Positions 1 through 64,000 of a stretch of 64,000 nt of DNA are shown here, one piece after another. This DNA comes from Cladosporium halotolerans. Its lineage: Eukaryota. The translations under genes and the position numbers were made by a program. Under the pieces are notes generated by a model, which did no database searches, had not been told where the DNA came from, and saw only the letters and a program-made list of their open reading frames with translations. The stretch is taken from contig NW_027191465.1 in the NCBI RefSeq assembly GCF_011745625.1, positions 434,001 through 498,000 of the forward strand, in the 5' to 3' direction. Position 1 is the first letter of the stretch; every line of letters starts with the position of its first letter.

Positions 1-385
1 GCGTGATCGGCGCGGCTAATGCCAAAGCAACTCAAATGTAACCTCTGTTTCGCATTCCGATTACATAGAGCGTATGCACTGGACATTCCCCAACAATATC
101 GCGTCAGGATTGAGTGGCTGGTATCCATGCGGCTTGTGTCGGGCGGCATGCGTAATTTTTGAACGCCTGTAACGGTATCTCTAAGGTCATGAACAAAATT
201 GGTGCTATACCATCGCCTTAGGACTATCTACAGGTGATTGTTGATTAAAGAGCGTGCTGGCTGACCTGCTTTAGACAGAAGAGACTAGCGAGCATAGCTA
301 TTGAGTCACCCAGATAGGAGAGGTTTTGACGCCTGCGTCTCGGAAACGGTGGCGATCACCGCATTCCCGTCTTGCGGTACCGTGC

Positions 386-1936
386 TCACCAGACATCCAA
401 TGGCCTTGCTGTCAGACGTAGGATGCCATTTGTTTTGAGCATCACCGTGGTCCAGTGATCAGCCTCCACTGTCTTCTCTGGCCCGGGAGACCATTCAAAC
501 TTGCCCACCAGGCCTGCGAGAAAGATCAAGATCTCATAGTGTGCAAACTTCTGGCCAATGCAGCTTCGCGCTCCGTGCGAGAAGGTCGAGAAGCAGTACC
601 GATCTTTCGAGCCGCCGTAGGCCTTCGCCTCAGCGCTGCCGAGCCAGCGTTCTGGAATGAACTCTCCCGCAGTCGGGCCCCAGTTCTCTTTGGACCTGTT
701 CATGAGGTAGAGACTGACCACGAGCGGCGTACGGGCTGGGATGGCCTGCCCGCACACCACCGTCTTCTCGGGAGAGACGCGAGTCTGCCTTGGCACAGGG
801 CCCCAGAAGCGAAGTGATTCTTTGACCACCGCCTCCAAGTACTCCATAGAGTCAACTTTTGCCGGGTCGATTGGCGTGTCTGACCCAGGACTGGGCATGT
901 TGGCGCGGATCTCCTCACGAAGCCTTTGCTGACGCTCAGGATCTTTCGACAATTCATAGAGAGTCCAACCGAGAGCCAGAGCGGAGGCCTCGTGGCCAGC
1001 AGCCAGGACAGCCATGCACTGGGAAACCATATCCTCCGTCGTAGCGAACTTTGGGGAAGCCAAGAGGACGCTCAGGATGTCCTTTTGTGCCTCTTTCTCA
1101 GCAGTGCTCTCGCTCTCACGTTTCTTGATGACCTCCCGAGTAGCACAGCGGATCGTTTGGATGCACGCTTTGGCATCGCGGTTACGCTTCATCGGAAGGT
1201 TGAACAAGATGCGTATGGGTACGATCTGTGCAAGGATCTTGATCAAAGCAGCGCTACCACTCGGTAGAAAAGCAGTACGGTAATTCCGGACCAGCTCAGA
1301 CTGGGGCTCTTCAATCGAGTTGAAGTCGAAGCCAAATCCTGCGAGTGCAATGGCATCCAGCGTGCCGCGAGAGACCCAGTCATCGACCTCAATGAGCTTG
1401 GCCGATTTGCCACAGAAGGAATCCAGTGAACCGAGTAGCTCCACAGTCTTCTTCCAAAACGTTGGATACATGTCCTTGAGCTGTCGATGCTTGAAGCCAG
1501 GCTGCATTTCCTTGCGCTGTGAGGCATGCTCAGAACCCTCGGCGGCGAAGATACCACCTCCGGTCAGGCGACATAAGATGGCTTTGGCGGCTGGTGGCCG
1601 AGAGTAGGTCTTCGTATCGCCAGAGTGGACGACTCTCGTTCCGTCCGTGGTAGTCAACAGAACTCTCTCGCCGTTCAGAAGACCAAAATAGCGAATCATG
1701 CCATTGTTAGGGACCGTCTCCGCCCACTGTACAAAGTCCAGGCTATTCGGTTCAATGAACAGGCGTTGCAGCAGCGGTTTCTGTGGCGCGCATGGTAGAC
1801 CGCGGAGGCTGCTGAAGCGAGGGCGTAGTGCGATTCTGTAAACTAGGTATATGGGCGTGAGAGTGGCAATGCATGCAAGAACAATAAGAATGTAGCCCTG
1901 CACGAACGCAATAGCTTGATACACTGAAGTAGCCAT
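386..1936 (-). CDS. Cytochrome P450 (CYP617/FUM15-like, tentative), intronless, 516 aa
   Basis: N-terminal TM anchor, I-helix AAGHEAS, K-helix ESLR, PERW, heme motif FSHGARSCIG; uninterrupted ORF. Confidence 0.93.
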   Translation of the reverse strand: MATSVYQAIAFVQGYILIVLACIATLTPIYLVYRIALRPRFSSLRGLPCAPQKPLLQRLFIEPNSLDFVQWAETVPNNGMIRYFGLLNGERVLLTTTDGTRVVHSGDTKTYSRPPAAKAILCRLTGGGIFAAEGSEHASQRKEMQPGFKHRQLKDMYPTFWKKTVELLGSLDSFCGKSAKLIEVDDWVSRGTLDAIALAGFGFDFNSIEEPQSELVRNYRTAFLPSGSAALIKILAQIVPIRILFNLPMKRNRDAKACIQTIRCATREVIKKRESESTAEKEAQKDILSVLLASPKFATTEDMVSQCMAVLAAGHEASALALGWTLYELSKDPERQQRLREEIRANMPSPGSDTPIDPAKVDSMEYLEAVVKESLRFWGPVPRQTRVSPEKTVVCGQAIPARTPLVVSLYLMNRSKENWGPTAGEFIPERWLGSAEAKAYGGSKDRYCFSTFSHGARSCIGQKFAHYEILIFLAGLVGKFEWSPGPEKTVEADHWTTVMLKTNGILRLTARPLDVW

Positions 1937-2173
1937 CTTTGCAGAAGAAGTCGTCGTTGCAGAGTTTCACTTTCAACAACAGGCTGCATTCCAGACTCGG
2001 ACATGGGAGAAGTCACTACTATCTTACCGCTACGCACAGTCACACCAGTCCTTATCCGCTGAGACTGATCGTCGGAGCGGACACTTTGTTTGACTTTTTG
2101 CTCTGAGCTAGGCATATTCGCTGGGTGGGTCGAAGCTCAGCCATAAGGTGCATTGGCCCGACGCGACATGACC

Positions 2174-2191
2174 CACCTGCACTTGCAGGTG
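2174..2191. promoter_or_regulatory. Inverted repeat CACCTGCA-CT-TGCAGGTG in the divergent P450 promoter (candidate TF site)
   Basis: Perfect 8-bp arms with a 2-nt spacer, each arm containing an E-box (CACCTG/CAGGTG), near the midpoint of the 544-bp intergenic region. Function is inferred only. Confidence 0.3.
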
Positions 2192-2480
2192 AATCAATCT
2201 CAACCCCCGATCCACATTCACATGTCTTGAGATGGTTGGGCTCGAGTACGTTGGTCAGCAGCTGAGCTCTGACAGGGCCCTTGTGGATTTAGGGTGTCAT
2301 GCATGGTAAGGTTCATCGAACAGATGGCCGGTAGTGGGACGGAGATGGTGATGAAACAAGATCTAGGAGTGACTTGCGAAATTGCTCGGAAGGCGTTGCT
2401 CAGTAGCTTGAAGGCATCTTTTGCACGCAATTCACAGCCCTGCGCAGGAGTATCTTTGCAAGAAGTCCATTTGTAGCACC

Positions 2481-4131
2481 ATGGTATTACCTCTCGACTC
2501 GATTAGGGTCATTGCCCTTGTCGCTATCTTTGCTTCGACATTGTTCAAGACCTTCCAGGGAATAATACGCCACAGAAGAGCTCAGGCATTTGCGGAAGCG
2601 CATGGCTGCGAGCCTGCGCCCAAGAGAAGACAGAAGTGGTATTACTTTGGTGCAGACACCTTGGTGGAAAGTTATCGTCACAAAAAGCAGTTTCATTACC
2701 TCGAGCTCCTGCAACAGAACTTCACAGAATACGGCCTGACATACACCTCATCGGTTCTCGGGACGTCGAAGCTGACTACCATCGATCCGGCAAACGTCGA
2801 AGCGATCCTTAAGACTCAATGGAGCGACTTCCTGGCACGTCCGGCTCGCAAAATCCCGCTCGATGGTTTGGTCGGCCCTGGCATTCTCACCGCCGACGGA
2901 AACCTTTGGTCTACTCATCGCAAGTTGATGCAGCCGAGCTTCAAGCGAAAGAGTCTCGAGGACTTCGGCCTGTATGATGAGCACTTCGAGCGACTTCTGC
3001 AGCATTTTCCGACGCCTGGGCAAGTGATAGATCTCCAGAATTTGTTCTTTGGGTTCACCCTCGACACATCGACGCAGCATCTCTTCGGCTGTAGCAGCGG
3101 GACTCTGGCACCAAGCTCGGTGGTATCGCCAGAGCCAGCGCTTGCTGGAGCGTTCGACAGATCACAACGCGCTGCTGTTGAAAAATTCGCCTTGGGATGG
3201 GCTGACCGTTTCCGTCCTCAGCTCCAGTACTGGAGAGACACCAGCCGCGTGCATCGGTTTGCTGACCGGTACGTTAAGCTAGCGCTGCAAAGAAAGCGCG
3301 ACAACAATGACGCGTCCTTGGAGAAACAAGAGAGCAAAGGCACCAGTGAAGGCAGCGCGTCCGCATCTCTTCCGCGTGCTCGGTTGAACTTCTTGGACGA
3401 GCTTTGTGAGCGCACTCAGAATCACGACGACATCCGCAAAGGCGCGCTGCACATGCTGGTCGCCGGCAGAGACAGCACCGCAAGTCTTCTCAGTAACCTT
3501 TGGTTCATGCTCGCCAGAGATAAGAGGGTTTGGCACAAGCTCAAGGAGGAGGTGGATGCGCTCCAGGGCGCCCAGCCAGGCTCCGAGAATCTGAGAGATA
3601 TGACCTATCTGAGGTTTTGCATCAACGAATGTGAGTGTCCGTCCGAGCCACCTCAGATTTACAGGACTGACTAGCAACACAGCTCTTCGTTGCCATCCGG
3701 CCATACCGTGGTCACTCCGAGCCGCAGGCCAAGATACTACACTTCCTTCGGGAGGCGGTTCAGATCAGAAATCTCCAATTTTCGTCAAAGCCGGGACAAC
3801 AGTGCTGATCCCACTGTACTGCCTTCACCGGCGGGTCGAATTCTGGGGCGCAGATGCTGACCGCTTCTATCCTGAGCGGTGGGAGGACGCGAAGCCTGGG
3901 TGGTCCTACATCCCTTTCTTGGCTGGACCGCGGATGTGTCTCGGCTACCAGTTTGCGATCAACACGGCGTCTTACGTGACAGTCCGTATGATACAGGAGC
4001 TTGAGTCAATTTCGCCTGCAGCAGAAGGCCCGTGGAAAGAAGAGCTGGGCCTCTCCATGGCCTCTGCGGACGGTGTGCATGTGCGCTTGGCGTACAGGAA
4101 GGATAAGGCGAGTGCCGTTCCACATATGTAA
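2481..4131 (+). CDS. Cytochrome P450, CYP52 clan, ~532 aa, one intron (3631-3682)
   Basis: TIDPANVEAIL and GPGILTADG motifs, I-helix AGRDSTAS. Splicing GTGAGT..CTGAC..CAG rebuilds the K-helix INE-S-LR. PERW and FLAGPRMCLG follow. Spliced length 1599 nt is in frame. Confidence 0.92.
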
Positions 4132-4962
4132 AGAGATTCGAGAGAGAGCGTATGCAGCTACGAGATAGTCCGTCCGCGGTGATACCCTCTGCAAAGACCG
4201 TTGGGCCCAAGATCCCGGTTCCACTCGTTCAACCATAGACTTGTGCATGTGGTTTTACGATTAGTACGGACCTTCGCAGTCTCCTACAGAAATAGGTCAC
4301 ATGTGGTAATACGATTACCCATCGATTGTCGAGACTGAATTCCACGCGGAGAGTTGTAATTCAATTAAAGAAGAACACGTCGTAGTTCGGAGCCGCGATG
4401 GTCCAATGCATGGTCGTACGAAGATCGAACGCAAGTATAGGAGTGGATTAGGTCGCATTAGCCGCGACAAAATCTTGCGGCAGCGTGGAGCCAGATGTAT
4501 TACGTCGAAGTCGAAGAGACGACGTTGAAACATCGGACCCTTGATTCCCGCGCCACGGCCGTGGGACCACGGCCAACGGAGTTGAGTGCGCTGGCATGTG
4601 GGGTCTCCTTTTGAGCTTGTGAGACAAGCTTTGACTCCCTGCCTCGCCTGGGCACAGACTCCAGTCTAGCGATCGCACCGAGTATCTTGATGCCGTCTTC
4701 TTGCAATTGCCTTTTTGGGCCTCTGATATCAGACGTCGCGCAGACTTCTTCGTATCCACATGTGCAGTGCAATGATGCATCTCCTGCATATGGGCGGCGT
4801 CAAGCCAGCGGCTGATGGTGCCCTCTCGCACACCGTCAGGCGACCCGCAGCGGTCCTCACAGAGCGTACGCGAAAAGGCCGCACCGAAGAAGTTCATGGT
4901 GGTATTCGAAGGTATCTTAGTTTCTGAAAGGAAGGTCTTGTTCAATCAAAATTCTTGCTAAG

Positions 4963-6770
4963 ATGATCCTCGAGCATTTACCTGAGCAGTTGTCCAACGA
5001 CCGCCGGAGCCTCGCCGCTGTTGCTGCGGTGTCAGTGGTTGTGTGTGCTCTGGCAATTCACTTCTTTTCCTCGCCGTATACAGCATTTTGGCGCTCATGC
5101 TCATGGGTTGGCTTACGCCACAAACTATTTCCCAAGACGAGAGCTGGACTCGATGCCATCAGGAACACTCGGGGTCTGGTTGAGAAAGGCTATAAACAAG
5201 TGAGCGTACATGAGCTTTTCTTCACTCTCTTATATCATGCTGACGCGATGCCTAGTTCTCAAAGAATAACATTCCATTCGTGCTGCCCAAGTTTGGCAAT
5301 GCTCATTTGGTGATCTTACCTGGATCTCAGGCCCGCGAGCTGATTCGCAAACCTGACAATGAGGTCGACTTACATGTTATGCATTATGAGCAACTCGCTT
5401 CACTTTACACATCGAGGAAAGAGGTCTACACTCGGCCACTCCATCTTGGAGTCGTCCGCAGACAGTTGACTCGGAAGTTGCCTCTTCTCGCAGATGATCT
5501 CTATGATGAAGTCAAGGCATCGTTCGATTCGCTATGGGCTGTTTCAAAGGGCAATACATGCAACGTTCTGGTGTATCGAAGCTGCATCAAGGTCGTCAGT
5601 CGGGCAGCTAACAAAATCTTCACTGGCATCGAGCTGTGCCATTCAGCGGAGTTTCTGGAAAACTCCTGGCAATACACAATGGCTGTCTTCACAGCGGCAG
5701 CACATTTCAACCTCGTACCAAAATGGGTACGGCCATTCGTTGCCCCGTACCTCACAAGACATATCCGGAAGCATCTGAAAGCTTGTCTGCGTGTTGCACG
5801 TCCTGTCATCGAACAGAGGATACGCAGACTGCAAGCCGCACGCGCGGCGAAGGACGAATCTGCGAAGGATGAATATGTATGATCTCCCAACTTTGAACAC
5901 ATTCGCTCGAATCTCTGGGCAATTCTCTAACTATACTTGACAGCACGATGGCCTGCAATGGGTTATTCTCGAGAGTCTTGATCAAGGTCACTTGTCTGAC
6001 CTCGATCCTGAGATTGTCTGCCGCCGTATACTCGCTTTGAACATGGTTGCAATACACACTACGAGCATAGCCATTACCAACACCTTGTTCGATCTGTACT
6101 CATCGTCCGACGCATCCGACTTTATCTTTGGTCTCCGCCAGGAGTGCGATCAAGCCCTTTCTGCTCATGGAGGCAAATGGACGAAAGCTGCTGTCGATCA
6201 GTTAAACAGGGTTGACTCTGCCATCAAAGAGTCCATGCGGCTTTCAGTCCGTGTCGTCGGCATGCATCGAATGGTAATACCTACATTCACAACTGCGCGA
6301 CTAACCGAACGCTGACCATAACGCGCCAGGTCACCGCTCCGAATGGCGTCGACTTCTGCGACAACTTTCACGTCCCGTTTGGCGTCCGAGTAGCCTTACC
6401 CAACCATCCTATCCAACGCGATCCAGACAACTACCCTGAACCAGACAGATACAATGCATTCCGCTTCTCTGAGCTCCGCGGCGCTTTACCTGCCACTAGC
6501 AATGAAGAGGGTTCTACGCAGGGCTCCGCATACCTGAAGCAACGACAACAAGGCCTTGTGACGCCCAACGACGCTTTCTTAGCATGGGGCCATGGGCGCC
6601 ACGCTTGTCCCGGTCGCTTCTTCGCGGCTCACTTGATGAAGCTGATGCTTGCTCACGTTGTTACAAACTATGACGTGCGGCCCCAGAAGACGCCGCAGCC
6701 GCTGATGAGGAATGAGTTTACTATTCCCGACCCTACTGCCGTGTTTGAAGTCAAGCAGCGGGCCAAGTGA
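4963..6770 (+). CDS. Cytochrome P450 (ent-kaurene-oxidase-like group, CYP503/CYP512-type, tentative), ~542 aa, introns 5200-5255, 5877-5943, 6274-6329
   Basis: Three GT-AG introns with branch sites join ORF fragments in frame (1629 nt). Motifs: I-helix VAIHTTS, ESMR, AFRF, heme WGHGRHACPG. Confidence 0.92.
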
Positions 6771-6981
6771 GCGAATCATGAATGATGGCGGAGAATAGAT
6801 GTAGTAGGCATATCAGCGAGCTTTCACAGCAGACATCCTGTACATAGACAATGATACCTTATCTACTATGAGCGAATGCAGATTGGGCCTTAAATATGAA
6901 GCATGATCGTATCTAGGTTTCTCTGCCCCTGGGCAGGTAGGACGCCGTTGATCATATGCCATTCCGGGGTGTTTCGTTCCC

Positions 6982-8424
6982 TCACTCAGCCCGTATCGCT
7001 CCCTGCTTTGTCACCCGAGGATATTCGTACTTGCCATCTAGCAATTGTTGCGCAGCGTCGTACCACCTGAGCAGCACGCTGAGACTGCCACCTCCACTAG
7101 GTCCCGGCAACCAGTTCTGCATCCAATTAGTCGGCGGAGCCACATCTGCCGGTTGGACTAGGATTTGGAAAGGTCCATCGTCCTCCGCACTGGCATCGGG
7201 TCCGTAGACAGGCTTGCCAGATGGGAACGCGATGTCGCTTCTATCGCCAATCTTATAAATTTTGCGAGGGTTCTCAATAAGGAAGCCTTCTGAGTTGTAG
7301 GCGGTCAGGCTCCAGAACCCCAGGCCTTGAAGCGGCGGCCTTCTGGAGAACGTGTAGATATAGCTCTCATCGGGTCCTATATGTAAGGCTTGCCCTTCCA
7401 ACGGCCGAGAAGGCGTCCCGTCGCTCCAACTAGGATAGACCGCGCTGGGTGACGTGAGCATCAAGTAGCCGGTGAACGCAATTTGCATGCGCAGACTATA
7501 GTCCTCTCCGAAGTTCCCTGCGATATCAGGTCGCAACACGGACCAGCCATGGTTCACATTTTGCAGGGCATCTTCGCCCGCTTTGGTTGCAGAGGCCGTA
7601 GCGGCGCGGTTTGCAGCGTCCATGTCGACACCAGAGTTCGTGGCATTATCGCTAAAGCCCGCAATCGCCAGCGTTTCTTGGACGGTAAGTCCGTTTGCCA
7701 GCTTGCCGGGTGTATCTCCTTCGTCTAGTTGGCACAGGAGCTGCAATGCCTCTTCTGCCTTCGTCGGGGCACTTGCACTCCAGTTGATGGTACTGGCGCT
7801 TGTTAAGGTACGCTCACCCGACTCTAGAGGCCTCGGGATGGTGGTTGACGAAGTAGCGTTCTGCAGCGCGTGGATGCTATCAAGGTTGTCGCCATCCACC
7901 AGCCAACGAACAAGTACGTGACCGACAGTTGTGGGCGACCACAAACGCGTTTCAGAAGGTGCCGCGGAGTATCTGCTCGCTCCGACGGCGGTATTGTTGG
8001 CTAATGTATGGCTCAGGCGGACCCTTTTGGTAGAGCCGTAGTCTTCCTTCCCCACAACAGCGAAATTGTTTCCGTATAGATCATGAAACGAGAATAGCGC
8101 GTACTGACTCTCCGGGATATTAGGAATGCCGACGATCAGATCCTGCCGGGAGACGTCGAACATGACCGTGGAGTAAAGCGTGTCCACATTTGGCTTCACG
8201 ACGGATTGATCCGCCGGCATCTTGAGCTGACGAGCATGGCCGATGTTGTTGATGGGCAATCTCGGCGATAAAGCAAGATATGTTTTCTTATAAGCAAGCA
8301 GCGGGTACGCATACACAAGAGCCAGCTCTGCCGCTTCTTGTACTGTGAGGTTGCTTTCCGCTGCCGCTCTGTCTGGCAGCATGCTAAGAATTGATGCAAT
8401 GGTACTGAGCCACGGCAGGTACAT
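6982..8424 (-). CDS. Secreted DUF1254/DUF1214 domain protein, 480 aa, intronless
   Basis: Signal-peptide-like N-terminus. AYPL and VVKPNVDTLYS fit DUF1254; GFWSLTAYN, YKIGDRS, NWLPGP and LRWY fit DUF1214. Confidence 0.85.
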   Translation of the reverse strand: MYLPWLSTIASILSMLPDRAAAESNLTVQEAAELALVYAYPLLAYKKTYLALSPRLPINNIGHARQLKMPADQSVVKPNVDTLYSTVMFDVSRQDLIVGIPNIPESQYALFSFHDLYGNNFAVVGKEDYGSTKRVRLSHTLANNTAVGASRYSAAPSETRLWSPTTVGHVLVRWLVDGDNLDSIHALQNATSSTTIPRPLESGERTLTSASTINWSASAPTKAEEALQLLCQLDEGDTPGKLANGLTVQETLAIAGFSDNATNSGVDMDAANRAATASATKAGEDALQNVNHGWSVLRPDIAGNFGEDYSLRMQIAFTGYLMLTSPSAVYPSWSDGTPSRPLEGQALHIGPDESYIYTFSRRPPLQGLGFWSLTAYNSEGFLIENPRKIYKIGDRSDIAFPSGKPVYGPDASAEDDGPFQILVQPADVAPPTNWMQNWLPGPSGGGSLSVLLRWYDAAQQLLDGKYEYPRVTKQGAIRAE

Positions 8425-9135
8425 TCCGATGTGAAAGTTGATGTGAAATTGACCAGTTTAGACTCCTCACATGCGACGGTCGGTCAAACATCAATGGCCA
8501 CGTGATCTGAGCGGCGAGGCGAAGGGTAGAGGACTTACACCATGTCCAATCGCGGATGGCAGTGATGTTTTCCGATCACTTCATTGCCCGCGCTCGGTGG
8601 GTGATTGCACCGCATTGGCGAATTCCATGACCCACAATGCGTCATGACGGTCCTGCATCTGTATGGGTCTCGGCAAAGTCTCGCAAGTGGGTGTATTCGG
8701 TGAGACTCTCATATGGATATCATCGAGCGGGTTCAGGTAGCCGACCTGTGAGTTGCAATGGCACGGACAGCACTAAGAACGTGCACCGCTGTGCTTAAGC
8801 TTTTAGCTCGGGGATATGGGCCCGAGAGATAGAGTTTGGATCTCGGAGGCCAATCCTTTCTTTACTAAAAGCGGTCGTTGCAACAAAAAACGATCTCTCA
8901 TAACCCGGTGGGCGGGCCCGCAGCGGGTCTCAACATGAGCGGTGGGAATGTCAGACGTATGCGCGTCTTATTGCTGCATGATCTGCGCTCAGAGCTTTGA
9001 GCATAGACAAAGTCAATAGCATGTCCCTGAAAAGCTTACTTCACCGCAGTCCCGCAAATCACATTCGCAGTGTCTAAGTGATATGTTGCAAGGGCTTAAT
9101 ACGGGCCTATTTTCATTCTGGTTCCACTCGCCCAA

Positions 9136-9947
9136 TTATAGGCGAGCAGCGTCGCGTCCTAACCTTTTACGATTTTCTCGAATCTCCCATTCCAGGTGGG
9201 ACACAGTGAAGATCTTCTCAACAACTACAGAGACCTCATCCATATCGTCGCCCCTCAGCTCGGCCTCTTGCACGGCCTCTGGACCGCCCAGAGCGAGCTG
9301 GTTAGTTCGTAAAGCTTGTGTCCCTGCGATTTGCCAGCCAGCTCGATCGTAGAACTCTAGCAGCCTTTTCTGGTGGCGCCCACTTTTCACGTCGCCGCGG
9401 AATCGTGCCACGGGCGGAGGATCGCTGTGGGCGGATAGCAATGATGACAGCAGCCACTGATCACGACTCAGGACAAGATGCGCGAAAAGTCGTCGGTCGC
9501 CTCGAACTTCGGGAATGTGAAACAGTGAGCCGCCGTGAAAGCGCTGCTCTTCGCAGTCCGGACGATTTGGGGGAACGCGCGAGCCAGGAAGAGATAGGAA
9601 ATGCTCGGATGGCACAGGGCCTGTGTTGACAGCCATTCCCAGCGGTTTGCCATGTGCCATGATCAGGTCACTTCGCCAACGAGGCTCTGCTCTCGTTATG
9701 ATCGAGCCTTCCGCTTTTGAGACTCCAAATGCTATGTGAATGATCCTTTGTGCATCTGAATGAAGGTTGGCCAGTAGGAATCCGATCGGGCAGCGACTTC
9801 GTCGTATTTGTCTGTGAAAGATTCCGGGCTCTCGCGCAACGATTGTAGACGGAGGCTGCGGAAAATCGATGCGAACGTCTCGAGTGCAGGCTGTTGGATG
9901 GGCGGCTGCAGCACGTGTATGTCCAGATCTTGAAGTACGTTTGCCAT
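9136..9947 (-). pseudogene. GNAT-like acetyltransferase gene with a 1-nt frameshift near 9744 (pseudogene or sequence error)
   Basis: The 5' ORF (FRSLRLQSLRESPESF..YDEV..W) stops at 9732. A -1 shift at ~9744 reads IIHIAFGV.. straight into ORF 9136-9660 (GMAVNTGP, LFHIPEVRG, LLEFYDRAGW). No convincing intron spans the break. Confidence 0.6.
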
Positions 9948-11110
9948 CGTATAAACTTTTGAAATTTTTGTAAGACTATCGAGTCAGTGGAGAGTAGCGC
10001 TCCAAGTTTTGTTATCTCTGTTAGCCAAAGGTAGAAAAGGAAGCGTGAGCCCCACAGCAGCCATGCACGCAGACCTGCGATATTAATTTAGCGTCACTCG
10101 GCGGTGGCCATCCTTCATGAGTTGTATCGATTTAGGTCATTTGCATTGCTGCTGTGTGGTCCGGCAGCTGCTCAGAATGATTCGCAACATCTCGATCTCA
10201 GGAAGATGAGAGCATGCGGTGGCATGCGGTGAAATTGTGTTTCTGCGGCACGCCGAATCGAAGCGGGCTTTCCAAACTCTTACCACAGATGGACTCGTCT
10301 AGGAATACATTGTGACGAGCTGGATGACTTGTCGCCCTTATCATCAATAGACAGATGCCTTCAGGCCTGAGCAATAGTACGTAGATTCTGGAGTTCTGAG
10401 GGCGCAGCTGATAGACGCGCCGGCAACCGAGCCAGCTGCGACTGTTCAGAGTCGCTCATCCAGGCAATGTGCTGCTGCGTGCTTGAGGTGATCAACTGCC
10501 GTCACGATTTCCCTTAGTGAGCTTTGTTTTGAAGCGCAGTGGTGGAGAGTGCGGAAGCAGGACGCGACGCGCTCCGTCGTTTGCTGCCGACGTTTGGTGG
10601 TGGCTCCACAGCGGAATTCCAGCTGCCATCAGAAGCACGAGAAGTCCACCCACCTCGACCGGGTCAGCATATCACTGCATCGTATAATGTGTGCGTCGGC
10701 AGTCGAGGCGGGATTAGGTGTTGCTGAGCGCAAGATGTCCCGTTGAAAGTGCCGTGATGGGATGCTCAACCCCGCAGCGATCTCCCCACGTTGCTGCTTC
10801 GGAGTCCCCATGTCCCTGGATCCGAGTCCGAAGATGCCGATACCCTCGCCGTGTCGAACCCATGGAGTCGGTCCATAGGATACAAGAAGGTAGGTGTGAT
10901 CAGACGCTCCAATGAGTCTCTCTTCTCCTATAACTCGCCTCCCCTAAGTCCCTCTCTACTCCACTCCCTGCTCCCTTGGGACTGCCAACACGCCGAGACG
11001 AGCGCATAACATCCAACAGCTCACCGCTCACCAAGGTGATACGGCCGTTTCCAGTACACACAAACCACTTCCAGAGACTCGGTCTGAACTCGATATTGGC
11101 GAAGACGGCA

Positions 11111-13075
11111 ATGCAGTACCACCTCAACGGCTTCGGCGGCTGCGAAGACCCGCTCAAGTACCAATTCGAAGGCACCCAAGAGCCCGACTTCCAATCATCC
11201 CTACCTTCCGAAGTCGATGTCCTCATTGTAGGCGCCGGACCAGCAGGCCAGCTGTTAGGCGCGCAGCTGGCCCAGTTCCCCAATATTACCACCCGAATAG
11301 TCGAACCGAAGCCGGGGCCATTGCAGCAAGGCAACGCCGACGGCCTACAATGCCGGACCATAGAGATCTTCGAGGCGTTTGGGTTCAGCGAGAGGGTATT
11401 GAAGGAGGCATATTGGGTGATGGAGACGACGTTTTGGAGCCCTACGGAAGATGGCAAAGGTCTGAGACGGACGGGCAGGATACGGGATACAGAAGAAGGG
11501 CTGAGCGAGTTTCCCCATGTCATCTTGAATCAGGCGAGGATGCACGGGATGTGGCTGGATGCTATGAAGTGGTCGCCGACGCGGCTGGAACCAAGCTATA
11601 GCCGCAAATTGGCGAGCCTCGAGATACCTGAGGAGGGACCTGTGGACGTGCTTGTGGAGCGACAGGACGAAGGAAAGAAGGGGGAGAAAGAGCATATCAG
11701 AGCCAAATACGTGGTTGGCTGTGACGGAGCCCGCAGCGTCGTACGTCAGTCGCTTCGTCTAGAGATGAAGGGCGATTTTGCCAACCAAGCATGGGGCGTC
11801 CTGGATGCTCTCGTAGAGACCGACTTTCCTGACCTCAGGCTCAAGTCTGCCATACACTCCGCGGAAGAAGGCAGTATATTGATCATACCTCGAGAAGGTG
11901 GCTACTTGGCCAGGTTTTACATCGAGCTCGACAAGTTGAAACAAGACGAGCGCATCTCGAGCAAGAACGTCACGGCTAACGTACTCGTCGACCGCGCCCA
12001 GCGAATCTTCAAGCCCTACAAGTTCGAAGTCAGGCATATCGGCCATTGGAGTGTCTACGAGGTCGGACAGCGACTCACAAATCATTTCGACGATGTAACT
12101 CCTGCCGATCGCGACACAAAATCCCCGCGCGTTTTCATCGCCGGAGATGCATGCCATACTCACAGCGCAAAGGCAGGCCAGGGCATGAACGTGTCAATGA
12201 ACGATACCTACAACCTAGGCTGGAAGCTGGCATCCGTGCTCCACGGCAATGCAAGTCCTGCGCTCCTGCACACCTACTCTGCCGAACGCCAAAACATCGC
12301 TCAGCACTTGATCGACTTCGACCGCGAAATCTCCCGCCAATTCGCCGCAAAACCCAAAGCGAAGGCCGCTTCCAACGGCAGTGATGATGACAAGAACTCC
12401 GTCGACCCGGCCGTCTTCCAAGACTACTTCACGCGCCAGGGCCGCTTCATGGCCGGCCTAGAAACGCACTACAAGCCCTCCATGATCATTGCATCGAACA
12501 CCAAGCACCAGTACCTAGCCACCGGCTTCCCGATCGGCGAACGCTTCCACTCAGCCCAAGTTCTCCGCCTCTCAGACGCCAAACCCGTCCAGCTCGGGCA
12601 CGTCATGAAAGCCGACGGACGCTGGCGCGTAGTGCTCTTCGGCTCCGACGCAGACGCGCCTCTGGGCCCTTCGTCGCAGATGATCAAGACGTGCAAGTGG
12701 CTCGAGAACACTCTGATCCCGCGCTTCACTCCAGAGAAGGCCGACATCGACGCGATCTTCGACGTGCGCGCCGTATTCCAGCAAGAGCGGAAAACGCTCG
12801 ACGTCTCCGACTTGCCGGAGGTGCTGCTGCCGCACAAGGGCAAGTTTAGGATCCAGGACTATGAGAAAGCGTTCACGGACGAGCCGTCTTATAATTTTGG
12901 ATTTGGAGACTTCTACAAAAGCCGAGGTGTGAGCAAAGAGGGATGCATCGTGGTTGTCAGGCCAGACCAGTACGTCAGTGCTGTGCTGCCGTTGGGCGAA
13001 GAGGCGTTTGCACCGATGGAGGAGTTCTTCGGCGGCTTCATGATTGAGACTGAGAGGCGGACCAATGGACACTGA
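11111..13075 (+). CDS. FAD-dependent phenol 2-monooxygenase family, 3-hydroxybenzoate 4-monooxygenase (MobA)-like, intronless, ~654 aa
   Basis: DVLIVGAGPAG, GCDGARS, IAGDACHTHSAKAGQGMN, and C-terminal VVRPDQYV. The start MQYHLNGF and DTEEGLSEFPHVILNQAR match my recollection of Comamonas MobA. Confidence 0.9.
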   Translation: MQYHLNGFGGCEDPLKYQFEGTQEPDFQSSLPSEVDVLIVGAGPAGQLLGAQLAQFPNITTRIVEPKPGPLQQGNADGLQCRTIEIFEAFGFSERVLKEAYWVMETTFWSPTEDGKGLRRTGRIRDTEEGLSEFPHVILNQARMHGMWLDAMKWSPTRLEPSYSRKLASLEIPEEGPVDVLVERQDEGKKGEKEHIRAKYVVGCDGARSVVRQSLRLEMKGDFANQAWGVLDALVETDFPDLRLKSAIHSAEEGSILIIPREGGYLARFYIELDKLKQDERISSKNVTANVLVDRAQRIFKPYKFEVRHIGHWSVYEVGQRLTNHFDDVTPADRDTKSPRVFIAGDACHTHSAKAGQGMNVSMNDTYNLGWKLASVLHGNASPALLHTYSAERQNIAQHLIDFDREISRQFAAKPKAKAASNGSDDDKNSVDPAVFQDYFTRQGRFMAGLETHYKPSMIIASNTKHQYLATGFPIGERFHSAQVLRLSDAKPVQLGHVMKADGRWRVVLFGSDADAPLGPSSQMIKTCKWLENTLIPRFTPEKADIDAIFDVRAVFQQERKTLDVSDLPEVLLPHKGKFRIQDYEKAFTDEPSYNFGFGDFYKSRGVSKEGCIVVVRPDQYVSAVLPLGEEAFAPMEEFFGGFMIETERRTNGH

Positions 13076-13267
13076 TAGAGAAGAGTTTTGTTCAAAGAGA
13101 TGTAATGAGCGATGATTCAAGTATGTACATGGCGAATTCTATGATAAAGAATGACAGAGACATGAAAAGGAAACATGGCTTAGAGCCAGGTGGATGGTGT
13201 GTTCACCATGCATTTCAAAACAGTAAAGGAAATCATGATCTCAAAAGAGAGTAAAAGAGCCAAGAGT

Positions 13268-16200
13268 CTACTCAAGCTGGGCGCTCTTCTTGGTCTTACT
13301 GCGGCCAATGGCCTTCCAGAGTCCACGAGAGCCGGACTTGTCGGTCTTCGAGCTCTCCTTAGTCGTGGCCGAAATAGGCTCGGAGCCAGAGGGTGAATTC
13401 ATGTTCGAGCGCTGCGCAAGCGCGTGTTTGTGAAGCTTCTCCTGAAGGGCTTGGTTGTCAAGGGGAGCCGGCATCGGAGGAAGGGCGGTGTCGGGCTCGG
13501 TCGTCGAACCGCGGCGAGAGAATCGAGACCAGCGTCTGGAGGAGCGCTTGGAAGCGATCGGAGTCTCGGCGACGCCTGCTGCGACGTTACCGTTGGCATT
13601 GGCGCGTTTGTTGAGTTCTTCCTGCAGCATCTGGTTCTCTTTGGGGCCGGGCATGGGAGGTCTTTCGTTGTTGCCTACTGAGCTGCGCCTAGAGAATGAT
13701 AGGCGAGACCAGCGGCGGGAAGAGCGCTTGGATGCAAGTGGTGTCTCACTGTTGCCTTGTTTCTTAAGCTCATCGCGTAGCAGCTGTTGTTCGGCCGGAC
13801 CAGGCATGGGAGGGGCACTGTCGTCGGCGCCTGCAGAGGTACGTCTGTTGTGTCGAGACTGGCGCCTGGAGTGGCGTCTAACGCCACGAGATGAGATGCG
13901 GGACGACCTCTTGTTGCCGTTATCCTCGGCCTCAGTCTCCATTTCATCGTCCATTGCTTGTTCGTTGTTCAAAGCGAGCACGGCCAACTGGCCAAGGAAG
14001 GTAGGGTGCTCGAGGAGATCCTCGAGGCTCACGTTGTATTCGTCTTGGTGTAGCATGTACACAACCTTGCCGAGATCTAGGAGATCGCCGCCGAGCTCGA
14101 AGAAAGTGGAATGAAGTTCGAATCCGTCGCTGTCAGCGGAACCGTCGTCCTTCTGTTTCTGGGATTCAAGGCACTGGCTCCATGCATGTGTCAAAGCAGG
14201 AGAGTGGATGAGGAGGCTGTCAATCTTGATGCCCTTGAGACGCTCTCCGAGGAAGTCGCCGTCCGAGGGGCGGGCCAGTTCTTCGATTTGTTGAGCCGGC
14301 AATGAGGTCAGGGTGGTAGGCGAGGGCAGGGTAGCGTTGGAGCTGGTCGTCAAGCTTGAGATAGCCTCAATAGCCATGTTGAGAACACGCGTCGCGAATG
14401 GCAAATCGATCGGTCCCTTGTCGGAGTAGTGGAGCGACAGGTGGTACTTGCCCTCTTGGGCCAGAGGCGTAGAGACAAAGGTAAGATCTGACAGGTTGTC
14501 GACCACACCGGCGCCACCGATCCTGTAAGCTTCCTCGTCCAGCGTGATGTCACCCTCATAGTGAACATTCTGGTGGAACACGGATGTGGTAAAGTAGGTC
14601 CAGTTCGGCCAGTCCGTGCAGCGTTGAATGATCTCGCGGAAACCAAGGTTCTCGTAAGGCATGTTGGCAACCGATTGGTCCTGGATGTAACGGAGAAGGT
14701 CAAGTCCGTTCCAATTCTCACCAAATGCGACGCGCACGGGGATCATGTTGACACAAGGGCCGACCGCGGTCTCAATACCAGGCACAGATGCATTGCGGCC
14801 GTTGATGGTAAGGCCAAAGACGACGTCAGGCTGAGCAGAAATCTTGGCCAAAGTCATGGCCCAAGCAGCTTGAACAACAGTGGCGATGGTGATACTGCCC
14901 TTGCTACCCATGGAGATGTCGATGGTCTTGGCTACGTTGGTTGCGGAACCAACATGGCAGTAGGTGTTGGGTCCGTTGCGGCGAATGATCTCGGGCATCT
15001 TGGATCCCCTGAGCAGATTGGTGAAATGCTCGTAATGGTCCGGAGTAACGCTGCTGGACATGAGGCGCATGTGGCTGGAGAAGGAGGAAGTCTTGGGAAG
15101 CGTTCCGCCCTCGTAGCCCTGCTTGACAGCATCAAGGAGCTTCCAGAGGCACACGCCGTCGTACTGGGCGTGAGACATGCGGATCAAGATGCGGTGCAGG
15201 TTGGTGCCCGCCTTACGAGCGACGGCGAATTTGACAAATGGCTCGCCATGCTTCGGTGGGTGGTCGCGGTCTTTTTGCTGAAGGCTAGCGACAAAGGCGT
15301 CAAGATCCATCTCAGTGTCGTGGACGGCGAGGTCGACCTTCATCTTCTTGAGCACAACCTGGTAGAACTGACCCTCGGCGCAAACAAACACGGATCGGAG
15401 GATGTCGAAAGAGTCGAGAACACGCTTGCAAGCCTCGCGCAGACGACGGATATCCAGAGGACCGTGGCCTTCGAAGAAGAAGTAATTGAGCATCCACCTG
15501 GACTTGAACTCCTGCGCGGTGAGTGAGAACGCCTGGAAGTCGGTCACCGGAAGGACATCCGCGACGGCGCCCTTGAAGGTGCCGATCTGCGGGCAGATGC
15601 TGCGCTGGAGGAATTCGCTATCGAGTTGAACTGTCTCATAGACAGAGCGAGCACGTGGGCGTTCATATTGCTTCAGCTGCGCAGTTGGCTTCTCTTCGGG
15701 CGTCACGATGGTCGGCTTGCTGACTGGAGGAGCAACGACAGGTGCTGCTTTAGGCACATCAGAGTTGGCAGTGATGATACGAAGCATCTCCTCAAAGACA
15801 GGGCACTTGAAGATGTCTGACACGCGAAGAGCCATTTCTTGCTCGCGCGCGGCGCTGGCCAGCTTCATGGCTTTGATGCTGTCACCACCGAGACGGAAGA
15901 AGCTGTCGTCACGCTTGATGGTATCCGCGTCAACCTCTAAGATGTTCGCCCAGATGTTGCGGAGGTTGGGCTCGTAAACGGAGGATACATCCTTGTCTGC
16001 GGGTTCAACGGCCTTAGGAGGCTCAGTGTGAATGGCAAGACCCGCGAGAGAGTTCGGCAAGTTTTCTTCGCTTCTCGGAGGGGTCATGATCGTAGGCTGC
16101 ATCTGTCTCTGGGGCGTGAGAAGCGACGGCTGCATTGCAGACTTTGAGTTACCAGCGTTGCCCATCATCTGGCTGACAACGGCGTGGACGCGTTCATCGA

Positions 16201-19200
16201 TGAGGCTGTGCAAAGACTTGTGATCGAGCATGTCCACGCTTGGTGGCGGGGTGAGGACGCCTCTCAGTTGCGGCGTAGAAGGAGCAGACATCATGTCCGG
16301 CACCAACATTGGCGTTCCTGGAATCGGAGTCGGGACGCCGGGGGTGATGATACCAGATTCCTTCTCATCCTGGAGAGCGTTCTCGAATGTCTGAGAGATT
16401 GCGGCAGCGATAGCGTGTGCTCTGCTATCGGAGATCTTGTCGGACCAATATCTCAGCATGATACCCTCGTTATCCTTCGCTGTGATGACATTGACAGTCA
16501 TTGGGTACTCGCTTGGATCGTGAACCTCCTTAGCCGAGAAAGACAGAGTCTCAGCCTGGGAAGCGTCCGAAGGAATTTGGTTCTGAATAGAGAGCGTAGA
16601 GTTGAACAGCATCTGACCGTCCATGCCGAGGTAGTTCTGGATCTCTGCCAAAGAGGTTGCTTGGTGCGGCAGGCCTTCCAAGAAATCGTTCTGCACCTGG
16701 CGGAACAGGCTGCCGTAGTCCTGGCGTGAGGAAAGCTTGACGCGGCAGCAAAGCATGTTGATGAATACACCGACGGCGTCCTGAATATCAGTCACAGGAA
16801 CGTCACGGCCAGCGGAAAGGTAACCGAAGCAAACATCATCTTGTCCAGTGAGGGCGCTGAGGACAGTTGCCCATGTTGAAAGAGCGAGAGTGGCGAAGGT
16901 GACCGAGTCTCTCCTGCAAAGCGCCTGGAGTTCGTCGAAACGGTGGAAAGCGACCTTGAGGGAGTTCAGACGGCGAGTCTTGGTGAGATTTTGCGCGGTT
17001 GGAATGTGGCAAGCCTGGACATTGCGCAAGTGCCTGGCCCAATATTCGAGGCCAGTCATGTCCGAGCGGTTCTTGAGATACTGGACAAACTGCGCGTAGT
17101 CGGGGCCAGGGGTAGACGGGGTGAGCGAGTCGCCATAGGCGGCGGAAAAGTCGCGCAGGATGATGGAAAGAGATGCACCGTCGATCAAAGCATGATTGAG
17201 TTCCATCTTCATTTCAACTCCGCCAGTCGAGATAACACGGCAGATAGTGACGTGGTGAGGAATCTGCGGCGACCTCTGCTTGTTGATGTCGGAAAGGCGG
17301 ACGGTAGCGAGTTGCTTGGAAGCGGCGGAACAATCATTGCAGGCGATTGTTGTTGGCATTGCATTGACCTTCTTCAGTACGACCTGGTCGAATGTTCCGT
17401 TCTTGTAGTTGCTCTCGACGAAGATGGTCCTGAGAATCGGGTGACGGTCGACGACCTTTTGCCAAGCCGTTGCGAGCAGCTTCGTGTCAACTGCGGCTCC
17501 AGATTTATTCTCGTTGATCTTGAAGATGGCGTGGAACATGTAGTTGGACGGATCGCGGAGCTGACTTAGCAGGATACCCTCCTGCACAGGTGCAACCGGG
17601 TAAATGTTCTCGACGTCGGCTATACTCTTCACACCCATGCGTGGCAGAGTTCTCTCAACGAGCTGCTTCAGCTCCTTCGAAGACACCGGGAGTAGAGGGT
17701 AAGAAGCAGGAGTAATCTCGCTGGCCATCTCCTTGAACTTCGGAAGTGCGGCGCGGAGAGTAGCTTCAAAGCTGGAGATCCATTCGGCGATCTTGTCTTG
17801 ATTCTTCAGATTCTTGTTGAACGTGAAGGCAATCCTCAGCTTGTCTTTGATGACGATGGCGGATAGCTCAAAGAGAGCAAAGCGGGCGGTTCTGGATCCC
17901 ATATCGCCGTAGTCCGTCATCTCGCCTTCAGCGAAGACGTCGGCGTAATGTTGGAACAAGGAATCCGATCGCTCCAGTTGCTGGAGCTTGCCAAGGTAGT
18001 TGAACAAGATCTCGAACAATCCAGTGCGGCGCGAAAAATCGTTCATGTTCTTGGAGTCTTTCCTCAGCTCCTTCACCTGCTTGATTGTTTCCATGATGTC
18101 AGAGGAGCGTTTGATCTGGAGGGCTTTGACGGCTGTGAACCAGCCCACCGATTCTGACACGTCTTGAGTCGCTGATTGACGACCGTGACTCTCGTTCCAG
18201 ATGGTCGGATCAGCGAGGTTGGGGAAGACCTGGGTGAAGGACTGGAATGCGACTGCAAGAAGCAGGTCCAAGGGCTCGATCTGGGCAGACGATTGTACGC
18301 CGTCGAGCAAGGAGGCGGTGGTCTTCTCGTCGACGGAGAATCCTTGAGTCTTGACTTGACCATAAGTGTTCTCGAAGCCACCTACTCCCCAGTAATCGGC
18401 GTTGGGGAGGCCGTCGGGGATCTGCACGGTCGGGCTCTCCTTCTCGCCTGGCGATTGAGAGCCGCACCAGGCCTGGAAGGAGAGCGGGATCTCGGAGGCG
18501 ATGGTACCGGTGTGGAGGTACTCTTCAAGTTCTTGGAGCACAACGCGCCAAGAAACCATGTCAATGCACAAATGGTTGGCCACCAGAAACAGAACCTGGT
18601 CGGTTCCAGGCGCATCGAACATGTCGGCAACGACGATCGGACCCTTCTCGGGATCGGGTGCGCGCTGCGACTCTCCCATCTTCAACTTGATCTGTTCACG
18701 ATCGCTCGTCTCATGGACGTTGAAGGCGTACGATGAATCAATGTCCTAAGCGCTTGGTTAGCACTAATCGCTTGGTGACAATTTGCCGCTGGGGACTTAC
18801 CCTCGTAGTTCGCTGCTTCCAAGTTCCATCAGCATCTTTCGAAAACCTCGCCCTCAACATCCCATGTCGCAGGACAATCGTCTTCAGAGCCTCCACGACC
18901 TTAGAGCTATCGATCTTCCTTGCCAGACGCACAGTAATGCTCTGGTTGAATCGGCTGGTGCCCTTGTGTCCGTTGACCGCGTGCTGGAAGTACAAGTCCT
19001 GGATAGGAGAAAGCGAGAAGCTTGCGCCAGAGACAGCCCTAGAGCGTCCAGTAGGCTGCTTCTTCGACGTCTCGGCGAGAGTGGATCGCTTCGCGAGCTC
19101 TTCGATCGAGTCCGTCTGGATGATGTCTTGCAGACGGACGTTGAGGCCTTGCTTGCGGGCCTTGGACACCACGGCCATGCCGGTGATACTATCGCCACCT

Positions 19201-22200
19201 AGAAGAAAGACATGTTAGCTTGCAAGGACGCTGAATGGCTGAATCTCAGAATCTTACCCAAGCTGAGGAAAGAGCGATCTGACTCCATACTCGACGGCTC
19301 AACGTTCAGCACCTGAGCGCAGACATCCCTCAGGATATCAACAGCAGTCGCGCCGCCAGCCTTCTCCTTCGTCTCAGGAGCAGGCACCTTGCCGCGCTTA
19401 ATATCGTCGTAGTCCTTCATGATGCGCTCGTAGTTCGGCTTGTCGACGTTCTCGATCCAAGACGTGATCTGCTTGCGGTCAATCTTGCCCGAGACCAGCA
19501 TAGGCAGCGACTGCATGACGACCCAGGCCTGGGGAACCATGTAGATTGGCAGTTGCTTCTCGAGCGAGGCCTGGACTTCCGGCAGCTTGGCGGCGTGCAT
19601 GACGGAGGGCTCGACGAGCTGGCAGTCGCCGGCGGACTTCAGGGACTTGTCACCGGCGTTGACGGCGAGGATGGCGACGAGGCGCTTCTTGATCAGGCCG
19701 GTCTTGGGGAGGAGGACAATCGCGTGGCGGATGCTGTCCATTTGGCTCAGGCGGGACTCGATCTCGCCGAGCTCCATTCTCTGGCCATGCAGTTTGACCT
19801 GGTGGTCTTTGCGGCCCAGACACTCGATGGCGCCGTTCGGATAGTAGCGGACCAGGTCGCCGGTCTTGTAGATGCGGCTGGCACTCGTGGTAGGGAAGGA
19901 GCTAGCCCAACGGGGGTTCTCGATGAACTCGGCGTTGGTCTTTGCAGGGTTGTTGAGGTACTCGCGAGCGAGAGGACGGCCTGAGAGCGCCAGTTCACCC
20001 ACCGAGCCAACGGGCATCAAGCGGTCGTGGTCATCGGGGTCAACGACCCACGTAGAGGTGGACTTGATACCATGACCAATGCAGGCGGGCTCGCTCTTCG
20101 GCGAGATCTTGGCCAAGGTCGCGAAAACTGCGGTCTCAGTGGGCCCGTAGCCGTTAATGACCTCTACATGAGGCGTCCACTTGTTGATAACCTCTGCAGA
20201 GATCATCTCGCCACCGCAGACCAAGGTCTTGAGGGATGGCACGCTTGTCGGCTCGATGATGGAAGCGACCGAAGGCGTGCAGAAAGTCCAGTGAATGCCC
20301 ATAGCGTTCATGGCTCCAGCGACATCGTTCAGTCTGTCTTCCTCGCTAGGGATGCAGACGCATCCACCGAAGATGAGCGTTCCCCAAATTTCCATGACGG
20401 CGGCATCGAAAGTCAACGAAGCGAAGTGGAACGCGCGAGTGCCGCGACCAAGGTGAATGACCGGGGCGAAAGCGCTAACACTCGTGACAAAAGAGGCATG
20501 CTCGGTGACAATACCCTTGGGTTTGCCAGTGCTGCCAGAAGTGAAGAGCGCGTAAGCCATGTTGGTGCTGCTGGAGCGGTTGAGCGGGCGCTTGCTGGGA
20601 GACTTCATGGAGTCGAACACGCTGCGATCGATGGCGAGAACCGTTCCGACCTTCCTGGAGTACCTCTGGCTATACTTGGGCAGACAAATGACGAACTCGG
20701 CTCCAACGTCGGCGATGATCTCCTCGTGCCTGCTCGCTGGGTGAGCCGGGTCAAGCGGCACGTATGCGCCGCCAGCGGCGAGCACACCCAAAATTGCAAC
20801 GACCATGTAGGCCGACTTGTCCATACAGACAGGGACAAACATCTCCTTTTTGAGGCCGAGAGAGATGAGGTAGTGGGCGAAGACCGCTGCGTGATCGCAC
20901 ATCTCGCGGTAGGAGAGGTTCCCGTCCCAGGCGCAGATTGCATCTGCGTCTGGCTGAGAGGCGCACTGCTCGTAAACGAGGTCTTGAATGGTCTTCTCGA
21001 TCGGGTCAATGCGATCAGTGTTCCACTCCAGAATCTGCTGCTTGTCTGCTGGGCTGACAAGGTCGATGTTGCCCACGACGAGATCGGAGCTCTTGGGAAG
21101 CTCAACGAGTTGCTTCAAGATGAAGTTGAAGCGAGCAATCAGACCATTGACTTGGCTGGCTGCGATTACGTGGTCGTCATGATGAGCAGTGGTCTTGATC
21201 TGCGATCCAGCAACCTTGCACTCAACCACCAAGGGGTGAGTGAAGAACTCCTCACCAGCCTGAACGTCGTTGAACTCCCACATGGACTTCTCCAACGGCT
21301 GGTCGTCGGCCTGGACAACCAGCAGGTTCTGGAACTCGCAGGCAGCCGACGTGCTCGTTGCAAGGCGGCGGATACGCTGAACGCCTGCGTGCTGGTGAGG
21401 AATGACATCGATCGTCTGCTGTTGAATCTTCTGCAGGTAGGAGGTGATCGAGGTTTGCTTGTCGACTTGGACGCGCGTGGGGACGGTCGTGAGGACAGGT
21501 CCAGCCATGTTCGTGACACCGCGCAGGGCAATGTTGCGAGCCATCAGAGTCTCTCCGAAGCAGACGTCAGTCGACTCGGATTGTTCGGCTATGGTAAGAG
21601 CCCAAGCGCCACGGATCATGACAGGGAGCGTGACATCGGTGTTGGAGATGTTGGAGATCTCCATGTTGTTGTACTGGCGAGATCCCGCAGCGATCTGGCG
21701 GGAGGTATCCTTGACACGAGGGAAAGCGGGCGTCTTGAAATCCGCGAGGTAGGACTTCCAGAACTCGTCTGAAGCGGTGTTGTCGCTCTTGCTCAAGTAG
21801 TCGATGAAGAAGCTGTACGGCGTGGGCTGGTGCTCTGGCGCAGCGAGATCCATGTAGTGTTCTTGACAGTGCTGCAACATCAGACCAATGCTAAAGCCGT
21901 CGTAGGCAGCATGGTGCAGCGACCAAGCAAAGAAGCGCTCGGAGCCGTCTTCAACGATAGCGTAGTCAGTGAGCACATCACCCTCGGTCGAGGGCAGCGC
22001 AGGCACGCTGTCAGAGTGCTTCGGCACCGTCTTCTGATACTTCCACGCAATGGGTGCCTCACGAAGGACAACCTGGCAGAACCCAGCATCAGCCGTGTGG
22101 ACAATGCGAGTCCTCAGAATCGGAAGGTCATTGACAGTCTTCTGCCAAGCGGCCTTGAACTTCGCAAGATCGATCTGGGGCGCGAGGCGGTAGATCGAGC

Positions 22201-25200
22201 GAACGACGTAGGCTCCGGGCTTGCTGGTCGAAGATGTGATGAGGCCAGCCTGGACCGGGCTGCAAGGGTAGACGTCCTCGATCGCTTCGACTTCGACGCC
22301 GCAAACCTCAGAAGCATCGGCCAGGACCTCCTCGCGAGGAGCGTCGGCGGGGATGAGCGAGAACGGCTCAATGGTGGCGGGCTTGATGGTTTGCAGCGGG
22401 TTGTTCCTCTTGCAAGCCGCACACATCTCGGCCAAACCAGGATGTGTGAAAATATCGGCCACAGTGAGCGAGAGGCCACTAGCCTGAGCAGCGCTCACGA
22501 GGTTCATTGCTGCGAAGGAGTCGCCACCGAGAGCGAAGAAGGTGTCGCTGTCGGTCACAGAGCCAGGCGTAAGTCGCATGACGGTCTCCCACAACTCTCT
22601 CATCTGGGGTTCGAGACCGGTCTTTGGGGCGTCGGTGGTCGCGCTGGCAGTGCTTGCGTAAGGTCTCATTTGTTCTTTCGTCAGAGAAGCCGCCATGGTC
22701 TGGAGTCCGCGACGGTCCAACTTGGCAGAGGTGGTACGGGGGAGGTAGCGGACGGGGTAGAAGAACGTCGGCACCATGTAGAGCGGGAGATGGTGTGGCA
22801 GACCCTCACGGAGGCTCTCGACGAGGGCAGATCTTGCTGGTGTCATGGGCAGGAGTACTCCGTCCGCAGCCTCGCCAGACTCAACAGGGCTGACGAAGAA
22901 AGCAGCCAGACCAGCGGCCATCGTGTTTTCCTTCGGCTTGACGATATCGACAAGCACATCAGCATTGGCCAAGACAGAACTGTGGTGCTCGATCTCCTCC
23001 AGCTCCACACGCTGGCCCTTGAGCTTGACCTGAGTGTCGTTCCTCGTCAAGAAAGTCAACGACCCAGTCGGGCTGAACCTCGCCAGGTCACCAGTGCGGT
23101 ACATGCGCTGGCGCTCCGGCGTCGGGTCCTGGCGGAAGATGGGATGCAGGCGTACGTCGCGCGACCACGCGGGATCGCGGATGAAGGAGTGCTTGGTCTT
23201 CTCGTCGTTGTTGAGGTATCCGCGGCCGACGTTGGGGCCTTCCATCACGAGCTCGCCGACGGCGCCACGGGGCATGAGCTTGTCGACGTTCTCCGGGTCG
23301 GTGATCCACGCGCGTCCGCATTGCGGGAAACCGATGTCGGTGCCGTCGGTGTTGACGAGGTTGCCCTTTCCGTCGGACTTCAGGCTGACGGTAGCGATAA
23401 CTGTGGTCTCCGACGGGCCAAAGGCGTTGACGAGATGGCGGCTCTTCCATTGCTCGATGAAAGCGGCCGACATCTTCTCGCCTCCAGAGATGAGGTACTG
23501 AAGAGTAGGGACCGAAGCCGGGTTGATGGTAGCGAAGAGGGTGGGCACACACGACATGAGCGTCGCACCAGACCGGTTGATCGCGCCCGCGACGTCGTTC
23601 ATGCGGTCGCTCTCGCTAGGCATGCAGATGCAGGCGCCGTTAAGGAGGGTGAAAAAGACGTCCATGACGGAGACGTCGAACGTAAATGCCGAGAATTGGA
23701 AGACACGCGCGTTGTCGTTGAAGCCAAGGTGGGCCCAGTTCGCGGCAGAGACGGTGAGAGCAGTGTGCTCGACGACGGTTGCCTTGGGGGTGCCTGTTGT
23801 ACCGGAAGTGAAAACGGCGTACGCAGGGTCGGTGGGCAGGGTGTCGACGACTGTGTGAGCGAGAGGCTCCGGCGCATTCTCGATGTCTTCGTTCTCAACG
23901 GCGATAGCCACGTCGGAAATGCGGGACGCAATGTCAAGATGAGCAGCCGAGCAGAGTACGAGAGGTGCATTCAGCTGACGAACGAGGGTCTGCAGGCGCT
24001 CTTCGCCATGCGTAGGGTCGAGGGAGACGAACGCGCCTCCGGCTTGCATGACAGACAGCTGAGCGACAACGGCCCACATGGACTTGTCGAACAGGCAAGC
24101 AACGAATACATTGGGACCAACGCCGAGCATGCGCAGCTTCTGAGAAAATTTCGTGGTGAGCGCCAGAAGCTCCGAGTAGTCAAGGCTACCATCCCAGGCG
24201 CTGACTGCAGGCGCTGACGGGTGTTGAAGAGCGCGCTCTTCGATAATCGTGTGTGCACAGCGCTCATCAGTCTGCGGGACTGGCGCGCTCCACTGCAGGT
24301 ACTGGCGGCAAGCCTTGTCGTCGACGAAGTCCAAGTCTCCGATCGACTGAAGCGCCTTCATCGGGAGTTGGGTGAGAACGTGCAGGAAGCAGTCAGTGAT
24401 CGACTCGACGTAGTCCCTCGCGAGGTTCTTGGAGTAGTGCAGCTTGACATGCGCAGAACGGCGAGTGAGCGGGCCAGGGTTCAGCAGGATGGCGCTGAAG
24501 CTGCCGCCGGACAAGAGGCGGTTGATAGTGGCTGTGCTGGAGGCCTCTTCTCCTGATTGAGCGCAGACGACAGTGTTAAAGGGGATGTCCTCTGTGGCCT
24601 CGGGCTGCATGGCTTTCGTGGCCGAGATCCATGCCTTGGAGCGGTTGGCCGAATCGATCTTCAACTGCTGCAGCGCCTGCAGAATCGGTGTGGTGTCATC
24701 AGTGTTCACCTTGCGGTTCTCCAGGCGGTGATTCTCGCGCGACCTGTCCAGAACGCCGAAGCACGTCTCAGGAACGCCGGAGTAGAGACGAAGCACGATC
24801 GCCCAGACAAACTGGTAGACCAGCGCGGCGTCGAAGTCGTTCTCCTTGCAGAACTGCAAGAGCTTCGCGGGCTGCTGCACGGCCAAGTGGACGAACGAGT
24901 GGACTTCGGTCTCTTCGGTCGCAGGCTCAGGATCGCTGATCGTCGGCAGGAGGCAGGGTTCGACGCCAGCGACGTCGTTCACCCACGGCGTGGTGTCTTG
25001 GTCTTCGAAGAACGACTTCTCCTCGTCGCCCATCTGGCGCAAGCGAGAGACAATCTGCTGGTGCTCGGAGTCACGGATGACGTCCTCAATCTTCTCCACG
25101 TACAGCTTGGCGATGAGGTCTGCCTGGGAGTTGGAGAGGCATTCGGTCCAGTGGTTCAGCTCGATGGTGGCGGAAGAATCAGAGGCCTCGACGTTGACAT

Positions 25201-28200
25201 AGACAGCAGTCTCGGCCGGATCATGAATGTAGCCCTTCTGGACGAACTCCACTGACTGGTGATCGCTGGCATCCTGCTGCGGTGGGAGCTTCCTGTAAGA
25301 AACGCCGCTGTTGAACAGCGAGACATTGGCCATCTTCATCTGATGAAGCACGTCGATCAACGAACACGCGCGATGCGGCAGCGACTGAGTGAAATCGTTC
25401 TGCGTCTGCTGAAGGACATCGAAGAGAGTGGCGTTGGCGTCCGCGCTGGGGAGCTTGATGCGGCAGACGTTCAGGTTCATGACTGGGCCGATCATGGCGT
25501 CAACTCCTTCGACCGGGGCATCGCGAAGCGAAGTCGTGTAGGCGAAGCATACGTCGTCAGACTGGGTCAGGAAGGAAAGAAGGAGACCCCAGGCGACGTT
25601 GAAGACAGTCGACTGGGTAATGCCGGCAGTCTCGCAGAAGCGGTGGAGACGGTCGAAGTCGCTGAACTCGACGCGCGAGGTGTGGATCGAAGTTCTGTTG
25701 GTCAGACTGTTGCCCTTGGGGTTGAGAGGGATGTGGCAGGGGCGGGTGTTGTCGAGATAGGAGGTCCAGAAGTCCATCGCTTCCGCGGACGACTGCTTCT
25801 GGAGGTGCTTCGCGAACTCCTTGAACTCCGGCTTGGGTCCGTCGACGAACTTCTCCGCACAAGCTTCCCTGAGGTCGTTCAAGAGGATGGAGATCGAGGC
25901 GCCATCCATAGCAGCGTGGTTCATTTCCAGTCTGCAGAAAACGGCTCCAGACTTCGTAGCAGTGCAGACGGAGAAGCGGTGAGAGTCGTGGTAAGGCACG
26001 ATGTCGCGGCTGGCGAAAGTGGCCATGACTTGTTCCTCATCCTCGCATGTCAGAAGAGCAGGCTGCAGATATCCGATGTCCTTCAGCACAACCTGTCCAA
26101 AGGGCGTAGACGGCGTGAGCCTGTCAACAAAGATTGTTCGGAGCATCGAGTGGTGCGCGATGAGCTTAGACCAGGCAGCAAGAATGCGGAAGACAGTGTT
26201 CTTCTCAGAGCCCAGACCGCGAACCTCGAAAGTGGTGTGCACGGCGTAGAGCAGAGGGTTCCGGCACCGGCTGAGAAGAATACCCTGCTGCATGCGCGTA
26301 CAGGGGTACATATCCTCGACGGCGTGCAGAGACGTGATCCCGTACCTGGGCATGATACCGGACTCGATCTGCTCCAGCTGATCGCTGCTCATCTTGAGCA
26401 TCGGGAAATCGCTGACGGTCTTGGTGGGAGGAGCCGCGAGGAGCTGGTGAGGAAGCTGCTCGAGGAGGGCTTGACAGTGTTTCAGCCACACCTGCACCTG
26501 GTCTTTGTGCTTGATAGACCTTCCGTAGGAGAAGTTGAAGCGCAGCTGGCCCTCAATAACGGCAGCAGAGATCTCGAAGAGCGCAAAGCGAGGGGTGTCG
26601 CGACCAAAATCAGCGGCACCACCGCCCTCACGAGTCTCGCCAACCATGGTGTCTGCAAGCTGGAATAGGCCCTTCTGGTTCTGCAGGTCTCTATTCTGGC
26701 CCAAGTAGTTAAACGACATCTCCATAGGAACCGGGTGAGGGAACTTATTGCGGCCAGCAGCTGAGAGTGTACGGTGCGCAAAGAAAGCACGGCCATTATC
26801 AGACGCGCGGCGGCGAGAGTCCTTCACGTGCGCGACGGTCTGCAGCAGGTCCTGGTCGGCAGACAGTCCTGGCACCCAGATGGGGTATAGGGTCGTGAAC
26901 CAGCCGACTGTGCGCGAAATGTCGATCGAGGGATCCCACGGCTCGCGTCCATGACCCTCGTTGTTGATCACGGGCACGGGACCGCCAGGGAATGCCTGCG
27001 CGAAAGAATGGAGCATACACGCCAGGAGCAGATCGACGGTTTCGGTGTGCAGGCTCTCGTGGCAGCCCGTCAGGAGAAGCGATGTGCTCTCCTGGCTGAC
27101 TTCGAAAGCGGAGATCTCGACTTCTCCATAGCTGATCGATTCGTCGACGCCCCAGAAGTTGAAGTTGTGCGGCGGCGCGACTTCGAGCTCGTTCTTAACC
27201 TCCTCGTCCAGCTCCGCTTGCTCCGTCTGCTTGGCGGACCACATTTGGAAGGGCATCGAGGCGGTCGAAGACTTGGTAGGCTCTTGGATGAGTTCTTCCA
27301 AGTCTTCAAGGATGAGGCGGAACGAAACGATGTCGACGACGAGATGGTGGCCAACCAGAGAAAGAATCTGGCTCTGACCGGGGACATTAATCAGATCGAC
27401 AGAAAGCAGAGGTCCAACAAAGCAGTCGATCGACTGCTGGCTGGTGGAAATGATGCCTTCGACCTCACCTTCACTCTCAACGTCCTGGTGGTTCAAGCGG
27501 TAAGAGTTATCGACGTCCTGAGTAATGCGCTGCTGCATCTTGCGCTCAGGTCCCTCATGCGAGAAACGCGCGCGGAGCATGCTGTGGCGAGTGACCAGGG
27601 CTTCAATGGCTGTGCGGAGCTGGGCCTCACTGATCGTTTCGTGGACGCGAGTCTGGATGCTCTGGTTGAAGTATCCCTCGTGCTCGGCGCGAACGAGCGA
27701 GTGCAGGTACTGGATGGGCGAGAGATCGAACTTCTCCTCGATCTTCTCTTCGTAGAACGTCGGGGATTGGATCGCCGACGTGTGCAGAGCCAGATCCCTA
27801 ATGGAGTGACGGCGCAGGATATCTTGCACGGTCAACCCAAGACCGGCCTTCTTGCACAAACTCGTGCACGTCATGGCAGTCAAAGAGTCGCCGCCGAGTT
27901 TCAGGAAGTTCTCCGTCAACTTCAGGCGGTGGACTGGGATGTTCAGGACGCGACTCCATGCCTCCGCCAGGAGCCTCTCGGTCTCGTTGGCAGGCGTGTA
28001 CTGGGACTCGTCGAGCGGCCCGTCGCCCTCGACTTCGAACTGCGGGTCCTCCTCCATCTCCTCCAGCCACTTCGCAGCTTTCTTGCGATCAAGCTTGCCA
28101 GACGTGAGCAGCGGCATAGACTCCACGCCCAGCCAGACGCCAGGAACCATGTACGTCGGCAGCACGGCGCCAATCCGCTGCCGCAGCCCCACAACCCTCT

Positions 28201-30614
28201 GTTCCGACTCCGTCTCCAGCACCAGCTCGCGCGCCTCGGTGTGGTTCGCGCCCGCGAAGCAGAAAATCGTCACGAGCTTTCCCTTCGCATAGCCGGCGCG
28301 CGGCACATGCACGAGCGCAAGCTGCACGTCGACGTCGGCCGTCAGGCGGCTCTCGATCTCGCCGAGCTCGACGCGCTGGCCGTGCAGCTTGACCTGCGTG
28401 TCTTTCCTGCCGATGTAGGTCAGTGTTCCCAGAGAGGAGTTGTACCTTACCAAGTCGCCACTCTTGTAGAAGCGGCGCTTCTCGCCGGCCTCGTTGCTGT
28501 CGGTCGCCCAGTTGGGGGCGTAGATGAAGGCTTCGGCGGTCTTGTCCGGGTTGTGCAGGTAGCCGCGGGCGAGCGAGGGGCCTTCGACGAGCATTTCGCC
28601 GACGGCGCCTGCAGGGAGGTGTTAGTGGGGGGTCCGAATGAGATTGATTAGAGGCTGGAGCCGCTTACCGACGGGCATCATTTTGTGGTGGTCGTCTGCG
28701 GACACAATCCAACACTTGCCTCCGACTGGAAGGCCGATGTCTTTGACGTCCGTCTCGCGCGTCACGTTGGGATTACCAGCCGAAGTGATGCTCGTTTCCG
28801 TAGGCCCAAAGCCGTTCACGAGGTTGAGGTGACACCAGGTGTCCCTTTGGTTGACTGACATAGCTTCGCCAGCCAGAGTGACCGTGTGCACGTTGGGAAC
28901 CATAACAGGAGTCAAAAACTCGATCACCGACGGCGTCAGTCCGAGGTAATTGACGTTCAAGCTGTTGATGGCGCCAGCGAGGTCGTTGACGCGAGATTCT
29001 TCGCTGGGGATGCACACGGTTCCGCCGTTCATGAGCAAGCTGAGGATGTCAACCAGACTGGCGTCGAACGTGTGCGCGGCGAACTGCAGAACGCGACATT
29101 CTGGCGTCAACCGCAAAGCATCTGTGTGAGCGGAACAGCTGGAGGCGAAGGCTCGGTGTTCCACGACTGTTCCTTTGGGCTCTCCGGTCGAGCCGGAAGT
29201 GAAGATGATGTAGGCGGCATTGCCGGGCGTGACCTCGTTTTTGAGCGTCGAGGAAAAGCACTTCGCCAGCAGGTCATCATCGATAGCAATTACAGGTTGT
29301 TCTGTCGCGAGTGCAACCTTCGATTGTTGCGCTGATGAAGAAAGCACAATTTTGGCTCCGACCTTCTCAATGAGGGAGCGGAGACGCGATTCTGGGTGCG
29401 AAGGGTCTAAGGGGACGAACGCGCCGCCCGCTTTCAGCACGGAATAGACTGCGATAGTGTACCATTTCTGAGATAGAAAGTTAGCTCGGGAGGCTCCGTT
29501 GATGGGTATCCGCTGCCTATTCGAAAGTTTGCAGGACAAAGGCTCTCCAAGTCGAGAATTGATCTTGAAGGTGTAGAGCGGAGGGTAGCACCCTGCTCTT
29601 CCCCATAAATGAGAGAAACAATAGTCAGAAGTCCTCATTTGATGAATTTCTTGAAATCTCTTTCTTTCAAAACCGTTTCAATAGCTCGCAAAAGAGCCGC
29701 CTCGTGCCTGCAAACTTTCGGAGGATAAGCGTTGGAAGATCGACATGACGAACCGTTTTCTCAAAGCAAAGCGGAACCATTGTCTCAGGTCCAACGCCCC
29801 GGCTTTGTAAGTAGCTCGCGATGCGAGAAGTAATCGAGTCGAGTTCCCCGAATGTGAAAACACCGTCCCACGCACAAATGGCTTCCTTTACGGGCCACTT
29901 GCGGCATTGTTTCTGGACGATTTCGTGGATGCAGCTGTCGCGGGTCGGCGGCATGGAAGTGTTCCACTTCGCGACGCGCCTGCTGTCCTGTGGGGTGAAG
30001 TAGTCGAGCGCGCCGATTTGGCGGTCGTCGAAAGCGAGCAGTTGGCTGATGATCTGGCTCAGCACTTGAGCAATGCAGGTGACGTGTCCGGTGGACATCT
30101 CATCGCGCCAATATTCGAGGTTGAGTGCGGGGACGCCGAAGACGTCCTCGATGCAGAAACGGATGCGACAGTTTTCGGGGATTGCGGATGCGAAGTCGGT
30201 AGAGAAGTCGATGTCTTCCTTCTCGGATTGCCGGAGGAAGACTGTGTTGTATGTGGCGAAATCGAGCTGGGTGGTCGGAGAGGCAGAGATCTCTCTGCTC
30301 CGTAGCTCGACGACTTGGTCTTCGTCTGATATGCTCAGTGTCACAATGTGGTTCTGAATGTGTGCGTCGTCACCGGCGTGCTCCCTCTGGTAGCCGAAGC
30401 ATAATTCGTCGGAACCAGTGTAGCATCGGAGCACCACTGCCCAGGCTTTGATGAGCAGGGCATCGATGGCAGCAGTGCTTTGGTAAGAAATTCTGAGGAG
30501 GTCGAGATCATGTTCGGTCAACGATACGGGCAAGGATGCGGGTGTCCTGGGAGTAGTGCTGCTGGAAGCAGTGTTGGGGAAAGAAGGTAAGCAGCACTGT
30601 ACTGATCGCTCCAT
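13268..30614 (-). CDS. Non-ribosomal peptide synthetase, Pes1/HcpA-like; C*-A-T-E-C-C*-A-T-C-A-T-E-C-T-C-T*; ~5,628 aa; introns 29468-29753, 28609-28668, 19199-19257, 18746-18800
   Basis: Three A domains (YIIFTSGSTGEPKG, YAVFTSGTTGTPKA, YALFTSGSTGKPKG, each with GP(T/S)E, GDL and K(L/I)DR). T motifs GGDS x4 and GGDL x1. E domains HHLVVD/EGHGRE/RTVGWFT and NHLCID/ESHGR/SVGWFT. C domains NHAAMDG, HHAAYDG, NHALIDG, SHAQYDG. The four introns give a 16,887-nt in-frame CDS. The 5' end is uncertain because a splice acceptor lies just upstream of the ATG. Confidence 0.95.
13420..13915 (-). repeat. Three imperfect ~55-aa coding repeats in the NRPS C-terminal tail
   Basis: Units of KRSSR(RWSR)..RRxS..PPMP(G/A)P..Q.L.(D/E)(E/K)L.K occur three times; ETP(L/I)ASKRSSRRWSR occurs twice. 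Confidence 0.8.
29522..29720. repeat. 14-bp perfect inverted repeat inside the first NRPS coding-region intron
   Basis: CGAAAGTTTGCAGG at 29522-29535 and CCTGCAAACTTTCG at 29707-29720, with further imperfect pairing inward. Confidence 0.8.
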
Positions 30615-32170
30615 GTCGGCGGCTGCGTGATTAGGATGCAAATGTATGCAATTAATAATAGTGTAGTAATGGCGTTAAGGGTATGGGGAATACATGGACG
30701 AGCGAACAAGCAGACGAGGGCTTTCACGAGCGACGAAGAGATCGAGGTCGTATGAAAGACGTAGGAAGGTCGGAAGGGCGAGCTCCGTCTAGATCAACGC
30801 CGATCGAAGAGATGCATCTGCCATGGACTGCAAGGGTGCTCGAGTTCTCAAATTGCTCGAACCGCGCGCGCCTTCGCTGGTGGCACACCCTCTCGCACCC
30901 GGCGCTGCCGGGCCCAGCATCCAATTGCAGCGTGGCCTCCCGTGCCTCCATCCTTACGCTGCACGGAGGTATTGAGGAGCTCCACCGCCAGCAAACGACG
31001 GTCCTTGCGCCAAGCTACAGTAGTCGCTCTGGAGGTCTGAATAATGGCTACCGGCGAGGAGCGGGCGGCGCCCGGCTGGGGCGCAGGCGACTCGGGCCGC
31101 GGGGCGCTAGCGCGGGAACACGGGCGGGCCGCCGACGGTGAAGGCGTTAGGGCGGCGCCAACGCCGCATGCAGCAGTAGCAGTGGCTCAAGTTCGGGCTG
31201 ACGTGTGACGATTCTGGACGCTGCCACCGGCCTGTGCTCCGAACCCCTGTCGTTAATCGCTTGTACACTTTCCTATGTGGGCGATTAGAGCCCGCCCCTG
31301 CGCGCATCGATCTGCGAGGCGCCGACTCGCTACCGGCAGAGCAGAACCTCCTGCTGGCGCTAAGGCGGTTCCCGGCTTCCGCGTGCCACCTCGAGTTTGT
31401 TCAGACGTCGGGCCTTGTGCCGTGGACATACATGTCAGCGACCAGCATGCGCGCCAGCGTGCAAGCAGAGCGCTGCAGTGGCAACGTCGCCTTGCCTCCG
31501 CGACTCGCACGGGCGAGCGTTCACAACCGCCGCGTGAAGCTTGATCGGCGCTTCACGTTTCACACCTCGATCTCGACGGGAAATTTCATCTGGCGCTCAA
31601 CGCCCCCGGCGGCGGTGCGCGCGTGGACGACCCACACGATCGACAGGCACTTGGGACGCTCGGGCGTTTTCTTGCGCAACCCTCCGCCATGCCACCACGC
31701 ACGCCCACGCCGTGCACCGCATAGCAGGCATGCCAATTTGCCATCCCGCGCCCCAACCGCACCGTCCGCTTGTCACTGCTGTGCCACCCCGGCTTAGCAG
31801 CCCCACTAGGAGCATTGTTGGAGCTAGCGCTGCCTCCTACGTCGGAAGAATGGGGTTTGTGTACATCACACGTCCCACTATTCATGTCAAATAGCTCTAT
31901 CCCCTGACACGGTCTCTTAGCCGCCACCCCGGCCTTGGTAGTACGTTGATCAGTGGCTCGCCCTCACCCGGCATGTCGGTTCTCGCCTCCGTTGCGATGT
32001 TGCCGTCTGCTTGAGCCGAAGCTGGTGTCTTCCGTCGCGTCACTCCCTCTGTTGCGATTACATTCCATTACGCCAGTCTGGACCTTCGACGATCGATGGG
32101 GTGAACGGGGTCGGCAACACTCCCACCACAACTCGCACCTCTTGACCGTCCTCGAGGCGTGATACCAGCC

Positions 32171-35100
32171 ATGGCCGACTGCGTCCGCATCGACAACACC
32201 GTGCAGCTGTACGCGCATGAGTGCCGCGGCGGCTTCGACTTCCCTCTGCTTTTCGAAGAATCGATCCTCATTCTCTTGCCGGTGTTGTTGACCGTATTAA
32301 TCGCTGCCGTTCGCTTCCTTTCTTTACTCAAGTCACCCGTTACAACAGCATCAGCATGGATCGCGGCTCCCAAGGCTGTGCGTTTCGCCTGCTTCCTCTC
32401 TCTAGTATCTCGCTGACTTTGGTCACAGTTCTGCTGGACTTGCGTCGCGGTCTTCTATTTTGCCCTGGCTGGAATCTGGGCAACTCCAGGCTCGACTAGC
32501 ACCAAAGCATCCGTCGCCGCAAACGCAGTCGCTGGCGTCAGCTGCCTCTTTCTCGGACTCGTCTCTTTCTTTGAACACACACGTTCTGTTCGGCCTTCAC
32601 TCCTTCACCAATTGTATCTTTTTGTCTCCATCCTTTGCGACATCGCTTGCGTTCGCACGCTGTGGCTTCGCCAGGACTACTCTGCGGTGTCCCACCGCAT
32701 TGCCATTCTCTACACTCTTGTGTTTGTCGTCAAGATTCTCGCGTTTGTGTTCGAATCTTTGCCGAAACAACAGATCCCTGGATCTCCTTACCATGATGCC
32801 AGCCCCGAAGCAAGGGCTGACATGGTCAATCGCGCCCTGTTCTGGTGGATCAACCCGATCTTCCTTCGTGGCTACTCCAATACCCTCGATGTTGGCGACC
32901 TGCCCGTTCTAGACAACTCTCTGAAAGCCAGAAACAGTCACCACATGCTTTCTCAGACATGGGACGCAAACAAAGCCAAAGGAAAGGCGTCTCTCCTAGG
33001 CACAGCTATCACGACACTCAAGTGGCCTCTTCTCTCCGCTGCGCCGGCGCGACTCGCGCTGATTGGGTTCACGTTCGCCCAGCCGGTATTGCTCAAACGC
33101 GCTCTTGCCGTTTCAAGCAATGAGCCCACAGAGTACAACAACAACGTCGGGTATGCCCTCATCGGTGCTTACTTCCTCGTCTACACAGGCATGGCTGTCT
33201 CTCTGAGTCAGCACCAGCACCGCGCTTACCGAGCGATCACTATGCTTCGTGGAGGACTCGTGTCGATGATTTACCGCAAGGCGACGGGGTTGTCGCTCAC
33301 AGATGCCGACCCAGCTAACTCCGTCACTCTTATGAGTGCGGATGTTGAACGTATCGTCCAAGGCTGGTCTACGATCACGGACATGGTTGCGAATCCCATC
33401 GAAATTGGCCTCGCCATCTTCATGTTGCAACAGGAGCTCGGCGTCGCCGTTGCAGTGAACGTCGGTGTGATGGTCTTCGCCCTCCTTGCTTCTCTCGTCG
33501 CCATGGGCGGCATCGGACAGCATCAAGCCAACTGGCTGAAGGCGATTGAGAAGCGCCTCTCTTCAACCGGAAGCATGCTAAGCTCACTTAAGGGCATCAA
33601 GATGATGGGACTTGAGAACGTCCTCATGAACTCACTGCACAGCCTTCGAATGGATGAGATGCGCGACTCTGCAATGTTCAGAAAGCTCCTCGTGGTCAAC
33701 ATGGCTTTCGCATGGCTAGCGCGCGTCTTCTCTCCCATCGCGACCATCGGCACGTTCGTTGCCCTTTCGAACGGCGCCATCTCTACTTCCAAAATCTACA
33801 CGTCGCTCTCTATCTTTGCCCTTGGAACGGACCCGTTGCTGACCCTGGTCATGGCTCTCATGCAGTTTGCCGCGTCCGCTGGATCCTTCGCCCGCATTGA
33901 GGAATTTTTGAACAAGGACGTTGTGCAGCCAACTCGCGCTGCTTCCTCATCTGGTCCGAAAGCCAAGAAGGGTCACCTCAGCGCCACCGCAGTCTCCGTC
34001 AGCGGTGTCTCCGAATACAACGACATCGAGCTTGAGTCCAAGCCTCTAAGATCAGAAGACAGCCAATTGACTTTGTCTGGTTCCGACGCACTGAACGTGC
34101 ACAAAGCCAGCTTCGGTTGGGACACCGAGAAAGAGCCAATCCTCAAGGAGGTCTCCGCGAGCATCGCTCCCGGCACTTTCACCATGCTCATCGGTCCCTC
34201 TGGGTCTGGCAAGTCGACTCTGCTGCAAGCTTTCCTGGGCGAGGTTCCTTGCATGGGTGGCTCGTTGAACGCTCACGTCGACTCTATGGCGTATTGCTCC
34301 CAGTCCCCGTGGCACATGAACGTCAGCATCCGTGACAGTATCACTGCAATGCTTGACTACGATGCGAAGTGGTACACAACAGTGCTGCGCGCATGCGCTC
34401 TTGACAAGGATCTCGAACAGATCTCCGCCGGCGACGACACTATCATCGGTAGCGGCGGCACTGCGCTCAGTGGAGGTCAAAGTCAGCGTATCGCCCTCGC
34501 GCGAGCAATCTATTCCAGGAAGTCTGTCATCATGATGGACGACCCTTTCAGTGGATTGGATGCTTCCACCGAAAACCAGATCTTCCACAACCTCCTTGGA
34601 ACCAACGGCTTGCTCCGCGAAATTGGCACAACCGTCATCGTCGCGTCCTCTTCGGTCAAGCGCGTTCCGTACGCTGATCAGATCATTGTCCTTGATGCCG
34701 AAGGCCACGTTACCGAGAACGGTGACTTTGAGACTCTCGACAAGAAGGGTGGCTACGTCGCTTCTTTCGCTTTGAATGTCCCTGACTGGAACTATAACCC
34801 TGTCGTTGCCGTGATCCCTACTGTTCGCGACATTCCGTTGAAAAAGGAAGAAGCCGTCAAGGAGCACGACAAGTCTCGCCAGGAGGGAGACACAGCTACG
34901 TACCTTTACTACGTTAAATCCGTCGGCTGGACCGCCACCATGATCTTCATTGTCGCCATGGCTGGATTCGTCTTCTGTCTGTCGTTCCCGAGTATCTGGC
35001 TCAAGTGGTGGGCGACCTCATCTGATCCTGCCGGGCAAGAGAACTACTACATGGGCATTTATGCAATGCTTGGTTTTATTGCCATGATTGCTCTCCTTGC

Positions 35101-36670
35101 TGGTTCCTACCAGCTCATCGTCACTATGGTGCCCATCTCCGGTGCCAACTTTCACCGCATCCTTCTTCAGACGACTCTCGGCGCCAAAATGTCTTTCCTT
35201 TCGGTCACGGACACCGGCAGTATCCTTAATCGCTTTAGTCAGGACCTGCAGCTCATCGACATGGATCTTCCTGTCGCAGCCATCAACGTCGTAGCGACGG
35301 GTTTCCTCTGTCTGGCTCAGCTGATCCTCGTCGGTGTCTCCGCAGGCTACGCAGCCATTTCCTTCCCTTTCCTTTTCATTTTCCTCTACTGCATTCAGAG
35401 AGTCTACCTCCGCACGTCACGACAGCTTCGTCTCCTCGACATCGAGGCCAAGGCTCCTCTGTTCTCTCATTTCACCGACACCCTTAAAGGTCTCCCCTCC
35501 ATCCGAGCTTTCGGCTGGCAGACTCCCATGGAAGAGAAGAACTTCGAACTTCTCGAGTACTCCCAGCGACCCTTCTACATGATGTACGCGATCCAGCGCT
35601 GGCTCTCTCTTACACTCGACCTGATGGTCGCCGGCATCGCGGTCATCCTGATGATCCTCGTCGCCTGCCTGGATAGCACCGACACCGCGTACATCGGCGT
35701 GGCGCTCTACAACGTCGTCCTTTTCACGCAGAGCATCAAGATGCTGATCCAGTTCTGGACGAACCTCGAGACGCACATCGGCTCCATCGCCCGCATCAAG
35801 GAGTACCAGGAGAAGACGCCGCGCGAGGAGCAGACCGTCGCCAGCAACTACACCCTGCCGACCACCTGGCCGCAGCAGGGCAAGATCGAGTTCGACAGGA
35901 TCTCCGCCGGCTACTCGCAGACGCACCTGGCCATCAAGGACCTCTCGCTGGACATCCAGCCGGGCTCCAAGATCGGCCTCTGCGGTCGTACAGGAAGGTA
36001 AGCTACACTAATTAATCCTCGTCACATCCACTGAATGGCCACTAACACCCCTCCCAGCGGCAAATCCTCCCTCGCCATGACCCTCTTCCGCATGCTCGAT
36101 CTCTCCGCCGGCCGCATCCTCATCGATGGGCTCGACATCTCCACACTCCCCCGCCACGACATCCGCTCGCGCATCAATTCCATCACGCAAGACGGCGTCT
36201 TCATCCAGGGCTCCGTGCGCGCCAACATCGACCCGCGCGGCATCCATTCCACCGACGCCATCTGCGACGCGCTCGAGACCGTCTCCCTCCTAGAGCTCGT
36301 TGAAGAAAAGGGCGCCGGCGACCTCGAGTTCGACATCGCCGAGCTGCACCTCTCGCAGGGCCAGAAGCAGCTGTTCTGCTTGGCGCGCGCGCTGCTGAAC
36401 CCGAGCCAGGTGCTCGTGCTGGACGAGGCGACGAGCACGGTCGACGAGCACACGGACGAGGTCATGCAGAAGGTCATCAGGCAGAACTTCGGCGGGCAGA
36501 CGATCATCACCGTCGCGCACAGGCTGGAGAGTATCCTGGACCACGACACGGTCGTGGTGCTGGACGGGGGCGAGATCGTCGAGCGGGGCGATCCGTACGA
36601 GTTGTTGGCGAGGGGCGAGGAGACGGAGTTCGGGCGGTTGTGGAAGTTTTTGCAGGCGGAGTCGACGTGA
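32171..36670 (+). CDS. ABCC (MRP-like) ABC transporter, ~1,462 aa, introns 32378-32428 and 35998-36057
   Basis: N-terminal CRGGFDF.LLFEESIL. NBD1: GPSGSGKS, LSGGQ, MMDD. NBD2: GRTG-S-GKS across the intron, LSQGQ, VLDE, VAHRL. Two TM blocks. Divergent from the NRPS. Confidence 0.95.
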
Positions 36671-36762
36671 TAGCGGGGGTGGTTGGATTACATATTTATA
36701 GTTATATCACAAAAAGTAATGTTATTGTCTTCTCAGCACACGCTGCCGGTGAGATCTGGGTG

Positions 36763-37744
36763 CTACGCCGGACTCGTCTCGTCATCACTCTTGCTGCTGG
36801 TCCGTCGCGTGCAGTTCTGGTCATTGTCTTTGCCCATTGACCCATCAATCGTAAGCCCAACGTAAACGCAAATCAGCACTACGACAAACTCCGGGATCAA
36901 CACCATGCAGACCAAGGCAGCCACAGACCCCGAGATAGGATTCCATCGCGAGCCCACCCTCTCCGCCGTGAAAATCGCCAGGCAGAAGTAAACGAGTCTA
37001 ATAGTCAAGAAGACGCTCGCCACGACATTCGCAGCCAAGATCTGAAGCACCGATTAGCGCGCGGACATTGACACTAGACAAATACGCGAAACTCGCACCC
37101 TCCGACTGTTCCTCTCCAGGGCGGGTCCATATCTGCACCAGAGAAAACCATCCCCACAAAAGCTAGCCCCCAGCAGAGCGAGCGAGACGATCGCCCCGGC
37201 TTCCGCGAGTCGCTGGCCGATCCGCACGACATCGGGGCTGTCTTTCTGCGCGTGCATGCGGACGCCCGCGATGGTGAGCGCGAGGGTCGTCAGGGATAGC
37301 AGGCGCAGGACGACGATGGCGTAGTGGGCGCGTTGGTCGCTTGGAAAATCGGTCTTGGCGCTGGACGGGAGGTTAGCGTCATTTTGGTGAGGTGATCGAG
37401 AGGTGGGAGGGTACATTTGGCTGAGTAGTAAGACCATCAATAGGAGTAAGGGTAGGCCGCCGGCGCTCAGGAGGGCGAATGTTGCGGCGTCGACGCCGAC
37501 GTTGGGGTTGGGGGTTAGAGAGGAGAGGGTTGCGCCTGCGATGCGGACTGTTGGTCGATTAACGATGGGCAGAAGGTCGTGAGCATCACTATTTGAACTA
37601 ACTCAAGCATACGAGGACCAACAAGAACCAAGCTGCTGGTGCTGGAGATCTACGCTGCTTGTAGCAGACGAAAACGCAAGCAAGCATCGTTGGAATTAAC
37701 AAGCAAAGAGTCGCTACGCCTAGACTTGACAGAGCGGATACCAT
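36763..37744 (-). CDS. Fungal multi-pass membrane protein (DUF7702-like, tentative), introns 37548-37602, 37361-37414, 37042-37098
   Basis: Spliced reading gives several hydrophobic helices with W..L.L.CL-IRIAG, FLTIRLVY and MVLIPE. Three GT-AG introns with branch-like sites. Confidence 0.65.
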
Positions 37745-38202
37745 CTTTGCAGACACAGATATTCGAAGGACAAGGAAATGTTTGATGAATAGTAAAGCTG
37801 TCAGACGGAATGATGAATAGGCCACCATACGTGCCGACCGTACTTATAGCAAGACTTCAACGGCGTCTCCGTTGGCGAGGCATCTTCACATCCTGACGAC
37901 CGTTGAATCATACCGTTAAGGATGACACCAAGCATGGTTAGTTTGAAGAAATCATTCAGTCGTAACGTCTTATTATTGTCAGCAAACGCTGATAACGAAA
38001 CGCGAATCCGCCAGAGTGGATCGCTGGGCTGAGACCCTGCACGCAATGGCACCACATTGGGCCTAGCGCAAACATTGCAGCTCCACCACAAACCATCACT
38101 CAGGCAGCCTTCTTCCATGCTCGCAATGTGACCAGAATTGGCTACCTCCGCCCGCAGCATTGCATTCGCTTTTCGCACACATGCATCCCAAATTTCTTCA
38201 GC

Positions 38203-39838
38203 ATGGTCGGCGTGCCAAAGCGTGTCCGCGGCTGCGAGTCTTGCAAGAAGCGGCGAGTGACGGTGTGTCCCCTTCTCTCTAGCCTCGTGATTGAGATATC
38301 GCTTACGTCAAGCAGTGCGATTTCTCGCGTCCACAGTGTGCCCGCTGCAAAGGGAGACGATCGTGAGTGTCGTTTCCCAGGCACGTTTACTTTTGTGGTC
38401 AACGATCCTGGGTCGCACAAAAGCGTGTACCGTAAGCCTAGGAAAGAAGCCGCCAAAGCACCCACCAGCCCGGTCGATGAGACGTTGCTTGCACGAAAAA
38501 TTGCCACGCCCTATCATAGCACCGTTGTCGATCCTGAATCGCGGGCTATCAGTCTGGCTCAACCCACGCCGCGTTATGCCTCCTGAGCCTTCACAATGCC
38601 ATAAAGGGTCTCGAACATTAGTCACATGCAACAACAGCTGCTCTCACACGCAGTAAATCTGTTCAAGTCCGATCGACCAACCGATATCGCTCTTATCCAA
38701 ATATGGATTCCGACCCTACAACACTTCGCCGCAACCTCAACCCCACTCAAAGCCTCACCCTTAGCTTGTTGTGCCGCCTGGTTAGCCCGCAGCGATAGCA
38801 ATCCTGCCCTAATCGATTTCAGCCGGCACTTGTATTCTGAGGGACTGCGAGAAGTTCGGAATGCCCTGCGAGCCCCAGACGCTATCCTTGAGGACGAAAC
38901 ACTCGGAGCTTGCCTTGCCCTGGCAGTGTTCGAGGTCATCGAATGCCCTGACAAATGCCGCGCAGCCTACGAGTGGCATCGTCGTGCTTGCGTCCGACTA
39001 GTGCAGATGCGCGGCGCCAAAGCACATCGCGACGGAGTCGGGCATGAGCTGTTTCTCGCCATCCGGCTGCACGGAGTAAGAAGCACCATCAAATCTAACG
39101 CCCAGCCCTCACACACCGCTGACACCTGCCCAACAGATCTTCTACGGCTTCGAACAACGCCGCCCCAACTTCCTCAGCACACGCGAATGGCTCACCGTCC
39201 CCTGGGAACTCCACCCGAAAGACGACCTGCACGCCCTCGCCGACATCCTCGCGCGCGGCCCCGCCCTGCTCCAAAAAGCCGACACGCTAGCCCTCAAACC
39301 ACTCTCGCAAAGCCTCCCCACGCTCCTCACAATCCTCAGCCGCCTGCTCGACATCGACGACGACCTCGCGCACTTCCACCACACGCTCCAAACCAAACAC
39401 CCAGGCCCACTTTACTGGGAATCCGCCACCGAGCCCCCAAACCTGCACTTCCCGTCCCCCAAACTCGCCGCCCTGATCACCCTGCTCTGGTCCCTCGAGA
39501 CAATGGTCTGGTCCTCGCTCGAAGGCATCCACGCCGGGCTCGCGCAGACCCACAGCCTGCCTTACCTCCCTCCCTCCCCGAGAACCGAGCGCTTCACGGC
39601 TCTCGCGCCCCAGGCCCACTGGCAGCACGCCGTGCGGCGCATCGTGCGCAGCGTGGCGTACTGCTTGGAGACCACGAAGAGCACCGCGCCGCCGGGAATT
39701 GGGGTCGCGCTGGAGATCGTGATTGATGTTTTGCGGGGAAAGGGGGAGGGCGCGGGAGGGTGTGTGTTGGAACTGAGGGAGGCGGAGCGAGCGAGGGAGG
39801 AGATGGGGAGGAGGTGGGTGGCGATTCTGTTGAACTAG
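38203..39838 (+). pseudogene. Zn(II)2Cys6 transcription factor gene, apparently disrupted by one frameshift and two in-frame stops
   Basis: MVGVP..GCESCKKRRVT, intron 38263-38315, then CDFSRPQCARC. One extra base at ~38352-38354 shifts away the sixth Cys (KGDDREC). TGA at 38584 and TAA at 38602 lie in the otherwise continuous frame. A fungal TF domain follows (LYSEGL, HRRAC..LVQMRG; intron 39076-39136; FLSTREWLTVPW). Confidence 0.7.
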
Positions 39839-40496
39839 AAGAGAGAGGTGAAGGAGGCTGGGGTCTCCTTCGATCGTAGGTGCCTTTGCATTTGGACTGT
39901 TGTTGATTTGGTGTCGTGGTACCTTGAGCGCAGGTTGCGGAGTGCTGACCTGAATGTTGATGTTGGGGTACGTAGGGTTAGGGTTGGGGTTGCGGAACGA
40001 TACATTTCAACTACGTAGCGAACTCATTCATGAATTAGACTACCTCAACACTGTATTGTGATCTACTATCGACAGAAAATATACCTGTTTTACACAATAG
40101 CCTATACATGCGTTAGCACTATGATATGAGCATTGCGAGTAGCAAACAGGAGCTGTCAACATTTGGAAGGGCGTGGCGGAAATTCCGAGATGCCGGCTCC
40201 GACTCAGCCTGGTCTTCTCGACACCTCCCCACAGCGACACTACCGTACTCTTAATTACCACTGCATAAATATCTTTTTTGGCTGATTGTCCGTTGACCGA
40301 GGGTGTCCGTTTCTGTAAAGAGGGGGTCTTTGAGCGATATCAGTCAAACATCGAGGAACCAGTTTTCCGAAGCACGTGGAGCCAAGACTGAGGACAAAGC
40401 ATTCCCGTCTCCTCTCTGGTATATATCTTTCACGACCCTTGCACGCTCTTTAAAGGCAGTTCTTCGGCCAGGTCGCTCAGTCATCCTTCTCAAATT

Positions 40497-41654
40497 ATGA
40501 GTATCGTCCTCCGCCCAGTCTACTACAACGATGACTGGCAGCGGTGGACCGCACCGCAAAGTCACTCACTCGAGGAAGTGCGCCACTTCCATCGCAGCCT
40601 GCCGAACTACAAGCCAACAGGCCTAGTCAAGCTCGACGATCTAGCACAAGAGATTGGAGTTCGCGCAATATACCTCAAAGATGAAGGGAGCAGATTTGAT
40701 TTACCATCCTTCAAAATCCTTGGGGCGTCTTGGGGCACTTTCAGGGCCATTGCGTTTCAGCTCGATTTGCCGCTCGCCTCAGAGCTGAAAGATCTCAAAC
40801 TTGCGGTCAAGGAGACGCAGATTACCCTTCATGCTGCGACTGATGGGAACCATGGTCGTGCAGTGGCACGCATGGGTCGCTGGCTCAACGTACCCGTCAA
40901 AATTCGTGTACCGTCAGGCATGCACGCATCAACTATCAAGCTCATAGAGTCTGAAGGTGCAAAAGTTATCGTCTCGAATGGAAGCTATGATGACGCCGTA
41001 CTTGAAGCGCAGGCTGCTTCCCACGAACATGGTGGCCTTCTGATCCAAGATTTTGCGTTTGGAGATTACCAGGATATACCTCAAGTGAGTCAACGGTGTG
41101 CGAGACCGAAATCAGCGACTGACAAATCGTAGTGGATCGTCGACGGGTACAGTACCATGATGTCAGAGATAGAGGAGCAACTGGACGGTCAGCATGCCAC
41201 ACATGTGTTTGCCCCAGTAGGTGTTGGCTCTTTCGCTCAAGCGGTCACCTCCTTCTTCCGCCGTCAAGGTAGTAGCACTACTGTCATTGGCGTTGAGCCA
41301 GATGTCGCTGCGTGCTTGAGAGAAAGCCTCGAATGTGGCCGCTCAACTGCAATCAAGACCTCACCAACGATCATGGCCGGTCTGGAATGCGGTACAGTCT
41401 CTACCACTGCCTGGCCAGTATTGAGTCAAGGCCTCCAAGCAAGCATGACTGTCTCTGACTATGAAGCCCATCAGGCTTCAGGATATCTTGGAATGCAAGG
41501 CATATCTGCCGGCCCGTGTGGCGGAAGCACGGTCGCCGCACTTCGACGGCTTTCCTTGGAGGACAAAAAGCGACTCGGCATGACCGCGGAAAGCATAATC
41601 ATCCTTCCATGTACAGAAGGTGCCAGAGAATATGATGTCCCCCAGGAGCCCTAA
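40497..41654 (+). CDS. Diaminopropionate ammonia-lyase-like PLP enzyme (fold type II), ~369 aa, intron 41085-41132
   Basis: KDEGSRFDLPSFKILGASW (PLP Lys), ATDGNHGRAVA, IQD..F..Y..IP-Q-WIVDGY, PVGVGS, TIMAGLECG, CTEG. Confidence 0.9.
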
Positions 41655-41724
41655 TACAGACCACCTCTGCGAACTCGCCTGTGCGTTCACCGCCGGGCCA
41701 AAAAGATGACGGCAATGCCTCGTC

Positions 41725-41910
41725 CGCTCAGCTGAAGCATATAGGCATCAAGAAATCACTACATCGGACCAGCAAGAGACCAGTCAGAAGCTCTTAAAGT
41801 GATCCGTCGAACTTAAAAAGGCGGCGTGCTGACCCATGATGGCCATATCGACGCATTCACAATGATGGGCTGCGATGATGATCGCTTAAGTGGAAAAGTA
41901 AAGGACGGTA
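41725..41910 (+). pseudogene. Degenerate relic of an M20/ArgE acetylornithine-deacetylase domain
   Basis: Reads QLKHIGIKK, frameshift, HYIGPARDQSEALKVIRRT*KGGVLTHDGHIDAFTMMGCDDDRLSGKVKDG. This resembles the M20 N-terminal G.G.SLMLNGHIDTV....DPLSG...DG segment. GHID is at 41841-41852. Confidence 0.6.
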
Positions 41911-42075
41911 TCCCGTCTGAGATTTCGCGGCCAAAAAGCGAATGAATACATACTGAAGAGAAATTGTCGGATACCGAATCAATTAGTGCCTCTCCATTAC
42001 GCTCAACATCATTTCGAAGAACTTTACAAGTATAGAATAGGTCATAAAGAGACGATGGATTTCATGCCTGTACTC

Positions 42076-43956
42076 TCATCCAATGATTCTCTGCCAAACT
42101 TGGCCCACGAACCAGGGAGATCCGGCGTCCGACTCGCGGCGCTCGTGCATTGGCTCAAAGACACCATCAAAAGCAGGAAGCTCTATATTGCGGGCCTCAT
42201 GCCAGAACACAACCTCGTTAATCGGCTTCCCAGCGTAGCTCATGAAGTCAACGTCCGTCACGCACCAGTCCTCGAACATTTTCGGCCTTGTCGGCTCATC
42301 AGGGCGATCTTTGACGATGAGGATCCTCCAGATTTCACCCTGTTTCGTTGTCTCGTTCTTATAAAGCAAGGTTGGGATTAACTGAGCGTGCCAATCAATT
42401 CCATTCCTGCCCACACCTGGATACAGGTAGCGTGGGATCACTGTGCGGAGCATGTCGGATCCGTTGGAGATGAAGTTCGAGATCATCAAGCCCTTCGAGA
42501 GCGTGCTCGTGATTGACAGCGTTGAGTTCAGGGAAGCATGCGTCGCCACAAACCTGCCCGTATAGTCCTCATTGATGTGTGTCCAGACCGCGGCTTCTGC
42601 TGCCCTCACGAGCGTTGTCAAGGTGGGTTCGATAAGCTTTTCGAGGACATCCACATTGCTACCCAAAAGGAACGTGAAACCCAAATTATACTCTGGCAGT
42701 AGAATGATCCGTGAATAATAACCAGGCAGTCCTCCCGATTTGGTGACGAAAGTCACAGGCCGTCTGACGTGCTCGAGGATATCGTCGCTTCGAGAGATCT
42801 CCCAAGGCATGCCATAGAAGTTGGTGACTCCCGTTCCCCAACTGACAGGCAGCAGCCAGTTGACTCCAGTAGCAATCGAGTTAAAATTACCCAAGATGAA
42901 GCGCAGAAATTTGCTCATGTCCGCGGTGGTTGAAAAAAGTCCGCCGGTAGGTCTCTGGACACCTTCCTCCCAGTCCCAGGCATTCTTGCCCTTAGGTAGG
43001 ACGGCGTGCTCATCTGAGGGCTTCTCGAAGGAAGACATGGTCATGTTCAGCGGCTCCAGAATCGCTTGCTGTATGTATTCGCTGTAGCTAAGCCTAGTCA
43101 CGTTTTCGAGCACAAGACCCAATATCTCGAAAGCATCATTTGAGTAGGTGGACTTCTGATTCGGAGCAAATACCGGAGCTTGATGGGTCAAAGCCTTCAA
43201 CAGGTCAGTACGAGTGCAGGTCCCGTTGTTCTTGAGTCCGGGACATGGAAGTGGGAAGTCCGGTGGAGGTTGTGGCAGACCTATTTTGGTCGGGTCCTCG
43301 ATGATATCAAGCGCCGAGCCAATCGCAAAGTCTCTGGGAATGCCCGACCTAGACGTGAAAGTTACTATATCGACCTTAGGAAGCAAAGGGTAGCTGCTGA
43401 AGCGGCGTACAATTGGCTTGCCAGCATCCTCAGGGTGATGTCTTTCCAAGGTATCAATCCGGAGCTCGGGCTTGCGAGTTCCGAGATGTAATTGTCCACG
43501 CTGTCATCGAGACTGACGTTGCCCGCCTCGTGTTGGTACAATAAGCCGAGGGTTGTGAAGACCTTTGTGATGGATGCCAGCCGATATTGACTGTTTGAGT
43601 CCACACGGGAGACACCAGGTCTTTCCACATCAGATTCTTGCGCGGTATGATGCTTAGACCACAAGGTCTCGTTCCCAGTAGTGATTTCAATGGAAAATGA
43701 TGTTTCTGCAGGGAAGGTTCGAGCGATTTTCCAAATCGCCTTTTCCAGGCCCAGAAACACACCATTCGGTATCCATGGACCTGAATGCTTGATGATCGCG
43801 AGTCTATAAGCAAGCAGAACTGGATAACGCTTGGGGCAATGGCGGAGGCAGTACCTTATGCCACTTCGGAGTAGGGAATGCGGGAGAGGGTTCGAAGCAT
43901 TCGGCGTTGGCGGCACCAAAGAACGTCAGAAGAGAGAGCAGCCCTGGAACAAACAT
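42076..43956 (-). CDS. Secreted beta-lactamase-fold serine hydrolase (alkaline D-peptidase-like family); intron 43349-43410 plus a 5' intron starting ~43854 with uncertain acceptor
   Basis: Signal peptide MFVPGLLSLLTFFGAANA followed by ECFEPSPAFP. Catalytic motifs SITK (SxxK), YSN and KSGG. ITLRMLASQL-SGIPR is rebuilt by splicing. Confidence 0.85.
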
Positions 43957-44620
43957 GATGAAGGCTTGAGATGGCAGGGTCTTGTCACAGGTAACAAGAA
44001 GTGTTGATACTCCGGAGCAAAGAGCTCAGCCGTGTGCGGCTGACATGCCCCACTTTTCTCGTTCCTCTGGAGCTTATCGCAACAGGCATCCATCCTTGGA
44101 CACATGAAAAATGATATCAACCTTCTATTACCGCTCGAAGTATGGGCGTCGCTCTACTTCGGTCTCTCTGCATATTTCGTCGCAGATACCAACGTGACCT
44201 GCCATGCGTCCGCACGTTGCTGATACCACCTAGACCGAATACAGAATGTCCAGCCGGAGACGCGCATCTCATGCGAGTTTCAACTGTATCACGCGGAAGT
44301 ATGGCAATGTTAGCGTTCATGAGAGTGCGGGGACAAGGTTACATTATGGCGATAAGCCTTCCCGTTTGGACGTGCTTCGGCATGCTGTTTGGCGAGAGGC
44401 CGTCGTATTCGAGATAAGCTTCTGGCCGAGGTAGGGTTTCTGGAGGCAATGCTTTATATCACGTTCAAGGATCCCGGACATGTTACTGATCGCTCTGGTG
44501 AAGAGCAACACTCTAGAGATTGATATGCAGCTTGGATGAGTCCCATTGCCTGTATCACTACATGCTCTCACATCAACTCTCTCGGTGAAATCAACCACTA
44601 TCCACACTATCAGAACAATC

Positions 44621-46162
44621 ATGGACGAAGTCAAGCCTCAATTAACTCAAGATGACATTCAGCTGGCCACTTTGGGTCATGCGCAGTCCTTCGAACGACA
44701 ATTCTCACGATGGTCGATGCTCGGTCTTGCGTTCGCCATCCTCAATTCTTGGACCGCTTTGGCAGCGTCACTCTCTCTTGCTCTGCCATCCGGAGGTCCT
44801 GTTGCGGTCATCTGGGGTCTGGCAACTGCAGGCATATGCAACTTATCTCTGGCTGCAAGCTTGGGCGAGTTCCTTTCAGCATATCCAACAGCGGGTGGTC
44901 AATACCATTGGGTTGCAGCCATCTCTCCAAATTCCCTGAAGCGAGGTCTATCGTGGATCACTGGATGGATCAACGTTTCCGGCTGGGTCGCCTTGGTAGC
45001 AACAAATTCTTCGCTGGCGAGCACGCTCATTATCAACATTATCTCACTGGAGGTGCCGACGTATGAGTACCAGAGGTGGCATCAATTTCTTATTTTCCTG
45101 GGCGTAACGATGCTCGCCTTCACCGTCAACGCATACATGCACACTCTGCTTCCACGCATAAACGGCGTTGCGTTGGCGTGGAGCATTGGTGGGTTTCTAC
45201 TAATATCAATCACCGTACTTGCCACCGCCGCACCTAATTATGCAAGTCCCGAATATGTGTTTGGCACCTTCATGAATACCACCGGCTGGCCGGATGGCGT
45301 CGCATGGCTTTTGGGACTTCTCCAGGGAGGCCTCGGACTTACTGGCTTTGATGCTGTCGCTCACATGATCGAAGAGATCCCGAATGCCGCTGTTGAGGGA
45401 CCCAAGATCATGGTATATTGTCAGCTCATAGGCATCTCCACTGGGTTCTTGTTCCTTGTTGTGGTCCTTTTCGTCTCCGGTGGCATGCAGAACGTCGACA
45501 ACATTGTCTCCTCTTCCGTGGGTCCACTTCTGGCAATATTCTACAACGCCACAAAATCTAAAGCCGGTGCAGTATGCCTGCTTATGTTTCCTCTCGTATG
45601 CTTTTTGTTCGCTGGCATCGCGGTCATGACAACCTCATCGCGCATGACCTTCGCATTCGCGCGAGATGGCGGCCTTCCAGTGTCGCGCCTTTGGTGGAAA
45701 GTCCATCCGACTCTGGGAGTGCCAATGAATGCGCTCTATCTGAATGTGGTGGTTGTCGTAATCTTCGGATGCATCTATCTGGGCTCAACAATTGCTTTCA
45801 ACGCCATCGTTGCGGCTTCTGTCGTCGCATTGGGGGTCAGCTACGGTATTCCAATCGCTATCAGTGTGGCTCAAATGCGACGCAAGCTCCCCGAGCGCAG
45901 CTTCAGGCTGCCGTCCTGGCTCGGGTGGACTGCCAACATCATAGGCCTGGTGTACACTGTGGTCACCACGGTGCTCTTCCTCTTCCCACCGCAGAAAGAA
46001 GTCACTGGCACGTCAATGAACTACTGCGTCGTCGCCTTCGGAGTTATCGTGACAATTTCTGCTATACAGTGGATGGTAGATGGGAGGAAGTCGTATCAAG
46101 GGCCTCGTGTTACCGTAAATGACGTGGAAGAGGTTTACGACCTCGGAGATGCAAAACATTGA
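44621..46162 (+). CDS. Amino acid/choline/GABA permease (APC superfamily, ACT family), intronless, ~513 aa
   Basis: SMLGLAFAILNSW, SAYPTAGGQYHWV, GFDAVAHMIEE, SSRMTFAFARDGGLP, MNYCVV; about 12 hydrophobic segments. Confidence 0.92.
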   Translation: MDEVKPQLTQDDIQLATLGHAQSFERQFSRWSMLGLAFAILNSWTALAASLSLALPSGGPVAVIWGLATAGICNLSLAASLGEFLSAYPTAGGQYHWVAAISPNSLKRGLSWITGWINVSGWVALVATNSSLASTLIINIISLEVPTYEYQRWHQFLIFLGVTMLAFTVNAYMHTLLPRINGVALAWSIGGFLLISITVLATAAPNYASPEYVFGTFMNTTGWPDGVAWLLGLLQGGLGLTGFDAVAHMIEEIPNAAVEGPKIMVYCQLIGISTGFLFLVVVLFVSGGMQNVDNIVSSSVGPLLAIFYNATKSKAGAVCLLMFPLVCFLFAGIAVMTTSSRMTFAFARDGGLPVSRLWWKVHPTLGVPMNALYLNVVVVVIFGCIYLGSTIAFNAIVAASVVALGVSYGIPIAISVAQMRRKLPERSFRLPSWLGWTANIIGLVYTVVTTVLFLFPPQKEVTGTSMNYCVVAFGVIVTISAIQWMVDGRKSYQGPRVTVNDVEEVYDLGDAKH

Positions 46163-46190
46163 GTTGGATGCTACCACCTTTAGATAGTAG

Positions 46191-47842
46191 TCATGCGGCA
46201 TTGCTGAAGCACTCCTTCCAACCCTTCCGACTCCCGTCTCCTTTCGCCTTGCGTATGACCATAATCATTGCCATCAGAAGCATCGTCGCGCAGACACAAG
46301 TATAGAAAATCCACATTCGCCAGAAAGCTTCAGTATACGTCGTAAGCTCACTTTCAGTCCGCTCGATCGCATCAAGAGAGCTGCCTATCTTCGTTTCCAG
46401 TAAGACGGTGCCAACGACGATGCTCACGCTGGAAAAGAGATTGCGAGCAAACCCTTGTGCCGAGATCGCTGGAGTAAGGTGTTCAGCGCTGACAAAAGAC
46501 TGCAACGCCAGCAATGGCGTCTGGAAGACTTGGCCCACACCAACTCCAAGAACGATCTGGAAGCAAATAATTTTCGCCCACTCGGTCCGTGTGCCGAAGT
46601 TCGTCAACAGCGAAGTTCCGAGCAACATCATGGCGCTGCCGGTCACCATGAAAAGCGTGAAGCTTCCGAGCCGTCTTACCAGCAACCCTGTGAGGAAAGT
46701 CGCCAGAGAGAGTGGAACGACAAGCGCGAGGAGCGCGAGGCCTGCTTTGAGAGGCGAGAACTGGAGGACGATCTGGTAGTACAGAGGGAGGAAGAAGTCG
46801 CACGCGATGAATGCGAAGCTGTGAAGGCAAGTGATCGCCATCGCTGCTGCGGGTCCGAGAGCGCAGAAAATGCGCATTGGTATCAACGGCTCTTTCGCAA
46901 ACGAGGTTTCGTACCACACAAAAACCGCTAGAAGTGTTATTCCTGCAGCGAGAGGTGCCACTGCAGAGGCTGATTTCCAAGTGGTTTCGGAGCCAGCGCC
47001 AGTTTGCAGACCAAAGAGGAAGGCAACCGCACCTCCAATGATGAGTATCATTCCGGTCCAGTCTAGTTTCCGCAGGCTGTCGAACAGTATTGAGAGTGGC
47101 ACATCGGCCATCAATGTGCAGGTCAAAACTGCCAGCGCAGATGCATTGATTGGTAGATTTATCCAGACTGATTTTCCTGTTAGCTCGTGAAACGGAACGT
47201 CCTTATGAGTATGTGACACCAGGACTTACAACACCATCTCCATCCTATAGTCTGCGTAAAGACGCCGCCGAGTACTGGCCCAAGCCCACTCGCTGCCGCA
47301 AATACCAGGCCCATGAGACCGTAATACTTTGCTCTCTCCGCCATCACAAACATCCTGCCGATAAGGATCGTTATCAGGACTTGGATTCCACCGCTACCGA
47401 TGCCTAGAAGAGTGCGGCCACCTATTAGCAGAGCGGGTGTCGTCGAGAGGGCAGCAAGCAGACTGCCGCCGGCAAAGACGACATTCGCTGCTATGAGAGT
47501 CCACTTGACACCGAACAAATCGGACATCTTTGCCCATATAGGAGATGACGAAGTACTCGCGAGGGTGTAAGAGCTTCCGATCCATGCGTACTGAGAAGCG
47601 TTCGCGTTCAAGGTTCGTGTGATGGTCGGGAGTGCGGTCGCGATAATCGTCACATCTAAGGCAGTGGTGAACTGCGTCAGACACAGCGTAGCCATTGTTG
47701 CTCTCCTCCTCCAAGTTGACATCTTGATCCCAGCATTTTGAGAGTCGCCATTTGTTTCATTGTCCGCATTCTCTGCTGTGATGACCAAGCTCTCCAACTT
47801 CTCTGCGTCTGGGGAGGGCGAAACTGGCTGCTTTTCTGCCAT
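46191..47842 (-). CDS. MFS drug:H+ antiporter (DHA2, 14-TMS type), intron 47168-47229
   Basis: ALDVTIIATALPTI, WIGSSY, KMSDLFG, GPVLGG.FT..IGWRWC-FWINLP across the intron, LDWTG, FFLPLYYQ. Confidence 0.92.
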
Positions 47843-48542
47843 GACGCAAGCAGATTGCGTGAGTCCGTTCCAAGAGGGTGACAGTGCTCGAGGTGTTGTA
47901 TTAGAGAGGACTGCGGCTCACATATGATCATAGCAGGTGTAGAAACAATGTTGAGGTCCCTCTGCCCACATGTTCCGAGATCGCACACGATTCTCGGAAG
48001 TTGTGGGCGTGGCTTCTCACCACTTCTCAAGCGACTCACCGCCATCAGTGAATTGTCTTAGGTACACAATGCGGCGCCCTCATAATTTGGTTCTTCGCCG
48101 GAAGGCAGGTTCACGCTTGTGTGTAGGAAACATCTCTACAAGCACGAGTTATAATGCCGTTGTCTCCTCAAGAGTATCTCAAGCTGCTTTATGCTTTGCG
48201 ACGGTTGTCACGCCACAAACATTCGTGTACGCGGTGATGGATTGTATGTTATTTTTCGATGAGTTGTAATGTGAAGTGGTCCTTCCTGAGAGACAAGCGA
48301 AAAGAAAATTGGTCGGTGGCCGGGTAACGTGGATTCGAGCTGGCTTCCGGTGGGGTGAGCATTCGGAACGTCAATCATCCCTGACATTATGTATCGCTCG
48401 TGCCTGGTGGCTGTAGTTCTGGGCTCACATCTTGGCTCACGATCAAACGTCTCGGACGTCCTCTCAAATTGTCGAGGAGACAGAAGAGAGAAAAGCCTAG
48501 CATCGCCTTACTTTACAACCGGCCGGTGACTGTTCATCAGAT

Positions 48543-49844
48543 TTAAAGCTCTTTCTGAGAATCCATCTCAGTCTCGCGCTCAATCTTCTTGTTGGTCTCC
48601 TGTGATGCCTCGGCCTTCAGATCTGGAGTGTTCTTGATTCCATGTTCTAACCTCCACTCTGCAAGCTCTGGGAAATGGCCACCTCCGCCGGTTGGATCGC
48701 CACCAGGCACACAAAGACCTAAACGCCAGAAGTAGTCGCGATGCGCGATTAACACCTCCCAGAACCTGTAGCGATGAGATATATCCCACCTCATCATGCT
48801 TGCAAAGAGTTTGGGCACACTTTCTTTGAGCGCACCCCAAATACCCTTACTCTCCAGCATCGCTGTCTCCAGCTTTTCTGGGTAGCTCGGATCTTCTCCG
48901 GCAATTCCTCTCTTGTCAAACGCGCCTTTACAATGCTTGAGGTCATCGGCAGAGGGTGAAAGTGAGGGCTTGGTGATGTAGATCTCGCCGGCATGCATCC
49001 CAAAGCCCCACTCGGTCGGTGGCAGAAGAGGTATAGGGTCATTGATACGGGTGACTCGGCGCCAGCGAAAGGTATCTTGGTCGCGACTCGCGTCAGCGTC
49101 CGGATCTTCATTGAGACCGAACACTGAATCGATATGCTTATTTGTCGCAGCGTTCCCGATGCGAGGCTCTCCGAAGGTGGTGATCCAAGGCTGCCATTGT
49201 CGTGCGTTGAAGTCTAGAGCAGCAAATGCAGCGACTGCTGCACCGAGACTATGGCCGACAAGGTGGAGCTCGTACTCAGGATACTGCGCCACTTGCTTCG
49301 CGACAGCGTCAATGATATGGATCCGGGTGTTGTTCCAGACTCGAGAGAACCCAGCATGTACGGTGCAATCCGAACACCGTGGAACATGTTCGACATGGCT
49401 GTCTCTCCTGCCAACGACTGTCTGGCCAGTCGTTTGATCCTCTGATCCCGGAAAAGGCGTATATTCGTGGGGCGATAGGCGAAAATCAGCAACCATCCCC
49501 GCAAGGTTGATAGTCCCGCGAAAGGCGACAAGGATCCTATGTCTGCCGTGATCAAGCGCAAGGTAACCGCCGCTGTCGCTGTGCGTGCTCAAACCCGTTC
49601 GCCAGTCTTTGACGAGTTCTAGTTGCGGGAAGTCGCTACATCGGCTCCAACAATTGAATGGCTCCGAGACGCCGCCGGTGAACATCGATGTGCAATAGGA
49701 TACATCGCACAGTCTCGCAAGCTCCTCTAGATCCGAGAACAGGGCCATAGAAACGCTCCTGTTACGGAGTGATGCGGATTCATCGTGGCCAGCGGCCCAG
49801 CCAAAAGCCAGACCCAATGCCGCAAGTGTGGCTCGAAGATGCAT
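48543..49844 (-). CDS. Class 3 lipase with signal peptide, intronless
   Basis: Signal peptide, LEELARL.D.SYC, ILVAFRGT, VHAGF, nucleophile GHSLG, TFGEPRIGN, NDPIPLLP, AHRDYFWRLG. Confidence 0.92.
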   Translation of the reverse strand: MHLRATLAALGLAFGWAAGHDESASLRNRSVSMALFSDLEELARLCDVSYCTSMFTGGVSEPFNCWSRCSDFPQLELVKDWRTGLSTHSDSGGYLALDHGRHRILVAFRGTINLAGMVADFRLSPHEYTPFPGSEDQTTGQTVVGRRDSHVEHVPRCSDCTVHAGFSRVWNNTRIHIIDAVAKQVAQYPEYELHLVGHSLGAAVAAFAALDFNARQWQPWITTFGEPRIGNAATNKHIDSVFGLNEDPDADASRDQDTFRWRRVTRINDPIPLLPPTEWGFGMHAGEIYITKPSLSPSADDLKHCKGAFDKRGIAGEDPSYPEKLETAMLESKGIWGALKESVPKLFASMMRWDISHRYRFWEVLIAHRDYFWRLGLCVPGGDPTGGGGHFPELAEWRLEHGIKNTPDLKAEASQETNKKIERETEMDSQKEL

Positions 49845-50401
49845 CACGCGAGGCCGGATGTGCTACATGATTACAAACGACATTCTATCATTACTACCAA
49901 AGAGATTGAAGTTTTGACTCGATGCACGATGATGCCACGATGATGAAGCAAGCAATCCTCATATTGACCCGATAGTTGGCACTAGGAGTTCGATTCACTG
50001 CAAAATCGAATAACATTTTCCACGTCGCCAATAGCCTCTGAAATTTTAGTCGATGGATCTCATATAAACTACTGGCTCTTGGCGCGCAATCAACCCAGAC
50101 ATCATAGCATTACTGGAGATTCTCGCAACGATAAGCACGTATCTTCTTTCTTAGTATGCGCTCGGCCTCGGGACGAACGCCTATACGCTAGAGTCATGGC
50201 CAGCCCACCTTTGGAAACTTGTAATGCGACCGTTTCCGCATGCAGCTCAGGTTTTCGTCGCGCTCGCTCGACTATACGCGTCAATGCAAGCGACTGCACT
50301 GAAGTTGAGGACTGCGTATATATTAGGAGGACGTAACGACAAGCGCATGACTTGTCAAAGATGCGCTAAATTGACAACGACATCTATGCCCAAATGATCT
50401 T

Positions 50402-52699
50402 TTACACTGGACCAGGCACAAATCCACCTATAGCCTTTCCCGTCGACTTCGCACCCTTCGTGCCCACTTGTTTGGTCTTCCCGCCATTTGCCTTGGTCGA
50501 AATATCCATGTTGTACTCGCTCGCGCTGTCACTTTGCTCCACCTCCGAGCCATCAGTCCCACTTTCACCCTTTCCACGCCGGTTCATCGACATCTTCGAG
50601 AACTTCTGTTTGAAGCCGTTCATTGCATCGTCCATCTTCTCCTTCTTCGGCTTTCTTTTCTGCTCAACCTGCTCTTCCATCTTCTTCGCCTCGCTCTCAG
50701 AGGTCAACCCTTCTTCCCGCGCGATACGCTCTTTCTCCGCTCGCTTTTTCTCCACCTGAGCGGTTTCCTTCTGCATCCGCTCAATCTCACGCTCAACAGC
50801 GTGGTGGTCAATGTCCTCGAACCCGCAAGCGGACATGATCTGGCCAGTCAAGTACCGGTACTGGAAGTGACTGCTGACGATCGAGCTGACGTCTACATTC
50901 TCGACGCCGTGGACGTGCTCAATCGGCCCCAAACCTGCTACTCCAGCGGTCATATTGTGCGTGCGAAAAAGGAAGGCAAGGAGGTGGTCGTTGGTCGAGT
51001 AGGCGTTGATGACTCGTCCCGAGACCACCGCTCGAATGCGGCGCCAGACTTTGGTGTCGCGAGAGTTTGCCGCGCCGGCTAACACGACGTTCTCGACGAT
51101 ACCAAAAGCTCTGCGCTTGGCTAATTCTTCCAGACACGAGACGATCACCCGGGCACCGATGGAGTAGCCGAGCAAGGTCACCGGCCGCTCGCCCTGGACT
51201 TTGTTACAGAGTGCGTCAGCCAGCACGCGACCGGCCTTGACGCTCTTCTGCAAGGCCAGGGTGAACGGGTTGTCGACCAGTCTCGCCGCTCTGGCGACAC
51301 CGAGCGGCCAGAGAGCTGCGGATAGGGTCGCAAAGGTCGTCTGCGCAACGGCCTGGCTTTTGGCAAACCCCCAAGCGGCGCTCTGCGAATACGTCCCCAT
51401 TGCGTGTCCCATTTCCAGGAGTGTGTCCAATTCCCAGCGCAGCGCATACGACTCGAAGCCTTCTTTGCCGATGAACTGCCAAGGCTTCACGACATCGGGA
51501 CCTTCTGTGACCCAACCCGATACGCCTATCGCGACTCGCAAACGACGGCTAGCCGCGTCCTTCGTGAAGGTCGACTTTCGGACGGGTATGAATGCAAAGT
51601 CCGAAACCTCCTTGGCGTAGTTGCCTACCAACTCACCTGCCATCTTGCCTCCATACGCGCCGAAAAGAACACCAATGAGTGGAGCGCTGCCGGCCATAGC
51701 GCCGAGATAAGCGGTGACCGCAGTAGATCCTAGACCGATACCTGCCATTGCTGAACCCACGCCCGCCGCGAGGAGAGGCGCAGCTAATCCGCCTGTAACT
51801 CCGATGAGGGTGGCCCCGACGGCAGCGCCAGCGCCTATCATCCATCTGCGGGCGACTTTCTTGTCGCGGATCCGCTTCTTGGTTTCTTCGTCGGCGTCCA
51901 TGCCGGAGTCGGCGGCGTGGGCTAGGCCTTGAGCGACCTTGCTCTCTTCTTTGACAAGGACATCCTTGGCAAGGCCGAGATGCGCCAACAGTTGTTTGAG
52001 GAAAACTCGGGATTCAGGCCAGTAGTGCTCCAGTCCCAGTAAAAGGAGAAGACAGCTGTGTAGGATGAGCATCCGATGTAGCTCTGGCAGGTCTTGCAGT
52101 GAATCGACGTTCCCTGGCCCGTTTTCTGAGGCTTGCTGCTCATCCATCTCAAGTCGTAGCTCATCAGTGATCCGGCCCAGTGCTTGCGTAGACCATGCAT
52201 CAAAATGCCGTAGAGACTTCTCTCTCAGGTCAGAGAACTCCTCAGAATCGAGCTGCTTCTTCATGGCTGCTTGATTCTTCTCTCGCTGCTTGGCATCAGA
52301 GGCTTGCTTTTTCTCCTTCCTCTTGACGATCTGCTTCTGAGCCTTGTCCTGCTGCTTTTCAGCTTTCTGCCGCTGCTTCGTGATTTTCTGTGCTTCCTTT
52401 GACGACATGCCCGGCTCGCTGTCCCACGTATCGGACATCATTGGCTCATGAGATGCGTCCGCGCTTTCGGACACCGCAGCGTCGTCCAGGCGAACTTCGA
52501 TCTCATCAATTTCTTCTGGGTCAGCGGCAGTAGGGACGCTGAAGAGAGCATCGATATCTTCTCTCATGCTACTCGCAATGTTCTGAATAGTGCCAATGAA
52601 AAGCTCCTCGTGGCCTTGACTAGCCAGCAGGGTGGCCAAAGATTCGTCATGCTGCTGCTGTTGCCGCTGCTCTTCACCGCCGTGCTTCGATCCAACCAT
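50402..52699 (-). CDS. DUF726 (TMCO4/Mil1-like) alpha/beta-hydrolase-fold membrane protein
   Basis: GATLIGVTGGLAAP, YALRWE, VDNPF, GERPVTLLGYSIGARVI, VVSGRVINAYSTND. Confidence 0.88.
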   Translation of the reverse strand: MVGSKHGGEEQRQQQQHDESLATLLASQGHEELFIGTIQNIASSMREDIDALFSVPTAADPEEIDEIEVRLDDAAVSESADASHEPMMSDTWDSEPGMSSKEAQKITKQRQKAEKQQDKAQKQIVKRKEKKQASDAKQREKNQAAMKKQLDSEEFSDLREKSLRHFDAWSTQALGRITDELRLEMDEQQASENGPGNVDSLQDLPELHRMLILHSCLLLLLGLEHYWPESRVFLKQLLAHLGLAKDVLVKEESKVAQGLAHAADSGMDADEETKKRIRDKKVARRWMIGAGAAVGATLIGVTGGLAAPLLAAGVGSAMAGIGLGSTAVTAYLGAMAGSAPLIGVLFGAYGGKMAGELVGNYAKEVSDFAFIPVRKSTFTKDAASRRLRVAIGVSGWVTEGPDVVKPWQFIGKEGFESYALRWELDTLLEMGHAMGTYSQSAAWGFAKSQAVAQTTFATLSAALWPLGVARAARLVDNPFTLALQKSVKAGRVLADALCNKVQGERPVTLLGYSIGARVIVSCLEELAKRRAFGIVENVVLAGAANSRDTKVWRRIRAVVSGRVINAYSTNDHLLAFLFRTHNMTAGVAGLGPIEHVHGVENVDVSSIVSSHFQYRYLTGQIMSACGFEDIDHHAVEREIERMQKETAQVEKKRAEKERIAREEGLTSESEAKKMEEQVEQKRKPKKEKMDDAMNGFKQKFSKMSMNRRGKGESGTDGSEVEQSDSASEYNMDISTKANGGKTKQVGTKGAKSTGKAIGGFVPGPV

Positions 52700-53798
52700 G
52701 TTCAAACGCGATTTTCAGCCTACCTTGCCTTCCGTACGCCTACGATGCTGTAGCCCTTAAATTAAGAGAAGCGTTCAAGGTGATGTAATTTCCGACGGAC
52801 TGTCGAAGCCCACCTGCATCCGAGGAGAAAGAACCCTGGCCAATGAAACATTGCGAAGCGGGGCAGGGACAGCGTTCACCGGACATTCGCCTTGATATGA
52901 TGACCCCAAAGGCATGCTACAGGAATTGTTGCAAAGAGGGTGCAGCAAACACTTGGGCCAGAATACTCAGTTAGGGTGATACAAGATTCTTGTCTAAACA
53001 AAATGTTGCCGAGGCTGGCCGAAGGCGAACGGGAGATGCTAATGTGGGGAACAAAAAACAGGGTGCTCGATCAGACATGTGCTAGAAGTGACCGAGAGCA
53101 GCTTGCCCGTAGCGAGCCACCCAAGCAGTAAAATTAGATCCATCGGTGGACTGGTGTACTTGCACACGCGAAATCACGAGGGTGAGGGACACGGAGTACG
53201 ACGAGGGAGACATATCTTTGTCTTCGAGGTAGGTGCTCATATGAAGCGGGGTCGAAAAAGGTGAGGCGTCCAGATGATGATAATGATACCTATACCTGAA
53301 ATGATATCGCGGCCCTTGGCAAGCAATTTGAAGCTCCACCCTGTCTGTTGTCGATCCCCGCGAAGGAGTGGAGCAGCCATTCCGTCATCGAGCGTCCCGC
53401 CCAAGATCCAGACTTGTCTGCCATCTCTCCCTCCCCTGTCACAGCACTCACGTGTCGGTGAGCAAAGGGTCATAATGGCAACCGTGGATGTCGCCTCGCA
53501 GCTGTAGCTCTGCTCTCATGTTCGAAGCATTATTAATCAGCTGTGAAACTCAAAGTGGCGTCCATCGGCCAATGGCGCAAACGCCATTCAAGCTTGAAAC
53601 CATGGAAAAGTTGGCTGCCGGGCGCGGAGCACCTAGGCTGCATGGTATCTGCACAAGGGACACTGCCACACAAATGACGATGATCGCTCTAGTACCTGCC
53701 GTAGCTCCTACCGCTCCTGATATTACATCTACTTTCTAAGCTTCTGTGACTTCGCCTCAGAACATTCTGTGCAAACACCTACCTAATCATTGTCAAAC

Positions 53799-55548
53799 AT
53801 GGCTTCGAACCTCGTGGAAAAGCTCACGGCTGAGGGAAAGGGCGAGCAGGCCGGTGAGCACTCACAATCCTATGGAACATGCATACGAGACAACAAATTT
53901 CGGTCAATCGATTCAAGCACACATGACTGACTAAATTTCAACAAGCCTTCTTGAACGAAATCGTCGCACAGCTATGGCCGAACATCAGCGTTGCCGGCAG
54001 CCAGATGACCAAGGACATTGTCGAGCCTATGTTCAAGTCGATGCTGCCGGGCCCGTTGTCTGGCCTTCACTTCACTAAGATCGACCTCGGGACTGTCCCC
54101 CTTCGCTTGAACAATGTGCGCACCGTGGAATCCACTACCGGTGGCATCAAACTTGACATGAACGTTGACTGGGACGGAGAGTGCGGTAATTATCTGCCTG
54201 GGATTCGGTGCCACAGAGCTCTTTCACTTACATCCTGACTAAGATATCCAGCTCGATGCTAGTATGATGCCGGCTCTGGTGAGTAGACCATTGCATGGCG
54301 CTAACGTGAGATCGGGCTGACCTTATTATTTTCCATTGCTAGGGAGTCAAGCATGTCAAGCTTCGCGGCAGGCTATCTGTTCTGCTCGGCCCATTGACCA
54401 ACATCATTCCCCTGGTGAGTGAATGTTGTAACCTGAAACTATCTTGGTACACGTTTTCCTAATGTGATATATAGATCGGTGCCGCCCAAGTGTCCTTCGT
54501 AAATCCGCCCATGCTCGAGCTCGATTTCACAGGTGCCGCAAACGTTGCCGACTTCGATGCCATCGACGGGGCTGTGCGCGGCGTGATCCTCTCCATCATC
54601 AACAGCATGGCCACCCTGCCCAACCGCTACCTCGTGACTCTCGACGCGAAGAACGACTACTTCAAGACCTTCGTGCAGCCCCTCGGCGTCATCCGCATCA
54701 CCGTCGAGAAGGCGTGGGACTTCGCGGAAGAAGAATCGCAAAACAAGGCCAAGAAGCTCTTCGCCAAACTGACCCGCGCCGCACCGGACTGCTACACCAA
54801 GGTCGAGGTCGGCGCGGAGCCCGAGTGGAAGACCACCACCAAGAACAACACCACCCACCCCTCGTGGGACGAGACGAGCGACTTCGTCGTCACCGACTTC
54901 GACCAGTGCATCAAGCTGCACCTGCTGGACGAAGACGTCAACGGCGACGACGAAGTCGGCATGGCCGTGACGACGGTCAAAGAAGTCCTGCTCGGCGGCG
55001 GCCGGCACGAGCTGGCGCTGACGCACAAGGGCGAGGAGACGGGTGGCAAAGTCTCGATCGCGTGCGAGTACTACAACCTGGCGGCCGACGGCGGCAAGAG
55101 CTTCTCGGCGGCCGCGCACCACGGCCCGGCGTGCATGTGCGGCGTCGCCAACATCCTCGTCGGCAACGCGTACGGCATCAAGGGCCAGCGCGAGCAGCTG
55201 ACGCCCAGCGTCAAGGTCAGCTGGGGCCAGAAGCACACGTTCCAGACGGCGGTCAAGACGGATGCGCCGGGGACGGACATCAACAACCCGACGTTTGACC
55301 AGAACTTCAGGGTTCCGCTGCACGTTGATTCGGCGGGCAGTGGGCAGCCGTTCCGTCTTAGTCTCATGAATGGGGAGAAGGAGATTGGTGGAGTTGACGT
55401 GCCGTTCGACGAGGTCTTGAAGGCGCCAGACATGACTTTGGAGAAGAAGTTCGACGTTGGAGGAGGCACCACCGTCAGGGCGAGCTTCTCTCTGAGGGGA
55501 CTGGTGCACCATGCAGAGCAGAAGCAGCAGACGCTGCCGCAGCGTTGA
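53799..55548 (+). CDS. SMP + C2 domain protein (extended-synaptotagmin-like), introns 53854-53945, ~54187-54243, ~54279-54342, ~54415-54474
   Basis: FLNEIVAQLWPN, LHFTKIDLG, SFVNPP.LELDFTG (SMP). PDCY.KV, P.WDE, DED..GDDEVG and NPTFDQ (C2 domains). Canonical splice sites. Confidence 0.88.
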
Positions 55549-55805
55549 GACCATGTGAAATAGTGATTATAGCACAAAATGGACATGACAGATTCAGGCC
55601 TTTTCGTGATACTGGAAACCGTTGATTACGAACGTCAAGAAAATCAACTACATGAATTTACAGCATCATACACCATCCATTCCTCGCCTCGTCATCCGAG
55701 TCCATATCCCCAACATGGAGCGCTGAAGTCGCGCTCTTCCCTTGAATCGTCCGACGCGGAACACGTGATCATTCATCCGCCCCCGAGGTGCTTCCCAAAC
55801 AATAG

Positions 55806-58460
55806 CTAGCGACCTGAAGCGCCCAACTTCGCGGCCAAGATAGCGATGTCCGTCCGCGCGCCCTCATCCTCGAGCAGGATTCGCTTCAAGTTGTTCAGCT
55901 TCTCCTCGCCGATTTGCGGGTCCGCAGAAAGGATCTGCTGCGCCGAAGGCGTGAACTGCAAGTCGCCCAAGATTTGTGCCGCGAGTGGATTGTGGATGGC
56001 GGGCTGTGGCGGGTAGGCAGGCGCCGGTGGGAATCCCTGTGGCGCAGGAGCCTGCTGCTGCTGAGGCATTGGGTATTGCTGCTGTTGTTGATGCGGGTAG
56101 GTGGGCGGGGTGTTGGCAGACGGCTGCTGAGGCGAAGGCTGGTATGGGTTTGGTGGCAGCGGGCTATTGGGACCGCCGTATGGACCGGGTGCAGGTGAGA
56201 ACTGAGGCCCAGAAGACTGCAAGGGAGATCCTTGGGGTCCGGCCACCGAGTTACGCATGTGTTGCGGCAGGTGATGACCGTTCGTGGGCTGCTGCGGCGT
56301 TTCTTGTATGGCCTCAGAGTTATGTGAAGGCTGCGCTGTGGCCGGTGTGGGAGTATCGTTAGCACGTGCTACCACGAAAGTGGCCAGGAGGAGACGCTCC
56401 TCAATTGGTCGCTTGAGAGTGCAGTGCTCCAGCATCTCGACATGATCGGGAAGCTTGCCGCCGGGCTCAATCGGAATGATGTAGAGATCCTTGACCAGTG
56501 AAGGCTTGTCTTTGTTGACGACCGCATATCGTGAGCGTGTGGCAAAGTAGTCAAAGAATTGCTGAAACGCCGCTGCATCGTCATAGGGCGTGAATGCAAG
56601 GACGGACACGTCTGAAGAGCTGCTCCACTGCAAACCACACAGGTATTCCTCTGCCTTTTGAATCTGCAATCGGCCGTCGATGTTGAGCTTATCTGGGAGC
56701 ATCTGCTTCCACGGTATGGTGAGAGCGACATCACGCCCAGCCACGAAGCGCGCGTTGACAGTGGGTTCGCTATCCCCGGAGCTCTGGACAAGTTTGCCGC
56801 GCCACACAATGCTGTCTGCACCAGACGGTTCAGCTGGCGCATAGTTGTCATCATCATCTTCGGCTAGCATGCGATCAACATCGGCGTCCTCTTTCGCCCC
56901 GTCGGCCGCTTGGTGCTGCACCGAGCTTCGTCTTCTGGGTGGCACTTGCATGGGTCGGGGAGCATTTTGTTGCGTTGGTGATTGCGCGGTCTTTGCCCAA
57001 ATGCTGTTCACGTCGAACTGTTGGCTTGATGTTCTTCTTCCATGGCCAGAGTCGGACTTCTTGGTATCGACTGTGAGGGGTGTCTGAGCAGGTTGACTAG
57101 GTGAGCCTGCTCCCTCACGAGTTGGGCTCATTCCGGCCATTTCAGCGTCTGATACACTGTGCCGTACTGGGCGAGCAACTGGCGCCGAGCTTGTCGATGC
57201 AGACTCATCCTCGATCAATTCATCGCCTTTGTGCGTGCGCCTGTACCGCGGGCCAGCGTCCTTTTGGTCGATTGTGGCATGCCTGTCGGCTTCTGCCTTC
57301 ATGGCCGCCCTTTCCTGTTGCATTTTCTCGCTTGCCATGTCGCTCGACTGCATAGTGGCCATGCTATCGGGCGTCATCGCTCCAGACAGAAGCTCTAGTA
57401 TCAAGGTCTTGTTTTGCTTCAGGTTTGCATGCAGCATCCTGAACTGAGCAGCGTAATTCTTATTTGCTGGCCCTTCGTGATGCATCTGCAAGGCATACTC
57501 AATCTTGGATGCGTAGCGATCACCCAGAGATTTGGTCGTTTGGCCATCGGGTATTCTATACGAGCCGGCCTTCACTTGCTCTGTGATGCTCTCCGCAATG
57601 ATCTTGCTGAGTGCGACAGCAATATTCTGTCGCTCTTTCGGCAGCTTTTCAATCGAGACCAGTGCCGTGTCTGGGTCCTCAGATGCTGATTTGGCGGTCC
57701 CTGACTTGCGACGCTTGTCTTGACGCGCCCCTTTGGTGGGCTTGTCCTCTGCAGGCGCTTCCGAACCTTCCTTGGTTGACACTTCAGACTCTCTCTTGCG
57801 CTTGTTACCACTCTCTTTGCTGTCGGGCGCCGGTGTTGGCGTGGGCTTCTGCTCTTCAACAGCGCTCTCCTCTCTGAGATCCCTCTTCAACCAGCCCGGC
57901 TTGCCGCTTTTGGACTTGCGGCTGCGGCTCATCTTCTTCTCTTGAGCGTATATTTTGTTTCTGGTCTCCCAAATCTTGTCTCCATTCTTGATTGCTGCAA
58001 CAGTCTCTTCGTGCTCTTCGGGTCTACACTGCTCGCAGAAGTAGTGTTCGCCAACTTCATCCTCATCCTCCGGCACGCCCATGCATATGTTGTGCTGCCA
58101 GACAGAGCAGGCGTCGCAGGAGACAAACGCGCGCTTATCATTCTCGTCGTCATTTCCGCAAATGCAGCGGATCACGTCTTCTTCGTCGTCCTCTTCCTCT
58201 TTAACTTGCTGTGAGGCTGCCGCCTTCTTGCTCTGCTTGCCAGCGGCACCTTTTGCAGGCTTGGGCGTGGGCGCTGGCGAGGTAGACGCGTTCTTGTGTT
58301 GGCCTTTGGTCGCACGGCCTGAGCGGCGCGGTTCGTCTATTCTGCTGTCAGTATTGGCTCACTGCTGATCCGTCCTCGCGCCTCCAGCCTGCCGGCGGCG
58401 ATACGCGTACGCGTTCTGGGAGGTGGTGGACGCGATTGATGGGACATGCTCACCTGCCAT
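55806..58460 (-). CDS. BYE1: Transcription factor Bye1 (PHD, TFIIS-M, SPOC), intron 58337-58453
   Basis: Spliced start MA-DEPRRSGRATKGQH. PHD IRCICG..CDACSVWQH..C..YFCEQC. Central TFIIS-like region with RRTHKG. SPOC-like VWRG..IDGRL..YL..KDLYIIP. Confidence 0.88.
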
Positions 58461-59094
58461 GGCTGCTGAATCGCACTATGCTCGACTGGATTCTATGGCC
58501 GTAGAGATAGTCGCGGGAGTGGGATGCGACGAAGAAACGCGAGGAGTGGAAACAATTTCACACAACAGATCTAGCTAGGCGGGCTTGCGCCGCTTGATGG
58601 CAGGGCCGCTAAGGGCACGTCACGATACGGCAGCTACGCCACCGGGTGATTTCTGCCTTCGCGATCACCGTGCGATCCTCCAAAGTCCTACGCGACGATG
58701 TTCCACGTCGTCGCTCTCGAGTGTAGGCGGGCGGCGGGGCACGCGACCGTCTCTGCGCACTGCAGCTGACGTCGGCGATCTTATTCTCCAGACCAGGCTC
58801 TTCGTGCGCCAGGGAAAGTCGAGTAGATCCGATTGAGCTTCCTGAAGGGTTTTGTCGCGGTGGTGGTGTTTCGCTGGTGGGGACAAGAGGGCGGAAGTCG
58901 ATAAGGCACAGAACACGCGAAGCGGAGGCACGTCGACTCGAGCTGCGGGACTGCGGATGAGGCCCGAGCGTCTGCTTCTACCCCGGTCGCGGCTTATGAA
59001 GAGCATCTTGCATCTGTCATGTGATTTCGCGTTTTGATGTCGTCACGGTAAGGTTCGGGGAAAAAAGATCACACATCAAGTTACAACACAGATC

Positions 59095-59991
59095 ATGGCC
59101 TCAGAAGACCCTCGTGCGCTCTTGCGCGCTGCTCGCAAAGAGCGCCGTGTCGTGCATCCTCACGCCTCCTATACGTCAACCGGGAACCTACTCTGCAACC
59201 TCTGCGAATGCCCGATCAAGTCAGAAGCTGCATGGGGCACACATTTACATTCTACAGGACACACATTGCGCCTTAGTCGGGAGCAAGATGCGGCTGCGGC
59301 GCGCAAAGCAGAGGCTGGAAACGGGAAGAAACGAAAGGCACGCAGTCCGGTAGAAGGAGAAGACTCGGACAGCGAAGAACGCAAACGAGCAAAAGGATCA
59401 GTTCCTGGCCAAGCGGCAACAACCAACCAAACGGTCCCTGGTGCGCAGAATGCACCTACGCGCGCACCGGCTGCTGAAACAAAACCGTCCCAGCAGGAGC
59501 ACGATGCGGCTGAGCTGGACGCTTTAGAGGCTGATCTTGCTGCCATGGAACGGGAAAGCAGGGCGAACGCTGCACGCGAGAGCTTTACCATCTCTGCTCC
59601 AGCACAATCTGCGGACGATCTGGCTGCACAAGCGCGGGAAGAGCAATCGACGCAACGCGGGCGACGGGATGCGGAGCTCGAGGAAGAAAGGGAGGATGCA
59701 GCGCGAGCGTTGGAGGATGAGTTCGCAGAGATGCAAACTCTCGAAGGTAGGGTCAAGAAGCTTAGGGAGAAAAGGGAACTGCTTAGAGCTGGAAAATTGG
59801 AGGAAGCCAACGGAAGCGCAGAAGGAGTTCATGGAGACGGTGCCGGGGACAGTCCGGATCCTGATCGAACAGGAGTGGATGCCAAGAGCAAAGCCGGACA
59901 CAACGAAGACAACGATGCTGCATACGATGAAGACGATGATGACGATGACGACGACGACGGGTTTGATGACTGGACCTTCGGAGCGCGTTGA
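59095..59991 (+). CDS. ZNF830/CCDC16-like zinc-finger coiled-coil protein, 298 aa
   Basis: HPHASYTSTGNLLCNLC...IKSEAAW..HLHSTGH finger, TISAP, coiled coil LEGRVKKLREKRE, acidic tail ending DDW. Confidence 0.8.
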   Translation: MASEDPRALLRAARKERRVVHPHASYTSTGNLLCNLCECPIKSEAAWGTHLHSTGHTLRLSREQDAAAARKAEAGNGKKRKARSPVEGEDSDSEERKRAKGSVPGQAATTNQTVPGAQNAPTRAPAAETKPSQQEHDAAELDALEADLAAMERESRANAARESFTISAPAQSADDLAAQAREEQSTQRGRRDAELEEEREDAARALEDEFAEMQTLEGRVKKLREKRELLRAGKLEEANGSAEGVHGDGAGDSPDPDRTGVDAKSKAGHNEDNDAAYDEDDDDDDDDDGFDDWTFGAR

Positions 59992-60393
59992 GATCAAGTG
60001 ATATGCGATCCGTGATGGCTTGGCGTATTCAGCGAATCAAGGCTTGTTTGAACCGCCGAGCAATGCTCGAAAACTAGCTTGCACGGGGTTCCGCAGGATA
60101 CTGGAAAAATACGCTCGTTCATCAAAGGAAGGCGCCTCCAAATGCGGACATAAAGTCATAGTAATCACAGCTTCTAATACAAATTAATCCAGGCTTGACG
60201 CAACATCTCTCAAGTTCATTTGTTTCTTCTTAACCTCCAGCTGGATCAAATACTCAAAGCATTTTGAGCACGAGGCGACTTACACACATATAAAATATAC
60301 ACGCCAAAGCGGTAGGGTATCTCGAGCTCAAACGCGACGCGACGCAAAGAAAACGGCTGCGCTTCCAATGCCGATGCAACCAACTCCTACGTA

Positions 60394-61016
60394 TCACATC
60401 CGACCCAGGCCCACTTTTGAGCCTTTCCTGACCGAACCTGACAGTGCGGTGTCTCTCAATTGTCCCATATCCATGACGAGTGCACCTTTTTGCAGTGGCT
60501 TAATGTGTGTGACGGAGCCTGATTCAGTCGAAGTGACACTGTCGAGCCAGGCTTGTTCGTCTGCTTCTTCAGCCCCTTGATTACCATTCGTGATTGTAGA
60601 CTCGCTACCAACATCTTCGTTTTTGCCTCGGACAGAATTATACGGCGACAGGTGATTGTTGATTGTCACTGCGTTGGGGTGTAAGACATCGATCATGCTC
60701 CTGTGAACGGAGGCGTCAGTCGGTCATATGTTTTGCTAGAGACACGAGACATACTCAGTGGCTTGCATGGTGATCCGGTTCAGCGCTTCCCTTTCCCGCT
60801 CCAGCTCTTCCTCGTCTGGCTGTGCTACCTCATCTTCGCCAGCAGCGCCGTATCGGACTGTCTGTCCATCATCCAGCAACGGATCAGACTCGTCAATCTG
60901 CTGTTTGAGAGTCAGCTCGTGTCATGTGGGCAATCCCGACTTGTCTAGCACAGAGTGTGACCAACCTCTCGCGAGGGATGACGGTTCAGGCCGAGACAGG
61001 AAGCGCAGATGCCCAT
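60394..61016 (-). CDS. Ego1/LAMTOR1-like (EGO/Ragulator anchor) protein, ~167 aa, introns 60901-60965 and 60701-60754
   Basis: Spliced protein begins MGICASCLG (Gly2, Cys4, Cys7 acylation pattern), then ESDPLL dileucine and EREALNRITMQATESMIDV. The 504-nt spliced CDS is in frame. The ORF track shows only the last exon. Confidence 0.78.
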
Positions 61017-62129
61017 TGGGGATGCAGGCTTCTTTCTCTACTCGGAAAGGTCGCCCGCATGCATAACGGGTGCAAATCCGCGCTCGAGCTTTTAGTCAGC
61101 CAATTGCAAAGGAGTGAAGTGTGAAACTAAAGGAAGGTGGTATGTATTGGCTATGCAGGTTGCCTGACATCACGGTGGTGAAGTCGAGCTTGCATGAACG
61201 CATCGTCAGCACCGCGTGTCACGTGATAAACGTTTGTCGGCTGTCTTCAGCCTGTCTTCACCCTCCACGTTGTCCCTCTCTTCCAAGCAAACCTCTCACC
61301 ACACCATCTCATGTACGCTCGCCTTCACTATCCAATGGCTTTGCGCTTGTTCTTTCCAAACATTAGCGACACAATTGAGCACATGCATGATGTTCGCAGA
61401 AATCTTTGGCCCGCATAGAGGGTCCCGAGGTCAAGGCCTTGGACGCGTCTCGTCGCACCATCAAACTCCACTGCATCCCTTCTTTTCCCTTCATCACTGG
61501 AAAACTCTGAACATATGCGTTTGGTTTCGAGCTCTGCGCGCCGCTTTTCCGAGCACGTTTTAGTTGCCTAGTTCTTCGAGGTGTGGTGGCCACCACAGGA
61601 ATGTGAACTGTGCAAGGAACCGTGCGCCGTGGGAGGTTGACTTAGGCTCACATCGCAGCATTCCAGCAAGGGAGGCCGGAGATGTTCGCTAATTTCGCAT
61701 AACTCCTCGCCTCTGAGAATGGAAACACCACCATCTTCTCTGACTGATCCTTGTAAGTGACGTCTCTCCCGTGCACATGGCGGGTAAAGCACTCTTGAAA
61801 CCTCGCAATACCCACCATCAGTCACGAAGGAGCGTTGCACATCTCGTACTCGGCTACCCCATTCCGTATGCCGCCTCAGCCTCCCGTCTGTCACAAACCT
61901 ACCAGCCTCTGCAAGGCAAGCTACTGGATAGTGGCTAGCAGGAAACTTGCACTGGCTATGGCTTGGATGCCCATTTACTTATAGATCGCACAAGCATCCC
62001 TAGCCGGTAGCAGAGGATTTTATATCAGACAGTTCCGAATGTCAAGCGCCGAAACCATATGAACACTCATCACAGCTTCAATTATATTCCAGCATCGAGT
62101 GGAAACTCATCAGTTTGTGGCGTGTCGCC

Positions 62130-64000
62130 ATGAAGAACTCCACCGCAGTGGCCTTGAGCCTCTGCCTATGTTTCAACATCGCCAACGCCCGCATCCCGCA
62201 TTCGTACCGACAGCTGCAGGAAAGAAACGATGAGGTCACATCTCATGAGAGCTTCTTAGCCTGGGCCAGTCGGCTTTTCAAGAGGCAAAACGAAGCACAG
62301 GGTACAAGTCAGGACGTTTGCCTCCAAGATGAATACTATGTCTTCGTAACGAACAGCTCCTTCGGTGAAAACTTTTGCGAACTTCTCGGGATCGACTACC
62401 CCAACCGCACAGTCGTCGTTGATTATACACCTGTGGTGTAGGTATTGGTTTACCTAGCCGCCTTGAAAAACATCTGACATGCCCTAGTACGATGACCGAT
62501 TTGAGAACTGTCGTCGAGACAGAGACGGACCTTGTGCGCACAACACCGGTCACTGTCGTCACGACTACCGTCACCCCGGAAGGAATAGAAGAGCGCGACG
62601 CCCGGATCACTCCAATGCCTCGCAACGCATGGTTCATGGCAAAGAGTGATTATATCAATCTGTTCCGCAGGCAGGCGGAAAATTCGACAGCTCTACCCGA
62701 GGATGACAACGAGATCGCGTTATCATTAAGCAGCGCATGCTCGTGTCAAGGCTACGTCGAGACCACAATCACTGAAACATACACCAACTTGCCCAACGTA
62801 AGTCTTCCACTAATATCGCTGATCTCGAGGGATGCCATACTAATTCAACCAAGTTCGTCACGCTTTTTGGTTTCGTTCAAACGACAACTACTGTGTTCAG
62901 TACACGCGTCGAGCGTGAAATCACGTCCACTGTTACCGTCACAGCTTCTCCGATAACCGCACAGCCTCCATCTGCAACTGGTAATGGCCTAAGCTCGTCA
63001 TATGTGAACGCCAATTCTTCCGTCATCAAGCCGTCAAGCGCCAGTCAGGGGCTTCCTGTAACTGAAGGGCTCCCCGGTTACAGCAGCTTTTTCGTCCAAA
63101 CTACCGGAGTACCTCAAGGGACGCCAAGCCTGGATCTACCCACTTCAACTAATGGTACCACGCCCTCCGGCCCGGATCCGACTGCGCCACCATTCACTTG
63201 TCCTGAAGACGATGCCGAAATGATCAGTCAAATGCTTGGTAACGAGCGATTTGATTATGACGTCTTTTGCGACACTGACTTGCCAGATGCGCCTGAACTC
63301 TCTCCCGAGCTCAAGCTGACATACGACACATTTGCGGAGTGCGTCGCCTCTTGCTCCTATGCGAACGCCCAATTTGATCAACCGGTATGCCAAGGTGTTT
63401 CTTACTTTGGAAGGAGTTCAGAGGACGGAAACTGCTTTTTGAAGTCTGCTGCGAACGAAAGCGAGAGCGTGACAACCGACGGCGTTGCCGTTGCCATACT
63501 GCGAAGCATTGCTGTCGGCCATGATAACGGAAATGGCACCACCACTGAACTAGTGTCATTCAGCACTGAGACGCCAACTATGGACCCGGCGGAGATGGGG
63601 TCGATGATCGCTTCCACGATGGGCAGCAGCGTGTCAACTATGCCCATCATAACACCGCCTCCAGGCCCCATACTCAGTGGTCGTCCAGCGCTCAACGGCG
63701 TCACCGCGTATTCAACGTACGTTGCGAACGGAACCACCTTCTCGACCGGCTCAGCCTTTTCTACAAATGTGTCTAGCAATGGGGGCTGGTATTATACCTA
63801 CTACTCCTCTTTCTCTCTCGCATGGGTCAACTCAGCTACGGTTTATGCAGTTGGTGAGACGGCGGTACCCATCGCGTACAATAGCTCTGGAGTCACTGAG
63901 CAGCACGACGGCGCAGATGGTCAGTATAGTGTCCTAAGCTTCAGCAATTACACCGAGATATCGTATGAGCCGGATCAGACAGTCTACAAAACGACCGAGC
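62130..64000 (+). CDS. Secreted Ser/Thr-rich protein with a PAN/apple-like Cys domain; 3'-partial; introns 62438-62487 and ~62798-62853
   Basis: Signal peptide MKNSTAVALSLCLCFNIANA, Kex2-like KR/RR-Q sites, LSSACSC, and FTCP..YDVFCDTD..FAECVASC..CQGVSY..NCFLKS. The frame appears open to the window end. Confidence 0.75.

Follow-up and report, generated by a model that had tools for sequence, protein, structure and literature searches.

A Pes1/HcpA-type peptide synthetase of Cladosporium halotolerans with three adenylation domains, four carriers and a probable fungisporin-like product

How does a peptide synthetase fill four carrier domains when it has only three adenylation (A) domains? The question is raised by a large NRPS gene in the window analysed here, a stretch of 64,000 nucleotides from Cladosporium halotolerans. 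A preliminary description had counted three A domains and four intact carriers, the last of which, T4, has no A domain in its own module, and all of this holds. In the five-exon model of 5628 amino acids, Pfam and our own HMMs recover the order already described, C*-A1-T1-E-C-C*-A2-T2-C-A3-T3-E-C-T4-CT-T*, where the asterisks mark partial or serine-less domains; T1 to T4 all read GGDS and bear the serine, while the final T reads GGDL (Table 1).

Table 1. Features of the NRPS locus, in positions of the window
Feature	Position	Strand	Remarks
NRPS gene	13268..30614	-	ATG at 30614, stop at 13268
NRPS exons (5)	30614-29754, 29467-28669, 28608-19258, 19198-18801, 18745-13268	-	
NRPS introns (4)	29753-29468, 28668-28609, 19257-19199, 18800-18746	-	all GT-AG, CTRAC branch points
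N-terminal C*, partial condensation domain	29988..30614	-	weak C-HMM match, 19 bits
A1	28049..29987	-	code DAVGTAGITK; core motifs intact; introns 1 and 2 inside
T1	27785..27976	-	LGGDS
E1, epimerase	26381..27739	-	HHLVVDIVSF
C2, condensation domain 3' of E1	25055..26317	-	NHAAMDG
Internal C*	24314..25054	-	C-terminal lobe only, without catalytic His motif
A2	22676..24313	-	code DVMSIGAVIK
T2	22418..22609	-	LGGDS
C3	21083..22279	-	HHAAYDG
A3	19439..21046	-	code DAMFVGGVFK
T3	19089..19339	-	LGGDS; intron 3 inside
E3, epimerase	17675..19028	-	NHLCIDM; intron 4 inside
C4	16352..17611	-	NHALIDG
C4-T4 linker	15971..16351	-	127 aa
T4, A-less carrier	15779..15970	-	FFRLGGDS, Ser intact, Ser codon ~15880
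CT, terminal cyclising condensation domain	14327..15562	-	SHAQYDG
T*, Ser-less carrier	13970..14167	-	GGDL
ABC-C transporter, divergent from NRPS	32171..36670	+	start codon and exon limits inferred

The spliced frame contains no internal stop, and its product is identical to the Cladosporium halotolerans record P0194 at 5628 of 5628 positions. In a splicing survey that covered 4 of 23 runs, none of them catalogued as RNA, intron joints 1, 3 and 4 were found spliced in contigs from close relatives (runs X1 and X7), and skipping of intron 2 was seen in no contig. Run X3 has indels within introns and shows no intron joint, as DNA would, and run X6 covers only the 3' part of the gene. Synonymous changes make up 29 of the 36 coding SNPs listed, the full domains are 72-95% identical in three other Cladosporium proteins, and all catalytic motifs tested are intact.

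The known fungisporin/nidulanin synthetases are HcpA of Penicillium chrysogenum/rubens, Pes1 of Aspergillus fumigatus and NlsA/NidA of A. nidulans, and the suggestion that the Cladosporium enzyme belongs with them is borne out by two sets of trees: A1, A2 and A3 group with Pes1/HcpA in the A-domain tree (support 0.998-1.0), and the C-terminal region does so with support 100. Orthologous A1, A2 and A3 clades, E domains in modules 1 and 3, the terminal C-T-CT-T* and a neighbouring ABC transporter are common to all of them, and identity across full domains is 46-62% when measured against records P0298, P0312 and P0338, which are Pes1-named or from the same genera rather than the exact HcpA and NlsA entries. 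The N-terminal C* also occurs in homologues of the Pes1 lineage. The enzyme is a member of the Pes1/HcpA branch of the WARP (water-repellent peptide) synthetases, which are given as having 3 to 6 modules (bioRxiv 10.64898/2026.07.13.738209); it has three A-bearing modules, E in every other module (after T1 and T3), an A-less C-terminal C-T-C tridomain (C4-T4-CT) and an ABC transporter gene upstream. The group is further marked by hydrophobic cyclic D/L peptides and by wettable knockouts, and on this point the evidence from Cladosporium consists of the pocket codes. That ABC-C transporter is an orthologue of the exporter of the Pes1 cluster; its best named match, at 51%, bears an A. hiratsukae locus number that stands next to that of the same species' Pes1. 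The Cladosporium NRPS differs from the published HcpA layout, A1-T-E-C-A4-A2-T-C-A3-T-E-C-T-C-T, in lacking the orphan A4, and from the A. fumigatus and A. niger form in lacking one of two internal C remnants. Its A1 code departs from that of HcpA and Pes1 at several positions, its C-terminal tail is rich in repeats, and its host is a Dothideomycete.

The absence of the fourth A domain, already noted in the preliminary description, was confirmed with an A-domain HMM run in six frames over the whole window, which returned A1 (in three exon pieces), A2 and A3 only. Since the degenerate A4 of Pes1 receives a mean score of ~446 bits from this HMM, a hidden domain of that kind would have shown. The 247 aa between C2 and A2, which occupy the site of the pseudo-A4 and C remnants in Pes1/HcpA, take on, in the predicted model, the fold of a condensation domain's C-terminal lobe (Z 19.6, rmsd 4.0 and 216 aligned against residues 177-441 of SrfA-C C) and therefore leave no space for an A domain. 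A reading of this internal C* as a degenerate A was set aside on the predicted fold, and by sequence its match among solved structures is to a C domain alone, weakly (E 0.37); it is a remnant of the ancestral C3. Global confidence is low for the predicted structures of C*-A2-T2 (pTM 0.36) and C4-T4-CT (pTM 0.37), which are uninformative on domain contacts. Confidence is also low in the C4-T4 linker except for one helix, which most of the aligned members of the family share.

What, then, is the standing of the A4 that the relatives keep? Of 119 homologues, among them five-A enzymes, 111 have the terminal unit A-T-E-C-T-C, and the T serine is kept in every one of these 111, the counted sequences being related and partly redundant and not independent events; from this comparison, the A-less last T is taken as ancestral and family-wide. 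In all of 60 full-length four-A enzymes the orphan A4 departs from each of the three core motifs examined (P-loop, YGP[TS]E, A8); it has the A5 proline in 0/60 and the A10 lysine in 43/60, and in the A. fumigatus record P0298 that catalytic lysine is replaced by leucine; in the same enzymes A2 (59/59) and A3 (60/60) are invariant across all 15 columns tested. By its motifs, the A4 of Pes1/HcpA thus looks catalytically dead. It is nearest to A2 of the five-A enzymes and maps onto ancestral module 2, not module 4, and the C remnants are nearest to C2 and C3, so that all of these pieces would be debris of lost modules. With the last T A-less from the start and A4 apparently dead, Pes1/HcpA enzymes probably run on three active A domains. 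Since 91 of 119 lineage sequences keep an A4, at a mutual identity of ~50%, the domain may still act, for instance structurally; it is missing in 27 of the 119, including the uncertain A. nanangensis P0070, whose gene model has other gaps. P0006 (A. undulatus) was dropped as a three-A case, its second A falling in the A4 clade and its gene model lacking A2, and metagenome records P0008-P0013 were left out of the count, being cut at the N-terminus and outside the Pes1 lineage.

The reading that we prefer, and think probable, is that the Cladosporium NRPS has lost a vestigial A domain and that A3 loads both T3 and T4, so that the product would be a cyclic tetrapeptide like fungisporin. A1 would load T1, with E1 turning residue 1 into its D form, and A2 would load T2; A3 would place Val/Ile on T3, epimerised by E3, and a second Val/Ile on T4; C4 would join the residues, and CT, which is 90% identical among Cladosporium, would cyclise the chain to cyclo(D-X-L-aromatic-D-Val-L-Val). 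Export would be by the adjoining ABC transporter, and the role may be surface hydrophobicity. Of the A domains, A3 is conserved best (88-91% among Cladosporium), and its code is identical to the published HcpA A3 code (Val/Ile); the A2 code has a counterpart, DVMSIGAVVK, in a P. digitatum record, and residue 1 is uncertain because of the departure of the A1 code. Fungisporin contains two unlike L residues, and its residue 4 belongs to the same class as residue 3 (structures, PMC4041764), so among the intact A domains only A3 would fit the loading of T4. For that residue Ali 2014 offered two models, a trans-acting A4 or, as the alternative, loading of both PCP3 and PCP4 by A3; the conserved three-A form and the family-wide decay of A4 favour the latter. 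According to the WARP preprint, knockout assigns cyclo(D-Tyr-Tyr-D-Val-Val) to Pes1, the leucine in A4 of record P0298 notwithstanding; for Apiospora the preprint sees no support in its data for the last module being iterated (bioRxiv 10.64898/2026.07.13.738209).

This is not a new assembly principle. In SidC, A3 has been demonstrated to charge T domains downstream of it that have no A of their own (PMC10192304), so that one A domain feeding A-less C-T units has a mechanistic precedent, although the ferrichrome synthetase belongs to another NRPS subfamily, lacks E domains and makes a siderophore. Re-use of a module has been proposed for fusahexin, which has one residue more than its synthetase, Fusarium NRPS4, has A domains; NRPS4 and other five-A WARP synthetases share the terminal A-T-E-C-T-C unit, but have five intact A domains, are ~35-44% identical and keep the ancestral modules 2 and 3 that the Cladosporium NRPS lacks. 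The earlier proposal of a different assembly logic finds no support, and a new scaffold none either, given an ancestrally A-less last T and an apparently dead A4 in the known enzymes, and the pocket codes indicate a fungisporin-like product instead. Of the loading routes first listed for T4, re-use of an A domain stands, with A3 favoured, and the trans-acting A domain is disfavoured, no candidate having emerged among the loci read in the draft genome.

Re-use might involve A2 instead of A3, which would yield cyclo(D-X-L-Y-D-Val-L-Y). In two Fusarium five-A records the A3 and A4 codes are near-identical and appear to fit Leu-Leu better than the published Thr-Pro; on that reading the last T there would draw on A3 or A4 and not on the last A. 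The Fusarium codes, which may be of Leu, Ala or Orn type, allow a register that gives the last T the substrate of the penultimate A, and the Cladosporium A2 is the orthologue of that domain (A4 of the five-A enzymes). Loading by A2 is nevertheless unlikely, since the unlike L residues (Phe, Val) of Pes1/HcpA products exclude it in the closer lineage, within which the Cladosporium enzyme nests. We give slightly less credit to a T4 that is never aminoacylated and serves as a relay or holding site for a tripeptide, leading to a cyclic tripeptide or oligomer: there are only three A domains, and T4 is 73-80% conserved among Cladosporium against 88-95% for T1, but C4 is 83-85% conserved with its His motif intact, and in relatives the same terminal unit yields one residue more than the intact A domains (three A domains and four residues in Pes1/HcpA, five and six for fusahexin). 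A separate trans-acting A domain in place of the lost A4, extending the model that Ali 2014 favoured, is very improbable: in a 691-contig draft genome, where searches give lower bounds, the neighbouring ORFs scanned contain no A domain, A3 finds its closest counterpart, self-matches aside, at 38% in an A-T-C-partial A-T-C gene, the remaining loci read have C-A-T or A-T layouts that are not related to A4, and A4 itself seems inactive. Equally improbable is decay of the gene into a relic that makes no product, a view that can point to several degenerate elements (two C*, T*) and to the lack of metabolite reports in the literature as far as covered, and that the long open frame, intact motifs, conserved domains, spliced contigs and mostly synonymous SNPs contradict.

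The portions of the literature covered contained no characterised three-A form, no A4 called degenerate from its motifs, no report of fungisporin from Cladosporium or Monascus and no metabolite report for this NRPS; for Aspergitide (PMC4490527) the part available gave no link to it. The outcomes that the preliminary description had named as telling against it, namely a fourth A domain, prior characterisation of the three-A form, or silence or relaxed selection, did not emerge from the searches made. An unreported WARP is predicted in Cladosporium and Monascus. Cladosporium is among the commonest airborne moulds. As a natural deletion of A4, its NRPS offers a smaller enzyme for testing a mechanism that has been open since 2014.

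Cladosporium nests within Eurotiomycete Pes1 in our trees, and an AU test rejects grouping with the Dothideomycete NPS4/AbNPS2 enzymes (NPS4-type of Pleosporales and Mytilinidiales; p 0.00048, the group having been picked after the first tree and the model being LG+G4 without mixture). This suggests horizontal transfer of the NRPS into Cladosporium, possibly between fungal classes. Our broadest proposal, which we put at a little under an even chance, is that the A4 of HcpA/Pes1 is dead, that all fungisporin synthetases have three active A domains, and that Cladosporium gained a streamlined NRPS together with its ABC exporter from a Monascus/Penicilliopsis-like Aspergillaceae donor, for a water-repellent peptide. 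The survey of orthologues that had been called for found the three-A layout in several genera, in uncharacterised enzymes. Penicilliopsis zonata, Monascus purpureus and Pseudogymnoascus australis (the last a fragment) retain the internal C*, as in Cladosporium; A. flavus and A. bombycis, on a separate branch, have lost it too. The family thus displays a stepwise series of losses, from five A domains, through three A with a pseudo-A and C remnants, to three A with one remnant and, finally, three A alone.

The NRPS gene (see table) encodes a protein identical to record P0194, which carries the NCBI name Cladosporium halotolerans (a Dothideomycete). Pfam, run on 16 segments of the spliced protein, together with HMMs made for this analysis, gave the domain order C*-A1-T1-E-C2-C*-A2-T2-C3-A3-T3-E-C4-T4-CT-T*, in which C* is a partial C domain and T* lacks the serine: T1 to T4 read GGDS and the last T reads GGDL. 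A predicted structure gives the interval between C2 and A2 the fold of a C-domain C-terminal lobe. The preliminary description was thus correct in its domain order, three A domains, four intact carriers and A-less T4, and the fourth A domain that it thought an HMM might find did not appear, with zero A domains beyond A1-A3 in a six-frame scan of the window. In the C-terminal tail, a repeat unit (PPMPGP...SKRSSRRWSR) occurs in two to three copies; the region is conserved at 61-71% in other Cladosporium, is mostly missing elsewhere, and is continuous in a contig of X1, a sequencing run of a close relative.

Features of the NRPS locus and its surroundings (window positions)
Feature	Position	Strand	Remarks
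Cytochrome P450 genes	386-3674 and 6982-8457		divergent pair; DUF1254/DUF1214 gene close by
Phenol hydroxylase-type flavin monooxygenase	11111-13075	+	convergent; ends ~190 bp from NRPS stop
NRPS gene	30614 to 13268	-	four GT-AG introns with branch points; 5628 aa, zero internal stops
C-terminal tail with repeats	13271-13957	-	
C4-T4 linker	15971-16351	-	
Jump in X3 contig, within C2	25923-26280		356 bases
Interval between NRPS and ABC genes	30615-32170		GC-rich, 64.5% in 31001-32000 vs ~55% around
ABC transporter gene	32171-36670		neighbour, divergent from NRPS
Gene row	38605-47225		fungal transcription factor, PLP-dependent enzyme, beta-lactamase-family hydrolase, amino-acid permease, MFS transporter

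The core motifs of A1, A2 and A3 are all intact, and the full NRPS domains share 72-95% identity with three other Cladosporium proteins, A3 and CT being among the highest. Splicing was checked in 4 of 23 listed runs, which come from close relatives rather than this strain and whose RNA nature is our guess: in X1, contigs jump intron 1 and intron 4 with CT..AC ends and also carry a joint that fits intron 3; intron 4 is jumped in a second run, X7, as well. The 40 displayed SNPs (1365 more exist) are a subset skewed towards the 3' end; 36 fall in coding sequence, and 29 of those 36 are synonymous. We conclude that the gene is real and intact, a streamlined variant within a known family. One low-depth contig of another run, X3, jumps part of C2 without splice-type ends, and perhaps represents another strain or an assembly artefact.

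The A-less last carrier is widespread. Among 119 homologues newly returned by a full-length search (from the best 120 of 832 hits), 111 terminate in A-T-E-C-T-C, all 111 retaining the T serine, while seven stop after the C of A-T-E-C and one has a different layout. Many of the 119 have five intact A domains, and in comparison with six five-A enzymes, Cladosporium A1, A2 and A3 correspond to ancestral A1, A4 and A5. Ancestral A2 is the counterpart of the orphan fourth A domain that follows the first C in Pes1, HcpA and NlsA (pseudo-A4), and C2 and C3 are those of the internal C remnants. By these counts and sequence correspondences the A-less last carrier is an ancestral trait, and pseudo-A4 is a leftover from the loss of ancestral modules 2 and 3; it was therefore never displaced from the last module.

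Pseudo-A4 also looks catalytically dead. With standard anchor positions and motif roles, none of three motif patterns matched pseudo-A4 in 60 of 60 full-length four-A enzymes; in single columns, the A5 proline was found in 0/60 and the A10 lysine in 43/60 (8 gaps), whereas A2 (59/59) and A3 (60/60) were invariant across all 15 columns tested. A further 34 shorter records agree, with a mutual identity of 50% for pseudo-A4 against 70% and 74% for comparison A domains. A leucine replaces the catalytic lysine in the A. fumigatus record P0298, and several Aspergillus records have a pseudo-A4 that ends ahead of its C-terminal subdomain. The extracted codes reproduce the published A1 and A3 codes, as well as positions 1 to 7 of the A4 and A2 codes of A. 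niger, so these domains are the ones named by Ali et al. (PMC4041764).

The three-A layout is not unique to Cladosporium, judging from a redundant set of 119 Pes1-lineage sequences spanning the pseudo-A4 region: pseudo-A4 is present in 91, C* only in 24, and neither in 3. The one remaining record, P0006, a candidate three-A form, was dropped for its faulty gene model. Three-A taxa include Cladosporium spp., Penicilliopsis zonata, Monascus purpureus, Pseudogymnoascus australis, A. flavus, A. bombycis and, less surely, A. nanangensis. Pseudo-A4 was lost at least twice, since A. hancockii and A. alliaceus retain it and their branch mates A. flavus and A. bombycis lack it. We found no paper on the product of a three-A enzyme in the literature searched, whose coverage excludes most subscription journals; the available portions of PMC6298953, PMC7074149, PMC5381763, PMC6208954, PMC4490527, PMC8788816 and PMC2823734 describe none.

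How, then, would T4 be loaded? In 2014 Ali et al. preferred a trans-acting A4, the alternative being that A3 loads PCP3 and PCP4, and the two L residues of fungisporin differ (PMC4041764). A2 is therefore unable to supply residue 4, and once pseudo-A4 is discounted only A3 fits. There is an in vitro precedent in SidC, whose A3 loads T domains that lie downstream and lack an A (PMC10192304). In the predicted structure T4 is tethered by a mostly disordered 127-aa linker, which would provide it with reach, and A3 would load T4 as well as T3. Within this otherwise variable linker an amphipathic helix (L..LID.RV..II.QM type) is kept by most family members in a 24-row alignment, weakly in the Fusarium and Stachybotrys rows; the predicted model also has a helix here, with no reliable contact, and a docking role is conceivable.

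Against A3 re-use, pseudo-A4 is widely retained; the pocket codes in two five-A records from Fusarium agree with a register other than that published for fusahexin (PMC10967133 and preprint), one in which the last T would not be fed by the last A's substrate; and the preprint sees no last-module iteration in Apiospora (10.64898/2026.07.13.738209). In the Fusarium five-A records P0291, P0294 and P0016, A3 and A4 have near-identical pocket codes and the A2 code is unusual (DN.D/AG..NK), so the published module-to-residue register of fusahexin may be shifted. In Cladosporium, the A3 code equals that of HcpA, and the A2 code differs at one position from a record of P. digitatum, where fungisporin has been annotated by MS/MS (PMC7885104). 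From these codes we predict a fungisporin-like tetrapeptide whose first residue is uncertain. The different assembly logic first envisaged is not supported, as the A-less carrier is ancestral and pseudo-A4 looks degenerate by its motifs; the value of the Cladosporium enzyme is that the question of A4 in HcpA becomes testable with it.

A 52-row tree built on the stretch from the last A through CT joins Cladosporium to P. zonata and Monascus (100*) within the Eurotiomycete clade of Pes1, apart from 11 other Dothideomycete sequences. A 22-row IQ-TREE run gives the same placement, and an AU test rules against a Cladosporium clade with Mytilinidion, Plenodomus and Lentithecium (p 0.00048), a group picked once the first tree was known. 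A1, A2 and A3 all show the same grouping, which a Pseudogymnoascus fragment joins via its two A domains. Rows were chosen from top hits, with 1020 candidates scored. Old paralogy followed by losses is the alternative; this nesting, with no second family member seen in the Cladosporium genome, suggests horizontal transfer from Aspergillaceae.

The best named relative of the neighbouring ABC transporter (51%) comes from A. hiratsukae, where its locus number is next after that of Pes1. Such a pair of NRPS and ABC transporter genes defines the clusters of the water-repellent peptide (WARP) family in a 2026 preprint, which puts the family at 3 to 6 modules, explains fusahexin's additional residue by a C-T-C tridomain at the C-terminus and gives knockout evidence for cyclo(D-Tyr-Tyr-D-Val-Val) as the Pes1 product (10.64898/2026.07.13.738209). 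An antiSMASH match to the fungisporin cluster is already on record for Cladosporium limoniforme, the available text giving no architecture (PMC12843665). Farther along the window, the gene row is possibly a small catabolic cluster. Elsewhere in the genome, another A-domain locus (L001, G000:C580) contains a gene with the order A-T-C-partial A-T-C, as has been described for siderophore synthetases of the NPS6 type.
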